Assembly (NCBI GenBank): GCA_016933255.1
Contig: JAFGBF010000015.1
Location: forward strand, 79,725 to 143,724
Length of the DNA stretch: 64,000 bases
From: Candidatus Krumholzibacteriota bacterium
Lineage (GTDB): Bacteria; Krumholzibacteriota; Krumholzibacteriia; Krumholzibacteriales; Krumholzibacteriaceae
Reading direction: 5' to 3'
Shown here: in pieces, positions 1 to 64,000 of the stretch
Numbering within the stretch: position 1 is the first letter of the stretch
Layout: each line of letters begins with the position of its first letter
The notes under the pieces: generated by a model
Database searches by the model: none
What the model was told of the DNA's origin: nothing
What the model saw: the letters and a program-made list of their open reading frames with translations, nothing else
Made by a program: the position numbers and the translations under genes

Positions 1-2
1 GA

Positions 3-650
3 AAGGTCTGTACTGTATCAGGTTCCGGAAACGTCGCGCAGTACGCGACCGAGAAGGCTCTCGACCTTGGCGCCAAGGTCGTATCGATGTCAGATTCAGG
101 CGGAACGATACACGATCCCGATGGTATCGACAGAGAAAAACTGGCATTCCTCATGGAACTCAAGAACGTAAAACGCGGCCGTATCAAGGAATACGCCGAC
201 AAATACGGTGTCAAGTATCTCGAGGGCAAGAGGCCGTGGAATATCAAGTGCGATGTGGCTCTGCCGAGCGCGACCCAGAACGAGATCAATGAGAAAGATG
301 CCAAGGCTCTTATCGATAACGGATGTATCTGCGTATCGGAAGGCGCCAACATGCCCAGCACTCCGGAAGCCATAGAAGTATATCTCGGCGCCAAGATCCT
401 TTACGGTCTCGGTAAGGCTGCCAACGCCGGCGGAGTATCTGTAAGCGGTCTGGAGATGTCCCAGAACAGCCTGCGTTACAACTGGACCCGTGAAGAGGTA
501 GACCAGAAACTTCTCGGCATCATGAAGGCGATTCACGAGCAGTGTGTCGAGTATGGCAAAAAGGGCGATTTCGTCAATTATGTCGACGGCGCCAATATTG
601 CCGGATTTATCAAGGTCGCCGATTCAATGATCGACCAGGGACTGGTGTAG
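3..650 (+). CDS. gdhA: Glutamate dehydrogenase, C-terminal part. The 5' end lies outside the window and the reading frame opens at nt 3.
   Basis: The in-frame translation from nt 3 reads KVCTVSGSGNVAQYATEKALDLGAKVV, a Rossmann GxGxxG/A motif typical of the NAD(P)-binding domain of Glu/Leu/Phe/Val dehydrogenases. The ORF continues to a stop at 650, and the supplied ORF starts at an internal Met. Confidence 0.8.
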   Translation, partial: KVCTVSGSGNVAQYATEKALDLGAKVVSMSDSGGTIHDPDGIDREKLAFLMELKNVKRGRIKEYADKYGVKYLEGKRPWNIKCDVALPSATQNEINEKDAKALIDNGCICVSEGANMPSTPEAIEVYLGAKILYGLGKAANAGGVSVSGLEMSQNSLRYNWTREEVDQKLLGIMKAIHEQCVEYGKKGDFVNYVDGANIAGFIKVADSMIDQGLV

Positions 651-722
651 TAAATATTGATAACCGGTCCAGGAGGAGCATCGGGTCGTTTCGAACAGCT
701 CCAGCTGGACAGGTCGATGAAG

Positions 723-757
723 AAGCCGGACGCTTGTATGCGCCCGGCTTTGTTATT
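723..757 (+). terminator. Putative rho-independent terminator downstream of gdhA.
   Basis: Stem AAGCCGGaCG / CGcCCGGCTT with one mismatch and an 8-nt loop, followed by TGTTATT. Confidence 0.45.
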
Positions 758-943
758 AGCGCATCCGGCCGTTTTTACCGGACACCGGCAGAACCGGATT
801 CTGTTTTCTGGACAACCGAATCCGTGAGTGTTACATTACGGAGACATATATATGCTGCGGGGAGTTCATCCGGCATCCATTTCAGCATATCATAAGGATC
901 TGAAACCGGATTACCCTGGGTGTTTTTTTGGAAGGATGGAAAA

Positions 944-1978
944 ATGAAAAAACTACTGGCTCTAGCACTGCCGATAGTGGCTCTTGCGTTATTACTCGGA
1001 GGCTGCGGCAAGGACGGGGAAAAAGATATGTCATCAGAGCTTAAAGCAGGCGATGTCGCGGGTGCGAACCAGGATGAAATCGTGGCGACTGTTAATGGCG
1101 AAGAGATCCTTGCCAGCAGCGTGGCGAAAGAGCAGAGCATGCTGGCACAGCAGATGGCCGGCAGGGTCGATCCCTCTCAGATGCAGGCCATGGCTGCAGG
1201 GCTGAAACAGCAGGCTTTCGTTAATATCGTGAAAAGGATCTTGCTGAGGCAGGCTGCCGACAAAGAGGGCCTGACAGTATCGGAAGCAGAGAAGACTGCG
1301 AAAATAGAGGTTGTTAAAGGCAATTTCCCTTCCGAGGAGGAATTTAACGCTCAGCTGGGGATCAGCGGTTTGACATACGAAGCATTTGAAAAAGAGATCG
1401 AATATACCGTAAAGGTCGAAAAGCTGATTGAAAAGCTTTCAGCTGATATTGAAGAAACGACGATCAAGGACGCGAAAAATTTCTATGATTCGAATACGGA
1501 TCAATTTAAAAATCCCGAACGGGTCAAGGCGAGCCATATACTTATCAAGACCGCGGCTGACGACTCCGAAGAGATCAAGGCAGAAAAGAGAAAAAGGATC
1601 GAAGATCTGCTGGTAAGGGTCAAGGGCGGCCAGAAATTTGCCGATGTTGCTTCTGAAAACTCGGATTGTCCAAGCAGCAAGAATGGCGGAGACCTCGGAT
1701 TTTTCAGTAGAGGCCAGATGGTAAAGCCTTTTGAAGACGCTGCATTCGAGCTTGAAAAGGGAGAGATCAGCGGCATCGTCGAAACAAGATTCGGGTACCA
1801 TATCATCATGTTGACAGAGAAAGAACCGGCGAATACGACTCCTTTCGATGAGATCAGTAATGATATAGTCGAGTATCTATTCAGCATGAAGAAGCAGATG
1901 GAAGTCGAAAAATATATTCAGGCTCTCAAGGATCTTGCCGAGATTGAATATTCGGATTCCACATTGATGATCCAGTAG
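944..1978 (+). CDS. PpiC-type (parvulin) peptidyl-prolyl cis-trans isomerase, a SurA/PrsA-like lipoprotein.
   Basis: Signal peptide with lipobox (MKKLLALALPIVALALLLGGCG). Parvulin core ASHILIK...GGDLGFF...GYHII. RBS GGAAGGATGG lies upstream of the ATG at 944; the supplied ORF starts earlier, at 920. Confidence 0.8.
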   Translation: MKKLLALALPIVALALLLGGCGKDGEKDMSSELKAGDVAGANQDEIVATVNGEEILASSVAKEQSMLAQQMAGRVDPSQMQAMAAGLKQQAFVNIVKRILLRQAADKEGLTVSEAEKTAKIEVVKGNFPSEEEFNAQLGISGLTYEAFEKEIEYTVKVEKLIEKLSADIEETTIKDAKNFYDSNTDQFKNPERVKASHILIKTAADDSEEIKAEKRKRIEDLLVRVKGGQKFADVASENSDCPSSKNGGDLGFFSRGQMVKPFEDAAFELEKGEISGIVETRFGYHIIMLTEKEPANTTPFDEISNDIVEYLFSMKKQMEVEKYIQALKDLAEIEYSDSTLMIQ

Positions 1979-2009
1979 TATTTGTGCGGGTTGTTGAATA
2001 GAACCAGGG

Positions 2010-4163
2010 ATGGAAGAATCATACTTACTGAAGATCGCCTCGATCCTTGGGGTGGATGTATCAAGGGTGAGGGCGGCCAGCAGGCTGCTTGACGAGGGGG
2101 GGACTGTACCTTTTATCGCCAGGTACAGGAAAGAGGCTACCGGTTCGCTCGATGAGGTGGCGATAACCGATATCAGGGAGCTTGGAGCAAGGTTTAAGGC
2201 TCTTGATGAGCGAAAGAGATCTATACTGGAATCCCTGGAAGAGAGAGGCCTTCTCGACGACGAACTTCGCGGCAGGGTCCTGTCTGCCGACAATTTGACC
2301 CTTCTCGAAGATATCTATCTTCCCTACAGGCCGAAAAGAAGGACCCGGGCGACGATCGCGAGGGAGAAGGGCCTTGAGCCTCTTGCCGAGCTTCTGTTCA
2401 GGCAGGACCCCAGGCTCTCTGTCGATCCGGTGAAGGAAGCGGCCGGATTTATCAATTCTGAAATCGGCGTCGATTCGGCGGAAGATGCTCTTGAGGGTGC
2501 GAGGGATATAATCGCCGAAATGATCAGCGAGGAAAAAGACGCAAGGGCCGCGCTCCGTGATCTCTATATGTCAAGGGGCATGATCTTTTCTTCAGAGGTG
2601 AAGTCGTCCGGAGAGGGAAGGGAAAAGTACAGAGACTACTTTGACTGGAGCGAACCGGTCAAGAGCGCACCGTCTCACCGGATTCTGGCGATCTTCCGCG
2701 CAGAGAAAGAAAAACATATCAGGCTGTCGATAGCTCCGCCCGAAGGAGAGGCGGTCGATCTTCTGCTGAAGCGTTTTGTCACTTCGGAATCGGAGGCTTC
2801 AAGGCAGGTTGCGATGGCGGTCGAGGATGGATTTAAAAGGCTCCTTTCCGTCTCGATAGCGGCCGGTATAAGAAAAGAGATGAAGGAGCGTGCAGACAGG
2901 GAAGCAATAAGGGTCTTTTCGGAAAATCTGAGAGAACTTCTTCTGGCTCCTCCGCTCGGCAGCAGGATCGTCCTAGCAGTTGACCCCGGATTCAGGACAG
3001 GGTGCAAGATAGTATGCCTGGGAAGGCAGGGGCAACTCCTTCATCACGATACGATCTTTCCGCACTCAGGCAGGGCTAAAGAGGAAGAATCGAAAAAAAA
3101 GATTATCGGACTTTGCGGCAGATTTAATATTGAAGCCGTAGCGATAGGAAATGGAACGGCAAGCAGGGAGACTGAAGCGTTTTTCCGCGGTATCGGCCTG
3201 AGCAGCGAAATAGACGTTATCGTGGTCAATGAATCGGGAGCCTCTATATATTCCGCTTCGAAAGCGGGGCGCGAGGAATTTCCGGATCATGATATTACCG
3301 TCAGGGGTTCTGTTTCGATAGGCAGGCGTCTGATGGATCCGCTGGCCGAGCTGGTAAAGATAGATCCCAAATCGATCGGAGTAGGACAATATCAGCATGA
3401 TGTCAACCAGGCTTCTCTGAAAAAAGGACTTGATGACGTCGTAATAAGCTGCGTAAACAGTGTCGGAGTAGATGTCAATACGGCAAGCAGTCATCTGCTT
3501 GCGTACGTTTCGGGGCTGGGTCCGGTACTCGCTGGTAATCTTGTCAAGCACAGAGAAAAGAACGGGCCGTTCAGATCGAGGAGACAACTGACTGATGTTC
3601 CCAGATTCGGTGAGCGCGCGTTTTTGCAGGCCGGCGGTTTTCTAAGGGTTACAGGCGGGGATAATATTCTCGATTCGAGTGCCGTTCATCCGGAAAGTTA
3701 TGAGATCGTCTATTCGATGGCTGACGATGTCGGGTGCAGTGTCGAGGAACTGGTTGCTGACGGCCAAAAAAGGGCAGAGATAGAGTTGGAGAGATATACT
3801 TCGGAAAAAACTGGAATGCCCACTCTGATCGATATTATGGACGAACTGGCGAGGCCTGGGAGAGATCCCAGGGAAAAGTTCGAACTCTTCAGATTTTCTG
3901 ACGAGGTAGGAAAGATCGAGGATGTTGAAAAAGGAATGATACTGCCCGGAATAGTGACCAACGTCACTGCATTCGGGGCTTTTGTCGATATCGGTGTCCA
4001 CCAGGATGGACTGGTTCATATCAGCCAGCTTTCAGACCGCTTTGTAAAAGATCCTTCGGAGATAGTACGCGTAGGGAAAAAAGTCCGGGTCATCGTAACC
4101 GACGTGGACCTGCAGAGAAAAAGGATCTCCCTGTCGATGAAAAACCTGGGAAGCGGAAAATGA
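2010..4163 (+). CDS. tex: Transcription accessory protein Tex (YqgF/RuvC-like, HhH and C-terminal S1 domains).
   Basis: 717 aa. N-terminal LLDEGGTVPFIARYRKE matches the Tex signature. There is a YqgF-like segment and a C-terminal S1 domain (GMILPGIVTNVTAFGAFVDIG...GLVHISQL). Confidence 0.85.
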   Translation: MEESYLLKIASILGVDVSRVRAASRLLDEGGTVPFIARYRKEATGSLDEVAITDIRELGARFKALDERKRSILESLEERGLLDDELRGRVLSADNLTLLEDIYLPYRPKRRTRATIAREKGLEPLAELLFRQDPRLSVDPVKEAAGFINSEIGVDSAEDALEGARDIIAEMISEEKDARAALRDLYMSRGMIFSSEVKSSGEGREKYRDYFDWSEPVKSAPSHRILAIFRAEKEKHIRLSIAPPEGEAVDLLLKRFVTSESEASRQVAMAVEDGFKRLLSVSIAAGIRKEMKERADREAIRVFSENLRELLLAPPLGSRIVLAVDPGFRTGCKIVCLGRQGQLLHHDTIFPHSGRAKEEESKKKIIGLCGRFNIEAVAIGNGTASRETEAFFRGIGLSSEIDVIVVNESGASIYSASKAGREEFPDHDITVRGSVSIGRRLMDPLAELVKIDPKSIGVGQYQHDVNQASLKKGLDDVVISCVNSVGVDVNTASSHLLAYVSGLGPVLAGNLVKHREKNGPFRSRRQLTDVPRFGERAFLQAGGFLRVTGGDNILDSSAVHPESYEIVYSMADDVGCSVEELVADGQKRAEIELERYTSEKTGMPTLIDIMDELARPGRDPREKFELFRFSDEVGKIEDVEKGMILPGIVTNVTAFGAFVDIGVHQDGLVHISQLSDRFVKDPSEIVRVGKKVRVIVTDVDLQRKRISLSMKNLGSGK

Positions 4164-4210
4164 TGTTTCCGGGAGCCGGCAGGATTCATATCCCTTACGA
4201 GACTGCATTT

Positions 4211-6757
4211 TTACTTTGTCTTTGATTTTTTTCTGGCAGGCTTTCCGGGGCTGACCGGATCAGTTTTCTTTTTCGGCCTGTCATAAGGGATGGTGTATGT
4301 CTGTGCTTTCCAGATATCTCTGTTATACTCCTGAATCGTCCGGTCTGATGAAAACTTGCCCATGCGGGCTACGTTGAGGATCGCTTTTTCTATCCACCCG
4401 GTTCTGCCGTAGTAAGTCTTTCCAGCCCTGATCTGGCACTCTCCGTATGATTCAAAATCAGCGAGCGTAAGAAAATGATCAGTATTGAGAAGGTTGGAGA
4501 TAAGGGAACCAAAAAGTCCGGGTTCTGCCGGGGAGAAAAACCCGCGGCTTATCATGTCGACCGTCTCTTTAAGAAGAGGATTTTTATCATAATACGCCCG
4601 GGCATTGTATGTCGGAGCCATTTCCCTTATCTCATCTGCTGTATGCCCGAAGATAAAGATATTCTCTTTTCCGACCTCTTCAAGTATCTCGATATTGGCT
4701 CCGTCGAGTGTTCCTATCGTAAGTGCTCCATTCAGAGACAGTTTCATGTTTCCCGTTCCGGATGCTTCGTAGCCGGCAGTGGATATCTGCTCCGACAGGT
4801 CGGCGGCTGGAATGATCTTTTCAGCGAGAGAGACGCAGTAGTTGGGAAGAAAGACTACCTTTATAATGCCTTTCGTTACTGGATCACGGTTTATGATCTC
4901 GGCGGCATGGCATATAAGCTTGATGACCATCTTTGAAATATAGTAGTCAGGGGCAGTCTTTCCGGCGAAAAAGAATGTGCGCGGGTGCATCTCGAATCCG
5001 CTCTCGTTTTTCAATCTGAGCCAGCAGGTTATGACATGAAGGATATTGAGCATCTGTCTTTTGTATTCATGTATCCTCTTGATCTGGACATCGAATATCG
5101 AATCCGGGTCGATTTCCTCTCCCGTAAGATCGAGGGTCATGCCTGCAAGCCCTTCCTTGTTCGTTTTTTTGATACGGTCGAATGCTTTCTGGAAATCCGG
5201 ATCTGCAGCCAGAGGTTCGATCTTGCGTATCTGCGACAGGTCGCTTACCCAGCCATCTCCTATATGTTTCGTTATCAATCCGGCCAGTTCGGGGTTTGCC
5301 GCAAGCAGCCACCTTCTTGGTGTGATGCCGTTGGTTTTGTTGTTTATTCTTCCCGGAAACACTTCTTCAAATTCCCGGAAGATCCCCTCTTTTAAAAGTT
5401 TTGTGTGGAGGGCGGCCACTCCGTTTACTGAATGGGACCCCACGATCGCCAGATGAGCCATACGGATCCTTTTGCTGCTATCTTCGCCTATGATCGACAA
5501 GCGGCTTGCGCGGCCTTTGTCTTCCTTGAAGCGGATCGATACGTCTTTGAGGAACAGACGGTTGATCTCATAGACGATCTCCATGTGCCGCGGCAGGAGT
5601 GTCCCGAAGATCTCCACAGGCCATTTTTCAAGAGCTTCTGAAAGGATCGTGTGATTTGTATAGGCGCATGTCTTTGTAGTTATCTCCCATGCTTTATTCC
5701 ATTCGATCTGATATTCATCCACAAAGATCCTCATAAGTTCAAGGATCGCCAGCGAGGGATGCGTATCGTTCAGCTGAATGGCGACTTTTTTGTGAAAATC
5801 GTGGAAGCCCTTATGATTTACAAGATAGCGGCGGATAATATCCTGTATGGAGCAGGATACGAAAAAATACTGTTGTTTAAGGCGAAGTTCCCGTCCTACG
5901 AAGTTGCTGTCATTAGGATACAGAACCTTCGAGATATTCTCCGAGATGTTTTTTTCCTCTACAGCTTTCAGATAGTCGCCATGCTGAAAATAATTGAGAT
6001 CGAATTCGTTGGATGCTCTCGAGGACCAGAGACGCATCGTGTTGACGGTGTAGTTGTCGTATCCGCAGACCGGGGTGTCATACGCTATACCTATGACATC
6101 GTCGGTATCGACCCATTCTTTTTTCAGCTGACCGTCGGGCCATTTTGAGGTATTGATCTTACCGTAGAATTTAACGGGGAAACTGTACTCCGGTCTCTCT
6201 ATCTCCCATGGATTTCCAAATTTAAGCCATGAATCGGGAAGTTCTACCTGCCCGAAATCTCTTATTACCTGTTCAAATATGCCGAATTCATATCTTATCC
6301 CGTACCCGTACGCCGGTATTTCCAGAGTCGCCATCGAATCGAGAAAACAGGCGGCCAGTCTTCCCAGTCCTCCGTTTCCAAGCCCCGCGTCAGGTTCCTG
6401 CTCGACAAGTTCGTCAAAGTCGAGGCCCAGGTCTTCCACAGCCTTTTTTGTTTTTTCCAGGAGATCCAGATTGATCAGATTATTTACAAGGGCCCTGCCC
6501 ATCAGGAATTCAGCGGAGAGGTAATAGACGCGTTTGGCGTCCTTGTAGTAATAAAGCTGCTGGGTCTTGATCCACTGTTCGATTATCCTTTCCCGGACGG
6601 TTAAAGCGAGAGAGAAATAGAGGTCCCTGTCAGTGGCGGTATACTGGTCTTTTGAGAGAGAGTATTCGAGATGATTCGCGAAACATTCCTTTATATCCTT
6701 TGTCCTCATCCCCTTATGAAAAATACCGTGTTTTTCAAACAGAGCGCGTTTATCCAT
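4211..6757 (-). CDS. glgP: Glycogen/maltodextrin phosphorylase.
   Basis: 848 aa. Contains the pyridoxal-phosphate lysine motif EASGTGNMKLSLNGALTIGTLDGANIE. The N-terminal region matches alpha-glucan phosphorylases. Confidence 0.9.
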   Translation of the reverse strand: MDKRALFEKHGIFHKGMRTKDIKECFANHLEYSLSKDQYTATDRDLYFSLALTVRERIIEQWIKTQQLYYYKDAKRVYYLSAEFLMGRALVNNLINLDLLEKTKKAVEDLGLDFDELVEQEPDAGLGNGGLGRLAACFLDSMATLEIPAYGYGIRYEFGIFEQVIRDFGQVELPDSWLKFGNPWEIERPEYSFPVKFYGKINTSKWPDGQLKKEWVDTDDVIGIAYDTPVCGYDNYTVNTMRLWSSRASNEFDLNYFQHGDYLKAVEEKNISENISKVLYPNDSNFVGRELRLKQQYFFVSCSIQDIIRRYLVNHKGFHDFHKKVAIQLNDTHPSLAILELMRIFVDEYQIEWNKAWEITTKTCAYTNHTILSEALEKWPVEIFGTLLPRHMEIVYEINRLFLKDVSIRFKEDKGRASRLSIIGEDSSKRIRMAHLAIVGSHSVNGVAALHTKLLKEGIFREFEEVFPGRINNKTNGITPRRWLLAANPELAGLITKHIGDGWVSDLSQIRKIEPLAADPDFQKAFDRIKKTNKEGLAGMTLDLTGEEIDPDSIFDVQIKRIHEYKRQMLNILHVITCWLRLKNESGFEMHPRTFFFAGKTAPDYYISKMVIKLICHAAEIINRDPVTKGIIKVVFLPNYCVSLAEKIIPAADLSEQISTAGYEASGTGNMKLSLNGALTIGTLDGANIEILEEVGKENIFIFGHTADEIREMAPTYNARAYYDKNPLLKETVDMISRGFFSPAEPGLFGSLISNLLNTDHFLTLADFESYGECQIRAGKTYYGRTGWIEKAILNVARMGKFSSDRTIQEYNRDIWKAQTYTIPYDRPKKKTDPVSPGKPARKKSKTK

Positions 6758-6959
6758 CGGGTGCCTCTCCAGACAAGGGTTAGTAAGTCATCTCCTTCGG
6801 GCTTTTCCTCTGCTGTCAGACCAGAGTATCACTAGAGGAAGCGGATTGTCACACATTTTATCGGCTTCAGGCGCCGGGAAGGCAGTTTAAATTATGGGCA
6901 TTCAGTAAAAAAAGATAAAAAACGAATATTCTCTTTGACACAGCGATCGATTTATATAA

Positions 6960-6980
6960 TAATAGTAACAGTTACTATTA
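6960..6980. promoter_or_regulatory. Perfect 10-1-10 palindrome TAATAGTAAC-A-GTTACTATTA. Candidate Fur/PerR-family operator, overlapping or adjacent to a putative promoter (TTGACA 6935-6940, TATAAT 6955-6960).
   Basis: The inverted repeat was read directly from the sequence. It lies about 30 nt upstream of the Fur-family gene start. It is AT-rich and resembles the 7-1-7 / 9-1-9 Fur/PerR box architecture. Confidence 0.55.
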
Positions 6981-7012
6981 GCAAAGGAAGTGTTGTGCAT
7001 ACAAATCTACGC

Positions 7013-7417
7013 ATGACGAAACAGAGGAAAATGATCCTTGACGAGTTGAGACAGGTGACTGTCCATCCTACAGCTGACCAGGTCTATGAATCTGTAAGGA
7101 AAAAGATGCCTGGAATCAGCCTTGGTACAGTCTACAGGAACCTCGATCTTCTTTGCAGGACGGGAATGGCCCGCCGGATAGAAAAGAGCGGGTCTCCGAT
7201 GCGTTATGACGGCGATTTAAGCCTCCACAATCATATTTGCTGTACGAAGTGCGGCAGGGTAGACGATATCAGGGCTATTGATCTGGAAACGGGGCTGGAG
7301 GAAAAAGAGATAATGAAAACCGGCTACCGGTTGATAAAGATAAAGATCGAACTGGCGGGGCTTTGTCCTGAATGCCAGAAATCGGAAGACCGTCTCGAAC
7401 CGAAAGGGCTGGGTTGA
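7013..7417 (+). CDS. Fur-family metalloregulator, PerR-like.
   Basis: Winged-helix N-terminal region (RKMILDEL...HPTADQVY...LGTVYRNLDLL). Two Cys pairs (CCTKCGRV...CPEC) give the structural Zn site. The start is set at ATG 7013; the supplied ORF 6935 would add a non-Fur N-terminal extension. Confidence 0.8.
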   Translation: MTKQRKMILDELRQVTVHPTADQVYESVRKKMPGISLGTVYRNLDLLCRTGMARRIEKSGSPMRYDGDLSLHNHICCTKCGRVDDIRAIDLETGLEEKEIMKTGYRLIKIKIELAGLCPECQKSEDRLEPKGLG

Positions 7418-7420
7418 CAG

Positions 7421-8266
7421 ATGATCGGCGGGGTATTGGAAGATCTCTATACAAGATACAATGACAGGGATTTTGTCGAACCGGACCCCTTGCATTTTCT
7501 TTTCAGGTACGATGATATCCGGGACCGTGAAATTGCGGGGTTGATAGCGTCTTCTCTTGCCTTTGGAAGTGTCGGCCAGATAATGAAGAGCGTGGAAAAG
7601 GTCCTGGGGGTCATGTGCGGTTCGCCGGGGGAATATCTTTCCAGGGCGGACAGGACAGGGATGCGAAAGGAGTTTGAAGGATTCAGGCACAGGTGGGTCG
7701 ATCAGGAAGCGCTGATAAATCTTCTTGACGGTATCAAAACTGCCGTGAGAAAATTCGGAACCCTCGAGAAATGTTTCGCATCCGGATATTCCAATAAGGA
7801 CAGGGATATTGTTCCCGCGCTTACGGCTTTTGTGGACGAGATCATAGGTTCAGGGAAAGTCAATCGGCTGGTCCCTTCTCCATCTCGAGGCAGCGCCTGT
7901 AAAAGGCTGAATCTTTTTCTGAGATGGATGATCCGTTCCGATGGAGTCGATCCGGGGGGCTGGAATATGATCTCATCGTCAAAACTGGTGATCCCCCTTG
8001 ACGTGCATATGCATCGGTTTTCGATACTTCTCGGTTTGACAGAGCGCAATCAGGCAGACCTGAAAACCGCGAGGGAAGTAACAGAAAGTATGAAGATCTT
8101 TTCGCCTGTGGATCCGGTCAAATATGATTTTGCCTTAACCAGGCTCGGGATAAGGCGCGATGATGACAGGGAAAGCCTGCTGATGAGGCTTGGAATCGGT
8201 ATCGACCAGTCGGGAAAGATAAGGCGGGTCATTGAAGGTCAGTCAGAGCGGGGGAGTGTAAGTTGA
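7421..8266 (+). CDS. DUF2400 (TIGR02757) family protein of unknown function.
   Basis: Motifs KRLNLFLRWMIR, IPLDVH and DPVKYDFAL match my recollection of DUF2400 family conservation. It starts 3 nt after the Fur-family stop. Confidence 0.6.
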   Translation: MIGGVLEDLYTRYNDRDFVEPDPLHFLFRYDDIRDREIAGLIASSLAFGSVGQIMKSVEKVLGVMCGSPGEYLSRADRTGMRKEFEGFRHRWVDQEALINLLDGIKTAVRKFGTLEKCFASGYSNKDRDIVPALTAFVDEIIGSGKVNRLVPSPSRGSACKRLNLFLRWMIRSDGVDPGGWNMISSSKLVIPLDVHMHRFSILLGLTERNQADLKTAREVTESMKIFSPVDPVKYDFALTRLGIRRDDDRESLLMRLGIGIDQSGKIRRVIEGQSERGSVS

Positions 8267-9525
8267 AGGAGTTTTTCCTGAATTTTATTCTGGAGCTTTT
8301 CGGGACTCTTAAAGAGATGTCTCCCTATCTGATCTTCGGATTTTTTGTCGCCGGCCTTCTCTCGGTCTTTATCAGGCCCGAGACGGTAGAAAAACATCTT
8401 GGAGGAGGCGGTTTTCTACAGGTGATAAAAGCATCTCTTTTCGGTGTGCCTCTTCCATTGTGTTCGTGCGGAGTCATTCCAGTTGCAGTATCTCTGAGAA
8501 AGCATGGGGCAAGCAGGGGCGCGATGACTTCGTTTCTGATCTCGACTCCCCAGACGGGGATAGACAGCATATTTGTCACTTTGAGCCTGCTTGGGCCCGT
8601 CTATGCCGTATTCAGGCCTATAGTCGCTTTTGTCAGCGGTATCGTCGGAGGAGCAGCGGTAAATATTCTTGTGAAGAACGGTGACGACCAGACTCAGGAA
8701 GTTCCTGTCTGCAGAGACGCCTGCTGTACGGCAGATGGAAACCGACGAAAATTTACGGAAGTCTTTCAATACGCGTTCAGGACCCTTCCGGCTGATATCA
8801 ATAAGGCACTGATCTTCGGTATAGTCATAGCGGGTGTCATCGGGGCCCTTATACCCGATGACTTTCTCACCGGCATTCTCGGAGGCGGGATCGTAGCGAT
8901 GCTGGCGATGATGGCACTCGGGATACCGATCTATGTGTGCGCTACAGCTTCGGTCCCGATCGCGGCGGCCATTATTGCCAAAGGGGTCTCGCCCGGCGCG
9001 GCGCTTGTATTTCTTATGACCGGGCCTGCCACCAACGCCGCTGCCGTTCTGGCGTTGGGAAAGATCCTGGGGAAGAGATCGGCCGTAATATACCTTGCCA
9101 CGCTGGCCGTGTCGGCGGTAACCGCAGGCATTCTTCTCGACCTTGTCTACAGTTCTCCAAATGTAGCTCAACCGGCCGGCATGCCGTTTATGCTTCCGGA
9201 GTGGGTCAAGGTATCGAGCGCGGCAGTACTTTCAGCGGTCATTGCTGCCTCATTCTTCCAAAGGCGGAAGGCGGTTTTTCGGGAAGGCGGCACCGGAGAA
9301 GAAAAAATTATAATCAAGATCGAAGGTATGACATGTCAACATTGCGTTAATAGCATTAAACGCACAATTCTGGAGACTTCCGGCGTGGAAGGCGCGGAGG
9401 TCGATCTGAAAAGAGGTGATGCGGTAATATGGGGAAAACGACTCGATCAGTCCCGGTTTGTTGAATCTTTGGGATCACTGGGATATAAAGTTACCGGACG
9501 GGAAGAATTCCCGCGATCTGAGTGA
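8263..9525 (+). CDS. Permease (COG0701/DUF318-like with a CSCG motif) carrying a C-terminal heavy-metal-associated (HMA) domain.
   Basis: Multi-TM region contains CSCGVIPVA. The C-terminal roughly 70 aa are IKIEGMTCQHCVNSIKRTILETSGVEGAEVDL, a MxCxxC HMA fold. TTG start with GGGGGAG RBS, overlapping the DUF2400 stop by 4 nt. Confidence 0.6.
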   Translation: MKEFFLNFILELFGTLKEMSPYLIFGFFVAGLLSVFIRPETVEKHLGGGGFLQVIKASLFGVPLPLCSCGVIPVAVSLRKHGASRGAMTSFLISTPQTGIDSIFVTLSLLGPVYAVFRPIVAFVSGIVGGAAVNILVKNGDDQTQEVPVCRDACCTADGNRRKFTEVFQYAFRTLPADINKALIFGIVIAGVIGALIPDDFLTGILGGGIVAMLAMMALGIPIYVCATASVPIAAAIIAKGVSPGAALVFLMTGPATNAAAVLALGKILGKRSAVIYLATLAVSAVTAGILLDLVYSSPNVAQPAGMPFMLPEWVKVSSAAVLSAVIAASFFQRRKAVFREGGTGEEKIIIKIEGMTCQHCVNSIKRTILETSGVEGAEVDLKRGDAVIWGKRLDQSRFVESLGSLGYKVTGREEFPRSE

Positions 9526-9569
9526 AATGAAGATGCTTCTTTAATCAACAAAACCGGGGAGGTTTAGCA

Positions 9570-10142
9570 ATGTCTATCAAGGGAACAGAGACTGAAAAAA
9601 ACATTCTGAAAGCGTTTGCGGGGGAGTCGCAGGCGAGAAACCGTTACACCTATTTTGCCTCCCAGGCAAAAAAAGAGGGTTATGTCCAGATCTCTTCGAT
9701 CTTCGAAGAGACAGCCGATCAGGAAAAAGAACACGCAAAACGTCTATTTAAACTTCTTGAAGGCGGAGAGATCGAGATCACCGCGGGTTTTCCTGCAGGA
9801 GTAATCGGGAAGACTGAAGAGAACCTGGCGGAGGCTGCCGGAGGAGAAAATCACGAATGGACTACAATGTATCCGGGCTTTGCGAAAGTGGCCGCTGCGG
9901 AAGGGTTTGATCACATCGCAAAGATCTTCGAAGCGATAGCAGTCGCGGAAAAGCAGCATGAGAAACGTTATAAGGATCTGATGGATAATATCAATTCCGG
10001 GCGCGTTTTCAAACGTGAGGGCGCGGTCGTCTGGCGCTGCCGGAATTGCGGTTATCTGGAAGAGGGAACGGAAGCGCCTGAAATATGTCCGGCATGTGCC
10101 CATCCGAGAGCCCACTTCGAGATCCTTGGAGAGAACTGGTAA
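9570..10142 (+). CDS. rbr: Rubrerythrin.
   Basis: Ferritin-like di-iron domain with E..H motifs, plus a C-terminal rubredoxin-like CxxC...CxxC (WRCRNCGY...CPACAHP). Confidence 0.9.
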
Positions 10143-10193
10143 CAGGATGGAAGTTGTAATCGTCAGTGTGTTTGAATATTTTTTTATGGAGGT

Positions 10194-10577
10194 ATGAAGA
10201 TGGCAAAGAAACTCGAGATCTACAAATGTGAGATGTGCGGAAATATCGTTGAGGTTCTGCATGGAGGAGCGGGAAGGCTGGTATGTTGCGGCGCGAATAT
10301 GAAAAAATTCGATGAACAGACCGCCGATGCTTCGACTGAGAAACATGTCCCGGTAATTGAGAAGATCGACGGCGGATACAAGGTCGTAGTAGGCAGCACT
10401 CCGCACCCGATGGAGGAAAGTCACTGGATAGAATGGATCGAACTTTTGGCCGGGGATATTGCATACAGGACCTTCCTGAATCCCGGTGATGCCGCAGAAG
10501 CGGTCTTTCACACGGACGCTGATAAAGTCTCGGCAAGGGAATACTGCAATGTGCACGGACTCTGGAAAAAGGAGTAG
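10194..10577 (+). CDS. dfx: Desulfoferrodoxin (2Fe superoxide reductase).
   Basis: N-terminal desulforedoxin CxxC..CC ([12 protein letters not shown]...LVCCG). SOR centre II motif EKHVPVIE. Confidence 0.9.
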
Positions 10578-10583
10578 GGTATA

Positions 10584-11102
10584 ATGATATCAGACAAGAT
10601 CATTAAGGCGATGAACGATCAGATAAGGAAGGAGTTTTACTCCTCGTATCTCTATCTTTCAATGGCTTCATATCTCCATAGCAAGGGATTCGACGGGATG
10701 GGGGGCTGGATGCGTGCCCAGGCTATGGAAGAAGCGATTCACGCGATGAAATTTTTCGATCATCTCATTGAAAGGGGCGGAGATGTGGAACTTCAGCCGA
10801 TCGAACAGCCGCCGGCAGAATGGAAATCTCCTTTAGAGGCTTTCAGGGGAGCGCTTGATCATGAAAGAATGATCACTGGAACGATCAATGATCTGTACAA
10901 GATGGCCAGTGATGAAAATGATTATGCCTCCAGGACGATGCTTCAGTGGTTCATCGACGAGCAGATCGAAGAGGAGACAAATGCCGAGAAAAACGTAAGA
11001 ATGCTTGAGATCGCTGGAGAGTCGGGACAGGCTCTGCTTATGATAGACAAGGATCTTGGGGTGAGGATGATGCCCCTCGTTCCATCAGTAAAAGAAGTAT
11101 AG
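10584..11102 (+). CDS. ftn: Non-haem ferritin.
   Basis: 172 aa. Ferritin-like four-helix bundle with E..H ferroxidase residues (EEAIHAMKFFDH). The N-terminus resembles bacterial Ftn. Confidence 0.8.
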   Translation: MISDKIIKAMNDQIRKEFYSSYLYLSMASYLHSKGFDGMGGWMRAQAMEEAIHAMKFFDHLIERGGDVELQPIEQPPAEWKSPLEAFRGALDHERMITGTINDLYKMASDENDYASRTMLQWFIDEQIEEETNAEKNVRMLEIAGESGQALLMIDKDLGVRMMPLVPSVKEV

Positions 11103-11140
11103 GCAGGGGAAGAAGAGGAATTTCGGCAGGAAGGATAACG

Positions 11141-12367
11141 ATGTCAGAGACGTTCAAGGCGGTTCGTATAACGGACGGCGTTTACTGGGTGGGCGCGATA
11201 GACTGGAATATCAGGAATTTTCACGGATACTCCACGTACAGCGGAACGACGTACAACGCTTATCTGGTCATGGCTGAGAAGGTCACACTTATAGATACAG
11301 TCAAGGAACCGTTTAAAAACGAGTTACTTTCGAGGATCTCGTCGGTGATAGATCCCGGGAAGATCGATTATGTCGTCTCAAACCACGCGGAAATGGATCA
11401 TTCGGGATACCTGGGAGAATTTATTGAAAAGTACCGGCCTGAAAAGGTGTTTGCTTCGAAAAAGGGCGTGGAAGCTCTTGAAGACCATTTCGGGATAGGT
11501 GATCAGCTTATTGCGGTCGATGACGGTGAGAAGATAGACCTGGGCAGCGATTCGCTGATCTGCCTTGAAACGAAGATGCTTCACTGGCCTGACAGTATGG
11601 TCACGTATCTGGCAGGCAAAAAGATCCTGTTTTCCCAGGATGGGTTCGGTATGCATCACGCTTCATATGGACGTTTCGATGATATGATCGACGAAAATAT
11701 TCTCAAACGTGAGGCGGCCAAGTATTACGCGAATATCCTCCTGCCTTTTTCCCCTGTCGTAAAGAAAGTCCTGAAGAAAATCGGGGATTCAGGGCTCGAG
11801 ATCGAGATGATTGCTCCCGATCACGGCCCTGTCTGGAGATCAGGTGTGGAGAAGATACTATCACTGTATGATAGATGGGCGTCGAGAGAACTCAGAAAGA
11901 AAGCGGTTATCGCCTGCGATTCGATGTGGGGGTCCACGACTGTGATGGCAAGGGTCATCGGACAGAGCCTGTCGGAGAGTGATGTTGATGTCGCGTATCT
12001 GAATTTGAGCACAGCGCATAGGTCGGATCTTGCCGCTGAGCTTATCGATGCTGGAGCTCTGATAGTCGGTTCACCGACGATCAATGGCACCCTCTTCCCG
12101 ACCGTAGCGGACGCGTTGTACTATATCCGCGGACTGAAGCCGACCGGGATCGTGGGCGCGGCATTCGGATCGTACGGATGGAGTGGAGAGGCGGTCGGAC
12201 AGATCACCGAACTGCTGGAAAAGATGAATATCGATCTTGCAGGAGAAAGCGTTAGGGCAAAATATGTTCCTTCAGGTCATCTGATCGAACGCTGCAGCGA
12301 GCTCGGCCGTGAGGTGGCGAAAAGGCTGGAAGCCCTTCCAAAGAATTTCCCTGGAGAAAAGCCGTAA
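11141..12367 (+). CDS. Flavodiiron protein (FprA / rubredoxin:oxygen oxidoreductase-like).
   Basis: Metallo-beta-lactamase-like di-iron domain (HAEMDHSG) followed by a flavodoxin-like domain. The roughly 400-aa length is typical of class A FDPs. Confidence 0.85.
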   Translation: MSETFKAVRITDGVYWVGAIDWNIRNFHGYSTYSGTTYNAYLVMAEKVTLIDTVKEPFKNELLSRISSVIDPGKIDYVVSNHAEMDHSGYLGEFIEKYRPEKVFASKKGVEALEDHFGIGDQLIAVDDGEKIDLGSDSLICLETKMLHWPDSMVTYLAGKKILFSQDGFGMHHASYGRFDDMIDENILKREAAKYYANILLPFSPVVKKVLKKIGDSGLEIEMIAPDHGPVWRSGVEKILSLYDRWASRELRKKAVIACDSMWGSTTVMARVIGQSLSESDVDVAYLNLSTAHRSDLAAELIDAGALIVGSPTINGTLFPTVADALYYIRGLKPTGIVGAAFGSYGWSGEAVGQITELLEKMNIDLAGESVRAKYVPSGHLIERCSELGREVAKRLEALPKNFPGEKP

Positions 12368-12369
12368 AG

Positions 12370-13230
12370 ATGAAGAGACAGATAATTACAATCGACGAGG
12401 AAAAATGTAACGGGTGCGGGAAATGCCTGCCTAATTGTCCGGAGGGAGCCCTTCAGATAATCGACGGGAAGGCCAGGCTCGTCAGTGATCTTTTCTGCGA
12501 CGGGCTCGGCGCCTGTATCGGGTATTGTCCGGAGGGTGCGATCTCTACGGAGCTTCGCGAAGCAGAAAAGTATGATGAAAAAAAGGTGATGGAAAACATA
12601 ATCCGGCAGGGGCCGAATGTCCTGAAGGCACATCTGAAGCATCTCGTCGACCATGGAGAGACCGATCTTGTTGTGCAGGCGGTCGAGTATCTGAAAGATA
12701 ATGACCACGAAATACCGGAAGAGGCTATCGCTCTTCTTTGCCCTGCCTCGCGTATCTCACCGAAAGGGAACGGACCTGTGTCCGGGTGCCCCGGATCAAG
12801 CGTGGTAGAGATGAAAAGTCCCGGTCTGCAGGAAGAAAAGGGTTATCTGCCGCCATCAAAGTCTATGCTTGATCATTGGCCGGTCCAGATAAAGCTTGTC
12901 CCCTCATCTGCTCCTTTTCTTGACGGCTCGGATCTTGTCATTGTCGCTGATTGCGTTCCTTTTGCGTATGCCGATTTTCATGAAAGGTTCCTGAAGGGTA
13001 GATCCTGCATCGTCGGATGCCCCAAGCTCGATGATGCGGGATACTATCTTGAGAAATTGACGGCGATCTTTTCCAGCAACGATATACGCTCGATCCTTAT
13101 TGCATATATGGAGGTTCCCTGCTGCTCAGGAATGGTCAGGCTTGTAGAACGCGCGCTGGAGGCGTCGGGAAAAGAAATCCCGGTGAGCAGGCAGATGATA
13201 GGAATAAAAGGGGATGAATTGCCGCGCTAG
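12370..13230 (+). CDS. 4Fe-4S dicluster ferredoxin-domain protein with a C-terminal extension of unknown function.
   Basis: Two CxxCxxCxxxCP motifs (CNGCGKCLPNCPEG, CDGLGACIGYCPEG). Start overlaps the FDP stop region (TAAAGATG). Confidence 0.6.
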   Translation: MKRQIITIDEEKCNGCGKCLPNCPEGALQIIDGKARLVSDLFCDGLGACIGYCPEGAISTELREAEKYDEKKVMENIIRQGPNVLKAHLKHLVDHGETDLVVQAVEYLKDNDHEIPEEAIALLCPASRISPKGNGPVSGCPGSSVVEMKSPGLQEEKGYLPPSKSMLDHWPVQIKLVPSSAPFLDGSDLVIVADCVPFAYADFHERFLKGRSCIVGCPKLDDAGYYLEKLTAIFSSNDIRSILIAYMEVPCCSGMVRLVERALEASGKEIPVSRQMIGIKGDELPR

Positions 13231-13263
13231 TTTCAGCAGATAATAAAGGATATCTTCCCGATC

Positions 13264-13734
13264 TTAATCGATATCATCCTGAGACGGTCTGGATCTCGTC
13301 TGCTTGAGCACGCCCCGCTTTTTCTTTTCCCGTAGCCTCAATTCCTTTATAAATCCGGGTGGTTTCCGTTTTTTTCGCGGGGGATCGATCTGAAGGGCCT
13401 CGCGTATCAGTGTCACGAACCTCTCAACGGCCGCATTGCGGTTTGATCCCTGTGTCCTGTGTTTTTGGGAGGATACCCTTAATATCCCGCTTTTGTTTAT
13501 CCTGCCTGCCAGGTTTTCACGAATAAGAGCCGCCTGGGCTTCATCAAGAGCTGAAGAGTTCCCGATATCGAATGTTAGGACAGCCTTGGAATTCACCTTG
13601 TTTACATTCTGTCCTCCAGGCTTGCTGCTGCGGGAGAATCTGAAGATGATCTCATCGTCAGGTATCTCAAGCTCATCGTCTATCCTGACCACGCTATTCT
13701 CCCTGTCATGGGCGATTAATGGATCTATCCTCAT
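13264..13734 (-). CDS. arfB: Alternative ribosome-rescue factor ArfB (peptidyl-tRNA hydrolase with a class-I release-factor GGQ domain).
   Basis: 156 aa. GGQ motif (SKPGGQNVNKVNSKAVL) and a basic C-terminal tail (PPRKKRKPPGFIKELRLREKKKRG). Confidence 0.8.
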   Translation of the reverse strand: MRIDPLIAHDRENSVVRIDDELEIPDDEIIFRFSRSSKPGGQNVNKVNSKAVLTFDIGNSSALDEAQAALIRENLAGRINKSGILRVSSQKHRTQGSNRNAAVERFVTLIREALQIDPPRKKRKPPGFIKELRLREKKKRGVLKQTRSRPSQDDID

Positions 13735-13997
13735 CGAAGATATCGGTTAAAACAGGAGAATGCATCCGAAATCTGACCGCAGCGAAAAATATTCACAAAA
13801 CATACAGGCCTGAAAGTGAGATGTTGAGATATTTATATATATATGGTACCGTGATCGTCCTGATGACGGATGCTGAAAAACCGGCGGAAGGGCAACAATC
13901 ACCCTCTTGCCGTCGTAGGATACATACAGGAAGAGTTTTGCATATCGTCAGGACATTGTTGAAGATAGGGGTCTCTTTCTCAACCGGAGGTGTTTGA

Positions 13998-15728
13998 ATG
14001 AAATCGTTTTTTAAATCGTTTTTCGCCAGTCTGCTGGCGATACTTGTAGTCGTTCTCATAATAGTCACGATCGTCGCGACGAAATCGCAGCAGACTACGA
14101 AAATAGAAGATCATTCCTGGCTTGTCATCGATCTATACGGTGATATTCTGGAATATTCTCCTCCAGCCGGAGTGATGTCGGAGATCGTGGGCGGAAAACC
14201 TGAGACCCTGCAGCGTATCCTCTCAAGCCTTGAAAAGGTCCGCGTAGATGACAGGATAGAAGGAGTCATCATCAAGATGTCGGCGAATAACGGTGCCGGA
14301 CGGGGGATGAAAGAAGAGATCAGGGGCGCGATAGAAAAAGTACAGGAGAGCGGCAAAAAGGTCTACGGCTACTCCGATTCGATGGACAGGAGCCTGTACT
14401 ATCTTGCCAGCGCCTGTGATTCGATATACATGCCTCCGACCGGGTACATATCATTTTTAGGGATTGCGGTGACAACAGAGCATCTTCTGGGTACGCTGGA
14501 AAAACTCGGGATCAAACCGAATATTCACAAGATCAAGGATTATAAAAGCGCCGCCGAGATGATCGTCAGCAAGAAGATGTCTCCCGAAGCGAGAAAAAAC
14601 AAGGAATGGATCATCGATGATTTATGGGATGTCTTCTGTGAGACTCTGGAATCGGATCGCGGGCTTTCAGAAGAAAAGATAATCGAAGCGATGGAGCACG
14701 CCCTCTTTCTCCCGGCTGATGCGGTCGAGTTCGGCCTGATAGACGGGTTGAAATACTGGGATGAGATCGAAGGTATGTTGAAGGGCGAAAAGGATGAAAA
14801 ACTAAAAACGGTAGGTCAGTCCAGATATGCAGAGGAGGATCCTGAAAAGCTTGGATTGAAAGGGGATAAGAAGATCGCCGTCATCCACGCGCAGGGAACG
14901 ATCGGGGGCAGAAAGAACCGTATCGATCCGATGCTGGGTGTAATGATGGGGCATGAATCGATCGTGGCGGAATTTAAAAAGGCGCAGCAGGATGATGATG
15001 TCGCGGCGATCGTCTTTCGTGTCGACAGCGGAGGAGGAGAAAGTCTTGCCAGTGATATGATAGGTCATCAGGTAGAGGTAACGTCCAAAGTCAAACCGGT
15101 GATCGTATCGATGGTCGATGTCGCCGCCTCCGGAGGATATTCGATCTCGTACAGGTCGACAAAGATGATAGCTGACAAGATGACAATAACCGGATCGATA
15201 GGATCGATAAGCGGAAAGATGAATATCAGCGGTTTTAACGACAAGCTCGGGATCTCCCATGATTTTGTTACCAAGGGCCCAAACGGGCTCTTCTATTCCC
15301 CTTACAAGGATTTTTCAGATCAGCAGTGGGAAATATTCAAGGCTGACCACTGGGCTGGATTTAATGAATGGATGCAGTCTGTGGCGGATCATAGGGGAAT
15401 GACATTCGGAGAGGTTGAAAAACTTGCCCACGGCCGGGTATGGACCGGCAGGCAGGCGGTAGAAAACGGCCTGATCGATGAGATCGGCGGGCTTGACCGG
15501 GCGATAGAACTTGCTTGCGCTGAGGCGGGTCTTCCTGAGGATGAAAAGGTTTCGATAGTGCATTTGCCTGAAACAAAGGGATTTCTGGAAGAACTGATGT
15601 CAGGCGGAAGTTTCACGACAGTCGCTGAATATGTGATCTACAGGTATATCAGGGATGACCTTTCAGATACCTGGAATACGATGACTATGGGGACGCAGCA
15701 AAAGGTCGACAGGTTTTTTATAAACTAG
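13998..15728 (+). CDS. sppA: Signal peptide peptidase SppA (protease IV, 67K type).
   Basis: N-terminal TM segment, then duplicated ClpP/crotonase-like S49 domains (VDVAASGGYSISYRSTKMIADKMTITGSIG). Confidence 0.85.
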   Translation: MKSFFKSFFASLLAILVVVLIIVTIVATKSQQTTKIEDHSWLVIDLYGDILEYSPPAGVMSEIVGGKPETLQRILSSLEKVRVDDRIEGVIIKMSANNGAGRGMKEEIRGAIEKVQESGKKVYGYSDSMDRSLYYLASACDSIYMPPTGYISFLGIAVTTEHLLGTLEKLGIKPNIHKIKDYKSAAEMIVSKKMSPEARKNKEWIIDDLWDVFCETLESDRGLSEEKIIEAMEHALFLPADAVEFGLIDGLKYWDEIEGMLKGEKDEKLKTVGQSRYAEEDPEKLGLKGDKKIAVIHAQGTIGGRKNRIDPMLGVMMGHESIVAEFKKAQQDDDVAAIVFRVDSGGGESLASDMIGHQVEVTSKVKPVIVSMVDVAASGGYSISYRSTKMIADKMTITGSIGSISGKMNISGFNDKLGISHDFVTKGPNGLFYSPYKDFSDQQWEIFKADHWAGFNEWMQSVADHRGMTFGEVEKLAHGRVWTGRQAVENGLIDEIGGLDRAIELACAEAGLPEDEKVSIVHLPETKGFLEELMSGGSFTTVAEYVIYRYIRDDLSDTWNTMTMGTQQKVDRFFIN

Positions 15729-15802
15729 ACGATCCCGCGCCAGCAGGATCAGATTCGAATCTGAATCGGGTGTGTGGAAAAATACAGGCCGGGGAGTCCG
15801 CA

Positions 15803-17533
15803 ATGAGCAGTGGTTCGGGAAAATTGAATCTGCTGCCGGTTTTGTTGCCGGCAGTATTCCTTCTTTCTTCGGTGCTTTCCGGAGATGGTTCCGCATATGA
15901 CAGGGTTAGCGGGAGGATGGATGTGTCCAGATCGGAAGTAATAAGTAAAAACGGGATGGTCTGCTCAGCCCATCCTCTGGCTTCTCAGATCGGTATCGAG
16001 ATACTTAAAAAAGGCGGTAATGCTTTCGATGCGGCGATAGCAGTCAACGCTGCGCTTGGGCTTATGGAACCGGTTGCAAACGGGATTGGAGGAGATCTGT
16101 TCGTCATAGTCTGGGATTCAAAGACCCGGAAGCTGTATGGACTTAACGCGAGCGGACGGAGCCCAGGCCTTCTCGATATAGATGAAGTAAAAAAACAGGG
16201 TCATTCAAAGATACCTTATACGGGGATGCTTCCCCAGACTGTTCCAGGCTGCGTCGACGGATGGTTCGAGCTTCATGCAAGATTTGGAAGATTATCGATG
16301 AAGGAACTCCTCGCTCCGGCGATAAGATACGCTGAAGAAGGGTTTCCCGTTACCGAAGTGATCGCGCACTACTGGAAACTCGGTGCCGAAAGGCTCGCGG
16401 AAGAACCAAATTTTGCCTCGACCTATATGCCGGGTGGAAGAGCTCCCGAAAAAGGGGAGATCTTCCGAAATCCAGATCTGGCGAATACATACCGGATGAT
16501 AGCGGAAGAGGGGAGAGATGCCTTCTATCGTGGAAAGATAGCAAAGACGATTGACAGGTTCTCAAGAGATAACGGGGGATATCTTCGGCTGAAGGATCTG
16601 GAGGAACACACCTCTACGTGGGTGGAACCTGTAAGTACGGATTATCGCGGCTATGACGTCTGGGAACTCCCGCCGAACGGTCAGGGTATTGCGGCCCTTC
16701 AGATACTCAATATTCTGGAAGATTATGATCTCTCTTCGCTGGGTTTTGGGTCGGCAGAATATCTTCATCTTCTCATCGAGGCTAAAAAGATCGCCTTTGA
16801 AGACAGGGCAAGGTTTTACGCAGACCCGGAATTTGCCGATATTCCGGTCGAGATGCTGATATCAAAGGAGTATGCGGCCGGCCGGAGGAAACTGATAGAT
16901 ATCGGCAGAGTTCTCAGGGAGATCCCCGCCTCAGATCCGGTACCCGATATGGGAGAAACGACATATCTTGTCGTAGCCGACAAAGAAAGGAACTTTGTAT
17001 CTCTGATACAGAGCAACTATGCCGGTTTTGGATCCGGCCCTGTTCCGGATGGGCTTGGGTTCTGCCTGCAGGACCGAGGGTCCCTCTTCAATCTGGATCC
17101 TGATCATCCAAATTCGCTTCAGCCTCATAAAAGGCCGTTCCACACGATAATTCCCGCGATGGTCAGCAGGAACGGAAAGCCGGTCTTTGCTTTCGGAGTG
17201 ATGGGAGGGTCGATGCAGCCTCAGGGTCACGTGCAGATACTTTGTAATATCATCGATTTTGGAATGGGGATCCAGGAGGCGGGAGATGCGCCCAGGATAA
17301 GGCACTACGGTTCTTCTCAACCGACCGGAGAATTTATGACTGACGGAGGAAGAATCGCTGTTGAATCCGGGTTCGAAGATGCCGTGATCAGGGCGCTGAT
17401 AGAAAAAGGTCACTCGGTTGTCAAGGACAGCGGAGGTTTCGGGGGTTACCAGGGGATCTGGTGGGATCACGAAAATGATCTCCTTATTGCGGGTTCTGAA
17501 TCCAGAAAAGACGGGTGTGCGGCGGGGTATTAA
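15803..17533 (+). CDS. ggt: Gamma-glutamyltranspeptidase.
   Basis: Signal peptide. Autoprocessing/nucleophile Thr motif (GETTYLVVADKERNFVSLIQSNYAGFGSG). Start is set at ATG 15803, which has a GGGGAG RBS. Confidence 0.85.
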   Translation: MSSGSGKLNLLPVLLPAVFLLSSVLSGDGSAYDRVSGRMDVSRSEVISKNGMVCSAHPLASQIGIEILKKGGNAFDAAIAVNAALGLMEPVANGIGGDLFVIVWDSKTRKLYGLNASGRSPGLLDIDEVKKQGHSKIPYTGMLPQTVPGCVDGWFELHARFGRLSMKELLAPAIRYAEEGFPVTEVIAHYWKLGAERLAEEPNFASTYMPGGRAPEKGEIFRNPDLANTYRMIAEEGRDAFYRGKIAKTIDRFSRDNGGYLRLKDLEEHTSTWVEPVSTDYRGYDVWELPPNGQGIAALQILNILEDYDLSSLGFGSAEYLHLLIEAKKIAFEDRARFYADPEFADIPVEMLISKEYAAGRRKLIDIGRVLREIPASDPVPDMGETTYLVVADKERNFVSLIQSNYAGFGSGPVPDGLGFCLQDRGSLFNLDPDHPNSLQPHKRPFHTIIPAMVSRNGKPVFAFGVMGGSMQPQGHVQILCNIIDFGMGIQEAGDAPRIRHYGSSQPTGEFMTDGGRIAVESGFEDAVIRALIEKGHSVVKDSGGFGGYQGIWWDHENDLLIAGSESRKDGCAAGY

Positions 17534-17556
17534 CGAAAGGGCGGGGAAAGACGGAG

Positions 17557-17928
17557 ATGGAATTTGTCGATTCAAAGTTCTTTGATCATTTCATCGATCC
17601 GCGGAATGTCGGTACGATAAAAGATCCCGATGGCACGGGAATGGGCGGGGACGCCTCATGCGGAGACTGGCTGATCGTCATGATAAAGGTCGATAAAAAT
17701 ATGATATCAGAGATAAAATTCCAGTGCAGGGGATGCTCTGCTGCAATAGTCACTTCAAGCGCGATGACTGAACTAGCCCTGGGAAAGTCGATAGAGGAGG
17801 CGCTGAAGATATCAGCCAGGGCCATCGAAGACGAAGTGGGGGGACTGTCCGACGAGAAACGACATTGCTCGATCCTTGGTGAAAGCGCTCTTCGTCAGGC
17901 TATTGAAGATTACCGCGGAAGACAGTGA
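17557..17928 (+). CDS. IscU/NifU N-terminal-domain-like Fe-S cluster scaffold protein.
   Basis: Reads FFDHFIDPRNVG...CGD......CRGCSAAIVTSSAMTELALGKSIEEA with the conserved Cys residues. Start is set at MEF with a GGGGAAAG RBS. Confidence 0.7.
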   Translation: MEFVDSKFFDHFIDPRNVGTIKDPDGTGMGGDASCGDWLIVMIKVDKNMISEIKFQCRGCSAAIVTSSAMTELALGKSIEEALKISARAIEDEVGGLSDEKRHCSILGESALRQAIEDYRGRQ

Positions 17929-18003
17929 TACCGGGAAGTAACGAAAAAACAATCCATAACAGCACACCGAAGCAGAATGGCCTGCTCTGAACGCTTTCTG
18001 CTG

Positions 18004-18624
18004 TCAGGAACCTTTCCTTCTTTCTTTCAGTCTTTCGTGCAGTTCATTATGGAGATACTGCACATACAGTTCCGCTCTCGGTTTCTTGGTTATACGCTTT
18101 ATGGTGATCGACATCCCCGGACCTTTAAGCCAGTAGGTCTTGTACGCCATTTCGATAGTTCCATCGGGAAATGTGCATTTACCGCCGTATCTTTCTTCCA
18201 TGAGTCCCTTGAGGAAATTCAATTTTGAAACATTGTTCTGCCTGTAATAAATGATGATCTCCATCAATCTGCCATCAAGGAAAGTCAGGTGCGCGCGCTC
18301 GACGTCTTTGGAATCCGACAGTACTTTTGAAAACTCGTAGATCTCACCGCGGCTTCCGGTGCGCGGATCATCCAGCTTTTTCCAGGCTATTCTGGACTTA
18401 ACTCGTTCAAAGACCCCTTCTTTCGTCTCGCCAAGGTAGAAACCGTGGATATTCTCGTCAAGGACGGTGACTTTGTCGCCGCCGCATGACGAAAAAGACC
18501 CAATGATAAAAAACATGATCGCGATCAAAACAGCCGATACGGATGATCTGTATCCCCACCGATTATTTCCTGAATCTTTGCTGACAGTAGATATTTTATT
18601 CATCATCACATCATTCCTTTTCAA
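18004..18624 (-). CDS. Hypothetical lipoprotein.
   Basis: N-terminal hydrophobic segment ending in a lipobox-like FSSC. No recognisable domain. Overlaps the upstream transporter stop by 14 nt, so probably the same operon. Confidence 0.4.
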   Translation of the reverse strand: MKRNDVMMNKISTVSKDSGNNRWGYRSSVSAVLIAIMFFIIGSFSSCGGDKVTVLDENIHGFYLGETKEGVFERVKSRIAWKKLDDPRTGSRGEIYEFSKVLSDSKDVERAHLTFLDGRLMEIIIYYRQNNVSKLNFLKGLMEERYGGKCTFPDGTIEMAYKTYWLKGPGMSITIKRITKKPRAELYVQYLHNELHERLKERRKGS

Positions 18625-20149
18625 AATCCGTTTCAGTCTGATTTTTCAGAAGGGTATAGAGCCCGCCTATGCCGATAAGGATCATTATCGTCGACTGGAT
18701 CCAGGTCTTGGGCGGGACGCTTCCTTTGGTGCTGTTGACAAAAAAGACCATCGCGACCGAGAGCACAGTCAAGAGGCCATAGATAAAGAACATGACCTTT
18801 CGGGCTCTTACCCTGGTAGTGACGCTGTCTTCTCCGAACAATTTATTATAAAGGACGAGTCCTAAGGTGGTGACTATACCGAGGGCGGCAAACACGAGCC
18901 AGAAATTCCTGAGAGTACCCTGAGCTCCGGCCATCTGAAGAGGGATCAAACCCGCTGAAAGTGCTTTTTCCTTTATCGGCGACAGAATGGCCCGGTACAT
19001 CTCGCCCCCGACATTGGAGCCTACAAGTGATCCTATCACTCCGTAGAGAAAGGCATATCCCATATAAGTCGCCTTTTTCTCCTGTGGGGCGACGATCCCG
19101 ATATAGCTGTAATATTTTGGATGACACGTCATTTCGCCTATCGAGAAAACAGCGATACCCAGTATGAATATCCATGCGTTCTGCGACATGGCAAGGACAA
19201 AAAATCCCGCTGAACCGATAAGGATCCCGCCGACCATCGTAGGAAGAGGCTTGATATTTTTTACGATCAGATTGACGAAGATCTGAAGCAGGACGATCGT
19301 CCCTGCGTTCACGACGGTGACGTGTTCAGGCCGGAGAGTATAATCCATCCCCATTCTGGCGAAGAATCTTGTGATCGGAGCGGGGTCTATGAAATCCCGA
19401 AGGTACCACAGAACCGAGCCGAAATTCTGGAAATAGAGGATCCAGAAACAGGAATAAACGAATATCAGGAGCATGAACCTTGCGTCGGAAAGAACGGTAA
19501 GAGCTCCCGACAGTACCTCTTTCAGGTTTTTTCTGCTCTCCGGTTTTGGGGGGTCTCTGTAAAGGAACGCAGCTGGAAGAAGCATCAGGGCGCAATAAAT
19601 AGCGCTTATCGTGAATACCCAGCTCCAGCTGAGGCTGTCCCTTATATAACCAGCGACGAGAGGGGCGACCAGAGCGCCGAGGTTTATCATCCAGTAATAG
19701 ACTCCGAATCCAAACCCGGAATTTTTTTCATTTGTCGTACGGGCGATCGTTCCGGAAATAATCGGCTTAAAAAGTCCCGAACCGGTAGCCATGACGAGCA
19801 GGGAGACAAAGATCACTCCGTAAGTATTGACCTGGCCCGCAACGAAATATCCGGCTGCGAGAAGACTGAAAGCGAACAGCAGCATTTTTCTGTAACCGTA
19901 CCGGTCAGCAAGAGCGCCTCCCAGGATAGGGATCACATATGTGACGGCATAAACGAAACTTTGGAGAAGACCCACCATATCTTCCGTAAATCCAAGACCT
20001 CCATTTGCGACTTTTTCAGAAAGGTATATCGCGAGAAGAGCGTTCAGGCCGTAGTATGCTCCACGCTCGAACAGCTCCATGACATTGGCTACCCAGAATG
20101 ACCGCGGAAAGGATCCTATTCCGCTTTTCATCTCAGAACTGTTTTCCAC
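18611..20149 (-). CDS. MFS transporter of the POT/PTR2 family (proton-dependent di/tripeptide transporter).
   Basis: POT signature ELFERGAYYGL (ExxERFxYYG). 12 or more TM segments. 512 aa. Confidence 0.8.
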   Translation of the reverse strand: MENSSEMKSGIGSFPRSFWVANVMELFERGAYYGLNALLAIYLSEKVANGGLGFTEDMVGLLQSFVYAVTYVIPILGGALADRYGYRKMLLFAFSLLAAGYFVAGQVNTYGVIFVSLLVMATGSGLFKPIISGTIARTTNEKNSGFGFGVYYWMINLGALVAPLVAGYIRDSLSWSWVFTISAIYCALMLLPAAFLYRDPPKPESRKNLKEVLSGALTVLSDARFMLLIFVYSCFWILYFQNFGSVLWYLRDFIDPAPITRFFARMGMDYTLRPEHVTVVNAGTIVLLQIFVNLIVKNIKPLPTMVGGILIGSAGFFVLAMSQNAWIFILGIAVFSIGEMTCHPKYYSYIGIVAPQEKKATYMGYAFLYGVIGSLVGSNVGGEMYRAILSPIKEKALSAGLIPLQMAGAQGTLRNFWLVFAALGIVTTLGLVLYNKLFGEDSVTTRVRARKVMFFIYGLLTVLSVAMVFFVNSTKGSVPPKTWIQSTIMILIGIGGLYTLLKNQTETDFEKE

Positions 20150-20312
20150 TTTGATTACTTCCTTTCCCAGGCAGGGACTACCCTGATCTCTACGGACTGT
20201 TGATATCTCCCGGACAGGAGCGCCGGTCAGGAATGGCCTGCAAGAGGTGGCCGGACCCGAAGCGGACGCTTCTGAGCAGGGAATCTATCAAAAATAACGG
20301 GATAATGGTATA

Positions 20313-20349
20313 AAAAAATTGCCCGGCAGAGTCTTGCCGGGCAAAGGAT
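20313..20349 (-). terminator. Rho-independent terminator downstream of the FHA gene.
   Basis: Perfect 10-bp stem TTGCCCGGCA/TGCCGGGCAA with a 6-nt loop. On the minus strand it is followed by TTTTTTTATACC. Confidence 0.7.
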
Positions 20350-20373
20350 TATCGTAGTAATTCTGCATGCGGT

Positions 20374-20874
20374 TCATTGAAAGCGGAATCTCAATTCGTA
20401 GTTGCCGATTCCGATAAGATCATTATTATTGATTTTGATCTTATGGATTTCCTTCCCGTTCAGGTTCGTTCCGTGGCGGCTGTTGAGGTCTTCCAGAAAA
20501 TATGATCCGTTTTCATTTATTATCTGGGCATGCTCGGGAGAGACGAACGAATGATCAAGACAGATATCGCAATCTACGCTACTGCCAAGCAGCGTAGATT
20601 TTTTACTGATCTCTATTTTGAGTCCTGAAAAACATCCATTTGTTATTTCCAGGACTGCTTTGCTTTTTTGCCCGTTTTTTTTCTGATTGCTGTTTTTCGT
20701 TTTATGAATATGTCCGCGTGTAGAATTTTTTGTCGTCACGTTATCACCTTTCATCAATTGAAGCCCAACCACTTTATTGTCATCAAGGTGTCGCGCAGCA
20801 ACCCGCATAAATCGTACCACAGAGAGGAAAAGGGACTGCAGCTGATCATTTGTCCGGGAAAGATGACCGGGCAT
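20374..20874 (-). CDS. FHA-domain protein (phosphothreonine-binding), last gene of the exosortase locus.
   Basis: C-terminal FHA fold (LLGSSVDCDICLDHSFVSPEHAQIINENGSYFLEDLNSRHGTNLNGKEI). Basic N-terminal region. Confidence 0.7.
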   Translation of the reverse strand: MPGHLSRTNDQLQSLFLSVVRFMRVAARHLDDNKVVGLQLMKGDNVTTKNSTRGHIHKTKNSNQKKNGQKSKAVLEITNGCFSGLKIEISKKSTLLGSSVDCDICLDHSFVSPEHAQIINENGSYFLEDLNSRHGTNLNGKEIHKIKINNNDLIGIGNYELRFRFQ

Positions 20875-21131
20875 CCGCGATATAAAAAAGGCGGATATTC
20901 AACTGCTGGAAACTATACGGAACTATCGGAAACCGAATATCGAAACTGCGTCCTAGATCGGCAGCTATCGGATCCAGGCAGATACTTCCGACAGGCAGCC
21001 GATTTTATCAGTCTAAAATTTGCGGGAGGCCGAAAGACTGTTGCTTAATACGACAGAACGGCATCAGAGTGATGATCGGTTTTCAGGTCGAGCTGGTAAA
21101 GGGACGAGATATTAAGGCCGGCCGTCATGCC

Positions 21132-22562
21132 TTACTTTTTCTTCTTGGATGACCTGAAATCCTCAGGGTCGATCTCGTGTTTTTTCATCAGATCGTGAAG
21201 AGTAGGCCGGCTTATCTTGAGTTCCTGCGATGCGGCTGAGACATTCCCGGAGAATCTGAGTAATACATCGATTATCATTCTTTGTTCCAGGTCTTCACGG
21301 GCTTCTTTGAGAGAGACGCCCGCCTCCGGAGGAATACGGGCAGGAGCGGATTCTGCCTGTTTATTTTTTTCGTCTTCAGGGCCGGGAAAAACAAGGTCCA
21401 TGTCCTCCGGCTGAATGATCCTTCCAGATGTCATGATCACAGCTCTCTTGACTCTGTTTTCTAGTTCGCGTACATTTCCGGGCCATGAGTGGCTATAGAG
21501 GACATTGCGCGCCGATTGGCCGAAGGCTCTTACATTTCTTGAGAACTCGGAATTAAAATGATGAAGGAAATGCATCGCAAGCAGGAGTATATCCTGCCCT
21601 CTGTCACGAAGAGGAGGAAGGGATATATTGATCGTGTTTATCCTGTAGTAGAGATCTTCCCTGAAAGTCCTTTCGCCGATCATCTTCGAGAGGTCCCTGT
21701 TAGTAGCGGCGATCACTCTGATATCGAGCTGTATCTGCTGCTGCCCTCCCACTCTTTCTATTACGTGGTCCTGAAGGAATCTGAGGATCTTGACCTGAAG
21801 AGCCAGGGGAAGTTCGCCGATCTCATCGAGAAAGATAGTTCCTCCCTCAGCGATCTCGAATTTTCCCGGTTTTGAAGAGACTGCCCCTGTGAAGCTTCCT
21901 TTTTCATGGCCGAACAATTCGCTCTCAAGCAGATTTTCAGGTATTGCGCCGCAATTGATCGGTATAAAGGGTCTGTTCTTCCGCGGGCTTCTCGCATGTA
22001 TAGCCCTTGCTATAAGCTCCTTGCCGGTCCCGCTTTCACCGGTTATGAGGACCGATACATCGGTGGGAGCTATTTTCTTGACGGCGTCGAATATATCAAG
22101 CATACCCGCAGACATGGATATTATATTTTCGAATTCGTGTCCGCTCCCGGGAGAAGACTTCAGTCTGGTTATCGTCGATTCAAGGGAGTGTATGTAGGAA
22201 GCCCGGCTCAGAATAACGCGGAGTTCATCGATATCCACCGGTTTTGAGTAGAAATCGATAGCGCCCGACGCGAGGGCTCTTAGAGCGTTTTCCTTGTAGT
22301 CGTGGCCTGTTATTACGATGACCTTGATCTGCGGGTCTATCTGCAGGGCCATCTCGAGGATTTGAAACCCCTCAAACTCATCCGTGTCGCCTGTCAGAGA
22401 AAGATCCAGGATCATCAGCTGCGGCGATTCTTCTTTTACAGCATTGACAGCCTCTTCTATGGTGCGGGCCTTGATGACCTCATATTTGTTTTTAAAAGCC
22501 CATTCGAGTTGTTTGAGGATGGTCTCCTCGTCATCGACGATCAAAAGTCTGGGTGATCCCAA
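21132..22562 (-). CDS. prsR: Sigma-54-dependent response regulator (NtrC/AtoC class), PrsR-like.
   Basis: REC domain (LLIVDDEE...D). AAA+ sigma-54 interaction domain (GESGTGKE, GAFTGA) and C-terminal Fis-type HTH. Lies immediately downstream of the PrsK-like kinase. Confidence 0.8.
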   Translation of the reverse strand: MGSPRLLIVDDEETILKQLEWAFKNKYEVIKARTIEEAVNAVKEESPQLMILDLSLTGDTDEFEGFQILEMALQIDPQIKVIVITGHDYKENALRALASGAIDFYSKPVDIDELRVILSRASYIHSLESTITRLKSSPGSGHEFENIISMSAGMLDIFDAVKKIAPTDVSVLITGESGTGKELIARAIHARSPRKNRPFIPINCGAIPENLLESELFGHEKGSFTGAVSSKPGKFEIAEGGTIFLDEIGELPLALQVKILRFLQDHVIERVGGQQQIQLDIRVIAATNRDLSKMIGERTFREDLYYRINTINISLPPLRDRGQDILLLAMHFLHHFNSEFSRNVRAFGQSARNVLYSHSWPGNVRELENRVKRAVIMTSGRIIQPEDMDLVFPGPEDEKNKQAESAPARIPPEAGVSLKEAREDLEQRMIIDVLLRFSGNVSAASQELKISRPTLHDLMKKHEIDPEDFRSSKKKK

Positions 22563-22577
22563 TTGTGCCCCTTCCAG

Positions 22578-24683
22578 TTATTCTGATCCGGTTCCCGGCA
22601 GTATAATCGAGACAGAAGCGCCTTTTCCAGAAAGATTATCGATCGATATAGTGCCTCCATGTGCTTCTGCCATCGATTTACATAGAGCAAGGCCTATGCC
22701 CAGGCCGTTTTTTCGGGTCGAGCTGAATGGCTTGAAAAGGTCGTTTTTAATATAGTCAGGATCGAAGCCCTTTCCAGTATCAGACACATTGAGTCTCAAT
22801 CCGAATGGATCTTCCGAAGTAAGGCGAACCGATATCTTTCCTCCTCTCGGTGTTGCTTCTATCGAATTGAGTATCAGGTTCTCCACAATTCTTTCAATAG
22901 CGGATGGATCGATATCAGCGATTATCTGTTCAGATGGAGAATATTCAAGAGTGATATTTTTAGATCCAGCCATCGGCACAAGCTGTTCTATCTTTTCTCC
23001 TACAAGCGATACCGCTTCTGTCCGTACTCTGTTTACGGCTCCTGAATATTTGTGAGCGTTCAGAGAATTGATCAGGCTCTGCATCCTCTCTATCGATCTT
23101 TTAATCGTTATTATTGTATCTTTCTGAAATTCCTTGTTTTCCATGTTTTCTCTTGCGTTTTCAGCGGTAAGAGAAAGGATCTCGACGGTGTTTTTAAGGT
23201 CATGGATGACGAATGACGCGAACCGGTTGAACGATTCGATCTGTTTCGATTCAAGGAATCTTTCCTCCATAAGGAGGTTGTCAAGGGTGATAGCGGCCTG
23301 GTCGGCGATAGTAGCAAGGAAACTTCGGTCTTCTTCGCTGAAGGGAGCTCCTGTATCCTTTCTGCCCAGAGCTATAAAGCCCTTACACTCCTCCCCGTGG
23401 CCGAGAGGCAGAGCAGACTCGATCCATTCAGGGATATTTTCCGTATCAAGCTCGATTTTTGCTTCTGTCGAGGAGTGTTTCCTCCTGCCGGATCTTTTGT
23501 TAAATACCGTCAATTCGTCAGCTGTACACAGTTCCATCAGCCTGTTTGACGTCTCAGGAGTCCAGTCATCGCCTGTTGCTCCATAAGACGCTTCGATCCC
23601 GTTGTGGATATCGACCCATATGATGCCTCTCTGGACGATCATCGTCTCACAGAGCGATCCGATCGTGTTTGAGAGGAAATCATCTATTGTAAGGCTCGTG
23701 GCCATCAATCTTGAGAAATGACGCCACTCCTTTCGATAATTATAATTCTCAAGATAGAAATTATCATTCAGGAATATTCGAAGCTTTCTTCTCGCCCTTC
23801 CCGACATTCCGACGGCAAGCAGAAGAAATATGATAAAAATCCCTAAAACATAAAGATGGAATCTGTCATATGACATTCCGGCCAGGGCCGAGATCCACGA
23901 TATGATGGCAATCGATATAAAGTAGAGCCCGGCTACCACCACCGACACGGTCGATGATTTTTCTTTCAAAACAGGTGTCCTGATCTCGAATAGATTGTAT
24001 CTCGAATTCGCGTAGATAAAAGTTGTAGTGATGAAAATTATTCCGCAGGTTTCGACTGTCAGGAAACGCCGGTCGACCGAAGATAACGATAAAATCCGGC
24101 TCATTACCACGAAATTCAGAAATGATGCGGTTATTGTGCCGAGCATCGGGTATTTGAGAGTGACCTTGCCCTGGATATTTGCTGCTCTGTATGTGTTTTC
24201 CATGAAGTAGAGATAGCATACATTCACCAGAAGGAAAAAGATCCCGAACCCTTTGCCCAGCCAGGTAAAGACGATCTGATAAAAATATCCGTTTTCCTCG
24301 AAGGATATGCTTCTGATGATATAATGAAGCGGAGTGATGAGGCCGATCGCGGAAAAAATGATCAGAATGGTCAGAATCCCTGTGATCCTGTTTTTCAGCG
24401 GGTTATCTCCACGGTTCCGTGCGAAGAAATAGAAAAACGGAAGACCGAAGGCAGGGGATAATAGAGCGGCCACAAGCAGCAGTCGCAAAAATACCTGCGC
24501 CTGCTCGGGAGAATCCGCCCTTAGCAGAAGTCCCTGTGCGGCGGTGAAGAAAGCCAGGATCAGCGTCGATGGGATAAAGAAAAGTTTCTGATAATTAAAA
24601 CTTCCTCTTGTCAAACCTGCCCACAAAAGGAGGACAAGCAGTCCAGATGCAGTAAATGACAGTAGCGGAGCAAACAGGGTCAT
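22578..24683 (-). CDS. prsK: Sensor histidine kinase with a long polytopic N-terminal domain; PrsK-like (exosortase-system associated).
   Basis: About 300 aa of TM helices, then a cytoplasmic region. HisKA box FVIHDLKNTVEIL. HATPase_c (GLGIGLALCKSMAEAHGG). 701 aa and gene context match TIGR02916-type PrsK. Confidence 0.7.
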   Translation of the reverse strand: MTLFAPLLSFTASGLLVLLLWAGLTRGSFNYQKLFFIPSTLILAFFTAAQGLLLRADSPEQAQVFLRLLLVAALLSPAFGLPFFYFFARNRGDNPLKNRITGILTILIIFSAIGLITPLHYIIRSISFEENGYFYQIVFTWLGKGFGIFFLLVNVCYLYFMENTYRAANIQGKVTLKYPMLGTITASFLNFVVMSRILSLSSVDRRFLTVETCGIIFITTTFIYANSRYNLFEIRTPVLKEKSSTVSVVVAGLYFISIAIISWISALAGMSYDRFHLYVLGIFIIFLLLAVGMSGRARRKLRIFLNDNFYLENYNYRKEWRHFSRLMATSLTIDDFLSNTIGSLCETMIVQRGIIWVDIHNGIEASYGATGDDWTPETSNRLMELCTADELTVFNKRSGRRKHSSTEAKIELDTENIPEWIESALPLGHGEECKGFIALGRKDTGAPFSEEDRSFLATIADQAAITLDNLLMEERFLESKQIESFNRFASFVIHDLKNTVEILSLTAENARENMENKEFQKDTIITIKRSIERMQSLINSLNAHKYSGAVNRVRTEAVSLVGEKIEQLVPMAGSKNITLEYSPSEQIIADIDPSAIERIVENLILNSIEATPRGGKISVRLTSEDPFGLRLNVSDTGKGFDPDYIKNDLFKPFSSTRKNGLGIGLALCKSMAEAHGGTISIDNLSGKGASVSIILPGTGSE

Positions 24684-26170
24684 TTTAGGTCCTTCATTCT
24701 GTTAATATGTTTTTCTGCCTCTTTTGACACATTCGATTCAGGATACATCTCTACGCATCTTTCCAGGGCCTCGACAGCTTTTCCCTTATCACCAAGTTCT
24801 TTCTCATAGATAGACGCGGCCGTAAGGAAACTTTGGGCAAGCCTGGGGTATTGCGGATATCTTGCCGGAAGCGAAAGGAGCCGTTCCGCGGTTTTTTCCC
24901 ATTTTTTCTGCAGAGAGAGAGTCCGGATGAAGTATTCTTCGGCTTTAATTCTTATTCCAGCGTCATATTCTTTTGCAGTCATCATATCATAATGCTCCAG
25001 AGCTCTCTCGTAGGCATTTTTGGCGGCGTCGGCTTCTCCCAGCTTTTCAAAATGCATGGCGATCATGAGCGGAGACTCCATTCCCTGGAAAGTAGTTGGA
25101 AAACTGGTGTATATTGATTTGTAGTGCAGAGAAGCATCTACCCAGTTGCCGCGTTTATCCGAGATATTTGCAAGCTGCCAGGTCGCTTCAACTACTCCGC
25201 TTGCCGATGAAGCATGTTCTTTTATGACCTGATTATATATTTTTTCAGCTTCATCGTATCTCTTTGCCTCCTGGTGTATCTGTCCGAGCATCAGTAGCGC
25301 GGTGACCGTCTCCTGCGAATCAGGGAATTCTTTGATTATGGCCGTCAGGATCGAAGCTGCTTTATCCTGATTGCCAAACCCGTCCATCTCTATCTTTGCT
25401 TCAATGAACATTATCGACGGCCTGTCTTTTACCGTAGGGTATTGTTCCTCCATCTCCTTCAGGAGAGCCATGGCACTATCCCATTTCCGCTGTTCGAGCA
25501 GGGCTGTGACCAGGTTAAACCTTGTCTCTTTGAGAAGGGAAGGGTCCGCCGTTGTAGATATTATATCTCTGTATATCATTTCGCCCCTGCTCAGCCAGGC
25601 AGATCTTTTATTTTTCATATCCGGGCCTAAGTACAGTTTTGAGAGCCTGATAGGGACGAGAAGATACCTTCTGTTCATCATCGATGTCTTTTCGATATCC
25701 CCGCTGCCGAGAAATTCATCCGAAAACTTTTCAAATAGTGATATTGCCGATGGAATATCCCCGATCTGTTCGGATATGAACGCTGAGGACCAAAGAGCGT
25801 TGGCACGGGCTTTGGGGATATTGCCGGAAATGGAGTAAGCTTTTTGAAAATCATCGATAGCGCTCTTAAGGCTGCCTGTCCGGAATTCGAGCTCGGCAAG
25901 CTCCATTTGAGAGGAAACAACTATCAACTCCATGCCGTCGACGCTGTCGGCGTATGATGAATACCGATCTACTATCGAACGGTAGCTTTCTACGGTTCTG
26001 TCCACGAATTCCCTGTTCGTGGTGCCTGAAGGGAGTTCACGGTTCAGTTTTCTGGCATGGAAAAGTTCTTTTTCCGCTTTATAGAGCAGTGATTTTTCTT
26101 CGCTCGAGCACGCAAAGACCATAGCGGCCATCAGCAGGACAGCTGCCAACAGATTCATTCTTTTTTTCAT
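24680..26170 (-). CDS. TPR-repeat lipoprotein, possibly a short PrsT-like protein.
   Basis: Signal peptide plus lipobox (LLMAAMVFACSS). Multiple TPR-like helical repeats. 4-nt overlap with the prsK start. Confidence 0.55.
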   Translation of the reverse strand: MKKRMNLLAAVLLMAAMVFACSSEEKSLLYKAEKELFHARKLNRELPSGTTNREFVDRTVESYRSIVDRYSSYADSVDGMELIVVSSQMELAELEFRTGSLKSAIDDFQKAYSISGNIPKARANALWSSAFISEQIGDIPSAISLFEKFSDEFLGSGDIEKTSMMNRRYLLVPIRLSKLYLGPDMKNKRSAWLSRGEMIYRDIISTTADPSLLKETRFNLVTALLEQRKWDSAMALLKEMEEQYPTVKDRPSIMFIEAKIEMDGFGNQDKAASILTAIIKEFPDSQETVTALLMLGQIHQEAKRYDEAEKIYNQVIKEHASSASGVVEATWQLANISDKRGNWVDASLHYKSIYTSFPTTFQGMESPLMIAMHFEKLGEADAAKNAYERALEHYDMMTAKEYDAGIRIKAEEYFIRTLSLQKKWEKTAERLLSLPARYPQYPRLAQSFLTAASIYEKELGDKGKAVEALERCVEMYPESNVSKEAEKHINRMKDLK

Positions 26171-26212
26171 TCTTCCTCCAGTGGTTTGATAAAGCCCGGG
26201 ATATTTAAAATG

Positions 26213-27097
26213 TCAATTCAGTCTGTTTTTCATCCTTTGCAGGAATATTACTGTTCCTCCTGCTGTTATAAGATATATGGATATCATCTCAATGACTGAT
26301 GAGACGATGTAATTGTGAATAATAAAATCGGGAGAGAGCCTTGTGGCGATCAATGCCGATTTAATGCTGATAAATGTCGTCGGGACCGTGAGAATGAACG
26401 GGATAAAAACAATAAAGAATGTCGTAGCTGGGCAATTCCAGGCGATACTTATGCTTACCCTGAAAGATCTAAAGAGGTTTGAATCGTAAAGCAGGATTGC
26501 CGGAGTAGTGTACAGGAATAACCCCTGAATAGCGAGGGCAACAGCCATACTGACGGCATAAACGGTATTACCCGCAATCGGGCTCAGACTGGCTCTGAAA
26601 TTTCCCGCGAGAAAAAATACGAGAAAGATGAAAAGGGAAGCAAATAAAGAGATCAGAAACAGCTGAAGATATTTCCCGAACGCAGCCCGGAATGCCCCGG
26701 CAAACGATAACGACCTCCCGGTGATCCCGCTGTATATGAGGACTGTCGTTGCACCCTGGAAAATTATATTTATGAATATTTCAACGAATATATCGACGCG
26801 GTCAAGAATGGGCTGCATCAGTACGATATGATCCGGAAAATGACCGAGGTCTGAGCTGGAGAGGCCGCCTATAAAGAGAGCCCAGAAGGATGATGAAGGC
26901 GGATCGAGGCTTGAAAGATATGAGATCAGGATGCCGAGATGGAGGATAAGAAAAAAGAAAGATGGAACGGCGATCCGAAAATCTTTCAGGATCGATACAG
27001 AAGTGTGGAATGTATTTATGGTTTCCTTGAATCCTCCGGCATAATCAAACCGTTTCCCAGGAGCTCCGCCGTCAATAATGAGTCTTTTCGACATCAA
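26213..27097 (-). CDS. Polytopic integral membrane protein of unknown function (about 8 TM) inside the exosortase operon.
   Basis: 294 aa with strongly hydrophobic segments throughout. ATGA overlap with the EpsI stop. No recognisable catalytic motif. Confidence 0.45.
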   Translation of the reverse strand: MMSKRLIIDGGAPGKRFDYAGGFKETINTFHTSVSILKDFRIAVPSFFFLILHLGILISYLSSLDPPSSSFWALFIGGLSSSDLGHFPDHIVLMQPILDRVDIFVEIFINIIFQGATTVLIYSGITGRSLSFAGAFRAAFGKYLQLFLISLFASLFIFLVFFLAGNFRASLSPIAGNTVYAVSMAVALAIQGLFLYTTPAILLYDSNLFRSFRVSISIAWNCPATTFFIVFIPFILTVPTTFISIKSALIATRLSPDFIIHNYIVSSVIEMISIYLITAGGTVIFLQRMKNRLN

Positions 27098-27786
27098 TCC
27101 TCGTTTCTTTGCTCTACAGGCGATGCTGATTTCAGGGCTGACATTATATCGGGGCTTATTCTTTCGATGAATCTCAACATCGTTTTTTCGGTCTTTTCGT
27201 CGCCTCCCGGCCTAACGCCTGTAGAAAAGCGGATAAACGACGCAGCCTGGGGGCGGGAAAGAAGTGTGTTCTTCATCTGATGATATTTCAACGAAAATTC
27301 ATCGGGGATGGCTTTACCGTTCATACTGAACCAGTAGATGACCAGCCTGTGGGATTTCCCGTCTGTTATTACCAATCGCTTGACGCTTTCCAGCTCATTG
27401 TTGAGATTTATCTCGATCCGGTCTTCCTTTATGATATCCCAGCCGGCACCAGGGTAACAATGTTTTGGAGAATGGATCTGCGAATTTTCCTGCTGCCGGG
27501 CGAAATACCCGAGAAAGAGTTCTATCTTTATCCCCGTTTCTCCGGTATATGAACGTACAAGCGTTGTATCTGCTCCCAGAACCCTCAGAGATTCGATCCC
27601 GATATAATAGTCATCGGAGAGATACGATCCCGTCTCTGCCGGTATGAGGCTGAAATCCGGCAAAGGAGCCTCTTCAATATCTCTTTTACGCAATCGGTGC
27701 GTATAGATCGTCAGCAATAGGAGTATTACAACAATGATGACCAGGCTGTTCAGTTTTATTTTATCCATTTCAATATCCTGATACAA
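27094..27786 (-). CDS. epsI: Exosortase-associated EpsI-family protein.
   Basis: N-terminal TM helix then a periplasmic domain. Overlaps the exosortase gene end; the likely true start is ATG 27768 (MDKIK). EpsI is canonically adjacent to exosortases. Confidence 0.55.
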   Translation of the reverse strand: MYQDIEMDKIKLNSLVIIVVILLLLTIYTHRLRKRDIEEAPLPDFSLIPAETGSYLSDDYYIGIESLRVLGADTTLVRSYTGETGIKIELFLGYFARQQENSQIHSPKHCYPGAGWDIIKEDRIEINLNNELESVKRLVITDGKSHRLVIYWFSMNGKAIPDEFSLKYHQMKNTLLSRPQAASFIRFSTGVRPGGDEKTEKTMLRFIERISPDIMSALKSASPVEQRNED

Positions 27787-28610
27787 AGAAGAAGCAGTAG
27801 GAGCCCGGCTGCAAAGACTATCAAGCCTGAAATCTCATGAATCGTTCCATCAGCAAATTCGGGTCCTATCGTGTAGGCTCCCAGTGCTGTTACAGTCAGG
27901 CGGATCGCATTTGCTGCTATCGCTACAGGTATCGATAACGCCACGAGAATGACGTTTTTCGTTTTAGAAAATCCGGAAAAAATCGTAAGAATAACAGCGA
28001 TCGTAACCATAGTCATAAGGGAACGCAGTCCGCTGCAGGCGGCGACTACTTCCAGGGTATATCCGGGAAGATGGAGTATATTGCCTTTTCTTATGACGCT
28101 TACTCCGGTTGACTGGAGGATATAAGTGCTTAACCTGGCGCTGAAAAGCTGCATAGGGAAGGTGAGTCTGTAGTAAATGATATATGGCAAAGGAACAGCC
28201 AGCACCAGAAAGAGGACAGGGAAGGCGACAATTCTGAAGATCCCCGATCCCATAAGAAAAAGAACGCTTCCCAGTATAAGGAGCGGAAAAGATATGCGGG
28301 ATGAAAAAAGCTCTGAAGCTGCCGTGCCGGCTACAAGCAGCAGAGCTGATACAAATATTATTAAAAGCCCCGTATAATAGTATCCTCCATCTGGATTTTT
28401 TCTCAGTTCCCTGCGCCGTTTCCAGAGAATAAAAACCGAGACGACAGGGATAACGATCCCGTGCTGATAATTCGGGTCATCTATCCATTGCCTGAACAGG
28501 CTGGTAATGACAGGGGAATACATTACGGATATCAGAACCAGACTCATGCCGAGCAGTATTCTTTTAAGGAGCAGAGTGCTGTTCCCCTCTTGCCTGGATA
28601 TATCGGACAA
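27756..28610 (-). CDS. xrt: Exosortase (EpsH/Xrt family transpeptidase).
   Basis: 284 aa, about 8 TM. Conserved active-site motif VVAACSGLRSLMTM (Cys and Arg). TTG start with an AAAGGAG RBS. Confidence 0.8.
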   Translation of the reverse strand: MSDISRQEGNSTLLLKRILLGMSLVLISVMYSPVITSLFRQWIDDPNYQHGIVIPVVSVFILWKRRRELRKNPDGGYYYTGLLIIFVSALLLVAGTAASELFSSRISFPLLILGSVLFLMGSGIFRIVAFPVLFLVLAVPLPYIIYYRLTFPMQLFSARLSTYILQSTGVSVIRKGNILHLPGYTLEVVAACSGLRSLMTMVTIAVILTIFSGFSKTKNVILVALSIPVAIAANAIRLTVTALGAYTIGPEFADGTIHEISGLIVFAAGLLLLLLCIRILKWIK

Positions 28611-28703
28611 CCTGTCTCCTTTATTACGATACGACTTAAGTACTGTAGAATCTTAAAGGGTGCTGCCCCGCGTTGGCAAGAAGAATGAGCCGGTCAGACT
28701 CCG

Positions 28704-28740
28704 CAATAAAAAAACGGACGCAGGTGATTCTGCGTCCGTT
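28704..28740 (-). terminator. Strong rho-independent terminator between the PEP-CTERM substrate genes and the exosortase.
   Basis: Perfect 11-bp stem AACGGACGCAG/CTGCGTCCGTT with a 6-nt loop. On the minus strand it is followed by TTTTTTTATT. Confidence 0.75.
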
Positions 28741-28767
28741 CGAGGCCTGCAAGAAAAAGAAGTGTAA

Positions 28768-29475
28768 TCACGTTTTCTTTTTCTTTCTCAGAAGAGGAGT
28801 TATCCCGAGAAGTCCCAGGCCCAAAAGGCTGAGTGTGCCAGGTTCAGGAACCGCAAAACAACTTGAATCGTGGGAATTGGGGCTGACATAGCATTTACCG
28901 TTTGAATCCATCCCTATCGCGTCAAAGTTTACATAATCGAACCCGCTGACAACGATATCGAGTAACACTTCATCTCCCCAACCCGGTTCATGGATCCATC
29001 CTTCTTCGTAATGCCACGCCTTTGCCATAGAGTTATTTATTCTTCCGGCATCATAAAAATTGAAATTTTTGATGCTCGGAAGCATAGTCTTCACATACCA
29101 GTCCGGAGCGGCCGCAGCCAGTCCGGGGTCGCCGTAGTTGTAGAATGTGTTGATCTCGATTCCGTTGATCCATACAGTCCCGGATTGTCCTGTCGGAGTA
29201 TTTATGACGACAAAGACATCCATATAATCATACGCCGGGGGAGAGGTCACCAGATCTATAGATGGAGTCACTTCGGGAAGTGTTTCCCAGTACCCGACAA
29301 CTTTCAGCTCAAAATTGGCTGATGTAGAGATCCATGAGTCCTCATCCTCGAGGGCATAATTTGCGTAGTAGTCAGAGCCTGTAATATAGGTCTGAAGCCT
29401 TGGGACCGCTGAGGCAGAATCGGCAATTAGAGACCCGGCCAATACCGCTACGGTCAGAAGTAAAATCTTTTTCAT
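28768..29475 (-). CDS. PEP-CTERM sorting-domain protein, paralog B.
   Basis: Signal peptide MKKILLLTVAVLAGS. C-terminus VPEPGTLSLLGLGLLGITPLLRKKKKT (PEP motif, TM helix, basic tail). GGAGG RBS before ATG 29475. Confidence 0.85.
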   Translation of the reverse strand: MKKILLLTVAVLAGSLIADSASAVPRLQTYITGSDYYANYALEDEDSWISTSANFELKVVGYWETLPEVTPSIDLVTSPPAYDYMDVFVVINTPTGQSGTVWINGIEINTFYNYGDPGLAAAAPDWYVKTMLPSIKNFNFYDAGRINNSMAKAWHYEEGWIHEPGWGDEVLLDIVVSGFDYVNFDAIGMDSNGKCYVSPNSHDSSCFAVPEPGTLSLLGLGLLGITPLLRKKKKT

Positions 29476-29516
29476 TCGTATCCTCCGCACACAGTTTATA
29501 GTAATCAGCATTATCA

Positions 29517-30230
29517 TTATTTTTTCTTTCTCAGAAGAGGAGTTATCCCGAGAAGTCCCAGGCCCAAAAGGCTGAGCGTGCCAGGTTCAGGAACAGGATA
29601 GAAAGCTGTCGCATCGCAATCCCACGGATTGGTGTAGGTCACGCCTCTCGCGTCGAGTCCTATAGCGTCAAAATGTGTCCAGGAGAATCCCTTGGTCACG
29701 ACTTTAAAATCGATTTCCTGGCCATGTCCGGGAAGCTGAGGTGTACCGTCAATGTGGTCATAATAGTACGCCTGATGCTGGTTGTCGAGACCACCCTCAA
29801 TCTCATAGAAATTGAACTTTCCAAAGAGAGCCGGAGGAGCAATCCGCAGATACCACGCAGGGTTTGTTTCGTCAGGCACCGCATCGCAGTAGTTATAGAA
29901 AGTGCTGATCTCCACTCCGTCTATCCAGACTGTCCCCGACTGGCACATCGGGACGCTGATCGCGATCCAGGTTCTCATCTGATCACGTTCCGGATAAGCT
30001 GAGCCCACATTCAGAGGGGAGTCCGGATTAATGTCCTCTTCCCAGTACCCCACGACCCTCAGGTCGAATTCCTGCGAATATGTGACAAACGAATACTGGT
30101 CGAGCAGGCTGTGGAATTGTTCGTATTCTGAACCAACTATATAGGTCTGGAGCCTGGGGACCGCTGCGGCAGAGCCGGTAAAGAGCGCCAGAACAAGCAA
30201 AATGCCGGCAAAAGAAGTGACTTTCTTCAT
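29517..30230 (-). CDS. PEP-CTERM sorting-domain protein, paralog A.
   Basis: Signal peptide MKKVTSFAGILLVLALFTGSAAA. Identical C-terminal VPEPGTLSLLGLGLLGITPLLRKKK. Shares internal motifs with paralog B (VPRLQTYI, TVWI.G.EI.TFYNY). Confidence 0.85.
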   Translation of the reverse strand: MKKVTSFAGILLVLALFTGSAAAVPRLQTYIVGSEYEQFHSLLDQYSFVTYSQEFDLRVVGYWEEDINPDSPLNVGSAYPERDQMRTWIAISVPMCQSGTVWIDGVEISTFYNYCDAVPDETNPAWYLRIAPPALFGKFNFYEIEGGLDNQHQAYYYDHIDGTPQLPGHGQEIDFKVVTKGFSWTHFDAIGLDARGVTYTNPWDCDATAFYPVPEPGTLSLLGLGLLGITPLLRKKK

Positions 30231-30298
30231 ATTTTTCTCTCTCAGGTGTCGGAATCGGTTATAATAAGCGAAATTATCCTATCTATGCCGGTAGTACC

Positions 30299-30313
30299 GC
30301 AATCTGCGTGCCA
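30299..30313 (-). promoter_or_regulatory. Sigma-54 (RpoN) promoter driving the PEP-CTERM gene pair.
   Basis: The minus strand reads TGGCAC-gcaga-TTGC, a perfect match to the -24/-12 consensus TGGCAC-N5-TTGC. It sits about 70 nt upstream of the ATG at 30230. Confidence 0.75.
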
Positions 30314-30393
30314 TTTTTGAAATCATTTGTATCATGTTATATAACAACATGTTATTGGTCTGCTCTATTGTTTCTGAAAGGGAGCCGGCAAAA

Positions 30394-30429
30394 GTGTAAA
30401 AGATGCCGACAGTCAGGCACCTTTTACAC
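30394..30429. promoter_or_regulatory. Inverted repeat GTGTAAAAG-N18-CTTTTACAC. Candidate enhancer (UAS) for the sigma-54 promoter and/or terminator hairpin of the upstream gene.
   Basis: Perfect 9-bp arms with a nested TGCC/GGCA. It lies 80-115 bp upstream of the -24 element, across an AT-rich bendable spacer, and about 25 nt downstream of the stop of the 30452..31054 gene. Confidence 0.5.
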
Positions 30430-30451
30430 CGTATGCCAGATGATCTTGGGG

Positions 30452-31054
30452 TCAGCGGCTTTTTCGGGTTCTTGTCGATCCAAGCGATCCGAACGAGGAA
30501 CTTCTGCTTCTTCTCGTGCTTGAACTGAATCTTGATCCAAAACCTGGGCTGTTCCTCATCGAGCCGCGGCGTACGCTGGTGTTTATGTTGATATTTACAG
30601 GGTTTACGGTCTGGCGCCGATTTCCTCCCCGGACTATGCTCGAGGGCGAAGCCATCATCCCCGTGCCTCGAGAAGCTCCATTTCTCGTCCTGCTTGTCTG
30701 AGGCATAAAGGAGCCGGATATTCCTTTATGGGTATAGCCGGAAGCTTTGAGATCCGCACTCCATCCGGTCCTCTGCTGGCGCATATTTCTGTTTCCTGCC
30801 AGCGCTGCCGGCCTTCTGAACTCTTGAGATGACCTTTCGATCCCGGTCGACCAGCCGGCAGGCCCGGTTTTTCTTGAACTGATTACAGATGAACGGGTCA
30901 CAGCTTTCTGCCAGTCTCTGTCGACTGCATCGCTCTGGTTTTTAGCCCACTTTGAGAATTCACTGTTTTCCTTTGCGCAGGCATCGGTGCCGGCAAAGAA
31001 CAACGGATTTATTACAATAACCAGCAACACTGCGGTTGCGATCAAGTAACGCAT
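30452..31054 (-). CDS. Secreted, Arg/Ser/Gly-rich low-complexity protein of unknown function.
   Basis: Clear signal peptide (MRYLIATAVLLVIVINPLFFAGTDA). The rest is basic and disordered (SRFSSSTRRSRSSSFGSLGSTRTRKSR). Preceded by a near-consensus sigma-70 promoter. Confidence 0.5.
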   Translation of the reverse strand: MRYLIATAVLLVIVINPLFFAGTDACAKENSEFSKWAKNQSDAVDRDWQKAVTRSSVISSRKTGPAGWSTGIERSSQEFRRPAALAGNRNMRQQRTGWSADLKASGYTHKGISGSFMPQTSRTRNGASRGTGMMASPSSIVRGGNRRQTVNPVNININTSVRRGSMRNSPGFGSRFSSSTRRSRSSSFGSLGSTRTRKSR

Positions 31055-31170
31055 GACAACTTCCTAACATCTATCTGATACGGATATACAAAGAATGCGG
31101 ATTTAGAAAACACCAACTGTACGCAGAGTCTTAGAAGAGGAGAGAATCTTCTAATTCGTTTACTACAGAA

Positions 31171-31199
31171 ATTGTACCATACCTCGCCGGATATGTCAA
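31171..31199 (-). promoter_or_regulatory. Sigma-70 promoter (TTGACA-17-TACAAT) for the 30452..31054 gene.
   Basis: The minus strand reads TTGACAtatccggcgaggtatggTACAAT. Leader of about 110 nt to the ATG. Confidence 0.6.
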
Positions 31200-31337
31200 C
31201 CTCACGAAGATATCGGCGAGATTGAATATTATCTTTTCCGACTTTTTTCGGTACCATGATCCGATACTGAATAAGGAGCGCGCGCTTTTCAGCGGTCATG
31301 CTAAAATCATAAAAAAATATATCCGGGACATCCCCCC

Positions 31338-31366
31338 TTGACTTTTATTATGACTCCGATTATGTT
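31338..31366 (+). promoter_or_regulatory. Sigma-70 promoter (TTGACT-17-TATGTT) for the downstream glutamate dehydrogenase.
   Basis: Hexamers with 17-nt spacing read directly from the sequence. About 40 nt upstream of the ATG, which has an AAAGGAG RBS. Confidence 0.55.
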
Positions 31367-31407
31367 GCCTGCGTCAGGTAGCTCTTAATCGGAAAGGAGA
31401 ATTAATA

Positions 31408-32694
31408 ATGACTGATAAGTCGTTTAATCCCTTTGAGATGGCTCAGACGCAGTTCGACAGCATCGCGGACAAGCTTGACCTGGATGAAGGAACGAGAGAA
31501 CTTCTGCGATATAACCAGAGAGAGTATCATGTGAGCATTCCGGTGCGCATGGATGATGGCACTGTTAAAGTATTCAGGGGTTTCAGAGTTCAGCATAATG
31601 ATTCAAGAGGCCCGGCAAAGGGAGGTATTCGTTTTCATCCGATGGAGACTATAAATACCGTGCGGGCCCTGGCTATGTGGATGACATGGAAGTGCGCTGT
31701 CGTGGATATTCCTTTAGGCGGGGCAAAGGGCGGAGTCATATGCGATCCGCATAACCTGAGTGCCCGGGAACAGGAAGGGATATGCAGGGGGTGGATCCGC
31801 CAGTTATCCAGGGATCTCGGTCCCCTGAACGATGTTCCGGCACCGGATGTCATGACAACCCCCCAGCATATGCTATGGATGCTGGACGAATTCGAGACTA
31901 TCAGGGGGTCCAAACTCCCCGGGTTTATTACGGGCAAGCCAGTGGGTATGGGCGGTTCGATGGGCAGGACCGAGGCTACCGGCTATGGCGTGATATTCAA
32001 CGTCCGTGAGGCTCTGAAGGAACTGAAGATCCCTCCAGCAGATACAACCGCGAGCATTCAGGGTTTTGGCAATGTCGCGCAATACGCCATTGAACTATAT
32101 AACCAGATATGGGGAAAGGTCGTTTGCGTATCCTGCTGGGACCAGAAGGATCAGATTTCCTATTCTTTCAAGAAACTTGACGGTATCGATCTCGTAGAAT
32201 TAAAAGGTATTACCGATCGTTTTGGGGGCATCGACAAGAAGAAAGCTGAAAAATCAGGCTATGAGATCCTCCCGGGAGATGCCTGGATAGAACAGGAAGT
32301 CGATATTCTCATCCCCGCTGCGCTTGAAAACCAGATTACCGGGGAAAATGTCGGGAGAATCAGCGATAAGGTAAAGATTATCGCCGAAGGGGCCAATGGC
32401 CCGACGACGCCGGATGCCGACAAGGAAATATCAAGCCGAAAGATTTTTATGATTCCCGATCTTCTGGCTAATGCCGGAGGCGTAACGTGCAGTTATTTTG
32501 AGCAGGTTCAGTGTAACATGAACTATTTCTGGGAGAAAGACGAAGTTCTTGGTAAGCTCGACACCAAGATAACAAACGCGTTCAACGCCGTAAACGGACT
32601 GGCCAAATCCAAAAAACTGTATATGCGTGACGCTGCTTATGTTATAGCTGTGGGCCGGGTAGTCGAAGCTTGCAGGGAACGTGGTTGGGTCTAA
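31408..32694 (+). CDS. gdh: Glutamate dehydrogenase (hexameric, about 430-aa class).
   Basis: Catalytic lysine motif IPLGGAKGGVICDP. Rossmann GFGNVAQYA. 428 aa. Confidence 0.9.
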   Translation: MTDKSFNPFEMAQTQFDSIADKLDLDEGTRELLRYNQREYHVSIPVRMDDGTVKVFRGFRVQHNDSRGPAKGGIRFHPMETINTVRALAMWMTWKCAVVDIPLGGAKGGVICDPHNLSAREQEGICRGWIRQLSRDLGPLNDVPAPDVMTTPQHMLWMLDEFETIRGSKLPGFITGKPVGMGGSMGRTEATGYGVIFNVREALKELKIPPADTTASIQGFGNVAQYAIELYNQIWGKVVCVSCWDQKDQISYSFKKLDGIDLVELKGITDRFGGIDKKKAEKSGYEILPGDAWIEQEVDILIPAALENQITGENVGRISDKVKIIAEGANGPTTPDADKEISSRKIFMIPDLLANAGGVTCSYFEQVQCNMNYFWEKDEVLGKLDTKITNAFNAVNGLAKSKKLYMRDAAYVIAVGRVVEACRERGWV

Positions 32695-32926
32695 AACCGG
32701 ATCGGCCCCCGTTCAAGCCTGAGAAACGTATAAATCAAGGGCTCAAGTCGAGGTTCCTTTCGCTGCAGTGGAACATGCAATGTCAATGACGGCTTGACAG
32801 ATCCCGGCATATTGGATCAAGGTTCGCGAAAAGGGTGTTCGGGTTTTTATTTGCCGGCTCTCTTATTGTTATTCGAGGAAGACTGGTTTCGATATTCTTT
32901 GCGGTTCCAGCAAGAGGTAACCTCTG

Positions 32927-34693
32927 ATGGCTAGGAACAAATACAGCCCTCACCAAGGTTCGCTGGTGCCGTTCGACCGCGATTTTTTCTCCAGTGCCCA
33001 CAGATTTACATATATCGGAAAAGGGGAACTTGGGGGAAAGGCTCACGGACTGGCGGAAATCAAGGGTGTAATCGAATCGGGGATCATCGACAGGTTTTCT
33101 CCGGATATTTCCGTGACAATACCCACGTTAACAGTTATTACCACAGAATATTTCGATCTGTTCATGAAACAGAATGACCTCTACGATATAGCCTACTCCG
33201 GCCAAAGCGATGATCTGATAGCGCACGCTTTTCAGAATGCTCACATGCCTGTACAGATTGTGGGTGATTTGAGAGCTTTGGTACAACAGGTCCATACACC
33301 TCTGGCCGTACGTTCTTCGAGCATGCTCGAGGACGCCATGTTTGAACCGTTTGCCAGTGTCTACGGAACTAAAATGATACCTAACAACCAGCCTGACGTT
33401 GATTCGCGGTTCAGAAAACTGGTCGAAGCCGTCAAATATGTGTATGCGTCGACCTTTTTCAAGGCGGCTGGAAATTATATGAAGGCAACGCATCACTCCA
33501 CCCTGGACGAAAAGATGGCGGTTATTATACAGGAAGTAGTCGGTTCAAGGTGGGGGGAGCGATTCTATCCCCAGGTATCAGGCGTAGTACGCTCATACAA
33601 TTTTTATCCGTTCGGAAACGCTTCGCCGGAAGATGGAGTCGTGGATCTTGCCCTGGGTCTTGGGAGGATGATTGTCGACGAAGGAGTTGCGTGGTCGTAT
33701 TCTCCCTCCTTTCCAAAAGCCTGCCCGCCGTTTAATTCCGTAAGCGATATGCTGAAAAACACCCAGACGCGGTTCTGGGCGGTCAATATGCAGGCTCCCG
33801 AGGCTTACAACCCGATTGACGAAATAGAATATATGGAAAAATTCGATCTGGCGGCGGCAGAGTACGACGGCTCGCTCGCCTTCATAGCTTCGACGTTCGA
33901 TTCACAGGACGGCAGAATCTCCGCCGGCATCGGTGTCAAGGGGCCGAGGGTCATCGATTTCGCGCCGATTCTCAAATCCAGGATGATACCGCTGAATGAA
34001 CTTCTGGAAACACTTCTCAAGACGAGCGAAGACCGTTTGGGTACGAGGGTCGAGATCGAGTTCGCCGTGCGTTTGGACAGAAAGGAATGTTCTCCGGCCG
34101 AGTTCGGGTTCCTTCAGATAAGACCGATGGTCGTGGCAGAAGCGGAAGTCGATCTGAGCCACGATGATTTAAGAGCAGATAACGTTCTGGCCGCGTCGGA
34201 GACTGTTCTTGGCAACGGCGTTCTCGATACGGTCAAGGATATTGTATTTGTCGATCCGGAACGGTTCGATGTGAGTAGATCGAGGGAAATTGCAGAGGAA
34301 TTGGAGAAATTCAACGAGACGCTTGTAGGCTCAAACAGGCCTTATCTTCTGATAGGATTCGGCAGGTGGGGGACTTCGGATCCATCTTGCGGAATACCCG
34401 TGGCATTTGATCAGATATCCGGAGCGAAGGTGATAATCGAATCTTCTCTCCCGAACCTGACTTTCCAGCTCAGTCAGGGGTCTCATTTTTTCCACAACGT
34501 TACGAGCTTCAAGATTTTTTACTTCTCTCTGCATCACAGGGGCGAGTACGACGTCAACTGGGAATGGTTAAAAAAACAAAAAGTGGTAAGTGCGACTGAG
34601 CACCTGAAGCATGTCGAGCTTGCTTCTGCCCTCACGGCCAAGGTCGACGGCAGGAACGGCAGGGGAGTCATATATTATGAAAAAGAAGAATAA
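32927..34693 (+). CDS. PEP/pyruvate-binding (PPDK_N, ATP-grasp-like) domain protein lacking phosphohistidine and PEP-utilising domains.
   Basis: GGKAHGLAEI and VRSSSMLEDAMFEPFASVYGT are typical of the nucleotide-binding N-domain of PEP synthase/PPDK/rifampin phosphotransferase. No TSHAA-type swivel-domain motif was found. Confidence 0.65.
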   Translation: MARNKYSPHQGSLVPFDRDFFSSAHRFTYIGKGELGGKAHGLAEIKGVIESGIIDRFSPDISVTIPTLTVITTEYFDLFMKQNDLYDIAYSGQSDDLIAHAFQNAHMPVQIVGDLRALVQQVHTPLAVRSSSMLEDAMFEPFASVYGTKMIPNNQPDVDSRFRKLVEAVKYVYASTFFKAAGNYMKATHHSTLDEKMAVIIQEVVGSRWGERFYPQVSGVVRSYNFYPFGNASPEDGVVDLALGLGRMIVDEGVAWSYSPSFPKACPPFNSVSDMLKNTQTRFWAVNMQAPEAYNPIDEIEYMEKFDLAAAEYDGSLAFIASTFDSQDGRISAGIGVKGPRVIDFAPILKSRMIPLNELLETLLKTSEDRLGTRVEIEFAVRLDRKECSPAEFGFLQIRPMVVAEAEVDLSHDDLRADNVLAASETVLGNGVLDTVKDIVFVDPERFDVSRSREIAEELEKFNETLVGSNRPYLLIGFGRWGTSDPSCGIPVAFDQISGAKVIIESSLPNLTFQLSQGSHFFHNVTSFKIFYFSLHHRGEYDVNWEWLKKQKVVSATEHLKHVELASALTAKVDGRNGRGVIYYEKEE

Positions 34694-37600
34694 TATTACT
34701 GACGATCTTATCAAGTCTTTTCTCGAGAGGGAGAAGGAACTCAAATGCCTATATCAGATCGAGGAGATCCTCAAGAAGTCAAACAGTGATCAGGATCAGA
34801 TTTACAGCAGGATTCTCGAGGCAATTCCGCTTGGGTTCCAGTATCCCGAAGTCTGCAGTGTCAGGATAACGATCGGAACCGAGATAATCGAACCGAAGGG
34901 TCTCACCGAGACCAGATGGGTTTTGAAAACCGACATTCCGGTGCAGGAAAAGAAGGCCGGTGAAATCAGCGTCTATTATTCAAAGGAAATGCCGAGGGAA
35001 GACGAAGGCCCTTTTCTCAAACACGAAAAAAGGTTGCTGGAAGCAATTGCCGACCGGCTCGGCAGTTCTATCCTGCACAAACGGCTGAGAGACGCCGAAG
35101 CGGTGGAACTCGGCCAGGAGCCCGAGGAAGAATCACATGAATGGCAAGTAGTGTTAAACCTCCTGAGGCATACGGACAAGAATCTTTTTATAAGTCTTTC
35201 CGAAAGAATGTTGAATCATCTCAGCTGGACTGGAATATCGGAGATAGAGAATATCGAACTGGACTTCAGTAAGGTACAATTGGATGCAGATGAAGGTCTG
35301 AACAGGGAAAGCAACAGACCCGACAAGAGGCGAAAGGTCGAACTGTCAGAGACCGTGTGCGAACAGATATTTAAAGTCGCCGCAAAACACTACACCGACC
35401 AGACCATACTGGATTATCTGCAGAGATGGATTGCGGACGACAAGCTGAAATTCCTGGCTCATATTTCTAACCGCAATTTTAACTTGTCGGAGATCATCGA
35501 CGCTATAAGGCGCTATCGGGATATCGCCCGCGAGGGCATCGAGCTTTCTCCCGTCGCGAGGGAAGGTGTTTTAGTCTCGCTGATAAGAAGATTCTTTTCC
35601 AGTCAGCTGAACTACATCAGGTTGGCCAAAAATTATGTTAGAAATAATGATTTTTTTGATGTCGTTGACAGGATAATTTTTACCAAGGACAGCCACGGAA
35701 GGTTGGGAGGCAAAAGTGCGGGCCTTTTCCTGGCAGAAGCGATAATAAAAAAATCCGAAGACTCCAGCGATCTTTTGAGGTCGGTTAAATTTCCCAGAAG
35801 CTGGCATATCACCTCGGATGTTATTCTGGGATTCCTTAAATACAATAATATGGATGAGGTGGTGGAACAGAAATACAAAGAGATAAACCAGATCCGCCAG
35901 GAATATCCCTATGTCATCCAAACCTTTAAAAATGGCCATTTCCCTCCGGAAGTCGTGCAGGGGCTTTCGATGGTTCTCGATGAATTCGACGAAAGGCCAT
36001 TGATAGTAAGAAGTTCGAGTCTTCTCGAAGACAGCCTGGGCGCCGCGTTTTCAGGCAAATACAAGAGCCTTTTTCTGGCAAATCAAGGGAGCAAACAGCA
36101 TAGGCTCGAAGCGCTTATCGACGCGATTGCGGAGGTCTATTCATCTATCTTCGGTCCTGATCCGATAGAGTACAGGGCGGAACGGAACCTCCTCGATTTC
36201 GCCGAGGAGATGGGTATCATTATTCAGGAGGTCGTGGGTAAAAAGATCGGAGATTATTTCTTACCGGCTTTTGCGGGTGTTGCCTTCAGCAGGAACGATT
36301 TCAGATGGTCTCCCAGAATAAAGAGGGAAGACGGCCTCATGCGTCTCGTTCCCGGACTAGGGACACGTGCAGTGGACAGGATAAGCGAGGATTATCCTGT
36401 CCTTATCGCCCCCGGGCAGCCGGGGTTGAGGGTAAATGTGACAGCCGAAGAAATCGTATACTATTCTCCCAAGAAAATAGATGTAATAAATTTGAAAACA
36501 AACTCCTTTGAGACGATCGATATTAAGGATCTGCTGAAGAAGCATGGGCCTGAGCTGCCGCTCGTAAATAAGATAATATCCAAATTTGAAGACGATCATT
36601 TAAAAAAGCCTCTTGCAATGAGCGTTGATTTCGAGAAGGATGACCTCGCGGTCACTTTCGATGGGATAATCAATGATTCAGACCTGATCAAGCAGGTCAA
36701 CGGACTTCTGAAACTGCTTGAAAACAAACTGGAGTCATCGGTTGACATAGAGTTCGCCCATGACGGGGAAGATTTTTATCTTCTTCAGTGCAGGCCGCAG
36801 AGTTTCAACGAAGACTCCGCTCCAGCGGCCATTCCCAAGAATATCCCTGATGAGAAGGTCGTATTTTCGGCTCACAAGTATATCTCTAACGGCCGCGTTC
36901 CCGACCTTACTCACATCGTTTATGTAGATCCCCAGAAGTACTCGGAACTGGGCAGCAAGGAGGATCTCATAGCTGTCGGCAAGGCTGTTGGGGAACTGAA
37001 CAAACTTTTACCAAAACGGCAGTTTATCCTTATGGGGCCGGGGCGATGGGGAAGCCGGGGAGATATCAAACTCGGTGTCAGTGTTTCCTATTCAGATATT
37101 AATAACACCGCGGTACTGGTGGAAATCGCGAAGAAAAAAGGGAACTATATGCCTGATCTTTCATTCGGCACACATTTTTTCCAGGATCTTGTCGAAGGTC
37201 AGATCCGATATCTTCCGCTTTATCCAGACAACGTTAAGAACACGTTTAATGAAAGGTTCCTGTTGGGTTCGAAAAGTATACTTGCGGATATTCTGCCTAA
37301 ATATTCCTCACTCTCGGATGTGATAAGGCTGATTGACGTTCCGAAGGTCACCGGTGGGCTCGTTTTCAGGGTTCTGATGAACGCTGATTTAGGTGAAGCA
37401 CTGGGTATTCTGGATGAAGCTGGAAAAGAAACAGACGTCGATGACGTAGAGATCGTAGATATTGAAATTCCGTCAAAAAAGTACTGGTTATGGAGATTGC
37501 GCATGGCTGAGCAGATCGCATCTGAACTCGATCCGGATCGTTTCGGAGTTGCGGGTTTCTATGTTTTCGGAAGCACGAAAAATGCCACGGCGGGATTGAA

Positions 37601-37856
37601 GAGCGATATCGATATAATGCTGCATTTTCAGGGCACAAAGCAGCAGCGAAAGGATCTTATGACATGGCTGGAAGGATGGAGCCTCTGCCTGGATGAAATC
37701 AATTACTTAAGGACCGGCTACAGGATCGGCGGTTTGCTCGATGTCCATATTATTACAGATGATGATATCAGGGACAGAACGAGTTATGCTGTAAAGATCG
37801 GGGCAGTTACTGACGCCGCCAGGGAAATCCCGATGAAGGGGAAAGAACGGGCCTAG
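34677..37856 (+). CDS. Large multidomain protein: N-terminal domain of unknown function, a PPDK_N-like ATP-grasp domain, and a C-terminal Pol-beta-superfamily nucleotidyltransferase domain.
   Basis: GGKSAGLFLAE and VRSSSLLEDSLGAAFSGKYKS are the PPDK_N motifs. C-terminal FYVFGSTKNATAGLKSDIDIMLHF is an NTase GS...D.D motif. Shares a GRWG...G(S/T)HFF block with the upstream paralog. ATG 34677 has an AGGGGAG RBS and overlaps the upstream stop by 17 nt. Confidence 0.65.
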   Translation: MKKKNNITDDLIKSFLEREKELKCLYQIEEILKKSNSDQDQIYSRILEAIPLGFQYPEVCSVRITIGTEIIEPKGLTETRWVLKTDIPVQEKKAGEISVYYSKEMPREDEGPFLKHEKRLLEAIADRLGSSILHKRLRDAEAVELGQEPEEESHEWQVVLNLLRHTDKNLFISLSERMLNHLSWTGISEIENIELDFSKVQLDADEGLNRESNRPDKRRKVELSETVCEQIFKVAAKHYTDQTILDYLQRWIADDKLKFLAHISNRNFNLSEIIDAIRRYRDIAREGIELSPVAREGVLVSLIRRFFSSQLNYIRLAKNYVRNNDFFDVVDRIIFTKDSHGRLGGKSAGLFLAEAIIKKSEDSSDLLRSVKFPRSWHITSDVILGFLKYNNMDEVVEQKYKEINQIRQEYPYVIQTFKNGHFPPEVVQGLSMVLDEFDERPLIVRSSSLLEDSLGAAFSGKYKSLFLANQGSKQHRLEALIDAIAEVYSSIFGPDPIEYRAERNLLDFAEEMGIIIQEVVGKKIGDYFLPAFAGVAFSRNDFRWSPRIKREDGLMRLVPGLGTRAVDRISEDYPVLIAPGQPGLRVNVTAEEIVYYSPKKIDVINLKTNSFETIDIKDLLKKHGPELPLVNKIISKFEDDHLKKPLAMSVDFEKDDLAVTFDGIINDSDLIKQVNGLLKLLENKLESSVDIEFAHDGEDFYLLQCRPQSFNEDSAPAAIPKNIPDEKVVFSAHKYISNGRVPDLTHIVYVDPQKYSELGSKEDLIAVGKAVGELNKLLPKRQFILMGPGRWGSRGDIKLGVSVSYSDINNTAVLVEIAKKKGNYMPDLSFGTHFFQDLVEGQIRYLPLYPDNVKNTFNERFLLGSKSILADILPKYSSLSDVIRLIDVPKVTGGLVFRVLMNADLGEALGILDEAGKETDVDDVEIVDIEIPSKKYWLWRLRMAEQIASELDPDRFGVAGFYVFGSTKNATAGLKSDIDIMLHFQGTKQQRKDLMTWLEGWSLCLDEINYLRTGYRIGGLLDVHIITDDDIRDRTSYAVKIGAVTDAAREIPMKGKERA

Positions 37857-38719
37857 ATAAGTTCACGGCTTACTTCGTCAATCTTTTTCAGGTCGAATCT
37901 TACTAGGGCGAGTTCCGGCCCGTCATGCGCGGCCGATATTGCAAGCGTCCTTCCTATATGGCATTTCCAGGAACCCGTGATTCGGGCTGATTCATGAATG
38001 TGGCCGTGCATCGTCAGCAATGGCTGTTTTTCCTCGATGAACCTGCCTATGGCTATGCTTCCGACATGAACATCCAAAGGGGCATGATCGACCTTCATGC
38101 CGTCCAGCGCGGCTCGGTCGAGACTTGTCCCGTAGGGAGGAGCATGGAAGAGAAAAATGGCGTTTTCCAGGGCAAGGCCTTCCGTCAGTTTTTCAAGATC
38201 GGCTCTGATCGTACCGTATCTCAACTCGTCGATATCCGCTGGTGTCGACCGGTTCCCTTCCTCCGGTGAAATGCAACCCGGATCTACATACCGGGAGATA
38301 TCATACTTTTCCCAGTCTTTAAGATGAAAAGGTGTCGGAGGTATATAGGAGTATCCAAAAACACGCCGTCCGAGGTGTTCGATGTTTGTTCCGTGAATAT
38401 AGCTCAAAAGGCCTTCTTTCGAGGCCTCGATCATCGATTGCTCATCATAACGCCCGTCGTCGTTTCCCAGGATTGCGAATATCCTCGGGTACGATTTGCC
38501 GAGGTTGTCACGGAGGATCTCCAGCTTCTTGAAAAGGTATCCGTTCAGAAATCCTTCGTGTCCAAAATCCGAGCTTAGCGCATGAGGCAGGATATCTCCG
38601 CCGATAAATATCGTCCCGGGCTTTTCTCTCTCCAGCGCGGAGAATAATCTGGTGAATCTTTCCCTCTTTCCGTGAAGGTCGGAAATAAAAAAACATTTCG
38701 TGTTCTGTCTCAGACTCAT
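37853..38719 (-). CDS. Calcineurin-like metallophosphoesterase.
   Basis: Motifs D.H, GD, GNDD/GNHE-like and GH.H (ISDLHG, GGDILPH, ILGNDDG, MHGHIH). Confidence 0.75.
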   Translation of the reverse strand: MSLRQNTKCFFISDLHGKRERFTRLFSALEREKPGTIFIGGDILPHALSSDFGHEGFLNGYLFKKLEILRDNLGKSYPRIFAILGNDDGRYDEQSMIEASKEGLLSYIHGTNIEHLGRRVFGYSYIPPTPFHLKDWEKYDISRYVDPGCISPEEGNRSTPADIDELRYGTIRADLEKLTEGLALENAIFLFHAPPYGTSLDRAALDGMKVDHAPLDVHVGSIAIGRFIEEKQPLLTMHGHIHESARITGSWKCHIGRTLAISAAHDGPELALVRFDLKKIDEVSRELI

Positions 38720-38861
38720 CTTGAAATTATCCTCGCTGTTCCGGCCGGTAAATCGATGCGCTATAGCAGAGCCGAATCATTAGTGGCAAAAGAATCGTGA
38801 CTATTTCCCTTCTGAAAATGAATAAGTTCGGAAGATGGAAAGGGTCCGAGGGAAATATTTT

Positions 38862-40190
38862 TCAGCATTTATCCAGATATCTGTCTATCTCCCAATCAGT
38901 GACGGCTGACTTGAATTCCTGTGACTCCAGTTCCTTGGTGTTGGCGTATTTAGTCGTAAGATCTTCGCCGAGAAGATCTCTCATCAGATCGCTTTTTCTA
39001 AAAAGGAGAACAGCTTCCTCGAGGGTCTGCGGCAGAATATCTATACCCATTGCTTTCAGTTCGCTGTCAGTCTTCTCATAAACGCTGTCTTCCATCTCGG
39101 GGGCCAGTTCCATCCTGTTCTTTATTCCATCAAGGCCGGCTTTAAGGATCGCAGCGAAAAGAAGGTATGGTGAGGCACTCGGATCGGGACACCTCAGTTC
39201 CGCCCTGATCGAGGATTCCCTTTCCTTCGCGAAATGGGGGATACGGACAAGGGAAGACCTGTTTTTACTTCCCCAGCAGATATAGACCGGTGCTTCATAC
39301 CCCGAAACAAGGCGCTTGTACGAGTTTACTGTAGGGTTGGTCAGAGCGCACATCCCTTTTATGTTGGCGAGGAGCCCGGCTATAAAATTCTTGGCCAGGG
39401 GAGAGAGCCTGTTGGGGTCTTCGGCGTCATAGAAGGCAGGGGTGCCGTCTGTTCCGAAAAGGGAACAGTGCACATGCATTCCGTTGCCGGCCTTGCCGTA
39501 GATAGGTTTGGGCATGAATGAAGCTATCAGTCCCCTTTTGTGAGCTATCGATTTTATGATCTTTTTCAGAATGACCACATTATCTGCCGTACTCAAAGCG
39601 TCGCCGTATCTGAACCCTACTTCGTGCTGCCCGACTCCGACCTCGTGATGGGCCCTTTCTGAATCGATCCCGAATACCTTCAAAGCCTGCATGATCTCTT
39701 TTCGGATATCGCTGCCGATATCCTTGGCCGAGGAGTCGAAATATGATCCCGTATCGAATTCCGGAGTGGTGAAACCACCGTTTTCTGTCTTCTTGAAGAG
39801 GTAGAATTCTACCTCCGGGCCGACGTTGAACAGATATCCCATATCGCGGGCTTCGGCGATGATCTTTTTAAGAACGGCTCTGGGGTCTCCGCTGAAGAGG
39901 TTTCCGTCTGGAGTATATACCTCGCACATGAATCTTGCGGTTTTTCTGCTGTCATCGTCTCCTGGAAGAACTGCGTATGTATCCAGCTCCGGCTTGAGGT
40001 ACATATCACTTTCTTTGGTCCTTGCAAATCCTCTTATCGAAGAACCGTCGAACCAGATCCCCTTGTCAGCGGCTACAGCAAGGTTCTCGATCGGGATCTC
40101 GATCGATTTCAGTACTCCGAATATGTCGGTAAATTCCAGCTCTACAAAGACGACTCCGTCTGACATCGCCTTTTTTATCGTATCGTTCAC
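38862..40190 (-). CDS. glnA: Glutamine synthetase (short GSI-alpha-like, 442 aa).
   Basis: KPIYGKAGNGMHVHCSLF ATP-binding signature. GTG start with a GGAGG RBS. Confidence 0.85.
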   Translation of the reverse strand: MNDTIKKAMSDGVVFVELEFTDIFGVLKSIEIPIENLAVAADKGIWFDGSSIRGFARTKESDMYLKPELDTYAVLPGDDDSRKTARFMCEVYTPDGNLFSGDPRAVLKKIIAEARDMGYLFNVGPEVEFYLFKKTENGGFTTPEFDTGSYFDSSAKDIGSDIRKEIMQALKVFGIDSERAHHEVGVGQHEVGFRYGDALSTADNVVILKKIIKSIAHKRGLIASFMPKPIYGKAGNGMHVHCSLFGTDGTPAFYDAEDPNRLSPLAKNFIAGLLANIKGMCALTNPTVNSYKRLVSGYEAPVYICWGSKNRSSLVRIPHFAKERESSIRAELRCPDPSASPYLLFAAILKAGLDGIKNRMELAPEMEDSVYEKTDSELKAMGIDILPQTLEEAVLLFRKSDLMRDLLGEDLTTKYANTKELESQEFKSAVTDWEIDRYLDKC

Positions 40191-40362
40191 CAGGCTACCT
40201 CCAGAATCCAGTCGGCCTCTCGGGGCGGGTCATATCTGTTTGAAATATCTTTTCCAAGGCTTGATCTTGAAAGTCTTACTCTATGGAGTTTTTTTTCTTA
40301 TGTCTATGAAAATTTTCGGGGGCCGCAGGCTGATAAGACTGCAGCCCCCGTCTCAAGAAAAT

Positions 40363-41223
40363 CTAGAGGAAACTGTATGAAAGGCCGAGAGCGACAGACT
40401 GGTAGATCTGACGCCTCTTGGATATGTCTCTGTCATAAAATATCCTGAAATTAAAATTCACGTTCAGGTATTTGGAGATCTTCGTCGTAAAGACGTTATC
40501 CCAGTTGAGATCGGTCTCATTGAAAGCTTCAAGCGTGGAAAAAAGCTCCAGTTTTGAAGTGAACAATGAATTTTCAGAGATCTTCCAGTTAACATCCGTC
40601 ACCAACTCGGCGCCGATCTCGTTTTTCGTCTTTTCGATGCCGTCAGTATCGGGATCATCCGCGTAAGGCACGGGGTAATCGCTGGTAATAGTCTGTTTCA
40701 TCGCGGCACCGAGCCTGGTCGCCACAATATCGTTCGGCTTATATCCCAGGCCTACGCTTTCCCTGAAATACCCCGGGTCCATAAATGCCGAGATCTGTGT
40801 CTTAGGTTCGGTATCATAGTTATAACCTGCCGCAAACTGGGTCTCGCCGTTAACGGCGGCGTAAGGATTGACGTGGAGATTCAGCTTGTATGTAAATACG
40901 CTCTCGAGTTTTATCTCGTCTATCGATTTGCGTTGATCCTCATCTCCGGTCTTCGTCGACCCGTATCCGAACTTGCCGGAGTTCGCCCAGTTGGTCTTTT
41001 CCTGGTCGTTAACGAATTTGAAGTTAAGAAAAAATTGCCAGGCCAGCGAATTTTCACCGCCCTGCGCCCAATTATCAAAACTCGTCTGCGTCAGATTGGC
41101 CCCGCCGACCATCTCTTTTTGCCAGCCGTATTCCGGCTCCTTCGCGGATTCTTCCTGAGCAGAGAGACAACTGCTCAAAAAACCCAGAATTAGAAACGCA
41201 AGTACAACAATTCTCAGCTTCAT
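40363..41223 (-). CDS. Putative outer-membrane beta-barrel protein.
   Basis: Signal peptide (MKLRIVVLAFLILGFLSSCLSAQ). Alternating amphipathic strands rich in Y/G/N. C-terminal aromatic end (...SYSFL). Confidence 0.4.
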   Translation of the reverse strand: MKLRIVVLAFLILGFLSSCLSAQEESAKEPEYGWQKEMVGGANLTQTSFDNWAQGGENSLAWQFFLNFKFVNDQEKTNWANSGKFGYGSTKTGDEDQRKSIDEIKLESVFTYKLNLHVNPYAAVNGETQFAAGYNYDTEPKTQISAFMDPGYFRESVGLGYKPNDIVATRLGAAMKQTITSDYPVPYADDPDTDGIEKTKNEIGAELVTDVNWKISENSLFTSKLELFSTLEAFNETDLNWDNVFTTKISKYLNVNFNFRIFYDRDISKRRQIYQSVALGLSYSFL

Positions 41224-41290
41224 CCGATGCTCCTTACTACTTGAAAGTACAAAAAACTACAAAACGATTCCTTGCCCTGCGAAGGGCGGT

Positions 41291-42112
41291 TTAAGCCTCA
41301 TGCTTGTACAAATGCACGTCCTGCTGCGGGAACGGAATAGATATCCCTGCCTTGTCAAATTCCAGTTTCACCTTTTCGTGAATATCGAAATACAATCCCC
41401 AATAATCAGCACTGCCGCACCAGGGGCGAACGACGAAATTGACCGAGCTGTCACCCAATTCGGAAACTGCGACCGTAGGCGCGGGATCGTCCAGCACCCG
41501 GCTGTCGCCTTTTAGGATCGCTTCCAGCGTTTCCTTTGCCTTTTTGATGTTGTCTGAATATGCGATACCGAAGGTCATATCGATGCGCCGGATCGATTCA
41601 GTTGAGAAGTTTGTAATACTTCCGTTTGATAATGCCCCGTTGGGAATTATGATCGTCTTGTTGTCCGGTGTCTTCATGATCGTATTGAAAATCTGAATCT
41701 CCTTAATTGTTCCTGTATGACCGCCTGCATCGACAAAATCACCGACTTTATAAGGCTTGAACAGCAATATCAATACCCCTCCGGCAAAGTTTGCAAGGCT
41801 GCCCTGCAGCGCAAGGCCGACAGCCAGTCCGGCAGCGCCCAGGATCGCGATAAACGAAGTCATCTGGATGCCTATCATCGAGGCGACGCTTATCACGAGC
41901 ATTACCTTGAGAATGATCCTGATCAGGCTCAACAAAAAGCTTCGCAAAGACAGATCGATCTTGCTCCGCTCCATCCCCTTGGAGAATGTCTTGCCTAATA
42001 ATCTGATGATCCAGAGACCTATTACCAGGGTCACCATGGCCATCAGTAATTTCGGGCCATAGCTCATCAAAAGCTCCATAGCTTTGTCCGAGTAAGTCTG
42101 CAAACCTTCCAT
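41291..42112 (-). CDS. mscS: Small-conductance mechanosensitive channel, MscS family.
   Basis: Three N-terminal TM helices, then the conserved beta-domain PYKVGDFVDAGGHTGTIKEIQIFNTIMKTPDNKTIIIPNG. Confidence 0.85.
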   Translation of the reverse strand: MEGLQTYSDKAMELLMSYGPKLLMAMVTLVIGLWIIRLLGKTFSKGMERSKIDLSLRSFLLSLIRIILKVMLVISVASMIGIQMTSFIAILGAAGLAVGLALQGSLANFAGGVLILLFKPYKVGDFVDAGGHTGTIKEIQIFNTIMKTPDNKTIIIPNGALSNGSITNFSTESIRRIDMTFGIAYSDNIKKAKETLEAILKGDSRVLDDPAPTVAVSELGDSSVNFVVRPWCGSADYWGLYFDIHEKVKLEFDKAGISIPFPQQDVHLYKHEA

Positions 42113-42242
42113 GCGAGAAACCTCCGTGCCTGAAATGAAGTGAGTCTTCTTAAGAAACGCCGATTTAACCGCTCTCGGGTCAAGAAATCACAAACGATTA
42201 TTATACGCAAGTCATTTTTAGGGTGTTACGATCGAGGTCCGA

Positions 42243-44603
42243 TCATCTAAGAAGGACGGCCTTGCGGCTTATCGTTTTTCCGCCGGCCTTGAGCCTATAG
42301 AAATATACTCCGCTCGAAAGATTTTCCGGGGTCCACCTCACAGTATGTTCCCCGGCGTCAAGATCATCGCAACGGAGGCATTCCACTTCCCTTCCAGCGG
42401 CGTCATAGACGCGAAGGTCGACCCGGCAACTATTTTTCAGGAAAAAGCAGATCTCCGTTCCCGGGTTGAAAGGGTTGGGGTAGTTCTGATAAAGGGCGGT
42501 TACGGCGGGGATATCCCCGGAATCAACGGTAAGGGTATCTCTGTAGAACTGCCGGTTATGGGCTGTAACTGTGATTATAAGCGAGTCGACTTCGTCCGTA
42601 ACGGGTACCGACAATGGTAGTGACAGACTTCCTCCGGGCCCGGCGATTCCCCTGCCGTAACAGATGCCGTTCCAGTACAACGCGCCGAGGCTTCCCTCTT
42701 CTTCTGTTTCTACCGGGAAAGAGACCGTACTCCTCTCGATACTGGCGTTGTGGGCCACCACCATCTGGGAAGGGGTATCGGTCCAGCCGTCCATCGCAGG
42801 GTCTCCGAGCAGATTAAGGCAGTAGAAGCACCACCTGTGGGCCCCCGATTCATATTCATCCGGGAGATCGACGAACGCGGCTGTCTCGTCTTTTGAGCGC
42901 TGGTTGGCAGATCCGAGGTCCGTATATCCTTCCGTGAAGACTGCGTCGAAAAACTCTCGCTGGAAGTGATGGGATGGGCCGTTTGTCGATCCTTCCGTGA
43001 ACCATCCGTAGCGGGAGTTGCCGACAAAGGCGGAAGCGAATCTGTTTATGCCAAGGAACTTTTCCGCTATACAGTCTAAATCGAATGCCCCTGCGTAACA
43101 ACCGTATGTATTTACGATAGGGAATTTCGCCGTTATCCCGTCATTCGTAAAGTTGGTCTCGTTGACATCGCTTATCGACAACCTCATCACTGAATTTGTG
43201 TTGGAATGACCTGCATGGCATATCCAGTTTGTTCCGGCGTTGACCTCTGCGTAGACGTCAGATTTGTACCAGTATTCGAGCTCCCTGTCATAATATTTCG
43301 TGATATTGAAATCCGGCGGGAACCCTGTCGTTGAGAATCCATATGCCGTACAGGTGCCGACCAGCTGATCCATTTCGTCTCCGCCATATGTCAATGGATC
43401 GCTGAACATCTCTTCACCGAGCAGGAGAAGATTTCTTGACTGTCCCGTTACGGGAGACTCCTGATAGCTGGCAGTCTTGTAAATGAATGTCGCCGCCTCC
43501 TCCTGTGAATCGACCGGTGCTCTGCCTATCGAGATATCGGAGAAGAGGTCTTCCTCTCCAGCTTCACCCCATTCATCGTCGGAATCCGTGTTCCAGTCTC
43601 CGTCAAGGGCGGCATAGTAGATATCCGCCGGGATGTCGGGATCATAATAGACCGACGATGAATAGACCGAGCAGGACAACCCTCTGTACGGGACAGTCGC
43701 GGGAGCTCCCGGATTCCCGTCTCCGGCAAGCAGGACGTGGGTTATTCCGCTGGCGGCGTATTCTTCTATGATCGCGTTACGGATCCTTTCCTGTGTGTCA
43801 TTTCCCGGAAAAGCACCGATAATATATTCGACTGTCATGATCTCCGAGCGCATTCCCCTTCTTGTATAGAACTCCTTCAGAGGAATAAAATCATTTTCCA
43901 GTATCGCCTTTGTTATTATCAGATATTCGTATTCATCACCCGCTGGCAGTATCGGCCCACTTATTCTGTCATAAAAAGCCTCCGCGGAAGGATTGTCGAT
44001 CAGACCTTCCAGATATTTTATTGTGGGAGCATCGGAACGCAGTAAAGACAACGCTTCAGAACTTTTTTCGGAAGGGATAGTCTCTACGATCACTTCTACT
44101 TCGCTGTAATATCCGACCCGGTTTGCCGAAGGGAGAAACCCGGCGGGAGTGAAAGACCCCGTTACGATAGGGTGCCCGCGGTAGTAGTGCGTCCTCGGTC
44201 CCGAGGATGGCGGGTGGATCCATTCTGCCGATGAATATGCGGTCTCGTTGTAGAGAAAAGCGCTTTCCGAACCTTCCGCCTCTATCCCGGGGAGAGGGTG
44301 CTGTCTCGGGCGCAGGATAATCTCTTTATCGATATCTTTCCATCCCCGGCGGTTGAACGATATAGCCGACGCGGCTTCTCCGGGAGGAAGAAGGATCCTT
44401 ATCCCCCGAAATGGAAAACTCGGACCGCCTGCTTTTCCCGCCTGAATCGTTGAAGGGAAGAAGAGGAGGGAAAAACCATCCTGAGAAGTCTCGATCCGCG
44501 GTTCGCTGAAACGATAGGTTACAGAGACCTGCCGTGCTTTGGTTGAAAAAGGAAAAGAGGCGATAAGCAGAGCCGAAGCTGCTACAAGCGGCAATCTCTT
44601 CAT
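42243..44603 (-). CDS. Secreted cysteine-peptidase-like protein (gingipain/C25-like, clan CD His/Cys dyad) with a T9SS C-terminal sorting domain.
   Basis: The C-terminus YPNPFNPGTEICFFL...LRVYDAAGREV...SGVYFYRLKAGGKTISRKAVLLR matches the Por/T9SS CTD pattern. The core has CHAGHS and YGCYAG motifs compatible with a clan CD dyad. Signal peptide present. Confidence 0.55.
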   Translation of the reverse strand: MKRLPLVAASALLIASFPFSTKARQVSVTYRFSEPRIETSQDGFSLLFFPSTIQAGKAGGPSFPFRGIRILLPPGEAASAISFNRRGWKDIDKEIILRPRQHPLPGIEAEGSESAFLYNETAYSSAEWIHPPSSGPRTHYYRGHPIVTGSFTPAGFLPSANRVGYYSEVEVIVETIPSEKSSEALSLLRSDAPTIKYLEGLIDNPSAEAFYDRISGPILPAGDEYEYLIITKAILENDFIPLKEFYTRRGMRSEIMTVEYIIGAFPGNDTQERIRNAIIEEYAASGITHVLLAGDGNPGAPATVPYRGLSCSVYSSSVYYDPDIPADIYYAALDGDWNTDSDDEWGEAGEEDLFSDISIGRAPVDSQEEAATFIYKTASYQESPVTGQSRNLLLLGEEMFSDPLTYGGDEMDQLVGTCTAYGFSTTGFPPDFNITKYYDRELEYWYKSDVYAEVNAGTNWICHAGHSNTNSVMRLSISDVNETNFTNDGITAKFPIVNTYGCYAGAFDLDCIAEKFLGINRFASAFVGNSRYGWFTEGSTNGPSHHFQREFFDAVFTEGYTDLGSANQRSKDETAAFVDLPDEYESGAHRWCFYCLNLLGDPAMDGWTDTPSQMVVAHNASIERSTVSFPVETEEEGSLGALYWNGICYGRGIAGPGGSLSLPLSVPVTDEVDSLIITVTAHNRQFYRDTLTVDSGDIPAVTALYQNYPNPFNPGTEICFFLKNSCRVDLRVYDAAGREVECLRCDDLDAGEHTVRWTPENLSSGVYFYRLKAGGKTISRKAVLLR

Positions 44604-44877
44604 TGCTCCCTTTCTGTCATGATCCGGAATATAGTCTCAGCAAGGGGAGTATAACAAATTTTATCCCCGTTCGGGGAAAAAGATTTTTTCCGTTAATTCT
44701 TCTGATGAATAGGGGGGATGAGGCGAAACATCGATGACTTGTCATGAAAAAAGATAGAATGCCCTAATTGATTTCGGTTATTATCTGCAGGTTGTATAAA
44801 AACGATGCGGCTTCAAGGCGGTCCTGATCTTTGCGGGCGTTCCGGCCCGCAGCCGAGGGCTGACAGGAAGGAAGATC

Positions 44878-46248
44878 ATGAAATCGATAATTAGTGATGT
44901 GCGCAAGAGGGATCCGGCAAAGAGTGCTGCGGTAAAGGTGATCCTCCTGGTGTCTGCGGCATTGTGTGTTTACGGTCCCCTTGCCGGAAGTTCCATTGCT
45001 GGTGAAACGGACACCTTTAAGTGGGGTTTCGATGAAAGGATAAGACAGACATATATCGAAAACGGATTCGACCTGTGGGATGATGCTTCCGATGACTGGA
45101 ATTTCATAAGGGTCCGAACGCGGCTTTGGTGTCAGTGGAAGCCTGCGGGCGGCGTGATCCTTGATGCGGGCCTGAACAATGAGCACAGGCACTGGTTCAA
45201 GTCGACAAGAGGATACGAGGATGACGACTTCGAGATCAACGAGCTGGTATTCGAAAAACTGTGTCTTTCTATCAACGATATCCTCGGGTATCCGGTCAGT
45301 ATCATAGCGGGGCGTCAGAATATAATGTACGGCGAGGGGTTTCTGTTTATGGACGGAGGGCCCCTGGATGGTTCCCGCACAGGGTATTTCAACGCTGTGA
45401 GGATGAGGGTGGAGAAGGATAAGAGATCTTTTGAACTCCATCTGCTCTCGGACCCTTCATGGGACAAGTATCTTCCGACGCTGAACTGCCAGAGGCAGCC
45501 GCTTATCGAATACGACGAGACGGGAGCCGGGATCTACTATACCGATCAGTCCCTGGAAAAACATAAGATCGAAGGATACTACTTCTACAAAAATGAAAAA
45601 GATGAAGACGGCCTGGTCCCGGAAAGTGACATCCATACGATAGGAGGCAGGCTGAGCGGTAAAACCGGCGGCTGTTTCAGCTATGCTTCCGAGTGGGCTT
45701 TTCAGCTGGGAGGGTACGGTAATGCCGATAGAAAGGGGTTCGGGGGATATCTTCACGGTACGTTTCTCTCGGATTCCAGGATGAACCCGTCTCTTACAGT
45801 GGGAGTCATATATCTTTCCGGAGACGATCCGGAGACGGAAGATTATGAAGGATGGGACCCCCTTTACAGCCGCTGGCCGAAATGGAGCGAATTATATATC
45901 TACACCCTTGCCACCACTGGAAAGGGTGTCGCATACTGGGAAAACCTCTTCGCTCCGAATATAAAGCTGACTCTAAAACCGCTGGAGGATATGACCGCCG
46001 AAGCCTCTTTATACTATATGAACTCACCCGAAGATCCTCCAGCTGACGGCCGGGATCTTCCGGGTCTGGGACCTGTCTTCGGCGAAGGAAGGGTGCGGGG
46101 TTTTCTTTCGGCTGTAAAGATCAGTTACAAGATGAACAAAAACATCTCAGGCCATCTTCTCTGGGAAAGATTCGATCCTGGAGATTATTATAACGAGGGG
46201 ACTGATACGGCAAATTTCCTCAGGTGGGAACTCTTCTACAATTTCTAG
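44878..46248 (+). CDS. Alginate-export-family (AlgE-like) outer-membrane beta-barrel protein.
   Basis: Signal peptide. N-terminal KWGFDERIRQTY...IRVRTRLW resembles the Alginate_exp family start. Y/G-rich beta-strand periodicity. Confidence 0.45.
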   Translation: MKSIISDVRKRDPAKSAAVKVILLVSAALCVYGPLAGSSIAGETDTFKWGFDERIRQTYIENGFDLWDDASDDWNFIRVRTRLWCQWKPAGGVILDAGLNNEHRHWFKSTRGYEDDDFEINELVFEKLCLSINDILGYPVSIIAGRQNIMYGEGFLFMDGGPLDGSRTGYFNAVRMRVEKDKRSFELHLLSDPSWDKYLPTLNCQRQPLIEYDETGAGIYYTDQSLEKHKIEGYYFYKNEKDEDGLVPESDIHTIGGRLSGKTGGCFSYASEWAFQLGGYGNADRKGFGGYLHGTFLSDSRMNPSLTVGVIYLSGDDPETEDYEGWDPLYSRWPKWSELYIYTLATTGKGVAYWENLFAPNIKLTLKPLEDMTAEASLYYMNSPEDPPADGRDLPGLGPVFGEGRVRGFLSAVKISYKMNKNISGHLLWERFDPGDYYNEGTDTANFLRWELFYNF

Positions 46249-46251
46249 GTA

Positions 46252-46410
46252 ATGAAAGGCTGGTGTGCAATGGGTCCGTTCAACATGCCATGGATGACTT
46301 TTTCGGCATTTATCGTTATCGGCGTAAGTATCGCCGTGTCGATCATATGGGCAATAAACGATATAAAGAAAGATCCTGACAATGACCGGGTCACCGAAAG
46401 GAGGAAATGA
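46252..46410 (+). CDS. Small (52-aa) single-TM membrane protein coupled to the symporter, YhdT/DUF997- or DUF3311-like.
   Basis: Not in the supplied ORF list because it is under 60 aa. Sequence MKGWCAMGPFNMPWMTFSAFIVIGVSIAVSIIWAINDIKKDPDNDRVTERRK. Its 3' end (GAAAGGAGGAAATGA) supplies the RBS for the symporter TTG start. Confidence 0.45.
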   Translation: MKGWCAMGPFNMPWMTFSAFIVIGVSIAVSIIWAINDIKKDPDNDRVTERRK

Positions 46411-46411
46411 T

Positions 46412-47854
46412 TTGAGTCTGATATCATCCTGTATCATAGTACTTGTCCTCTATCTCTCGGTACTGATCGGAATCGGGATCTGGAGCGTAAAAAAAACGAA
46501 GTCTGCGGAAGATTTCATCCTCGGGGGCAGATCGTTCGGCCCCTGGGTGACGGCCCTTTCTTTTATCGCCGTTTATTTCAGCTCGGTACTTATCATCGGC
46601 GGCGGCGCGTTCGGCTTCAAGTTCGGTATGGGGACTATATGGATCGGAGCGATCAACGTTCTTGTCGGATGCACGCTCTGCTGGATCGTTCTCGGAAAAA
46701 GAGTCCGCCTTTTCACCGAGAGGATGGGAGTCAATACGATATCGGGATTTTTCGCCAAGAGGTATCAATCCCCGGCTGCCGGTATCTTCTCAGCCCTGAT
46801 AGTATTCCTTTTTCTGATCATTTATAATGTCAGCGTGGTCAAAGGCATGGCTAATTCGTTCGAAGTCCTGATGGATATGCCTTACTGGGCGGGGGTGATG
46901 ATATCGGGACTCGTGATCGTCTTCTATGTGGCGCTCGGCGGGTACAAGGCGGTAGTCTGGACCGGTCTGATACAGGCATGGGTGATGATATTCAGCCTCC
47001 TGCTTCTTACCTTCAGGACGGTCGGGGCTGTCGGAGGCCTTAGCGCAGGGATGAAAAAACTTGGCGATATCGGCCCCGGATATGTCAATACTCCGGGCGT
47101 CTGGGGCTGGGCCGGGCTTGTAAGCTTCTGTCTTGTGGTAAGTCTCGGTGTCTGGGGAATGCCGCAGCTTCTGATCAGGTTCTATTCGATAAAAGAAAGC
47201 AAGACATTCAGGCTTGGAACGGTGATCGTCACTGTCGGGGCCTCTATTGCCGTCCTTCCTTATCTTAACGGGGCATTCGCCAGGATACTGATTCCGGCAC
47301 TGGACAACCCTGATCTTGCGATCCCCCAGCTTTCAAGGCTCGTACTTTCTCCCTGGGGGGCTGCGATCCTTCTGGCAGGTGTGATTGCGGCCGGGATGTC
47401 GACCTTTGCGGGAGTCCTGATCATCATATCGAGTTCTCTTGTCAGGGATGTCTACCGCAACGGTCTGGGAAAAAAGTTGACGGGGGCCCAGGAGATCATG
47501 GCGAACAGGATTGTCAGCGCCTCGGTCGGGATCATAGCTCTTCTGATAGCTATGAAGCCGCCGGCTCTGATCCTTGTCCTGACCGGTTTTGCGTGGGCTG
47601 TGATAGCTTCGACGAACCTCTGGCCGCTTCTTTTCGGGCTTTACTGGAAGGGAGCCAGCAGAATGGGGGCCTTTGCCTCTATGATCGCCGGTTCGGCTAC
47701 GGCCATAATATGGACCTGGCTCAAAAAGCCTTTCGGCATCCATGGATTCATAGCGGGGACGTCGGTGAGTTTTATTGTGATACTCGTTGTGAGCCTGGTG
47801 AAAAGATGGACACCGCCTCCTCAACTGATAGAGAAGATCTGGGGAGAGGAATAA
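46412..47854 (+). CDS. Sodium:solute symporter (SSS family, PanF/PutP-like).
   Basis: LGGRSFGPWVTALSFIAVYFSS is the SSF N-terminal signature, with about 13 TM. Start is set at TTG 46412, 9 nt after the GGAGG. The supplied ORF starts at ATG 46382, inside the small upstream ORF. Confidence 0.75.
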   Translation: MSLISSCIIVLVLYLSVLIGIGIWSVKKTKSAEDFILGGRSFGPWVTALSFIAVYFSSVLIIGGGAFGFKFGMGTIWIGAINVLVGCTLCWIVLGKRVRLFTERMGVNTISGFFAKRYQSPAAGIFSALIVFLFLIIYNVSVVKGMANSFEVLMDMPYWAGVMISGLVIVFYVALGGYKAVVWTGLIQAWVMIFSLLLLTFRTVGAVGGLSAGMKKLGDIGPGYVNTPGVWGWAGLVSFCLVVSLGVWGMPQLLIRFYSIKESKTFRLGTVIVTVGASIAVLPYLNGAFARILIPALDNPDLAIPQLSRLVLSPWGAAILLAGVIAAGMSTFAGVLIIISSSLVRDVYRNGLGKKLTGAQEIMANRIVSASVGIIALLIAMKPPALILVLTGFAWAVIASTNLWPLLFGLYWKGASRMGAFASMIAGSATAIIWTWLKKPFGIHGFIAGTSVSFIVILVVSLVKRWTPPPQLIEKIWGEE

Positions 47855-47908
47855 AGATTCCGCCTCCATCCGCTGGATATTATCGGTATGCCTGATGAAA
47901 TTAATAAA

Positions 47909-47932
47909 AGGCCCCTCCATCTGGAGGGGCCT
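47909..47932. terminator. Bidirectional intrinsic terminator between the convergent symporter and tricorn genes.
   Basis: Stem AGGCCCCTCC/GGAGGGGCCT, 10-11 bp. T-rich on the minus-strand side (TTTTATTAATTTC). Confidence 0.65.
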
Positions 47933-47994
47933 TGTCTGAGTATCCGCTGCTGCTCGGCACGGAACTCGATGACAGCGATCTTCGATCCTGCTGC

Positions 47995-50900
47995 CTAACT
48001 CTTATCCGGATCCTTTCCGACTTTGGGAAGCCTGGGAGGATCATTCTTGATCTTTTCCATCAGGTATTCGATAGCCTTCTCCAGCTGCGGATCACGGCCG
48101 TCGACTACAAGGTCCGGACGGTTATCGACTTTGATGTCAGGTTTCACGCCTACCCTTTCCACATCATATTCGCCGCCGAGGTTTATGAACCCTATCGAAG
48201 GCGTCGAAAAGAACCCTCCGTCCATCAGGGGGATATTCCTGTTATATCCGACAAGCCCCCCCCATGTAGTCATCCCGATAAGGGGACCGAGCCCGGCCTG
48301 TTTGAAATAATAGGGGAAGGCGTCTCCGCCGGAACCCGCGTATCCGTTTATCACGCACGCCAGGTGCCCGTTGACTGCTATCCCAGGGGTCTTGCCCGGC
48401 TTATAGTCGCGTCTTTTGAACAGATTCGTCAGTTTCGTTCCCAATTTGTCGATAAAATAGTTCGGGATCCATCCGCCGCTGTTGTAGCGGACATCGACAA
48501 TTATCCCTTCCATATCGGTCTGGGGGTAGAAATATTTTCCGAACTCCATCAGACCCTGAACGGTGGTGTTCGGAACATGGAGATACCCGATCTTGCCGCC
48601 GCTTGCTTTGAGGACCTTCTGCCGATTGTTCTCTACCCAATCGGCGTATCGAACGTTCGTGTCGTTTGTCGCCGGTTCGACGGTTACTTCCCTGGCATCT
48701 TTACCTGACGGGTCGGCGCTGACCTTCAGTTTGACCTGATGGCCGGCCAGGTTTTCAAGCAGAGCATGCGGATTGCCTGGATTGACAAGATCATGTCCGT
48801 TTATCGATAGCAGGTATTCACCCTCCTTGACATCTACTCCCGGGAGCGAAAGGGGAGAAACGAAATTCTTATCCCAGTTTCTTCCGTCATATATCTTGCT
48901 GATCCTGTACCTTTCGCTTCCCTTATCTACTTCGAAATCACATCCCAGGTAGCCTCCGCCCACGAAGGGGGGGGGCGGGCCTGAACGGGCTCCGCCGAAA
49001 ACATAGGCGTGGCCGACATTCAGCTCTGCCTGCATCTCCCCGATTATATACGTAAGATCGTTCCTGCTGGTCAGATAAGGAAGGAAGACTTCGTAACGTT
49101 TTTTGATCTTGTTCCAGTCGACGCCATGCATATTCTCGACATAAAAGAAATCTCTTTCCAGCCTCCACGCTTCGTAGAAGATCTGGTTCCATTCGGCCTG
49201 TGGGTCGACCTTCATCGTCAGGTTCGTGCTGATGCTGCCGTCTCCGACATTTTTGCCGGCCGCAACGTCGATGATCCCATAGACGCCAAGTGCGCTGTAG
49301 ATTATCTTCGAACCGTTAGAGGAGAGGGCATAGCTCTGTATTCCGCTGATGATCGTCTTCGATTCGCGTTCTTTGATATCGAAGTATTTTAGCGTCCCTG
49401 TGACAGGCCCGACGTCGTCGAACGAGATTACTCCGGCCCTGAGTGGAAGTTCGCCGTATATGATTTTGCCCGAAACGGCATTGAGCCCGCCATAATTTCC
49501 CGATCCTATCGGGAGGGAGACGATCCTGTCACCCAGGCCATCCAGATCGATCTTGATCTTTTCGTCTTTCTTCTCAGCTTCGTCTTTCTTTTCGTCCTTA
49601 TCCTTTTCCTCTTTTTCCTTGTCCGCTTTATCTCCCTCTTTGTCTTCTTCCTTTATCTCGACCTCGTCACTTTCCGGAGCGAGAAGGGACGCGGTGTCCT
49701 TGGCGAGGGTAAGAACGCAGATATTGGTCGGAGTGACATAATCGAAGTCGAGTTCGAAGGTGTGAAACTTGATATTGATCGTCCTGTCGGAAAGAAAAAA
49801 CAAATATTTCCCGTCAGGACCGAAAACGGGCGAATAATCGTTATAGAGATCGCTTGTCACCCTGTGATTCTTATCTTCACCGACATCGTAAAGAAAGATC
49901 GACCTGAACCCGTTATCGGCATTCTTCGCATAGACGATCCATTTGCTGTCGGATGACCAGTTATAGTCTCCAAGATCCCACCATTCGTCGCGGTCGACCT
50001 TGACTATCTTCTTCGAATCTATTCCCACATAGTAAAGGTGTCCGGTCTGATCGAAGAAAGAGACATTCTTGCTGTCGGGGGACCATTCGATATCGAATGG
50101 AAATCCACCCATGCCTGTGGTGATCTTCTCTTCTTCCCCTGAGCCGTCCGGTTTCCTCAGGTAAAGCTCGTATTCACCAGTCCTGTCAGAGAGGTAAGCA
50201 ACCCAATTTCCATCCGGAGAAAAAGCGGGGCTGCGTTCGCGAATCCCTGGAGTCTCAGTCAGGTTGCGAACCTCTCCTTTTTCCGCGGGCACGGAAAAGA
50301 TATCGCCTCTTGCGCCGAAGACAGCCCGCTTGCCTCCGGCAGATACGTTGAACGAACGGATCATGTCTCCAGCGCTGGTGTACGAGTGCCGTTTAAGGTT
50401 ATGCTCGGAGCGTGCGATTATATCGAGTTTTTTCGTTTTTTCAGTATTCAGATCGAGAACGTAGAGATAGCCGGCGTTCTCATAGACGATCCGGCCGTCT
50501 CCGAGGCTCGGCCATTTGACATCGTATTCCTTGTGATCCGTTATCTTCCTGACCTTCTTTGTCGCGAGGTCATAGCAGAAGATATTCATCGTGTAGTCGC
50601 GATCGGAGATAAAATATATCTTGTCCTTATACCACATAGGAAAGGCGTCGGTCCCGTCGTATTCCGTGATCTTTTCGGCGGCGTTCTTATCGAAGTCATA
50701 AATCCAGACGTTCTGTTCCATACCGCCGCGGTAACGTTTCCATGTCCGGAATTCCCTGGATATCCGGTTGTAGGCTATCTTTTTTCCGTCTGGAGAATAT
50801 GAAGTGAGTTCTCCCTCAAAGAGAGGCAGTTCTTCAGGATACCCTCCTTCGACATCGATAGTGTAAAGCCTGTTGTAACGCGGCCCGGGGTTGGTTTTCG

Positions 50901-51291
50901 CTTCCTTGCTGCTCCTGAAGAGTATCTTTTTTCCATCCGGGTGCCAGTCCAGTGTTATATCAGCCTTCGGGTGAAATGTTAATCTTTTGGGGATCCCGCC
51001 GATAGTGGGGATCGTATATACGTCGAAATTTCCGTCGTATCCCGCGGAGAATGCGATCGTTTTTCCATCAGGGGAGAATTTCGGGAATGCCTCTCCTCCT
51101 ATGTGAGTCGTCAGGAGTGATGCCACTCCTCCGGATGAAGATACCATCCAAAGGTCTCCACCATACGAGAAGACGATATTTTCCCCGTAAATATCGGGGT
51201 AGCGCATGAGGCGGCTTTCCTCTGCGGCGTTAAGCGTGACTGCAATAAAAAGAAAAGCAGCAAGCAACGCCAGAATTCCTTTCTTGCCCAT
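47995..51291 (-). CDS. Tricorn-protease-like peptidase (S41 family with PD40/WD40-like beta-propellers).
   Basis: 1098 aa with a signal peptide. Repeated PD40-like beta-propeller segments. C-terminal S41-like catalytic region. Internal K/E-rich low-complexity insert. Confidence 0.65.
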   Translation of the reverse strand: MGKKGILALLAAFLFIAVTLNAAEESRLMRYPDIYGENIVFSYGGDLWMVSSSGGVASLLTTHIGGEAFPKFSPDGKTIAFSAGYDGNFDVYTIPTIGGIPKRLTFHPKADITLDWHPDGKKILFRSSKEAKTNPGPRYNRLYTIDVEGGYPEELPLFEGELTSYSPDGKKIAYNRISREFRTWKRYRGGMEQNVWIYDFDKNAAEKITEYDGTDAFPMWYKDKIYFISDRDYTMNIFCYDLATKKVRKITDHKEYDVKWPSLGDGRIVYENAGYLYVLDLNTEKTKKLDIIARSEHNLKRHSYTSAGDMIRSFNVSAGGKRAVFGARGDIFSVPAEKGEVRNLTETPGIRERSPAFSPDGNWVAYLSDRTGEYELYLRKPDGSGEEEKITTGMGGFPFDIEWSPDSKNVSFFDQTGHLYYVGIDSKKIVKVDRDEWWDLGDYNWSSDSKWIVYAKNADNGFRSIFLYDVGEDKNHRVTSDLYNDYSPVFGPDGKYLFFLSDRTINIKFHTFELDFDYVTPTNICVLTLAKDTASLLAPESDEVEIKEEDKEGDKADKEKEEKDKDEKKDEAEKKDEKIKIDLDGLGDRIVSLPIGSGNYGGLNAVSGKIIYGELPLRAGVISFDDVGPVTGTLKYFDIKERESKTIISGIQSYALSSNGSKIIYSALGVYGIIDVAAGKNVGDGSISTNLTMKVDPQAEWNQIFYEAWRLERDFFYVENMHGVDWNKIKKRYEVFLPYLTSRNDLTYIIGEMQAELNVGHAYVFGGARSGPPPPFVGGGYLGCDFEVDKGSERYRISKIYDGRNWDKNFVSPLSLPGVDVKEGEYLLSINGHDLVNPGNPHALLENLAGHQVKLKVSADPSGKDAREVTVEPATNDTNVRYADWVENNRQKVLKASGGKIGYLHVPNTTVQGLMEFGKYFYPQTDMEGIIVDVRYNSGGWIPNYFIDKLGTKLTNLFKRRDYKPGKTPGIAVNGHLACVINGYAGSGGDAFPYYFKQAGLGPLIGMTTWGGLVGYNRNIPLMDGGFFSTPSIGFINLGGEYDVERVGVKPDIKVDNRPDLVVDGRDPQLEKAIEYLMEKIKNDPPRLPKVGKDPDKS

Positions 51292-51561
51292 TTATTTTTC
51301 CCTTCAGGGTTAGGGTGAACAGAACAAGGATCCAGGACTCGGGACCCTGGGTATTTGTAATTATTAATACTGCCTGGAGAGAAAATAGTTTCATTAATTT
51401 TCAGATGAAACTGTAACTCCCTTGAAAATCAACATGTTGCCTGTGTCGCGTCAAAGGTTAAGAGGGCCTTTGCTGTTTCTCCTGGTGATATCAGGTTGTA
51501 CTATTCAGTTTCTTCAGATAGAGTAGACCTGTTAAACGGCTAATGATATGAGGTGAAAGAG

Positions 51562-54030
51562 ATGAGAATGAAGAAAAAGAATCTGCTTATCGGAGTCCTT
51601 ATTGCCGCTGTGATCGTTCTTGCGGCAAGTATATTTCTTAGGGTCATCCTTACAAAGGAAAGGCTCGCCGCAATGATCGTCCCAAGGCTCGAGAAAGCGG
51701 TCGATGCCAGTATCGAAATCGGTGATATCGGGATCCGATTTCCCTTCGGTTTCGGTGTCGATATCGGAAAGATGACATTTGTCAAGGAATTGCCGGGGAC
51801 AGGTACGATCCGGTTCGATTCTGAAAAGATTACGGTAGACGCATCGCTCATCAGCCTTATCCGGCGCAACCCCGAGATCAAGAGGGTATCTGTAAAGAAC
51901 GGTTCATTATTATCTTCTCTGTCCGAAAAAGAGATAGACCTGGCTCTTATCGGATTCGAAGCAGGTCTATCGGTGCTGCCGGATGGAAATTCTTACAATA
52001 TCGATGCCGATATATCCATATCCGGGATAGAAGCGGAGAAGAAAAATGAGGAAGGAAAATTCAGGGTCGAGAATGTATCGATCAGCTGCAAGGCTGTATC
52101 GAACAGGTCTTTCGATTCCATTAAAATCGACGACGCGGCGGTTGATATAAACGGTCTTATAAAGGCGGTTGTGAGCGGTCAGGTGAACAGCCTTAACGGA
52201 AAAAGAGAATTATCCCTGAGGATAGACAGCGATCCGATCGAAGCCGTGCCTCTTATGGGCTGGGTCCTCGGACTCGATCTCAGGCCGTTTGTGCCTTCGA
52301 TGAAGGAAGGGGTTATCGCGGCAGATCTTCCCGCGGATCTTGCCGGAGGGAGGGTCTCGTTCAGTGCCGATCTCGCGGGAGATCCGGCTGTCCCCGGGGA
52401 GCTTGCCGTAAACGGGGCGGTTATGGCGGAAGGGTTGATCCTGGAGCCTCGCGATATAGCCCTGCCTGTCGTCATCGACGGGACCATAAAGATTTCGGAT
52501 AAGGTGATCAGCAGTGAAAAGATCACCGCCTCTGCCGGGAAATCATCTGCAACAGCGGGTTTCAGCTTGAAGCCATCCGGGGACGGTCCTGAAAAACGGG
52601 CTGATTTCTCATGCATTATCGATCTTGATGGGGGTGATCTGTCAAAAGGACTTCCAGATGGCGCATCGCCTGTGGCTGGAAAGATCATGGCGGATATCCG
52701 CGGTGGAGGGACGCCAGCGGTTTTTTCTTCCCTCTTTCCAGGCGGAGATGGCGGGATTCCTCGCGAAGCGATCGAAAGTGCGTGGAAAGATATCGAACTT
52801 AAAGGTACGTTGAAGATCGAGAATGCAGGAATGAAATCCCCCGACGGTCTGGTCGTTATATCCGGATTTAAGGGATCGGCGAATATAATGAAGGGAAGTA
52901 TCGATCAGGTAAAAGCGGAATTTCTCTTAAATGGCAGCCGATACAGCGCGAAGGCTTCTCTAAACGGGATCATGCCGGCGATAGCGGAACTTAAGGTGAT
53001 AGAGGAGAAAAAAGAGGTTACCGGATTTGCGGAGATTCTGGATTCGGTTAAAAATATTCCGAAGATATCACTTGAAGTATCGGGCCGGGCGCTTGACCTT
53101 CGTCCTTTTTCCAGGGAAGCCGAAAAGAGGAAAAAAATCTCCAAAAGCGCTGCCGTAAAGAAAGAAAATGAGACTGCCGAAAAGAATCTTTTCGGAGGGG
53201 CTCTTCTGTTTCTTTTCGATTGCAGCGCAGGGATGAAGGTGGATACTCTTTATACCGAAAAAGCGCTTTTAAGCGCTGTTTCCGGAGCGGGCAGGATCAG
53301 AAGGGGAAAAATACTGATCGATCCTTTGTCATTTGATTATGCCGGCGGAAAGGGTAATGGAACCGCGTCGATCGACCTCAGGGATCCGGAGTCTGTCAAA
53401 TCGAAATTCAATCTGGCATTCTCCGGTGTCGAAGCTGGAAGAGCCCTATCTCCCCTTCACAATATGGGGAATCTCGTCTCAGGCAAATTTTCTTTCAGTA
53501 CGAAAGGGGAGCTAAGCTCCGGGCCTGACATAGATCTCTTGAAGACGATCTCCGTTCTCGGCAACGCGTCATCCGAGGGCGGCAAGATCGATCTTTCGAA
53601 ATTCATCTCGCCTGTCTCGAATATCGCTGGATTTGACCTGTCGGCAATTGAAAAGGTCGATTTTCACAAATGGGCGGGCAATTTTTTTATAGAAAAGGGG
53701 AGGCTCGGTACCGATGACTGGAAGATAGATTCTTCCAGCGGAAACTGGGATGTAAACGGAAGTTTCGGTTTTGACGGGACCCTCGATTACAAGGCCAGAC
53801 TATTCATGACTCCGCAGATGCAGAAAAAGATCAAAGATTTGAATAAATACAGGGATCTCATTGATCTTTTTCGCGATGAAAAGGGAAATCTTATCCTTGA
53901 TCTTGATGTCAGCGGGAATTCAAAAACTCCGAAGGTCGGGATCGATCAGAGCAGAGCCCAGAAAAAGGCTGGAGAAAAACTGCTTGAGGGAATCAAAAAA
54001 GGGATAGGCGACCTGTTTAAAAAGGAATGA
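51562..54030 (+). CDS. AsmA-family (AsmA/TamB-like) envelope protein.
   Basis: N-terminal signal-anchor (LLIGVLIAAVIVLAASIFL), then a long beta-rich periplasmic region. ATG 51562 follows AGGTGAAAGAG. Confidence 0.45.
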   Translation: MRMKKKNLLIGVLIAAVIVLAASIFLRVILTKERLAAMIVPRLEKAVDASIEIGDIGIRFPFGFGVDIGKMTFVKELPGTGTIRFDSEKITVDASLISLIRRNPEIKRVSVKNGSLLSSLSEKEIDLALIGFEAGLSVLPDGNSYNIDADISISGIEAEKKNEEGKFRVENVSISCKAVSNRSFDSIKIDDAAVDINGLIKAVVSGQVNSLNGKRELSLRIDSDPIEAVPLMGWVLGLDLRPFVPSMKEGVIAADLPADLAGGRVSFSADLAGDPAVPGELAVNGAVMAEGLILEPRDIALPVVIDGTIKISDKVISSEKITASAGKSSATAGFSLKPSGDGPEKRADFSCIIDLDGGDLSKGLPDGASPVAGKIMADIRGGGTPAVFSSLFPGGDGGIPREAIESAWKDIELKGTLKIENAGMKSPDGLVVISGFKGSANIMKGSIDQVKAEFLLNGSRYSAKASLNGIMPAIAELKVIEEKKEVTGFAEILDSVKNIPKISLEVSGRALDLRPFSREAEKRKKISKSAAVKKENETAEKNLFGGALLFLFDCSAGMKVDTLYTEKALLSAVSGAGRIRRGKILIDPLSFDYAGGKGNGTASIDLRDPESVKSKFNLAFSGVEAGRALSPLHNMGNLVSGKFSFSTKGELSSGPDIDLLKTISVLGNASSEGGKIDLSKFISPVSNIAGFDLSAIEKVDFHKWAGNFFIEKGRLGTDDWKIDSSSGNWDVNGSFGFDGTLDYKARLFMTPQMQKKIKDLNKYRDLIDLFRDEKGNLILDLDVSGNSKTPKVGIDQSRAQKKAGEKLLEGIKKGIGDLFKKE

Positions 54031-54107
54031 CCGTATCGAAGTATGATCTTTGGCTGATATCCGTATCATTGATATGGAGACGATATACCGCCCTGACCGG
54101 AATAAAA

Positions 54108-54147
54108 AACCCCCGGGAAGATCTGTTGTCAGGCTTTTCCCGGGGGA
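54108..54147. terminator. Bidirectional terminator between the convergent AsmA-like and Ig-like lipoprotein genes.
   Basis: 10-bp stem CCCCCGGGAA/TTCCCGGGGG, flanked by an A-run on the plus strand (T-run on the minus strand). Confidence 0.6.
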
Positions 54148-54172
54148 TCGGATTTCAGATTTTCTGATCTTG

Positions 54173-55027
54173 TCAGTCGGCGATAGTAAAGTTGACGGCT
54201 GCAGAGCGGCCCTCGACCTCGACGAGACTTTTTAAAGCATCGCAGGAAGCGATAATGGGACGATCAGAAGAAACTGCATCAGGGTTCGCAAGAATCTTGA
54301 ATGAAATATTGTCAAGATCCTCGAAAAGTACCAGACCAAAGCTGGCTACGAGGATAGGACCCTGAAACGCTTCGTACATCTCTCTTTCAAAGGCGACCGC
54401 CATTCCGGCGAAAGGATCACCCATCGATACGGAGACGTAGCTTGGGAATGAAACATATGTGTGAGAATACTGTGTTCCAAGACCAAGTGGGTTGTCATCG
54501 CTGTCATACATGTTGATCATGAACTCAGTTGCTGAGGCGCAACCGACTTCGCATTCTTCAAGCATGATAAAGATATGACAATCAAGTGCGGAAAACGCGC
54601 CGGTTTCTGCACCGCATACTGACGCTTCTTCGTCAAAGAAGATGGCCAGTGAAGGGTTCGACGGAACATCGACGTTCAGTGTCAATTCCGCTGTTGCCGA
54701 GTGCGGTGTGTCGGCAGCATCAAAACATTCTACGCTGAATGTATGCTCCTCGACCGATTCCAGCATCCCGACTATCTTACCATCGGTTGAAAGACTTATG
54801 CCGGACGGCAAAGTCGAGCCAACAGCAAGGGACCAGGTGTAGGGCGCTGTTCCGCCAGTTGCTTCGAGGGTGAAATTGTAAGGTGTACAAGTGTAACCCT
54901 GCGAAAGCTCTGTCGTTGATACTTCCAACTCCTCAGGGGTCGGAGTAACGGTTGTGCTATCATCCGAGCAGGAAATAATTATACCGCTCAATGATAAAAC
55001 TAACAGGACTGCGAAGACCTTCCTCAT
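54173..55027 (-). CDS. Lipoprotein with putative Ig-like domain(s).
   Basis: Start set at MRKVFAVLLVLSLSGIIISCSDD, which has an AAGGAGG RBS. The Ig-like segment reads YTCTPYNFTLEATGGTAPYTWSL. Confidence 0.5.
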   Translation of the reverse strand: MRKVFAVLLVLSLSGIIISCSDDSTTVTPTPEELEVSTTELSQGYTCTPYNFTLEATGGTAPYTWSLAVGSTLPSGISLSTDGKIVGMLESVEEHTFSVECFDAADTPHSATAELTLNVDVPSNPSLAIFFDEEASVCGAETGAFSALDCHIFIMLEECEVGCASATEFMINMYDSDDNPLGLGTQYSHTYVSFPSYVSVSMGDPFAGMAVAFEREMYEAFQGPILVASFGLVLFEDLDNISFKILANPDAVSSDRPIIASCDALKSLVEVEGRSAAVNFTIAD

Positions 55028-55452
55028 GATGAGACCTCCTTCTCTTCGAGTGAGTCCATTATTGTCCCCTCGGGCTCTTTTCAGCAACCTGTGTGCCAAT
55101 TCCTGCAATAGTGATTTGTGTCAGTGTAAACGTCCTTCTTATAAGGAGATATACGTATAAGCCCCTGTCCGCCCCGCAGCCTTTATATCCTTTTTGAATT
55201 CTCATTATGCCATGAATGGCCTTATAGTGTGTTCTGGTACTGAGATGTCTTTAATTCAACTTCAGGCTGTACAGTAAGGACCAGATAGGGAAGCGGAAAA
55301 AGAAGATGAATAGATCTTTGCCTGCAGGTGTATCGATATGTGGAGCAATCAATGATTGTGGCTGTCTTCAATAACAGATATACTGTGCAGCGGACAGAGG
55401 ACAAAAGGTTTGGGGCTGAGTTTCCATTTCGGCCCCGGAATGGAGGATAGAA

Positions 55453-56004
55453 ATGGTCGTGTGGATAATTCTGATAGCAGCGGTCGTCTTTCTGTTTATC
55501 GCTATCGGGCTCTATAATACGCTGGTCCGGTTGAGGAAAAGATGCGATAACGGATGGGCACAGATCGACGTTCAGCTTAAGAGGCGCTATGATCTTATTC
55601 CCAATCTGATTGAGACGGTAAAGGGGTATATGGCGCACGAAAAAAGCGTGCTGGAAAATGTGACGAAGGCAAGGCAGCAGGCGATCGACGTCTCCGGAGT
55701 AAAGGATCAGGCGAAGGCCGAGAATATGCTTACCAGCACTTTGAGGACGCTTTTTGCCGTATCGGAGAACTATCCCGATCTCAAAGCGAACACAAATATG
55801 CTTGCTATGCAGGAAGAGCTCGTTTCTACAGAAAACAAGATCTCTTTCGCAAGGCAGCATTATAACGATTGCGTGATGGTCTATAATACGAGGACCGAGA
55901 CGGTTCCTTCAAATATCGTCGCATCGGTCTTCGGATTCAAACAGGCCGATTTCTTCGAACTCGAGGATGAGGCCCAGCGGGAAGCTCCGAAGGTGAGTTT
56001 TTGA
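55453..56004 (+). CDS. lemA: LemA-family protein.
   Basis: N-terminal TM, then LYNTLVRLRKRCDNGWAQIDVQLKRRYDLIPNL, which is LemA-typical. GGAGGA RBS. Confidence 0.85.
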   Translation: MVVWIILIAAVVFLFIAIGLYNTLVRLRKRCDNGWAQIDVQLKRRYDLIPNLIETVKGYMAHEKSVLENVTKARQQAIDVSGVKDQAKAENMLTSTLRTLFAVSENYPDLKANTNMLAMQEELVSTENKISFARQHYNDCVMVYNTRTETVPSNIVASVFGFKQADFFELEDEAQREAPKVSF

Positions 56005-56070
56005 TCGGAGCGTCAGATATCCGAAAAGGTCTGGACCGTTGAAACGCAGAATCAGGGAGTCACGATCGGT

Positions 56071-56958
56071 ATGATGTATGATAATATATCGGCAAACAAA
56101 AGAAATTCCTGGCTGCTGGTCATCTCTGTGACTGTCTTTCTGCTTATTCTAGGATATTTCCTCGGCGATTTTTACGGCAGCGGTTACTTCGGTATGGGGC
56201 TTGCCGTGACGTTCGCCGTGATCTCGGCGCTGCTGAGTTATTATGGCGGCGACAAGATGATCCTGGGAATGAGCAAGGCGCTGAGAATCGAGAAAAAGGA
56301 CTATCCCCAGCTTTTTAATGTGGTGGAGGAGCTTTCTATCGCGGCAGGAGTTCCGGTTCCCGCAATATATGTGATAGACGATACCGCTCCCAACGCTTTT
56401 GCGACCGGAAGGGATCCGGGGCACTCCGCAGTCGCGATAACCACGGGGCTATTGGAAAAGCTCGATCGCGACGAGCTTCAGGGGGTCATGGCTCACGAGC
56501 TTTCGCATATAGGGAACAGGGATATACTCTTTTCGATGATGGTCGGGATCATGGTCGGTTCGATAGTGTTGATAAGTGATTTTTTTCTCAGATCGGTATT
56601 CTGGGGGGGAGGAAGGAAAAAAAGCAGGGACAAAGGGGGGAGCGGTCCCATGATAATAATAGCGCTTCTTCTCGCGATCCTGGCACCGATCTTCGCAAAG
56701 ATCCTTCAGCTTGCCGTGTCCAGACAGCGCGAATACCTTGCTGATGCTTCCGCCGTTCAGCTGACCCGCTATCCAGCCGGGCTGGCCTCAGCTCTGAAAA
56801 AGATCTCTTCCGACGAAGAGGTCCTTGAAGTGGCCAACAGGGCGACTCAGCACATGTATATAGTCAATCCGATAAAGCCGTTTGAAAAAAGGGCAAAATC
56901 GCTTTTCAGCACTCATCCTCCGATAGAAGAGCGCATCACAAGGCTTGAAAACATGTAA
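56071..56958 (+). CDS. htpX: M48 zinc metalloprotease, HtpX homolog.
   Basis: HEXXH (HELSHIGNRD). Four TM segments. Canonical lemA-htpX pairing. Confidence 0.85.
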   Translation: MMYDNISANKRNSWLLVISVTVFLLILGYFLGDFYGSGYFGMGLAVTFAVISALLSYYGGDKMILGMSKALRIEKKDYPQLFNVVEELSIAAGVPVPAIYVIDDTAPNAFATGRDPGHSAVAITTGLLEKLDRDELQGVMAHELSHIGNRDILFSMMVGIMVGSIVLISDFFLRSVFWGGGRKKSRDKGGSGPMIIIALLLAILAPIFAKILQLAVSRQREYLADASAVQLTRYPAGLASALKKISSDEEVLEVANRATQHMYIVNPIKPFEKRAKSLFSTHPPIEERITRLENM

Positions 56959-57038
56959 GAAGAATGCCTCTTCCCCGGGCCAGCGGCTGGTTGGCTGGAG
57001 ATACCGCCTCGGCTGACCTCTTGTGCCGCCGCAGGTCC

Positions 57039-58004
57039 TCAGTCGATAATAAGCTTCCCTTTTTCCATCAGGATCTTTCCATCGAGTTCGACTGTCGGTT
57101 CCTTTACGATCCCGTCAAGGTGGATCGGCACGTCGATAGTCCCGCCCATAGACATATTATTCCCAAGTGCTATATGGATCGTACCCATTACCTTTTCGTC
57201 CTCAAGGATATTTCCGATTATCCTGGCGGCGTCATTTGTGCCGATACCGAGTTCCGCGACATTGAAGGCGAGCTTTCCTGCCGCTTTCAGTTTGCGCCTT
57301 AGCTCATCCGCCTCGGGACCGCCCGTTATTTCCACAGCCAGACCTTTCTCGACCCTGATAGATATCGGAGTCTTGTCTCTCAGGTCTCCGATCCCTGCCA
57401 TCGATCCGTCGACGATGAAGATCCCGGATGATCCTCCTTCCGCCGGCCTCATATACGCCTCTCCGGAGGGAAGGTTTCCGAACGACCCAGGCCCGTGTAT
57501 CAGCCCGGTCGATGCGATGGCATCTATGCCGCCGAGAGGGAGGATGATGTCAGTCCCGGCCTCGGTAGTTACGCGGGCGGATTCCGCTTTCGTTAGCAGT
57601 TCGGTGACTTTTTCAGTCCTTTCGGCGATCGCGTAGTAGTCGGCGTTAAGGCAGCGGATCATGGTGTCACGGGTTATCCCCGGCATAGTAGCGACTCTGG
57701 CTCCGTTAGAACAGGCGTTTCTCCGCGCCGCCGTATGCGTAAGGGATTTTGAAGCCGGTATCAGTACCGCATCTGCTTCGATCATCGCTTTTGATACGAT
57801 ATCAGGAGGTTCTTCTCCGTTTCTGCCGAGAGGCGACATCTCCAGAAGAACGGTAACGGCTCCAGTTGAACGTCCCGCTTCGGCAAGGCCTTCTCCGATC
57901 TCGATCAGTTCCGTATCGGTCACGACGAGAAAAACCTCTCCGGCTTTGACTTTTAAACAGTCTTTTACGGCGATCATAGAGGCGTCGAATAATGCCTTGT
58001 CCAT
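57039..58004 (-). CDS. Aminopeptidase, M29 (aminopeptidase T/S)-like, short form.
   Basis: The N-terminal region resembles the M29 start. C-terminal HIALGNNMSMGGTIDVPIHLDG resembles the M29 metal-binding region. At 321 aa it is shorter than canonical M29 (370-410 aa). Confidence 0.4.
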   Translation of the reverse strand: MDKALFDASMIAVKDCLKVKAGEVFLVVTDTELIEIGEGLAEAGRSTGAVTVLLEMSPLGRNGEEPPDIVSKAMIEADAVLIPASKSLTHTAARRNACSNGARVATMPGITRDTMIRCLNADYYAIAERTEKVTELLTKAESARVTTEAGTDIILPLGGIDAIASTGLIHGPGSFGNLPSGEAYMRPAEGGSSGIFIVDGSMAGIGDLRDKTPISIRVEKGLAVEITGGPEADELRRKLKAAGKLAFNVAELGIGTNDAARIIGNILEDEKVMGTIHIALGNNMSMGGTIDVPIHLDGIVKEPTVELDGKILMEKGKLIID

Positions 58005-58097
58005 AAAGTTTCTTCCTTTCGATTACAGGTGTCCGGTCCACTCTTTGGCTGTAGGGAATTTATTCGGGGAAAAATGCAGCCGACTGGAGCTCATGAT

Positions 58098-59093
58098 TCA
58101 CCTTTCAAACAGATCAGGGGCAGGTGCGGTCACATCTACTGTATTTTCCCGATCGGGATGGAGGAATGATATTTTCCAGGCATGCAGCATCAATCGTTTT
58201 GCTCCGTTCCGCGATCCGTAAAGCTGGTCTCCCTCGACAGGGCAGCCGATCGACGACAGGTGGACCCTGATCTGATGGGTCCGCCCGGTCGTTATCCTTA
58301 TCTCTACAAGAGACCTGTTTCCAGGCATGACTTTTTTAACAAGATAAAAAGTCTCGGCTTTTCTTCCATCACTGTCGATCCGGCTTCTCGATCCCGTTCT
58401 TTTTTGCGTCTTTATCAACGCGGTGATCCTTCCCTCTTCAGGGTCGGGTATCCCTTCGACTACCGCCAGATAGACTTTTTTCAGACGCGAGTTTTTTATC
58501 TCATCACTAAGCCTTCTCGCCGCCTTTCGGGTCTTGGCGATGATAAGGGCTCCGCTTGTCCCCATATCCAGTCTGTGAACAGGAGTGGGATAGAAGATCC
58601 CGCCTTCATCGGGGACAATCCTGTCTGTTTTTTGATAGTATTCCCCGAGAAGGTCCAGAAGCGAACCTTTTTCCTTTTCGTTTCCAGGTTGAACGGGAAG
58701 CCCCGGAGGCTTGTTTATTACCATAAGATCGTCATCTTCATATAGGATCTGAATCCCGGCCCCGATCGAGCCGAATCTTTCTCTTAAAGATTCGGAAGAC
58801 TCCTCATCGAGATACAGAAAGCCCGAAGTAGGCCTTTTGGCCGGAACTCTTCTTTTTTCATCCGGTTTGTCCGGGATCTCGACTATATCTCCGGCGGAAA
58901 GCCTTGTTTTTCCATTTGCCGGGTGTCCGTTCAGGAGGATCTGTTTTTTTCTTATCATCTGCTGGGCTGCGGAAAAGGAGAGGCCGTCGTAAACCGCCCT
59001 GATGAACCTGTCAAGCCGGGCGTCTTCCCATTCATCTGTTATTGTCTGCTTTTTCATAACAGCTGTCACTGCCCGGCCGTTTTGCGCCCGCAT
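58098..59093 (-). CDS. RluA-family pseudouridine synthase with an N-terminal S4 domain (RluD-like).
   Basis: Catalytic motif HRLDMGTSGALIIAKT. S4-like N-terminus. ATG 59093 is preceded by a GAGGAG RBS formed by the last codons of the upstream macro-domain gene. Confidence 0.8.
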   Translation of the reverse strand: MRAQNGRAVTAVMKKQTITDEWEDARLDRFIRAVYDGLSFSAAQQMIRKKQILLNGHPANGKTRLSAGDIVEIPDKPDEKRRVPAKRPTSGFLYLDEESSESLRERFGSIGAGIQILYEDDDLMVINKPPGLPVQPGNEKEKGSLLDLLGEYYQKTDRIVPDEGGIFYPTPVHRLDMGTSGALIIAKTRKAARRLSDEIKNSRLKKVYLAVVEGIPDPEEGRITALIKTQKRTGSRSRIDSDGRKAETFYLVKKVMPGNRSLVEIRITTGRTHQIRVHLSSIGCPVEGDQLYGSRNGAKRLMLHAWKISFLHPDRENTVDVTAPAPDLFER

Positions 59094-59867
59094 TCACTCC
59101 TCTTCATCACATTTTTCAAGGAGAAGTACTATAGCCTCTATCGTGTCTTCATTCTCATCGGCGATTATTATTTTCGTGATATTTTCAGCATTGTGTTCCT
59201 TTATTCCTCCGATTACCGCGGCGGCAGCGTCGGATGGAGGTATTTTCCCGGCTCCGCTGGAGAATCCGGGGCAGGCGACTGTCTGTGCCTCGAGTTTTTC
59301 GGCAAGTTCAAGTGCCGAAAGAAGAGCTGAACGAAGCCGGCCGGGATCGGATGAGATGCCGGCAGTGTTGATATGTATGATATTCGAGGCAGGGATCGTT
59401 CCCGGTCCCGTCGATACGGCAGATCCGGGATCGATCGGGGCGGATGACATCAATTCCTTCTCTATTTCGATCCCTCCCATTTCCTTTATCTTTGCGGCTG
59501 TCTCCGAGGTCATCGATCCGTCGCCTGCGCAAGGGGAAATGACAGCATCAGCAAATACTTCCGACGGCGCGGATTTCCTTACTGAAATCCCCACGTCTCC
59601 AATACCTGTCACGTAGCGGTCCTCATCCATCGCTATTCCTGCAAGGATCACGTCGGGACGTTTCTTGAAGTCGGATATCAGCGTGTTTCCTTTTTTTGCT
59701 ATAGACCCCGCTATCCTGAATACCTCTTCCGCGCCGATCTCTTCCTGGTCATAGGCGAGAAGCTTTTCGGAGAGGGTGTCTATAAGTCTTCTGCTTCTAT
59801 TTTCTCTTATCATATCGACGAACCTTTGTTTGCGTTCATCTCTTTCACTGTCTGCTTCCCAGAACAT
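59094..59867 (-). CDS. Macro-domain protein with an N-terminal extension of about 85 aa.
   Basis: Macro-like blocks ADAVISPCAGDGSMTSETAAKI...TGPGTIPASNIIHINTAG...TVACPGFSSGAGKIPPSDAAAAV...IIIADENED. GGAGG RBS. Confidence 0.55.
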   Translation of the reverse strand: MFWEADSERDERKQRFVDMIRENRSRRLIDTLSEKLLAYDQEEIGAEEVFRIAGSIAKKGNTLISDFKKRPDVILAGIAMDEDRYVTGIGDVGISVRKSAPSEVFADAVISPCAGDGSMTSETAAKIKEMGGIEIEKELMSSAPIDPGSAVSTGPGTIPASNIIHINTAGISSDPGRLRSALLSALELAEKLEAQTVACPGFSSGAGKIPPSDAAAAVIGGIKEHNAENITKIIIADENEDTIEAIVLLLEKCDEEE

Positions 59868-60034
59868 CGTCTATCCTCCGCGCAATTGTTCACCGAAATA
59901 CTGCCTGTCTGTCGTTATATCTCAAAAAATCGCATAATTCCATGCATAAATTGAATATTCCAATTAAGACTTTTCTGGTATATTATTGATTCCTGAATAA
60001 ACGAAAGGATCGCCGTTTTTTTGAAAGGAGAGTC

Positions 60035-62146
60035 ATGAACCGAGGGAAGGCAATGCTGATGCTGCTCGCGGCCGCGTTCACGGTTATTTTTGCCGCGCAT
60101 CCTGCGGCTTCAGAAGAAAGCAGGATCCCATGGATGCCGAAAGATATCTGGCAGCTGAAAAGGATCAGTGACAGTCATATTTCCCCCGACGGGAAATGGA
60201 TAGCATATGTTGTTACGGCAACTGACTACGAGGAGAATAAAAGCGACTCCGATATATGGGTCATCTCTTCTTCCGGCGGAGATCCCAGAAAGATGACAAA
60301 TTCTCCAAAAGGTGATAATCACCCAAGATGGTCGCCAGACGGAAGGAGCATCGCTTTTCTCTCGTCGCGGGGGGAATCAAGACAGGTCTATATAATTCCC
60401 TTTGACGGCGGAGAAGCCAGAAAGATAACAGACTTTCCGGGCGGTATCGGTGAACTGGAATGGCTCCCGTCAGGAGATGGATTTGTATTTACAGGGCGTA
60501 TATATCCGGATTGCCCCGATCCTGATTGTGTTGTAGAGAGGGACAAAGAGATAGAGGAAAGAAAAGTGACCGCGATGGTCCATAGAAAGCTCCTCTATCG
60601 CCACTGGGATACTTATGATGACGGCAAGGTTCAGCACATTTTTACCGTCTCCACAGACGGGGGAGATCCGGTCGATCTTACTCCCGGCCTTAGATTTGAC
60701 GCACTTACGTACTGGCTCGCTTCAGCCGGGTGTGATCTTGATATCAGTCCTGACGGCAGGATGGTCTATTTTTCGGGAAAACAGGACGAGGATCAGGCCG
60801 TTTCGTATAATGAGGAGATCTGGAGTGTTTCTGTAGCCGGCGGGGAAGTTAAAAAGGTCACATCGAACCTCGCCGCCGACAGTCATCCCCGGGTCTCGCC
60901 GTGCGGCAAGTATCTTGCGTGGAGAGGCACGCGCAGGCCGGGATATGAATCGGACAGGTATGAGTTGATGGTGATGGATCTTCCTGATGGAGAGCCGAGG
61001 AGCCTGACGAGTGATTTCGACAGAAGCGTATCGTCTCTTTTCTGGAGTCATGACGGCAGGAAGATATACTTTACCGCGGAAGATCAGGCGAATATCGATC
61101 TGTTCAGCGTAAAGCTTAAAGGCGGAACGGTAGAGAAGGTCGTCAGTGAGAAGAATGCGGGAAAGGGATACCACCTTGGTTTTGACGCGGGGCCTAAGGA
61201 CAGATTCTTTACCTACCTGTATCGGCCGATGAAACACTATTACGAGATATTCAGGATCGATGCGGGAGGCGGAAATAACAAAAAGATCACTGATCTCAAT
61301 GGCGGACTTTATGCCAAATATCATTTTCCCGACGCGGAGGAGATCTGGTATGAAGGAGCCGGAGGGACGAAGATCCACGGGTTCCTTGTCAAGCCGATGA
61401 ATTTCGATCCCGATGGTCAGTATCCGATGCTGGTGAGGATCCACGGCGGGCCGCAGCAGATGTTTGGATACGCGTACAGGACGGAATACGCGGTATTTTC
61501 CGGCGCGGGTTATGCAGTCTTCTTCTGCAATCCAAGAGGATCTACAGGCTACGGGACGGAGATCTGCGACGGGATCAATTATGACTGGGGCGGAAAGGTG
61601 ATCGAGGATATAAAGAGCGGAGTACGCCACGTCCTTGAAAACAATGAATGGATCGACGAAAAGAAGGTCGGCGCCTGGGGAGGGTCGTTCGGAGGATTCG
61701 TATGCAACTGGCTGCAGGGGCATAACAGCGACGGGATGTTCTCTGTCCTTGTCACTCACGCAGGAGAAGCGGACCAGTGGAGTTCATACGGTTCCACCGA
61801 GGAGCTGTGGTTTCCCGAATGGGAATTCGGCGGGACTCCATGGGATACTCCAGAATTGACTGATGAACTGTCGCCGATCCGCTACGCGAAAAATTTCTCC
61901 ACTCCTCATCTGATAATCCATGGAGATCTTGACTACAGGGTACCTGTCACAGGGGGTGAGCAGATGTTCACCGCTCTTCAGAGGCAGGGAGTTCCTTCAA
62001 AGATGATCCGTTATCCGGATGAGAATCACTGGATCCTTCAGCCGCATAACGCAAGATTCTGGTATGCGTCGATTCTCGACTGGTTCGATCAGTGGTTGAA
62101 AAGAGACGGAGAGGAAAAGCCGATCGAAGGGTTCGAAGATATCTAG
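60035..62146 (+). CDS. S9-family serine peptidase (prolyl oligopeptidase / acylaminoacyl-peptidase-like) with an N-terminal beta-propeller.
   Basis: Signal peptide. PD40-like repeats. Catalytic Ser in GGSFGGF, with Asp/His in the C-terminal alpha/beta-hydrolase domain (HGDLDYRVP, ENHW). Confidence 0.85.
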   Translation: MNRGKAMLMLLAAAFTVIFAAHPAASEESRIPWMPKDIWQLKRISDSHISPDGKWIAYVVTATDYEENKSDSDIWVISSSGGDPRKMTNSPKGDNHPRWSPDGRSIAFLSSRGESRQVYIIPFDGGEARKITDFPGGIGELEWLPSGDGFVFTGRIYPDCPDPDCVVERDKEIEERKVTAMVHRKLLYRHWDTYDDGKVQHIFTVSTDGGDPVDLTPGLRFDALTYWLASAGCDLDISPDGRMVYFSGKQDEDQAVSYNEEIWSVSVAGGEVKKVTSNLAADSHPRVSPCGKYLAWRGTRRPGYESDRYELMVMDLPDGEPRSLTSDFDRSVSSLFWSHDGRKIYFTAEDQANIDLFSVKLKGGTVEKVVSEKNAGKGYHLGFDAGPKDRFFTYLYRPMKHYYEIFRIDAGGGNNKKITDLNGGLYAKYHFPDAEEIWYEGAGGTKIHGFLVKPMNFDPDGQYPMLVRIHGGPQQMFGYAYRTEYAVFSGAGYAVFFCNPRGSTGYGTEICDGINYDWGGKVIEDIKSGVRHVLENNEWIDEKKVGAWGGSFGGFVCNWLQGHNSDGMFSVLVTHAGEADQWSSYGSTEELWFPEWEFGGTPWDTPELTDELSPIRYAKNFSTPHLIIHGDLDYRVPVTGGEQMFTALQRQGVPSKMIRYPDENHWILQPHNARFWYASILDWFDQWLKRDGEEKPIEGFEDI

Positions 62147-62150
62147 GAGA

Positions 62151-63740
62151 TCATTTTTTTTCTGCGGGGAAGCCGAGAAGTTCAAGACCCTTCCCGGCCT
62201 GCCTGTTTTGCGGGTATATCTTAATAGCTTCTTCGAAGGATGCCCGCGCTCTTACTCTATCTCCCTGGGCGGAATAGATGGACCCCAGGCGGACAAGGTT
62301 TTGAGATTCTCCCAACGGGGTATCTTCGGCTACGGTTGTGTTGACCAGCTTCGCGATAAGTAGAAATGCCGCTACCATGAGGGTCGCGTGTATCCACTGC
62401 TTTCCGGCGAAAAGTTTCAGTATGCCGGCGGCGCCCGCGCCCGCAAATGGAATAAGGAAAACAAGCACTGGCAGCCTGTATCTCGCGAGGATATAGAATA
62501 TGACGCCCGCCGCAAAATAGGTCATTACCCCGCCATAGAGCAGCATCAATCTTCTCCATCGTCCGCGGGAGATGAAGATCCCTGTAAGGGCAAGAGGCGC
62601 CACGATCCCGAAATTGAATAGAGGCAGGATCAGGATTCCCCCGAACCTGCGGTGGAAGTCGAGACTTTCGATATTCGCTCTTTCGTATTTGTTCCAGAAG
62701 AATATCGATTTCATTCTGAGAAGATCGGCCCATTTTCCGGTATTTTCCAGACTCGATTCGATCCCCTCTCTCATCCAGAAATCTGAGACCTCAGAGTGTG
62801 TAAGTTCTCTCCCTGTCTCTGACGATGCGATATCATGCATTTTCCGATTCTGTTCTTCGGGGGTCCCTCCGAGAGACCGCCCCCTGTAAGTCGGAACAGA
62901 GTAGAATCCTGTCGATTCGGGATTGTTGCCTATATAGAAGTTTATACCGCCTCCCGTGGTGAGAGGGATGAATTCGCCGGTCAGTCTGGCATTTCTGATA
63001 GTGAGAGGGGCCATCGCTATGACGAGGCCGAAAACAAGGATCACGGAATTGACTGATAATGTCCTTAAGGCTGCCGCCCATTCCCGTTTTCGATTTGCAA
63101 GGACGCCTCCCTCGAATTTTCTTATCCTTAAAAGCAGGTGTACGATGGCAAAAGGAAGCAGAAGAAGAGCAACGGGTTTTGTGATGACTGAAAGGCCGAG
63201 TATAAATCCCGCCAGCAGCAGTCTCGGTCCGGTCGGGTAGCGGCTGTCAGGGATCATCAGAAATAAGAAGAGGGAATTGAGAAACAGAATAAGCGTGGCA
63301 GGAGCGAGCACTCCCTCATAGAAGATAGCAGGCAGATACAGGGCAGAGATCGTTCCCGCGAGGATCCCGGCAGTCGATGAACGGAAGAGCCTTCTTGTCG
63401 ATGCCATGATGAATCCGCAGGTCAGTGTCCCGAGAAGGGCGTGGACGGTCCTGACAGCTGTAAGATCCGGACCGAAGATCCTGTAGATCAAAGAAACGAA
63501 CCACGGAAAAAACGGAGCCTGCATGAACTGCGTCGATCCGGGATCTCCTCCCCATACGAGTGCTTTTGCCCACCTGTCGTAGATTGCGGCGTCAAGGACC
63601 AGGTTGCCTGCCAGGGGGTTTAGTTTTGTCGTGAATATAACGTGTGATATGCGCATGGCGAGAGCGATGAAGATCACAAGCGAAGCGAGAAAAGATTCGC
63701 TGATAAAGAGCCTGCTGTTATCTTTTTTGCCTTGTAGCAC
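62151..63740 (-). CDS. GT39/ArnT-PMT-like polytopic glycosyltransferase with C-terminal TPR repeats.
   Basis: About 11 TM helices, with periplasmic loops rich in R/D. The C-terminal soluble region has TPR-like repeats (YSAQGDRVRARASFEEAIKIYPQN). Confidence 0.5.
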   Translation of the reverse strand: MLQGKKDNSRLFISESFLASLVIFIALAMRISHVIFTTKLNPLAGNLVLDAAIYDRWAKALVWGGDPGSTQFMQAPFFPWFVSLIYRIFGPDLTAVRTVHALLGTLTCGFIMASTRRLFRSSTAGILAGTISALYLPAIFYEGVLAPATLILFLNSLFLFLMIPDSRYPTGPRLLLAGFILGLSVITKPVALLLLPFAIVHLLLRIRKFEGGVLANRKREWAAALRTLSVNSVILVFGLVIAMAPLTIRNARLTGEFIPLTTGGGINFYIGNNPESTGFYSVPTYRGRSLGGTPEEQNRKMHDIASSETGRELTHSEVSDFWMREGIESSLENTGKWADLLRMKSIFFWNKYERANIESLDFHRRFGGILILPLFNFGIVAPLALTGIFISRGRWRRLMLLYGGVMTYFAAGVIFYILARYRLPVLVFLIPFAGAGAAGILKLFAGKQWIHATLMVAAFLLIAKLVNTTVAEDTPLGESQNLVRLGSIYSAQGDRVRARASFEEAIKIYPQNRQAGKGLELLGFPAEKK

Positions 63741-63753
63741 AGCGTTCCCTCTT

Positions 63754-64000
63754 CAGTCTTCCTCGTTTGAGTAATCCTCTGCGATAATATCTTCCACGTG
63801 ACGTTTGTCTTCATCTGTTTTAACAAGTTCCAGCACATGTTCAAATTCTTTTTTTACCGATGTCTCGAATCCCTCGATCATTTTCATCGTTCTCTTCCCG
63901 CTGTTGGCTCTGGTAAAACGCATTTTTCTCAGGAGGGATTCGTAGGATTTGTCAGATGTATAGGAAATAAGCGCATATCTGGCGACGAATATTCCGCATT
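63754..64000 (-). CDS. Hypothetical protein. The 5' end is undetermined; the ORF is open to the window edge.
   Basis: The minus-strand frame reads ...RKMRFTRANSGKRTMKMIEGFETSVKKEFEHVLELVKTDEDKRHVEDIIAEDYSNEED* with stop complement TCA at 63754-63756. It lies 13 nt from the upstream glycosyltransferase start. It is not in the supplied ORF list. Confidence 0.3.

Follow-up and report, generated by a model that had tools for sequence, protein, structure and literature searches.

In Desulfovibrio vulgaris, an autoregulated perR gene heads the perR-rbr-rdl operon of anaerobe-type peroxide defence genes (PMC545781), and the PerR regulon of Desulfovibrio also includes one unnamed hypothetical gene (PMC545781, Rodionov et al. 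2004). In Bacillus subtilis the PerR regulon joins enzymes against peroxide to iron storage and to a pump for metal efflux, PfeT, which provides a precedent for PerR-controlled metal efflux (PMC9993123). Two further proteins serve as references for the locus described below, namely SO_0444 of Shewanella oneidensis, a Cu/Zn efflux permease whose mutant is Zn- and Cu-sensitive and was complemented (PMC3219624), and the 8-oxoguanine DNA glycosylase/lyase AGOG, described as exclusively archaeal and containing Lys140/Asp172 (PMC3397491).

The Krumholzibacteriota locus and its described counterparts

We analysed a 64-kb stretch of DNA, referred to as the window, from Candidatus Krumholzibacteriota bacterium (GCA_016933255.1, contig JAFGBF010000015.1, positions 79,725-143,724 of the forward strand). 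It contains a candidate operon of ~6.3 kb (6935-13230) made up of eight closely spaced genes, all on the + strand, with perR in first place. Gene identities were assigned with Pfam and NCBIfam models, and these bear out the identities given in the initial annotation. The perR gene (6995..7417) encodes a Fur-family predicted peroxide-sensing repressor of 140 aa (PF01475, 97.5 bits) and is followed by a gene for a DUF2400/TIGR02757 protein of 281 aa (7421..8266; Pfam 243 bits, TIGR02757 208 bits). The third gene (8263..9525) encodes an exporter that scores 357.7 bits against the SO_0444-family equivalog model NF033936 (cut-off 300) and consists of an ArsP_1 permease domain (PF03773, 161.7 bits) and a C-terminal HMA domain (PF00403, 43.8 bits), with the motifs C67-S-C69 and, in the HMA domain, GMTCQHC (MxCxxC). 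Next come a rubrerythrin, or peroxidase (9570..10142; NF045767, 307 bits, cut-off 200), a desulfoferrodoxin of the 2Fe superoxide reductase type (10194..10577; TIGR00320, 201 bits, cut-off 147), a non-haem ferritin for iron sequestration (10584..11102; PF00210, 138 bits) and a flavodiiron O2/NO reductase (11141..12367) with metallo-beta-lactamase-like (ODP) and flavodoxin domains (PF19583 and PF00258) and no rubredoxin domain. The flavodiiron protein is not a flavorubredoxin orthologue, since its scores against the NorV models, 393 and 323 bits, do not reach the cut-offs (635 and 711). The last gene (12370..13230) encodes an Fe-S protein of 286 aa. Its description as a di-cluster ferredoxin holds for the N-terminal 2x[4Fe-4S] part (Fer4 families, residues 5-60) and thus for the first 60 residues only, since the Cys-rich C-terminal ~195 aa matched no Pfam family. 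Homologues of this possible electron donor for reductases also end the cluster in loci L001, L030, L041 and L061. The convergent arfB gene for a ribosome-rescue hydrolase (13264..13734, - strand; NF006718, 129.7 bits, cut-off 100) forms the 3' boundary of the operon.

Compared with the operon of D. vulgaris, that of the window, whose host belongs to another phylum, is much larger, adding desulfoferrodoxin, ferritin, flavodiiron protein, Fe-S protein, metal exporter and DUF2400, and it lacks a rubredoxin-like gene. The likeness to B. subtilis lies in the combination of functions, which are carried out by other proteins: rubrerythrin, desulfoferrodoxin and flavodiiron protein stand in place of the catalase and AhpCF of Bacillus, and an ArsP/SO_0444-type secondary permease in place of the P-type ATPase PfeT, which exports Fe(II). 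We know of no DUF2400 protein in the Bacillus PerR regulon. The window permease and SO_0444 are both membrane proteins of the ArsP_1 family and share the signature CSC motif, but the window protein has the additional HMA domain and is under predicted control of PerR rather than of a ZntR/MerR-type metal sensor.

Regulator, operator and predicted transcription unit

The regulator is PerR-like, as had been proposed in the initial annotation. Among the NCBIfam models the two PerR models rank best (1e-31 and 1e-29, compared with 7e-19 for Fur), although its scores of 110 and 103.5 bits are under the respective equivalog cut-offs of 180 and 200. Its closest relatives in the PDB are the PerR proteins of B. 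subtilis (2fe3, 2e-21) and S. pyogenes (4i7h, 2e-20), with the best Fur structure at 2e-14. All five ligands of the regulatory site of B. subtilis PerR, H37, D85, H91, H93 and D104, are kept in the window protein as H24, D72, H78, H80 and D91, and the four Zn cysteines align with C83, C86, C124 and C127. The start of perR is most likely the GTG at 6995, which is preceded by the ribosome-binding site AAAGGAAG (6983..6990, +), and the TTG at 6935 in the mechanical list of open reading frames was set aside in its favour.

Upstream of this start lies the perfect 10-1-10 palindrome TAATAGTAAC-A-GTTACTATTA, found at 6960..6980 as the initial annotation had reported. It is the single match in the 64-kb window, even with three mismatches allowed, and was absent from 100 shuffles (0 expected), while its half-site, with at most one mismatch, has two further copies in the window, both at unrelated places. 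The palindrome had been placed between a TTGACA/TATAAT promoter and the gene. Both hexamers exist on the + strand (6935-6940 and 6955-6960), but TATAAT is only 14 nt from the -35 element, and the best promoter-like site in 6600-13900 combines the same TTGACA (6935..6940, +) through 17 nt with AATAAT (6958..6963, +), an 11/12 match. With AATAAT as the best -10 hexamer, the palindrome overlaps the -10 and start region instead of lying between promoter and gene.

The 19-bp core of the palindrome, AATAGTAACAGTTACTATT, agrees with the consensus AwnAGnAAtngTTnCTnwT, which was published in 2004 as the predicted PerR box of Desulfovibrio (PMC545781), and is of the same operator class as the D. vulgaris perR site AtCAGTAATtGTTACTGgT, both being close to the promoter. 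The B. subtilis PerR box, TTATAATNATTATAA, differs in sequence and shares the 7-1-7-type inverted-repeat arrangement. The layout TTGACA-N17-box recurs upstream of perR in loci L044, L001 and L048, boxes are also present in L041 and L030, and related boxes stand before dfx in L076 and L014 and before DUF2400-rbr in L046. Among 120 metagenome loci with the exact core, 56 contigs encode a homologue of PerR, rubrerythrin, desulfoferrodoxin or ferritin, the site mostly preceding perR or rbr by 20-60 bp; DUF2400 was found at none of the 120. The fit to the box consensus, the conservation upstream of perR and the association with perR and rbr in metagenomes support the reading of the palindrome as a PerR operator of known kind.

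We infer that the eight genes are co-transcribed from this one promoter. The seven intergenic distances are 3, -4, 44, 51, 6, 38 and 2 nt, and the first three agree with those reported initially: the perR stop at 7417 is followed by the DUF2400 ATG at 7421, the DUF2400 and permease genes overlap in TTGA (8263-8266), and the gap between permease and rubrerythrin spans 9526-9569. A terminator or promoter between 9525 and 9570 had been envisaged as a possible division before the detoxification genes, but the scans of this interval turned up neither a terminator nor a stable hairpin nor a strong promoter (RNA fold of 9495-9575, z = -0.58). No + strand terminator was found in any intergenic gap of the cluster, and no Rfam family matched.

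DUF2400 as a predicted glycosylase

The operon itself is of an ordinary kind, and the novelty lies in the glycosylase-like assignment of DUF2400, which is based on gene neighbourhood, fold and motif. Neither this fold nor the experimentally supported Cu/Zn efflux function of the permease's family had been noted in the initial annotation. In a sample of 80 loci, each from a species with a close DUF2400 relative, 26 have a ROS-defence gene no more than 3 kb from DUF2400, co-oriented with it in every case. This adjacency extends over at least 12 phyla, with gene order varying between them, and the density of ROS genes falls from 1.85 per 10 kb at <1 kb from DUF2400 to 0.3 at 3-7.5 kb and 0 at 7.5-10 kb. 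The leading de novo clusters of neighbours are desulfoferrodoxin, AhpC/TSA, flavodiiron protein, rubrerythrin, the permease and flavin reductase-rubredoxin. The association with oxidative-stress genes that the initial annotation had suggested is thus conserved, with perR, rbr, dfx, ftn and fdp as neighbours. About two thirds of the 80 loci have no ROS neighbour, including 40 of the 45 labelled Desulfobacterota.

In a Foldseek search of the PDB with the AF2 model of DUF2400 (pLDDT 92.4), the top 29 matches are all members of the HhH-GPD superfamily, among them AGOG-like 1xg7 (prob 1.0), Qng1, OGG1, MUTYH (TM 0.51), NTHL1, EndoIII, TAG and AlkA, at E-values of 0.05-0.7 and TM scores of about 0.5, and no other fold exceeded a probability of 0.3. 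The best structural match is AGOG (1xqo, 1xg7, 7oue; TMt 0.54 for 1xg7 and 0.54 for 7oue), and the second best is Qng1/DUF2419, a nucleotide hydrolase rather than a DNA enzyme. AGOG and DUF2400 are both all-alpha, two-domain proteins with a Lys...Asp pair on an unusually long linker (32 and 33 residues, respectively). In sequence, DUF2400 gave no match to Pfam AGOG and its family profile none to the PDB, and the family is overwhelmingly bacterial, unlike AGOG.

The putative catalytic pair consists of K161 (7901-7903, +) and D194 (8000-8002, +), which are invariant in 53 representatives with 35-57% identity to the window protein. The surrounding sequence resembles the Nth/HhH-GPD motif G-x-G/A-x-K-x-x-N...(P/V)-x-D-T-H-x-x-R, with G157-S-A-C-K161-R-L-N164 set against G116-V-G-R-K120-T-A-N123 of Nth and PLDVHMHRF against AVDTHIFRV; the equivalence of K161 to the catalytic Lys comes from this comparison of motifs by eye and not from superposition. 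The hhalign alignment, at a probability of 4-9%, covers the motif region alone and pairs D194 with Nth D138, and on the same segment Pfam HhH-GPD gives weak matches in 5 of 35 members (at most 15.8 bits, cut-off 26.2). DUF2400 differs from Nth in lacking the [4Fe-4S] cluster loop, in an insertion of ~15 residues between the HhH helix and the Asp, and in falling under every family threshold. The G-S-A of its hairpin is a degenerate form of the canonical G-x-G. We propose, as a new and as yet unproven assignment, that DUF2400 is an AGOG-like predicted glycosylase of the HhH-GPD fold, and its position beside oxygen-defence genes in many phyla together with this fold suggests that it is probably a stress-induced DNA-repair enzyme.

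Proposed working of the operon and alternative readings

We now put forward a hypothetical mechanism, which we regard as reasonably probable, for a PerR-derepressed operon that would couple the scavenging of ROS to the efflux and sequestration of metals and to the probable excision of oxidised bases in an anaerobe of the Krumholzibacteriota. Metal-loaded PerR dimers would occupy the 21-bp palindrome over the -10 and start site and block RNA polymerase. Oxidation by H2O2 of the His residues that coordinate the regulatory Fe would cause PerR to leave the DNA, upon which the single promoter would drive all eight genes, perR included. In the scavenging layer, rubrerythrin would deal with H2O2, desulfoferrodoxin with superoxide and the flavodiiron protein with O2/NO, the electrons probably being supplied by the Fe-S protein. 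The metal layer, directed at a Fenton-active or thiophilic metal, would store iron in ferritin and export Cu, Zn or a related cation through the permease-HMA protein, in parallel to the PerR-controlled PfeT of Bacillus. In the repair layer, DUF2400 would remove oxidised bases, 8-oxoG for example, by base flipping and excision, with Asp194 and Lys161 forming the pair of a bifunctional glycosylase/AP lyase.

The operon could instead be divided into two transcription units, with the PerR promoter serving perR-DUF2400-permease and a second promoter inside the cluster, possibly the weak promoter-like site (9/12) within the permease gene at 9328-9356, serving rbr-dfx-ftn-fdp-fdx. The gap of 44 nt before rbr is one of the two largest of the cluster, the other being the rbr-dfx gap, but it contains neither terminator nor stable hairpin, no second PerR box was found before rbr, the order of permease and then rbr recurs in L001, L030, L041 and L044, and DUF2400 elsewhere lies between ROS genes, as in Dfx-FDP-DUF2400-Rbr of other lineages, so that we consider this division unlikely. 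It is also rather unlikely, in our estimation, that DUF2400 uses its HhH-GPD fold as Qng1/DUF2419 does and hydrolyses modified nucleosides or nucleotides in free form, for example to clear or salvage oxidised ones, or that it acts on RNA. Qng1 (7u07, 7u1o, 7ulc) does occupy ranks 2-5 of the fold search (prob 0.97-0.99), no DNA-repair genes are found among the conserved neighbours, and the hairpin is degenerate; however, DNA glycosylases form the majority of the structural matches, the invariant Lys is at the position of bifunctional glycosylase/lyases and would be unneeded for nucleotide hydrolysis, and the family is basic (median pI 8.6) with many invariant Arg and Lys.

Metals could also be placed at the centre of the operon. 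That the regulator senses metal in a Fur- or Zur-like manner rather than peroxide, making the operon primarily a metal-homeostasis unit, would agree with its Fur family membership, its scores under both PerR cut-offs and the presence of ferritin and a metal exporter, but it appears very improbable given that PerR models and structures match better by 7-13 orders of magnitude, that the equivalent of D104 is present, that boxes of this class are found upstream of perR-rbr units and that five of the seven cargo genes encode ROS/O2 enzymes or their servants. Nor is it probable that DUF2400 is an accessory or metal-binding factor of the SO_0444-type exporter, with its link to ROS secondary to metal homeostasis: the permease is absent from 71 of the 80 loci, many of which have an adjacent Dfx, FDP or Rbr, C160 varies in the wider family, and no metal-binding fold was matched, the structural matches being of the glycosylase fold. 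For such a role speak the 4-nt overlap of the two genes in the window, the several invariant or nearly invariant His, Asp and Cys residues of DUF2400, and a permease homologue directly downstream in nine of the 80 loci, among them the Planctomycetota loci L023, L054 and L075 as well as L035, on whose local DNA no homologue of PerR, Dfx, ferritin or flavodiiron protein was found. L054 has one weak rubrerythrin-like match, 3.4 kb away.

Promoter, operator and regulator of the operon

The operon at 6935-13230 on the forward strand is headed by the perfect 10-1-10 palindrome TAATAGTAAC-A-GTTACTATTA, which reads from the sequence at 6960-6980 just as the initial annotation had described it and is the sole match in the 64-kb window at up to 3 mismatches (0/100 shuffles matched). 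Neither its half-site nor its 13-bp core has another meaningful copy within the window, further operators were sought there and none was found, and a weak PWM match at 51352, between protease-like and AsmA-like genes, was dismissed as an operator. The same annotation had placed the palindrome between a TTGACA/TATAAT promoter and the gene. Both hexamers are present, but TATAAT (6955-6960) lies merely 14 nt past the -35 element TTGACA (6935-6940, forward strand), and the promoter scan pairs this with AATAAT at 6958-6963 instead, 17 nt apart and with 11/12 positions matched, giving the best promoter-like site in 6600-13900. With this pairing the palindrome does not separate promoter and gene; it therefore overlaps the -10 element and the start region, which is the classical position of a repressor.

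The 19-bp core of the palindrome, AATAGTAACAGTTACTATT, fits every fixed (upper-case) position of AwnAGnAAtngTTnCTnwT, the Desulfovibrio-type PerR box that Rodionov et al. predicted in that genus ahead of the genes perR, rbr2, and ahpC (PMC545781, Tables 7, 11). Among the 80 DNA loci fetched around close DUF2400 relatives (L001-L080), TTGACA, a 17-nt spacer, and the box precede perR in L044 and L048, both labelled Krumholzibacteriota, and in L001, which comes from an unclassified MAG and has its genes in the same order; perR is preceded by a box in L041 and in the Omnitrophota locus L030 as well. A matrix made from these sites finds a match directly upstream of dfx in the deltaproteobacterial Dfx-FDP-DUF2400-Rbr clusters L076 and L014 (Dfx, desulfoferrodoxin; FDP, flavodiiron protein; Rbr, rubrerythrin) and another upstream of DUF2400-rbr in the spirochaete locus L046. 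A search of the 80 loci with the 13-bp core pattern recovered no site other than those at the known perR promoters. As an independent test of the operator, public metagenomes were scanned for exact AATAGTAAYNRTTACTATT, and 56 of the 120 loci returned contain a gene for a homologue of PerR, rubrerythrin, desulfoferrodoxin, or ferritin. The distance from the box to the downstream perR or rbr start is 20-60 bp in most of those 56, and the genomes span 23% to 62% G+C; DUF2400 was found in 0/120. This association with perR and rbr argues that the palindrome is no chance repeat but, by its sequence, belongs to a PerR-box class that is widespread.

The same matrix also gave strong sites in two Desulfobacterota genomes, TATCAGGAATGATTACTATTT (L056, 14563) and TATTGATAATGATTACTGATA (L031, 14356), approximately 4.5 kb from DUF2400, where they separate a 657-aa ORF from a small ORF. 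Read by eye, the larger would be a hybrid-cluster protein (hcp) and the smaller appears glutaredoxin-like, apparently followed in L056 by a ferredoxin-thioredoxin-reductase-like ORF; in Desulfovibrio, the predicted regulator of hcp is reportedly HcpR, not PerR. One member of the Desulfovibrio PerR regulon predicted in 2004 is a hypothetical gene without a name (VIMSS 206199 and 395549), possibly DVU0772, whose D. desulfuricans copy has the site AATAaGAATtGTTACTATT, nearly identical to the window half-site (PMC545781, Table 7).

The perR gene (6995-7417, forward strand) is assigned a GTG start behind AAAGGAAG. The ORF list began it at TTG 6935, which coincides with the -35 element itself; GTG 6995 is preferred and, from the sequence, is almost certainly the real start. 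The product matches the FUR family (PF01475) with 97.5 bits over residues 3-120, and its best solved relatives are the PerR proteins of B. subtilis (2e-21) and S. pyogenes (2e-20), with every Fur or Zur at 2e-14 or weaker. Compared with the B. subtilis PerR structure (BsPerR, 2fe3), H24, D72, H78, H80, and D91 align ungapped with H37, D85, H91, H93, and D104, the residue at position 104 being Asp, not Glu, as the regulatory metal site requires, and the Cys4 zinc site is kept (C83/C86 and C124/C127 with C96/C99 and C136/C139). PerR models are also the best NCBIfam matches, ahead of Fur at 68 bits, and both fall below their cut-offs (NF052545, 110 bits vs 180; NF047406, 103.5 vs 200), these being lineage-specific models of clostridial and Thermotoga types. 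The regulator is therefore PerR-type by residues and context, not a member of these two equivalogs, and its description as PerR-like is upheld. Only about six residues precede its conserved RxTxQR helix, so that it seems to be without the N-terminal helix of B. subtilis PerR; the PerR relatives in L044 and L048 look just as short N-terminally.

Operon layout and cargo genes

The operon comprises eight co-oriented genes separated by gaps of 3, -4, 44, 51, 6, 38, and 2 nt, the first three of which match the spacings previously noted, and is flanked by a divergent glycogen phosphorylase gene and a convergent arfB. A terminator or promoter between 9525 and 9570 had been named as the feature that might separate the detoxification genes from those upstream. 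This gap contains no terminator and no stable fold (9495-9575 folds no better than shuffles, z = -0.58), forward-strand terminator-like sites were found in none of the intergenic gaps, no second PerR box was found before rbr, and the structure check of the operon gave no Rfam family match. From this layout we infer that the eight genes are co-transcribed.

Family matches confirm the detoxification genes to be what the initial annotation had called them, namely rubrerythrin (307 bits vs a cut-off of 200), 2Fe desulfoferrodoxin (201 vs 147), ferritin (138 bits, Pfam), and a class-A flavodiiron protein with matched ODP and flavodoxin domains. The last was rejected as a NorV orthologue (NorV equivalog, 393 vs a cut-off of 635). 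The final gene (12370-13230, forward strand) had been termed a di-cluster ferredoxin, which holds for the two-cluster N-terminal domain of the 286-aa product but not for the remaining ~195 aa: 4Fe-4S families match the first ~60 residues only, and the Cys-rich C-terminal part (…VADCVPFAY…VGCPKLDD…EVPCCSG…) has no Pfam match. With neither a rubredoxin nor an NADH oxidoreductase encoded in the operon, electrons are likely to come from the terminal Fe-S protein, which is conserved. Its homologues are present in eight of the fetched loci and recur at the end of ROS clusters that are without rubredoxin, and so may be the electron donor in these as well.

The permease-HMA gene (8263-9525, forward strand) encodes an ArsP_1 protein of the SO_0444 Cu/Zn efflux family (NF033936, 357.7 bits vs a cut-off of 300). 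In translation, C67-S68-C69 is the Cys-Ser-Cys motif described for the SO_0444 family (10.1101/2022.07.06.499078), and a C-terminal HMA domain (PF00403, 43.8 bits, residues 351-409) carries the MxCxxC motif as GMTCQHC.

Fold and candidate catalytic residues of DUF2400

Operons led by PerR that contain rubrerythrin and superoxide reductase are textbook anaerobe biology, and what this one contributes as an operon is limited to a new phylum, one that has been little studied, and a palindromic operator that is unusually clean. Operon and operator alike are of a known and ordinary kind, and the interest lies in two passengers, which offer a testable hypothesis for the function of DUF2400 and a recurrent DUF2400-exporter pair. 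The DUF2400 protein (7421-8266, 281 aa) belongs clearly to its family (Pfam, 243.4 bits vs 25; TIGR02757, 208.3 vs 139.2), which has 3,832 representatives at 50% identity (E ≤1e-3; 1,255 at E ≤1e-30), nearly always as single-domain proteins of ~260-290 aa with a basic character (median pI 8.6). The window comes from a Candidatus Krumholzibacteriota MAG, and the DUF2400 protein has a public counterpart at 100% identity from a MAG of this kind. No functional statement on DUF2400 was found in the literature searched.

An alignment-based AlphaFold model of the protein (pLDDT 92.4, pTM 0.90) is all-alpha and has the two-domain fold around a helix-hairpin-helix by which HhH-GPD proteins are recognized. 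The first 29 Foldseek matches against the PDB all belong to the HhH-GPD superfamily, with modest E-values (0.05-0.7), and the matches below those 29 have a probability under 0.1. The 29 include two archaeal 8-oxoguanine DNA glycosylases, AGOG-family 1xg7 (probability 1.0, TM 0.48/0.54) and Pab-AGOG 7oue, together with the queuine-salvage hydrolase Qng1/DUF2419, OGG1, MUTYH (TM 0.51), NTHL1, endonuclease III (Nth), TAG, and AlkA. In sequence, the HhH-GPD profile PF00730 gives sub-threshold matches in 5/35 DUF2400 members (best 15.8 bits vs a cut-off of 26.2), which in the 4 members inspected end on a ‘GSACKRL...PLDTHMHR’ segment; twenty members scanned singly gave sub-threshold HhH-GPD matches only, and a PDB sequence search with the family profile gave no relevant match. 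Three hhalign runs against two endonuclease III alignments, one of them with a more diverse DUF2400 alignment, each returned one short alignment that pairs PLDVHMHRF with AVDTHIFRV and places D194 on Nth D138 (P = 0.0035-0.012, probability 4-9%), which we regard as supporting, not decisive. By eye, G157-S-A-C-K161-R-L-N164 parallels Nth G116-V-G-R-K120-T-A-N123, and both K161 and D194 are invariant in 53 representatives with 35-57% identity to the window protein. HhH-GPD enzymes keep a catalytic Asp past the HhH, and their bifunctional members also have a Lys that opens its second helix. Based on the model, the HhH-GPD fold is well supported, and K161 and D194 are plausible as the catalytic pair, with K161 matched to K120 by eye.

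DUF2400 and AGOG are alike only in fold and in a long linker between Lys and Asp, which in DUF2400 spans 33 residues. The AGOG pair Lys140/Asp172 has an unusually long linker, and AGOG has been described as exclusively archaeal (PMC3397491). Assignment to AGOG calls for sequence membership (PF09171) and the 8-oxoG-binding residues Gln31, Trp69, Asp218, and Trp222; no Pfam AGOG match was found in DUF2400 at E up to 10.

Genomic neighborhood and proposed role of DUF2400

The central check of the initial annotation was whether DUF2400 commonly neighbors perR, rbr, and dfx in other anaerobes. The 80 loci, obtained with an alignment of 35 homologues and each taken from the genome of a separate GTDB species, were searched with the window proteins; of at least 594 relatives these score best, and the figures describe that part of the family. 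An ROS homologue (PerR, Rbr, Dfx, ferritin, or FDP) lies within 3 kb of DUF2400 in 26/80 loci, with at least one on the DUF2400 strand in all 26, and ROS-gene density falls from 1.85 per 10 kb (<1 kb) to 0.3 (3-7.5 kb) and 0 (7.5-10 kb), which bears out the expected association. By record titles, it is seen in 21/35 loci outside Desulfobacterota and in 5/45 within, and extends over at least 12 phyla (Krumholzibacteriota, Omnitrophota, Eisenbacteria, Thermotogota, Caldisericota, Spirochaetota, Lentisphaerota, Elusimicrobiota, Acidobacteriota, Actinomycetota, Synergistota, and Bdellovibrionota). The genes come in several orders (PerR-DUF2400-permease-Rbr-Dfx; PerR-Rbr-DUF2400-Dfx; Dfx-FDP-DUF2400-Rbr; Dfx-DUF2400; DUF2400-Rbr-Dfx-Fdx), which argues against a single inherited block. 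When the three ORFs closest to DUF2400 on either side were clustered blind, the largest families were Dfx, AhpC/TSA peroxiredoxin, FDP, sigma-54 activator, small rubrerythrins, permease, NifS/NifU-like, and flavin-reductase-rubredoxin proteins, the sigma-54 activator and NifS/NifU-like labels being read from sequence.

We now put forward a hypothetical mechanism in which PerR would repress the promoter via the overlapping box and would be inactivated by H2O2, allowing the operon to be expressed. Rbr, Dfx, and FDP would then remove H2O2, superoxide, and O2/NO, respectively, with the terminal Fe-S protein as the likely source of electrons, while ferritin and the SO_0444-HMA exporter would lower the pool of reactive metal and DUF2400 would remove oxidized bases. 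We propose, tentatively, as a real possibility that we hold to be somewhat less likely than not, that DUF2400/TIGR02757 proteins are unrecognized bacterial AGOG-like HhH-GPD bifunctional glycosylase/lyases that form the DNA-repair arm of PerR/ROS clusters in anaerobes. Three independent and consistent clues bear on DUF2400: predicted PerR control, placement in ROS clusters in at least 12 phyla, and a glycosylase fold with invariant Lys and Asp. Base excision within an oxidative-stress regulon has a precedent in E. coli, where SoxS induces endonuclease IV. If the proposal is true, DUF2400 would be the first enzyme of base excision to be placed directly within a PerR regulon, and AGOG-type enzymes, a class so far taken to be confined to archaea, would have a counterpart in bacteria; a positive activity would show how strict anaerobes couple oxidant scavenging with the repair of oxidized DNA. 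For the exporter, growth under stress from Zn or Cu requires SO_0444, which was annotated as a copper/zinc efflux protein from fitness and complementation (PMC3219624), and PfeT, which exports Fe(II) under the control of PerR, provides an established precedent (PMC9993123). An SO_0444-HMA exporter under PerR control suggests that metal efflux is general to peroxide defense beyond Firmicutes.

Several alternatives bear on parts of this mechanism. The operon might be split by an internal promoter, for which a weak promoter-like site (9/12) inside the permease gene at 9328-9356 is the candidate; set beside intergenic gaps free of terminator-like sites, this appears unlikely to us. DUF2400 might instead act on free nucleotides in the manner of Qng1, which is itself among the fold matches along with many DNA glycosylases, and we judge this to be rather unlikely. 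An accessory role for DUF2400 in metal export would fit the permease-HMA gene lying directly after DUF2400 in 9/80 loci. In the Planctomycetota loci with this pair (L023, L054, and L075) and in L035, no PerR, Dfx, ferritin, or FDP was found on the locus DNA examined, L054 having one weak rubrerythrin-like match 3.4 kb from the pair, and the pair may therefore be a module of its own. We consider the accessory role improbable. A further alternative is that the regulator senses metal rather than peroxide; with the regulatory ligands of BsPerR conserved, we regard it as highly improbable. Our preferred reading remains that of a peroxide-responsive operon with DUF2400 as a putative repair enzyme.

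Other arrangements around DUF2400 were also seen. One public protein (P0362, 402 aa, on one 22.7-kb ENA contig) joins a PerR-like FUR domain in frame to DUF2400 through a Gly/Ser/Lys-rich linker; it is a singleton that may be real or a sequencing artefact and is given little weight. In the window, perR and DUF2400 share a frame and lie one codon apart beyond the stop. In Desulfobacterota, the gene directly after DUF2400 is often not an ROS gene but, in seven loci with L013 among them, one for a sigma-54-dependent-activator-like protein, whose N-terminus is Cys-rich and by eye PAS-like (…CHEAFGGPFCGEQCSFCG…), and which may sense redox state or metal. On this reading by eye the protein is not obviously PexR-like, in that PexR senses H2O2 via a GAF domain, and that identity was rejected. 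In five loci, including L049, DUF2400 is directly followed by a gene for a conserved 242-aa predicted membrane protein without a Pfam match.

Follow-up and report, generated by a model that had tools for sequence, protein, structure and literature searches.

The 64-kb window analysed here (the whole stretch of DNA, from a Candidatus Krumholzibacteriota genome) contains an exosortase gene grouped compactly with genes for sorting substrates and regulators, raising the question of whether the locus represents an exosortase type of its own or a divergent form of the XrtA/PEP-CTERM system. Nearly all described XrtA cases are accompanied by EPS genes, and no polysaccharide-synthesis cluster was found within the 64-kb window. 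The original prediction had placed ten genes on the minus strand; all ten ORFs were found at the coordinates first noted, and profile searches against Pfam and NCBIfam essentially bore out their identities. The guess of an FCB-like candidate lineage was also correct, the proteins matching those of a Candidatus Krumholzibacteriota MAG at 100% identity. A terminator had been proposed between the second substrate gene and the exosortase gene, and was confirmed as a 12-bp stem (7 GC pairs) followed by a T-run, read from 28741 to 28712 (28712..28741, minus strand). Downstream of this terminator, the genes for exosortase, EpsI, a polytopic membrane protein (TM294), a TPR lipoprotein, PrsK and PrsR are laid out as one tightly packed operon, as shown by their spacing, their overlaps and the terminator itself. 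The mostly tight or overlapping spacing ascribed to the locus holds from the exosortase gene to the PrsR gene, but not for the gene of an FHA-domain protein, which follows the PrsR gene after a gap of about 390 nt.

The locus was compared with about 100 related loci (designated below by L numbers). Wherever the contig allowed, the order was invariant: PEP-CTERM substrate(s), exosortase, EpsI, TM294, TPR lipoprotein, PrsK and PrsR. This order was kept in about 50 Krumholzibacteriota/Latescibacterota loci (the clade) with exosortase identities of 50–83%, and was observed in 5 loci retrieved via the exosortase, 14 GTDB genome loci retrieved via TM294, and 37 metagenome loci with an exosortase at least 50% identical. 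Among the assessable metagenome loci of the clade, TM294 was present in 16/16, the TPR protein in 15/15, the histidine kinase in 11/11, the response regulator in 11/11 and a substrate in 21/21. No EPS genes were found within ±10 kb in the inspected relatives L002, L004, L005 and L006. The description of the locus as a self-contained module without adjacent polysaccharide genes thus stood, in that the cassette is conserved as a unit and is EPS-free both in the window and in the flanks of the inspected relatives; EPS genes may still be present in other parts of the genomes.

The exosortase (27756..28610, minus strand) passed all superfamily profiles (PF09721, 230.7 bits, cut-off 25.7; TIGR02602, 194.7 bits, cut-off 105.55; TIGR04178, 63.9 bits, cut-off 23). 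It carries the active site ACSGLR, and residues C192, R196 and H258 were invariant across 13 relatives. On the XrtA profile (TIGR03109) it scored 189.3 bits, under the cut-off of 208; all 10 clade relatives scored 172–196 bits, and the clade as a whole missed the cut-off by just 12–36 bits. EpsI is encoded by a separate gene (27094..27786, minus strand), which overlaps the 3′ end of the exosortase gene, and scored 106.1 bits on TIGR02914 (cut-off 42.8) and 144.8 bits on PF11984. The best or near-best partial scores for the exosortase and EpsI halves came from XrtW (NF038142) and XrtD (TIGR04152): the exosortase reached 196.2 bits on the former (cut-off 425) and 190 bits on the latter (cut-off 400), and EpsI 83 and 104 bits, respectively. 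The summed scores (about 280 and 294) fall far below these cut-offs, and identity with XrtW or XrtD was rejected. XrtW and XrtD are fused proteins, whereas exosortase and EpsI are separate genes here, and the sorting signal is of the PEP type and not the VPLPA-CTERM of XrtD. A literature search on XrtW found no publication. In the profile search, no cut-off of a named Xrt subtype was reached by the window exosortase or by any of the 10 clade relatives. Comparison with the Xrt subfamily models, as the original prediction had proposed, placed the protein below the XrtA cut-off and did not assign it to any other subtype; it is an XrtA-like exosortase of a sublineage without a name. NCBI labels the window protein and its relatives only as "exosortase/archaeosortase family protein".

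Two PEP-CTERM tails, and no others, are encoded in the window. Substrate A (29517..30230, minus strand) matched the choice-of-anchor N model NF038141 (44.5 bits, cut-off 40) and PF07589 (27.2 bits), and ends in the C-terminal tail VPEPGTLSLLGLGLLGITPLLRKKK. Substrate B (28768..29475, minus strand), likewise a choice-of-anchor N protein with a PEP-CTERM tail, scored 55 bits on NF038141 (cut-off 40); its likeliest start codon is ATG 29475, which yields the 235 aa listed by NCBI, within an ORF spanning 28768–29517. Gene B has no promoter of its own and is probably co-transcribed with A. The sorting signal is the classical PEP motif (VPEPGT). Both proteins are already called choice-of-anchor N by NCBI. 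Such a substrate was encoded beside the exosortase in 21 of 21 clade loci, versus 1 of 33 more distant exosortases. The suggestion that these substrates form a cognate family peculiar to this system was not upheld, because the family is already curated as NF038141 and, in two further metagenomic loci (L097 and L098), also adjoins an exosortase that scores above the XrtA cut-off. The exosortases of these loci scored 222 and 239 bits, unlike the one studied here, and their substrates scored 107–125 bits on NF038141 versus 44–55 bits here. Like the present cassette, L098 also combines EpsI with genes that match the PrsK and PrsR profiles, all within a single compact block, but it has no TM294 or TPR gene, and its substrate gene follows that of PrsR.

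Upstream of substrate gene A lies a perfect-consensus sigma-54 promoter, TGGCACGCAGATTGC (-24/-12; 30299..30313, minus strand), 68 nt from the ATG; only 2 perfect matches occur in the 64 kb, versus 0.06 expected. All 15 aligned promoter regions, from 14 loci, kept the motif TGGCAY-N5-TTGC at this position. A PrsR-box-like upstream activator site, CTGTCGGCATCTTTTACACTT (30392..30412, minus strand), is located 81 nt upstream of the -24 element. It has the core TGT-N11-ACA, ends in TTTACA and can be written TGTCGG-N5-TTTACAC; it was conserved in 15/15 aligned regions, where GTCG and TTAC never varied, and its PWM score of 29.2 compares with 15.8 for the next-best match in the window. A second, inverted and weaker copy, GTGTCGGAATCGGTTATAATA (30246..30266, plus strand), lies inside the 5′UTR of substrate gene A and reads ..TCCGACAC on the coding strand, 15–20 nt before the ribosome-binding site. 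Opposite-strand PWM matches at the equivalent position were seen in the window, L002, L005 (score 28.0), L006, L011, L012 and L015, and the CCGACAC block of the 5′UTR was kept throughout the 15 alignments of this region. Haft et al. (2006, PMC1569441) described a 17-nt motif 1 that ends in TTTACA and is followed, after a spacer of 32–92 nt, by a sigma-54 motif that lies, on average, 71 nt ahead of the start codon; in its phylogenetic profile, motif 1 matched PrsK, PrsR and PrsT. Compared with this text description, the box fits motif 1, and the substrate promoter fits the sigma-54 motif that follows it.

Both regulators of the cassette match equivalog models that NCBIfam assigns to the "XrtA/PEP-CTERM system". 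PrsR (21132..22562, minus strand), a sigma-54-dependent response regulator with REC, AAA+ sigma-54 activator and Fis-type HTH domains, passed TIGR02915 (564 bits, cut-off 502.6). The sensor histidine kinase PrsK (22578..24683, minus strand; multi-TM N-terminus, GAF, HisKA and HATPase) passed TIGR02916 (311.1 bits, cut-off 300). The position of PrsT is occupied by a 496-aa lipoprotein (24680..26170, minus strand) with the lipobox VFAC in MKKRMNLLAAVLLMAAMVFAC and detectable TPR families. Its identity with PrsT was rejected (31.4 bits on TIGR02917, cut-off 312.2), and since the exosortase also stays below the XrtA cut-off, the locus falls outside strict curated membership of the XrtA system on two parts.

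The system closest in overall design is XrtA/PEP-CTERM with PrsK-PrsR-PrsT (Haft et al. 2006, PMC1569441), with which the cassette shares a Cys/Arg/His exosortase, an EpsI encoded separately, PEP-CTERM substrates of the classical kind, equivalogs of PrsK and PrsR, and a TPR lipoprotein adjoining the kinase. In both, a sigma-54 promoter is found about 70 nt ahead of a substrate gene and is preceded by a box that ends in TTTACA. That system has been studied experimentally in floc formation by Zoogloea and Aquincola; in Aquincola, RpoN was needed for pepA transcription, and flocculation was lost in prsK and prsT mutants (PMC9850573). The present cassette differs from it in its exosortase score (189 bits versus the XrtA cut-off of 208), in a TPR protein of half the length of PrsT that fails the PrsT model, and in having no adjacent EPS genes. 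Further differences are that its substrates are cassette-encoded instead of scattered over the genome, that it has the additional TM294 gene and the second, inverted box downstream of the promoter, and that its hosts are Krumholzibacteriota/Latescibacterota instead of Proteobacteria.

TM294 (26213..27097, minus strand; 294 aa) gave no match to Pfam or NCBIfam profiles. It had been described as an 8-TM protein; about six hydrophobic helices were found instead, with a predicted CysZ-like fold. The protein is part of a family of about 450 clusters that no model covers, with the signature motifs SFWAL, HYPxH, PFxxTxP and SPD/E. All 14 genome loci retrieved via TM294 hold the cassette, and its presence in every assessable clade locus agrees with the strict co-occurrence that had been looked for. 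Distant relatives were located directly upstream of a TPR, PrsK/PrsR or sigma-54 response regulator gene in 7 of 7 examined cases (L022, L023, L024, L025/26, L028 and L029), with neighbours that include PrsK (324 and 333 bits), PrsR (578 bits), XrtA (212.5 bits) and an XrtA-system deacetylase (348 bits); relatives are also found in XrtA loci that lie among EPS genes. Of 23 more distant exosortase loci, 13 lacked TM294; one of these is L098, where exosortase, EpsI, PrsK and PrsR occur without it, and the Prs module can therefore work without TM294. The original prediction of an uncharacterised polytopic component thus stood as regards the clade, but the protein is not specific to an exosortase subtype. 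Its synteny makes TM294 not a subtype marker but a conserved fourth member, as yet without a name, alongside TPR, PrsK and PrsR. Its most likely role, judged from synteny and the fold model, would be that of a membrane component with a permease fold resembling CysZ which, together with the TPR lipoprotein, feeds an envelope signal or small molecule to PrsK.

At the two ends of the locus lie genes with a looser association. The small FHA-domain protein (20374..20739, minus strand; ORF 20374–20874) matched PF00498 (66.9 bits, cut-off 20.7), and its best named family, FhaB/FipA, reached just 74 bits versus a cut-off of 125. Judging from an alignment of eight loci, its start is most likely GTG 20739, giving 121 aa. 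A candidate sigma-54-type promoter, TGGTACGATTTATGCG (20804..20819, minus strand), lies 64 nt before this GTG, with TGG(T/A)A(C/T)-N5-(T/A)TGC kept in 8/8 loci, and the gene is followed by an intrinsic terminator (20319..20344, minus strand; 10-bp stem with 7 GC pairs, then T7). With a promoter of its own and the gap noted above, the FHA gene is not tightly spaced after the PrsR gene. No PrsR-box PWM match was found near this promoter; the recurrent upstream motif is GCCGGATC-like and differs from the PrsR box. The FHA gene was present in 8 of 11 genome/Logan loci, 3 of 11 metagenome clade loci and 0 of 10 assessable distant loci, and was absent from L004/L017, L005 and L018. It is usually followed by an MFS/PTR2 transporter gene, and a 247-aa lipoprotein gene or MscS on the opposite strand sometimes lies between it and the cassette. 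The co-occurrence proposed for both accessory genes was thus borne out for TM294 but not for FHA, which roughly every second clade locus has and which lacks a PrsR box; instead of being a cassette component, as first suggested, it would be a separately transcribed, sigma-54-dependent neighbour outside the core. At the other end, RS200 (30452..31054, minus strand) is a secreted, very basic, S/R/G/T-rich protein of 200 aa with a signal peptide and no match to Pfam or NCBIfam profiles. Homologues in 10 loci share DFxxWA..D..W, TRxRxGPxRG and a basic tail, and RS200 was found in 8 of 13 assessable clade loci (metagenome sample) versus 0 of 26 outside the clade. RS200 is a conserved neighbour upstream of the cassette, though an optional one. 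A TG-extended sigma-70-type promoter upstream of it (TTGACA-17-TACAAT; 31171..31199, minus strand) matches 11/12 consensus positions, the best in the region.

Two other functions can be considered for the accessory proteins. Because TM294 directly follows exosortase and EpsI in the clade, L023 and L024, because one homologue matches PF10110 (glycerophosphodiester phosphodiesterase membrane domain, 1.4e-7), and because the loci are compact and EPS-free, TM294 might act as a permease or flippase of the CysZ/CTL kind, supplying or exporting the acceptor molecule of the exosortase and replacing the missing polysaccharide machinery. We regard this as possible though doubtful, since in L022, L025/26 and L029 the available 1.5–9 kb of upstream contig contains no exosortase, while the TM294 relative remains attached to TPR/PrsK/PrsR or a sigma-54 regulator, and since relatives also occur in the EPS-bearing loci L022, L024 and L025. 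The fold itself comes from a medium-confidence model (pLDDT 73; the most conserved motif, residues 67–101, below 50). The closest solved fold is that of the CysZ sulfate permease (PDB 3tx3, 6d9z), a stand-alone protein of similar size; TM294 has its own family motifs and no detectable sequence similarity to CysZ (hhalign probability < 1%), the Foldseek E-values of the fold comparison were not significant, and its genomic context is signalling and protein sorting, unlike the sulfur assimilation of CysZ. It is also conceivable that the FHA protein is a regulator integral to the system, perhaps one that modulates PrsR/sigma-54 output in a phosphothreonine-dependent way, given that its gene lies directly downstream of that of PrsR in 8 of 11 genome/Logan loci (down to about 54–57% exosortase identity), that its promoter is kept in 8/8 loci, and that no terminator separates the two genes while a strong one follows FHA. 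This appears rather improbable in view of its absence from L004/L017, L005, L018, 8 of 11 metagenome clade loci and all 10 distant loci, the genes that can intervene, the different upstream motif, its association with the MFS/PTR2 gene and the lack of a Ser/Thr kinase gene in the locus.

As to the cassette as a whole, a new exosortase type that merits its own Xrt letter, is EPS-independent and has its own substrate family and accessory proteins (TM294, FHA) would account for the failure of the window protein and 10 relatives to reach any named cut-off, the unspecific NCBI naming, the strict clade-specific gene order with its substrate adjacency, and the absence of EPS genes from the 64-kb window and from the ±10 kb around the inspected relatives. 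We nevertheless consider it unlikely. The XrtA scores fall short only narrowly, and those of other loci run through the cut-off as a continuum (L071, 206; L080, 209; L024, 212.5; L097, 222); PrsK and PrsR are XrtA-system equivalogs, the sorting motif is the classical PEP motif, higher-scoring choice-of-anchor N proteins are neighbours of exosortases above the XrtA cut-off, TM294 relatives occur in EPS-embedded XrtA loci, and FHA is not core. Of the distinct Xrt subtype originally proposed, the position below every named cut-off thus stood, whereas the near-XrtA score, the XrtA-system regulators and the classical signal spoke against separation. A chance juxtaposition or a decaying, functionless remnant has almost no probability, as it is contradicted by the identical order in about 50 loci at 50–83% exosortase identity, by intact ORFs with invariant catalytic residues and by the conservation of non-coding regulatory elements.

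The locus is therefore a divergent XrtA-type PEP-CTERM/exosortase system and not a categorically new one, and we think it likely that this Krumholzibacteriota genome carries here a compact, self-regulating sorting cassette of the XrtA lineage. Going by family membership, the membrane kinase PrsK would phosphorylate PrsR, an NtrC-type sigma-54 activator. By analogy with the proteobacterial Prs circuit, PrsR would then bind the TGTCGG-N5-TTTACAC box and activate the bicistronic unit that encodes the two choice-of-anchor N proteins, both small beta-sandwich proteins. Following Sec export, as the general family model predicts, the Cys/Arg/His exosortase with EpsI would recognise and cleave the PEP-CTERM helix, and the cleaved substrates would be handed to a cell-surface acceptor.

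All ten minus-strand ORFs listed in the original prediction exist. PrsR matched TIGR02915 (564 bits; cut-off, 502.6), PrsK matched TIGR02916 (311 bits; cut-off, 300) and EpsI matched TIGR02914 (106 bits; cut-off, 43). The 496-aa TPR lipoprotein scored 31 bits with the PrsT model (cut-off, 312). The exosortase, Xrt (27756–28610), matched PF09721 (231 bits) and TIGR02602 (195 bits; cut-off, 106), and carried the TIGR04178 signature and the ACSGLR motif; residues C192, R196 and H258 were invariant when 13 relatives were compared. The two PEP-CTERM proteins, substrates A (29517–30230) and B (28768–29475), were also identified as choice-of-anchor N proteins (NF038141, 55 and 44.5 bits; cut-off, 40), and the FHA-domain protein was confirmed by NCBIfam/Pfam searches. 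No NCBIfam or Pfam family was found for a 294-aa membrane protein (TM294, 26213–27097) or a secreted basic 200-aa protein (RS200, 30452–31054). Eight transmembrane helices had been predicted for TM294, but it has about six hydrophobic helices. Two start codons were also corrected, that of substrate B most likely being ATG 29475 and that of the FHA gene GTG 20739. Strong intrinsic terminators are located after the second substrate gene (28741–28712) and after the FHA gene (20344–20319). An exact-sequence look-up of substrate A matched no record, and the source was recognised through homologues. A Candidatus Krumholzibacteriota MAG encodes proteins 100% identical to the exosortase, TM294 and both substrates, which NCBI names “exosortase/archaeosortase family protein”, “hypothetical protein JW746_05270” and “choice-of-anchor N protein”, respectively.

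The prediction that no polysaccharide genes adjoin the locus extended to the entire 64-kb window, in which no polysaccharide cluster was found. The cassette is flanked by genes for an MFS/PTR2 transporter, a gamma-glutamyltransferase and SppA on one side and by those for glutamate dehydrogenase and PEP-utilising enzymes on the other, and the remainder of the window consists of housekeeping genes and peptidases. The sole polysaccharide-related matches were an Alginate_exp-type outer-membrane porin (44878–46248, plus strand) and a PMT_2 (GT39-like) glycosyltransferase (62151–63740, minus strand), both isolated genes outside any EPS cluster. Of all ORFs in the window, just two have a terminal PEP-CTERM tail, and neither a tRNA nor an Rfam family was detected in it. 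A C25 peptidase (42243–44603, minus strand) bears a T9SS C-terminal sorting domain, which fits the FCB-like lineage proposed earlier. Since three related loci (L002, L004 and L006) likewise have T9SS cargo genes beside the cassette, two C-terminal-signal sorting systems appear side by side in these organisms.

Conservation of the cassette was assessed in three independent locus samples. The first comprised five loci (L001–L007) found through exosortase homologues (55–100% identity) in Krumholzibacteriota, Latescibacteria and an unclassified closed genome (CP070727.1). All showed the same order: substrate gene(s), Xrt, EpsI, a membrane protein of ~290 aa, a TPR protein of ~500 aa, a histidine kinase of ~700 aa and a response regulator of ~480 aa. 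The second came from searching 185,579 species-representative genomes with a TM294 alignment, which yielded 14 loci from Krumholzibacteriota, Latescibacterota or unclassified MAGs, with one labelled Patescibacteria; gene order was the same in 14/14 wherever the contig allowed. The third, a metagenome scan with the exosortase alignment, yielded 80 loci, which were divided into 37 with Xrt at least 50% identical (hereafter the clade) and 43 with Xrt 35–46% identical. Among assessable loci, TM294 was present in 16/16 of the clade and 10/23 of the more distant group, the TPR gene in 15/15 and 9/20, the kinase gene in 11/11 and 5/13, and the regulator gene in 11/11 and 5/11, respectively. A choice-of-anchor N gene lay upstream in 21/21 and 1/33. 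These counts indicate that the seven-gene core is a unit and that adjacency of the substrate is specific to the clade.

It had been proposed that the locus represents a distinct exosortase subtype with its own cognate substrate family. The window exosortase reached none of the cut-offs for XrtA (189.3 bits; cut-off, 208), XrtW (196.2; 425) or XrtD (190; 400), and those of the fused types remained far off even when the EpsI-half scores (83 for XrtW and 104 for XrtD) were added. The XrtA scores of ten other clade members were 172–196. The distant relatives straddle the XrtA cut-off as a continuum (L071, 206; L080, 209; L024, 212.5; L097, 222; L084, 236; L098, 239), and a separate kind of exosortase is not demonstrated by these scores. 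The claim of an own substrate family was not borne out, since in L097 and L098 choice-of-anchor N proteins (107–125 bits) adjoin exosortases that pass the XrtA cut-off. Because of this continuum and of these substrate neighbours, the clade appears to be a divergent XrtA-like branch, missed by present subtype models. The substrates carry a classical PEP-CTERM sorting signal (consensus, PEPGTLSLLGLGLLGxxPLLRRKK), in which P-E-P did not vary among 62 sequences. Our literature search found no papers on exosortase in Krumholzibacteriota, on PEP-CTERM in Latescibacteria or on XrtW, and what was found on “choice-of-anchor” concerns other families.

The FHA protein, originally predicted to be part of the system, is not a core component. 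Its gene was present in 3/11 assessable metagenome loci of the clade and 0/10 of the distant group; among the genome and Logan loci, it follows PrsR in the window, L002, L006, L008, L009, L010, L011 and L015, and is absent in L004/L017, L005 and L018. All eight FHA copies have a sigma-54-type promoter, TGG(T/A)A(C/T)-N5-(T/A)TGC, ~65 nt before the aligned start codon. No match to the position weight matrix (PWM) of the PrsR box described below was found in the FHA upstream region, where a GCCGGATC-like motif recurs instead. From this promoter, the FHA gene is probably a sigma-54-dependent neighbour, and the evidence does not support its membership of the system. An MFS/PTR2 gene usually accompanies it downstream; co-transcription of the two was considered and rejected, given the strong terminator after the FHA gene. 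In some loci, a gene for a 247-aa lipoprotein lies between PrsR and FHA. A gene of this kind (~247 aa; 33–46% identity between loci), absent from the window, directly follows PrsR in several relatives (L004, 17560–18303; L006, 17588–18274; L010, 16102–16839; L011, 15828–16625; L018, 7806–8546), and may be another optional accessory.

RS200 proteins are secreted, extremely basic, rich in S, R, G and T, and probably disordered; they share a signal peptide, an N-terminal DFxxWA..D..W motif, a TRxRxGPxRG motif and a very basic tail. Roughly 60% of clade loci (8/13) have RS200 upstream of the cassette, and it occurred nowhere else in the sample (0/26 distant loci); in the window, the gene has its own near-consensus sigma-70 promoter (31199–31171). 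RS200 is an optional upstream neighbour but, judged by the shared sequence features, a real family. Genes of ~200 aa upstream of Xrt in L004 and L005 were considered as RS200 homologues and rejected, as they encode choice-of-anchor N proteins.

A perfect sigma-54 consensus, TGGCACGCAGATTGC, lies at 30299–30313 (minus strand), 68 nt upstream of the substrate A start codon, ATG; two such perfect matches occur in the 64 kb, against 0.06 expected. When the 15 regions upstream of the first substrate gene in 14 loci were compared, five conserved blocks emerged: (C/G)TGTCGGnATnnTTTACAC with invariant GTCG and TTAC; usually a GGGG-N7-CCCC palindrome; an AT-rich stretch; TGGCAY-N5-TTGC; and TATAAnGAAATCCGACAC in the 5′UTR, followed by the ribosome-binding site and ATG. 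The palindrome is located ~10 nt downstream of the upstream box and before the −24 element in most loci, and is degenerate in the window. The PWM of block 1, the putative PrsR box, scored 29.2 at 30412–30392 (minus strand), and the next-best site in the whole window scored 15.8. With the same PWM, block 5 proved to be a weaker inverted copy of this box (30246–30266, plus strand), with equivalents in L002, L005 (28.0), L006, L011, L012 and L015. Thus, two convergent boxes, ~125 nt apart, bracket the sigma-54 promoter. We found no description in the literature of an inverted box downstream of the promoter, which may serve in looping, repression or fine-tuning.

In the published system, a 17-nt motif ending in TTTACA is followed 32–92 nt on by a sigma-54 motif, whose mean distance from the start codon is 71 nt; the motif was found in Proteobacteria only, and its phylogenetic profile matched exactly those of PrsK, PrsR and PrsT (Haft et al. 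2006, PMC1569441). Compared with this published text description, the window has the same architecture, with a spacer of 81 nt and 68 nt to the ATG. By this analogy, we infer a chain that would run from PrsK through PrsR and sigma-54 to the substrate genes. Substrate B lacks its own promoter and probably shares a transcript with A. The other perfect sigma-54 consensus of the window, TGGCACACAGGTTGC (55084–55098, minus strand), lies ~55 nt upstream of a gene (about 54173–55026, minus strand) for a lipoprotein carrying a He_PIG Ig-like domain. About 30 nt farther upstream lies a GACGTTTACAC element, without a full PrsR-box match there, and the lipoprotein gene is possibly a member of this or a different sigma-54 regulon.

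Downstream of the terminator, the genes from Xrt to PrsR overlap or are closely spaced. They are preceded by just a weak sigma-70-like match, and the PWM detected no PrsR box upstream of this operon in the window. A PrsR-type box and TGGCATccctcTTGCA were found upstream of Xrt in L004 (CP070727.1) only, ~13 nt apart between the substrate and exosortase genes (9878–9926); the substrate gene's own promoter is hidden there in an assembly gap. This arrangement suggests sigma-54 autoregulation of the Xrt–PrsR operon in the CP070727.1 lineage.

TM294 had no sequence match in Pfam, NCBIfam or PDB, including a profile search of PDB sequences. PF10110 matched one of the 21 family members tested (1.4e-7), and this link is therefore a weak hint only. 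When 1.84 billion representatives were searched exhaustively with the profile, 454 clusters were detected at E ≤0.001 and 28 at ≤1e-30; the family numbers ~450 clusters at 50% identity. All members are stand-alone proteins of about 260–310 aa that share a HYP and an F-x-P-E motif. Alignments of the distant relatives diverged too far to serve as the seed of a metagenome scan, and the contexts of seven were fetched one by one. L022 contains genes for a sugar transferase, PEGA and fn3 proteins, the TM294 relative, TPR (802 aa), PrsK (324; cut-off, 300) and a PrsR-like regulator; L023, Xrt, EpsI, the relative and TPR; L024, XrtA (212.5; cut-off, 208), EpsI, an XrtA-system deacetylase (348; cut-off, 276), the relative and TPR; L025/26, a sugar transferase, PEGA, fn3, the relative and a sigma-54 response regulator; L028, the relative and TPR; and L029, fn3, the relative, PrsK (333) and PrsR (578). 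Thus, the family tracks TPR/PrsK/PrsR, whether or not an exosortase is adjacent and whether or not EPS genes are present. L098 is an exception, having Xrt–EpsI–PrsK–PrsR but no TM294, and the family is therefore not universal. An fn3-domain protein of ~510–720 aa repeatedly precedes the relative in distant loci (L022, 6414–7973; L025, 7449–8984; L029, 2–1525; L024, 3627–5783) and is itself preceded in L022 and L025 by a PEGA/DUF5683 protein and a Bac_transf sugar transferase. These neighbours make up a second conserved context of the membrane protein.

These data qualify the prediction that the membrane protein is a component of the exosortase locus: it was conserved in every assessable metagenome locus of the clade, but the wider family follows the Prs module, also where no exosortase is adjacent. 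We prefer to read TM294 as a permease-like membrane protein that partners the TPR lipoprotein and PrsK; that it supplies the exosortase acceptor is a live alternative. The AlphaFold model (pLDDT, 72.7; pTM, 0.75) leaves the most conserved motif (residues 67–101) poorly defined, and no sequence link to CysZ was detected (hhalign of the family profile against E. coli CysZ; probability, 0.2%). TM294, at present annotated as hypothetical and belonging to an unmodelled family, is a candidate fourth component alongside TPR, PrsK and PrsR, which it consistently accompanies.

As a whole, the sequence comparisons describe what appears to be a compact XrtA-like cassette that has no EPS genes around it, is confined to Krumholzibacteriota/Latescibacterota, encodes its choice-of-anchor N substrates and has a conserved PrsR/sigma-54 circuit. 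Three findings are new relative to present annotation: TM294 as a family of unnamed Prs-module partners, the second, inverted PrsR box within the 5′UTR, and the RS200 family. Described at first from Proteobacteria alone, the PrsR-box/sigma-54 circuit is kept in these phyla with an unreported second, inverted box. Exosortases are widespread, and to our knowledge the acceptor molecule, the role of EpsI and the signal sensed by PrsK are not established. A bolder and rather improbable extension is that the cassette is a minimal polysaccharide-independent exosortase system, in which a CysZ/CTL-like TM294 and the TPR lipoprotein would deliver or sense the acceptor and the inverted boxes would form a new activation/repression switch. 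If true, no smaller natural system would allow both the exosortase acceptor and the PrsK signal to be identified. With substrate, sortase, EpsI, regulators and cis-elements in ~9 kb and no polysaccharide genes, the locus offers a natural minimal cassette for heterologous reconstitution.

Follow-up and report, generated by a model that had tools for sequence, protein, structure and literature searches.

The C-terminal tails of two tandem PEP-CTERM genes, here called genes A and B, have very probably been homogenised by gene conversion that was confined to the tail, recurrent and specific to individual lineages. The genes lie in a stretch of 64,000 nt from a Candidatus Krumholzibacteriota contig (JAFGBF010000015.1 in GenBank assembly GCA_016933255.1), referred to below as the window, and outside the tail they are ancient paralogs, the product of a duplication much older than the genomes compared here. 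The process and the sorting system are both known already, and the case adds a new, short and domain-limited example; it represents neither a new element nor a new mechanism.

The two tails form a direct repeat of 74 nt with a spacing of 743 nt and a single mismatch (99 % identical), and dinucleotide-preserving shuffles of the window produced 0 comparable repeat pairs (expected 0.00). The mismatch, T at position 28834 versus C at position 29577 of the plus strand, changes a Thr codon only at its third base (ACA versus ACG) and is synonymous. Each copy extends from the codon before PEP to within a run of Lys codons, and the coding content of both is V-PEP-GTLSLLGLGLLGITPLLRKK followed by 2 bases of the next Lys codon. 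The original prediction, which was that two tandem PEP-CTERM genes share a near-identical 3′ segment with one T/C difference, is thus borne out, though the segments given for it (28778..28852 and 29520..29594) were one base off and the correct register is that in Table 1. The identity had also been said to reach the stop region. The shared stretch stops in the Lys run, and beyond it the gene ends differ, gene A finishing with ...KKKKT-TGA and gene B with ...KKK-TAA.

Table 1. Features of the PEP-CTERM locus, numbered from the first nucleotide of the window
Feature	Position	Strand	Details
PrsR, sigma-54-dependent PEP-CTERM-box response regulator	21132..22562	-	TIGR02915 564 bits (cut-off 502.6)
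PrsK, XrtA/PEP-CTERM system histidine kinase	22578..24683	-	TIGR02916 311.1 bits (cut-off 300)
TPR-repeat protein, PrsT position	24680..26170	-	TPR families; TIGR02917 31.4 bits, below cut-off of 312
Conserved membrane protein	26213..27097	-	No family match; syntenic after EpsI in related loci (293-313 aa gene)
EpsI-family exosortase-associated protein, separate gene	27094..27786	-	TIGR02914 106.1 bits (cut-off 42.8); PF11984
Exosortase (EpsH family)	27756..28610	-	TIGR02602 194.7 bits (cut-off 105.55); PF09721 230.7 bits
Intrinsic terminator	28712..28741	-	Hairpin and T-run; after gene A, outside the shared 74 nt
Gene A	28768..29475	-	235 aa; signal peptide, choice-of-anchor N beta-sandwich body and PEP-CTERM tail; NF038141 55.2 bits (cut-off 40)
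Tail copy 1	28778..28851	-	Gene A, last 74 nt coding before the final codons; encodes PEP-CTERM sorting signal VPEPGTLSLLGLGLLGITPLLRKK; TIGR02595 and PF07589 above cut-off
5′ conserved box, gene A	29368..29426	-	Signal-peptide end and AVPRLQTYI; 78 % identical to 30123-30181 in gene B
Gene B	29517..30230	-	237 aa; paralog of A with the same architecture; NF038141 44.5 bits (cut-off 40)
Tail copy 2	29521..29594	-	3′ end of gene B; matches copy 1 except for synonymous 29577
Sigma-54 promoter consensus TGGCACGCAGATTGC	30299..30313	-	Perfect match, 69 nt upstream of gene B
Conserved 200-aa secreted or basic protein	30452..31054	-	Upstream of gene B; no family match; syntenic in relatives

Both proteins, which belong to the choice-of-anchor N surface proteins, score above the cut-offs of the PEP-CTERM models TIGR02595 (20.5 and 19.5 bits; cut-off 16) and PF07589 (27.1 and 27.2 bits; cut-off 20.7). 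Upstream of the tail the genes had been predicted to diverge substantially, and this was confirmed: the bodies share 40 % amino acid and 52 % nucleotide identity and the signal peptides 35 % and 52 %, and an identity of about 95 % over the whole genes, which would have counted against the prediction, was not seen when they were aligned. The second most similar stretch of A and B is the conserved box at the 5′ end. The product of gene A is 100 % identical to protein P0001 (235 aa). An exact database look-up with the gene B product matched no record; P0100, which has the length and both termini of the gene B product and is from the same 153-kb contig, is almost certainly this protein, and NCBI names both P0001 and P0100 as choice-of-anchor N. 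The AlphaFold model of the gene A protein (pLDDT 80) has a beta-sandwich between the signal peptide and a C-terminal helix, for which no convincing neighbour was found in the PDB, the likeness to Ig-like adhesin or pilin domains being weak (TM <= 0.3). An RBS, GGAGGA, lies 7 nt 5′ of the ATG of gene A at 29475; a longer open reading frame for this gene extends to 29517, and the annotated start differs.

Because the peptide of the tail, PEPGTLSLLGLGLLG, hardly varies among approximately 120 homologs, identity of the A and B tails at the amino acid level is to be expected and the question moves to the synonymous sites. When only residues identical in A and B were considered, with Met and Trp left out, identical codons were found at 23 of 25 residues in the tail versus 34 of 77 (44 %) elsewhere, that is, in the signal peptide and body. 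The excess of identical codons in the tail gave p = 7e-7 in a binomial test, p = 1.3e-5 in Fisher's test and p = 3-5e-4 when all sites were permuted. A comparison of 38 family members shows free variation at the third positions of the tail codons.

Both the A and the B type are present in four lineages, all known from metagenome assemblies. These are the window, L001 (GCA_003369535.1, with three genes in the order C-B-A), L038 (GCA_041560695.1, to which L039, L040 and L042 are identical over the parts covered) and L041, which has B and a truncated A. The last was combined with L002, from a different sample and approximately 89 % identical to it in the flanks, into one lineage. Most related loci have a single choice-of-anchor N gene adjoining the exosortase gene. 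A metagenome scan yielded 34 loci, nearly all with one choice-of-anchor N gene, which served only for the alignment of tails, and a scan of genome contigs with a single-protein query yielded one distant locus, L003. One candidate was obtained with a 40-aa tail query, and no additional A and B pair was found when the loci of P0005, P0006, P0008, P0009, P0011 and P0013 were checked. The matches in a HMMER search with a 32-aa tail were mostly long open reading frames with multiple tails, and the search revealed, at the protein level, that the tail flavour of the window is present on other bodies too (P0156 and P0172).

In a neighbour-joining tree of the mature bodies, the A genes (win_A, L002_x, L038_A and L001_A) and the B genes (win_B, L041_B, L038_B and L001_B) each form a clade with 100 % bootstrap support, and the internal order, (L001,(L038,(L041/L002, window))), is the same in both. 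Single-copy genes from other genomes branch between the two clades. The amino acid identity of the bodies is 71-79 % between A genes, 63-75 % between B genes and 40-53 % when an A gene is compared to a B gene. Since both clades are fully supported and congruent in order, the duplication predates these genomes and the alternative offered in the original prediction, a very recent duplication of the whole genes, is contradicted by the orthologs of each gene in all four lineages.

The tails, for which trees could draw on only about 75 nt, cluster by genome, against the ortholog grouping of the bodies. The A and B tails of the window are 97 % identical at the nucleotide level and those of L001 are 94 % identical, with a perfect run of 68 nt (7880-7947 / 8631-8698), while the window and L001 tails share only 79-80 % nucleotide identity. 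In L038, the A and B tails are 78 % identical, and though all 26 residues are alike, the codons are alike at 11 of the 26, which is the baseline level found outside the tail in the window. Tail identity within a genome is therefore higher than that between genomes in the window and in L001, but not in L038. The third paralog in L001, L001_C, is approximately 1 kb away and yet its tail (71-76 % identical) is unhomogenised, indicating that proximity alone does not predict conversion.

Clustering by genome of segments from old paralogs, at synonymous sites and with sharp boundaries, is the classical signature of interlocus gene conversion. With old bodies, tails that group by genome and an excess of identity at synonymous sites, genes A and B fit this description, and of the suggestions in the original prediction we favour gene conversion limited to the sorting-signal module, recombination being the mechanism to which the sequence patterns point. 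An event of more limited scope, namely a one-off replacement (or partial duplication) of the tail in this genome, with recurrent conversion not a property of the locus, is unlikely. It would be in keeping with the single pair in the window and with the unhomogenised state of L038 and L001_C, but L001 shows the pattern independently and with a different tail sequence. In addition, the paralogs have in common synonymous states that are specific to their genome when the window is compared to L041/L002, and an older peptide signature, V/IT, is common to A and B across the clade. The genome-specific states are found at three tail codons, which are CCT/CTC/TTG in win_A and win_B and CCG/CTG/CTC in L041_B and L002_x. 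This difference suggests that homogenisation went on after these close lineages split, with the caveat that L041_B and L002_x come from different samples.

Purifying selection on the peptide together with codon-usage bias, and no recombination, is very unlikely to account for the tails. Though such selection agrees with the near invariance of the peptide across the family, the same peptide is encoded in L038 with no more codon identity between A and B than is seen outside the tail, third positions are free across the 38 tails, and at conserved residues elsewhere in A and B fewer than half of the codons are identical. The retention of the peptide in L038 without retention of the codons means that peptide selection, codon bias and nucleotide-level function do not force identity. 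It is formally possible that each genome has been under parallel selection for particular codons.

Selection acting on the RNA or DNA itself had also been put forward, and would make the 74 nt a functional nucleic-acid element (an mRNA 3′ structure, the target of a regulatory RNA or a protein-binding DNA site) maintained by nucleotide-level selection in each genome. Most tails can form a hairpin of 9 bp (positions 41-49 with 59-67), the only one that recurs, and 82.5 % of cells are paired. However, pairing is 81.2 % in column shuffles, 62 of 500 of which reach the observed value, and the covariation score of the hairpin (0.137 versus 0.124 in shuffles) shows no excess. The hairpin recurs because the codons for Leu (CUY) and for Arg or Lys (AGR/AAR) are complementary. 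The RNA fold of the two 74-nt copies is close to that of shuffled sequences (z = -0.85 and -0.78), the RNAalifold consensus is only -1.36 kcal/mol, and an Rfam search with the tail found no match at E <= 1. As the synonymous sites of the tail are also not conserved between genomes, and L038 lacks the codon identity, a functional element of this type is highly improbable. An assembly or binning artefact, that is, a collapsed or chimeric repeat, is extremely unlikely. In its favour are the origin of the source contig in a metagenome-assembled genome (MAG), the adapter sequence at the end of one related contig and the chance that L002 was wrongly joined in assembly. Against it, the 74-nt repeat is shorter than typical reads and keeps one mismatch, both genes that carry it in frame are complete and have intact flanks, an independent MAG has the same phenomenon with another sequence, and the non-homogenised L038 type was recovered in four independent assemblies.

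Under gene conversion, protein-level purifying selection would hold the sorting signals of A and B nearly invariant, so that only in the tail would the two genes be alike enough for strand pairing and homologous recombination. Non-reciprocal recombination between the tails would then recently have overwritten one with the other, erasing the synonymous differences, and the tract would have been limited by the flanks, which at approximately 50 % identity would block extension of the heteroduplex. Perfect identity, once gained, would favour further conversion, while mutation would let the identity decay, as may have occurred in L038. Conversion would be both episodic and recurrent, with independent occurrences in at least two lineages and decay in another one.

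As to its direction, comparison with L038 gives the window tails an identity of 90-91 % to the A-type tail and 79-81 % to the B-type tail, which suggests that in the window lineage an A-type tail most likely replaced the tail of gene B. An earlier event may also be represented. The peptide variant V..IT..RKKK is common to A and B in the clade made up of the window, L041 and L038, whereas A and B of L001 have T..IA..RRK, which is near the tails of the closest single-copy relatives, L043, L046 and L005 (T..IA/VA..RKK). Given that a change from T to V needs two base changes, the economical reading is an older conversion in the ancestor of the clade that later decayed at synonymous sites in L038. 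We would only tentatively suggest that homogenisation is itself favoured by selection, in that the substrates of one dedicated exosortase need a matched signal and conversion would carry new tail variants (e.g. from T..IA..RRK to V..IT..RKKK) into all paralogs during co-evolution of enzyme and signal, with the identical tails also serving as crossover sites at which cargo arrays expand, contract and are reshuffled. If general, adaptive homogenisation of this kind could explain why PEP-CTERM and other C-terminal sorting signals come in the species-specific flavours that have long been noted.

The species-wise similarity of PEP-CTERM regions has been noted before, these regions being far more similar within species than between them, and the explanation given was the recent spread of a modular domain by paralogous expansion (Haft et al. 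2006, PMC1569441). The same similarity is seen here, but that observation was made at the protein level. In the present case the duplication is old, and the likeness involves synonymous sites and does not extend beyond the tail, a combination indicative of gene conversion instead. The locus provides nucleotide-level evidence on why PEP-CTERM signals look species-specific, the probable reason in this case being conversion among old paralogs rather than recent expansion. A literature search found no paper linking PEP-CTERM with gene conversion. Phylogenies and orthology calls made from sorting-signal regions will group by genome.

Conversion is a familiar cause of concerted evolution in bacteria. 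Concerted evolution of the tufA/tufB type, in which the paralogs of one genome are more alike than orthologs at synonymous sites and also at non-synonymous ones, recurs across lineages (PMC6053082). The 2018 survey considered only full-length cases (PMC6053082), while the tract described here is approximately 70 nt long and covers one domain of genes that are otherwise 52 % identical. Very short, domain-limited concerted evolution of this kind in bacteria will be missed by surveys of full-length genes.

Conserved anchor or sorting ends around variable exposed regions are also found, in tandem or neighbouring paralogs, among the emm-like genes of streptococci and in slpA/slpB of Lactobacillus, where the ends are substrates for recombination. 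Those systems differ from the present one in that they use LPXTG/sortase or S-layer anchoring, belong to other phyla and have longer shared segments, and no antigenic or phase variation is implied here.

The number of choice-of-anchor N genes in the array varies, with one copy in L002, two in the window and three in L001. The single gene of L002, located between the conserved upstream open reading frame and the exosortase gene, is 85-92 % like L041_B up to about nt 60 (the signal peptide) and 95-97 % like L041_A from the AVPKLQTYI box onwards. It is a chimera of a B 5′ end and an A body, produced either by deletion of a unit through unequal crossover at the 5′ box or by assembly. This hints at unequal crossover in the array, and tandem PEP-CTERM arrays may be prone to recombination. 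The proposal that the shared tail marks a recombination hotspot for cargo swapping finds a weak echo in this recombinant gene; the junction, however, lies at the 5′ box and not in the tail, and the bodies stay orthologous, so that no swapping of cargo is seen.

With both the tail model and an exosortase gene present, the locus belongs to the PEP-CTERM/exosortase type that Haft et al. 2006 (PMC1569441) described. A sigma-54 site and PrsK, PrsR and PrsT have been described for the PEP-CTERM system (PMC1569441), and here PrsK, PrsR and a sigma-54 (-24/-12) site of the XrtA type were found together with a TPR protein in the PrsT position that scores below the PrsT cut-off. The exosortase likewise scores below the cut-off of the XrtA-specific model (TIGR03109, 189.3 bits; cut-off 208). 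On the basis of adjacency and what is known of the family, it is presumed to process the tails of both A and B. Its best model is XrtW, and the position of a PEP-CTERM gene directly upstream of the exosortase, a synteny found in most related loci, resembles the pairing of XrtW with choice-of-anchor N proteins (NF038142 and NF038141). The likeness is incomplete, as the exosortase and EpsI are unfused here and score 196.2 and 83.4 bits, respectively, against an XrtW cut-off of 425, PrsK and PrsR accompany the window locus as in XrtA systems, and the substrate is duplicated in the window and single-copy in most relatives.

The gap between genes B and A is 41 nt and holds an RBS, and no terminator was predicted in it. 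Downstream of gene A, the 147-nt 3′ region has a fold z of -5.6. The sigma-54 promoter upstream of gene B probably drives B and A as a single transcript, and the same consensus was found in 20 of 47 related loci; in those with checked gene coordinates, it precedes the first choice-of-anchor N gene by approximately 70-90 nt.

The exosortase and EpsI of the window are encoded by two distinct but overlapping genes, and their best specific model matches are to the two halves of fused XrtW and XrtD proteins. The specific exosortase models XrtA, XrtW and XrtD all scored under cut-off and, judged from these matches, the locus carries an unclassified exosortase subtype, accompanied by PrsK/PrsR. Two further genes of the locus, encoding a secreted and a membrane protein, have products with no match in Pfam or NCBIfam, and their synteny is kept across related loci; they are likely to be uncharacterised components of this exosortase system.

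In five relatives (L044, L045, L006, L009 and L016), the interval that separates the choice-of-anchor N gene from the exosortase contains an additional sigma-54 consensus, which suggests that in these loci the exosortase operon is under its own sigma-54 control. The window has no sigma-54 consensus in this interval. A second perfect consensus in the window, TGGCACACAGGTTGC, precedes a lipoprotein-like ORF by approximately 55 nt; this may be another PrsR or sigma-54 target.

Locations of features in the window and in related loci
Feature	Location	Strand	Position or comparison
EpsI and exosortase genes	window 27094-28610	-	
Multi-pass membrane protein, ~294 aa	window 26213-27097	-	after EpsI
200-aa secreted protein, Arg/Ser-rich	window 30452-31054	-	upstream of PEP-CTERM genes
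Sigma-54 consensus	window 55084-55098	-	
Lipoprotein-like ORF	window, about 54173-55030	-	
Sigma-54 consensus	L044:4822-4836		choice-of-anchor N / exosortase interval
Sigma-54 consensus	L045:2657-2671		choice-of-anchor N / exosortase interval
Sigma-54 consensus	L006:1188-1202		choice-of-anchor N / exosortase interval
Sigma-54 consensus	L009:1145-1159		choice-of-anchor N / exosortase interval
Sigma-54 consensus	L016:1093-1107		choice-of-anchor N / exosortase interval
Chimeric choice-of-anchor N gene	L002:1150-1863		compared with L041:1028-2076 and window 29475-30230
Adapter	L041:2077-2095		contig end
Choice-of-anchor N / PEP-CTERM gene	L043:4001-4720		beside A clade

The related locus L002 includes one chimeric choice-of-anchor N gene, in which a B-type promoter and signal peptide (85-92% identity to the B-type gene of L041) are followed by an A-type body that starts at the AVPKLQTYI box and shares 95-97% identity with the A-type gene of L041. 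It looks like the product of an unequal crossover in which one repeat unit was lost, or else an assembly chimera. The A-type gene of L041 is itself cut off at the contig end, where the Nextera adapter CTGTCTCTTATACACATCT and, after it, further adapter-like sequence contaminate the public metagenome assembly.

The choice-of-anchor N / PEP-CTERM gene in L043, which branches beside the A clade, adjoins no exosortase; its neighbours are genes with T9SS (Por_Secre_tail) C-terminal domains, and the source MAG is labelled Bacteroidales.

Three long predicted proteins matched by the PEP-CTERM tail, P0122 (2500 aa), P0156 (369 aa) and P0172 (454 aa), contain 2-10 internal PEP-CTERM-like segments. They would represent exosortase substrates arrayed in the manner of a polyprotein, or else read-through in gene calling; each basic cluster passes in frame into the signal-peptide-like stretch of the next unit, without a stop or Met, and a 19-residue core, PEPASLSLLGLGLLGLLRKK, is identical in the two tails of P0156.
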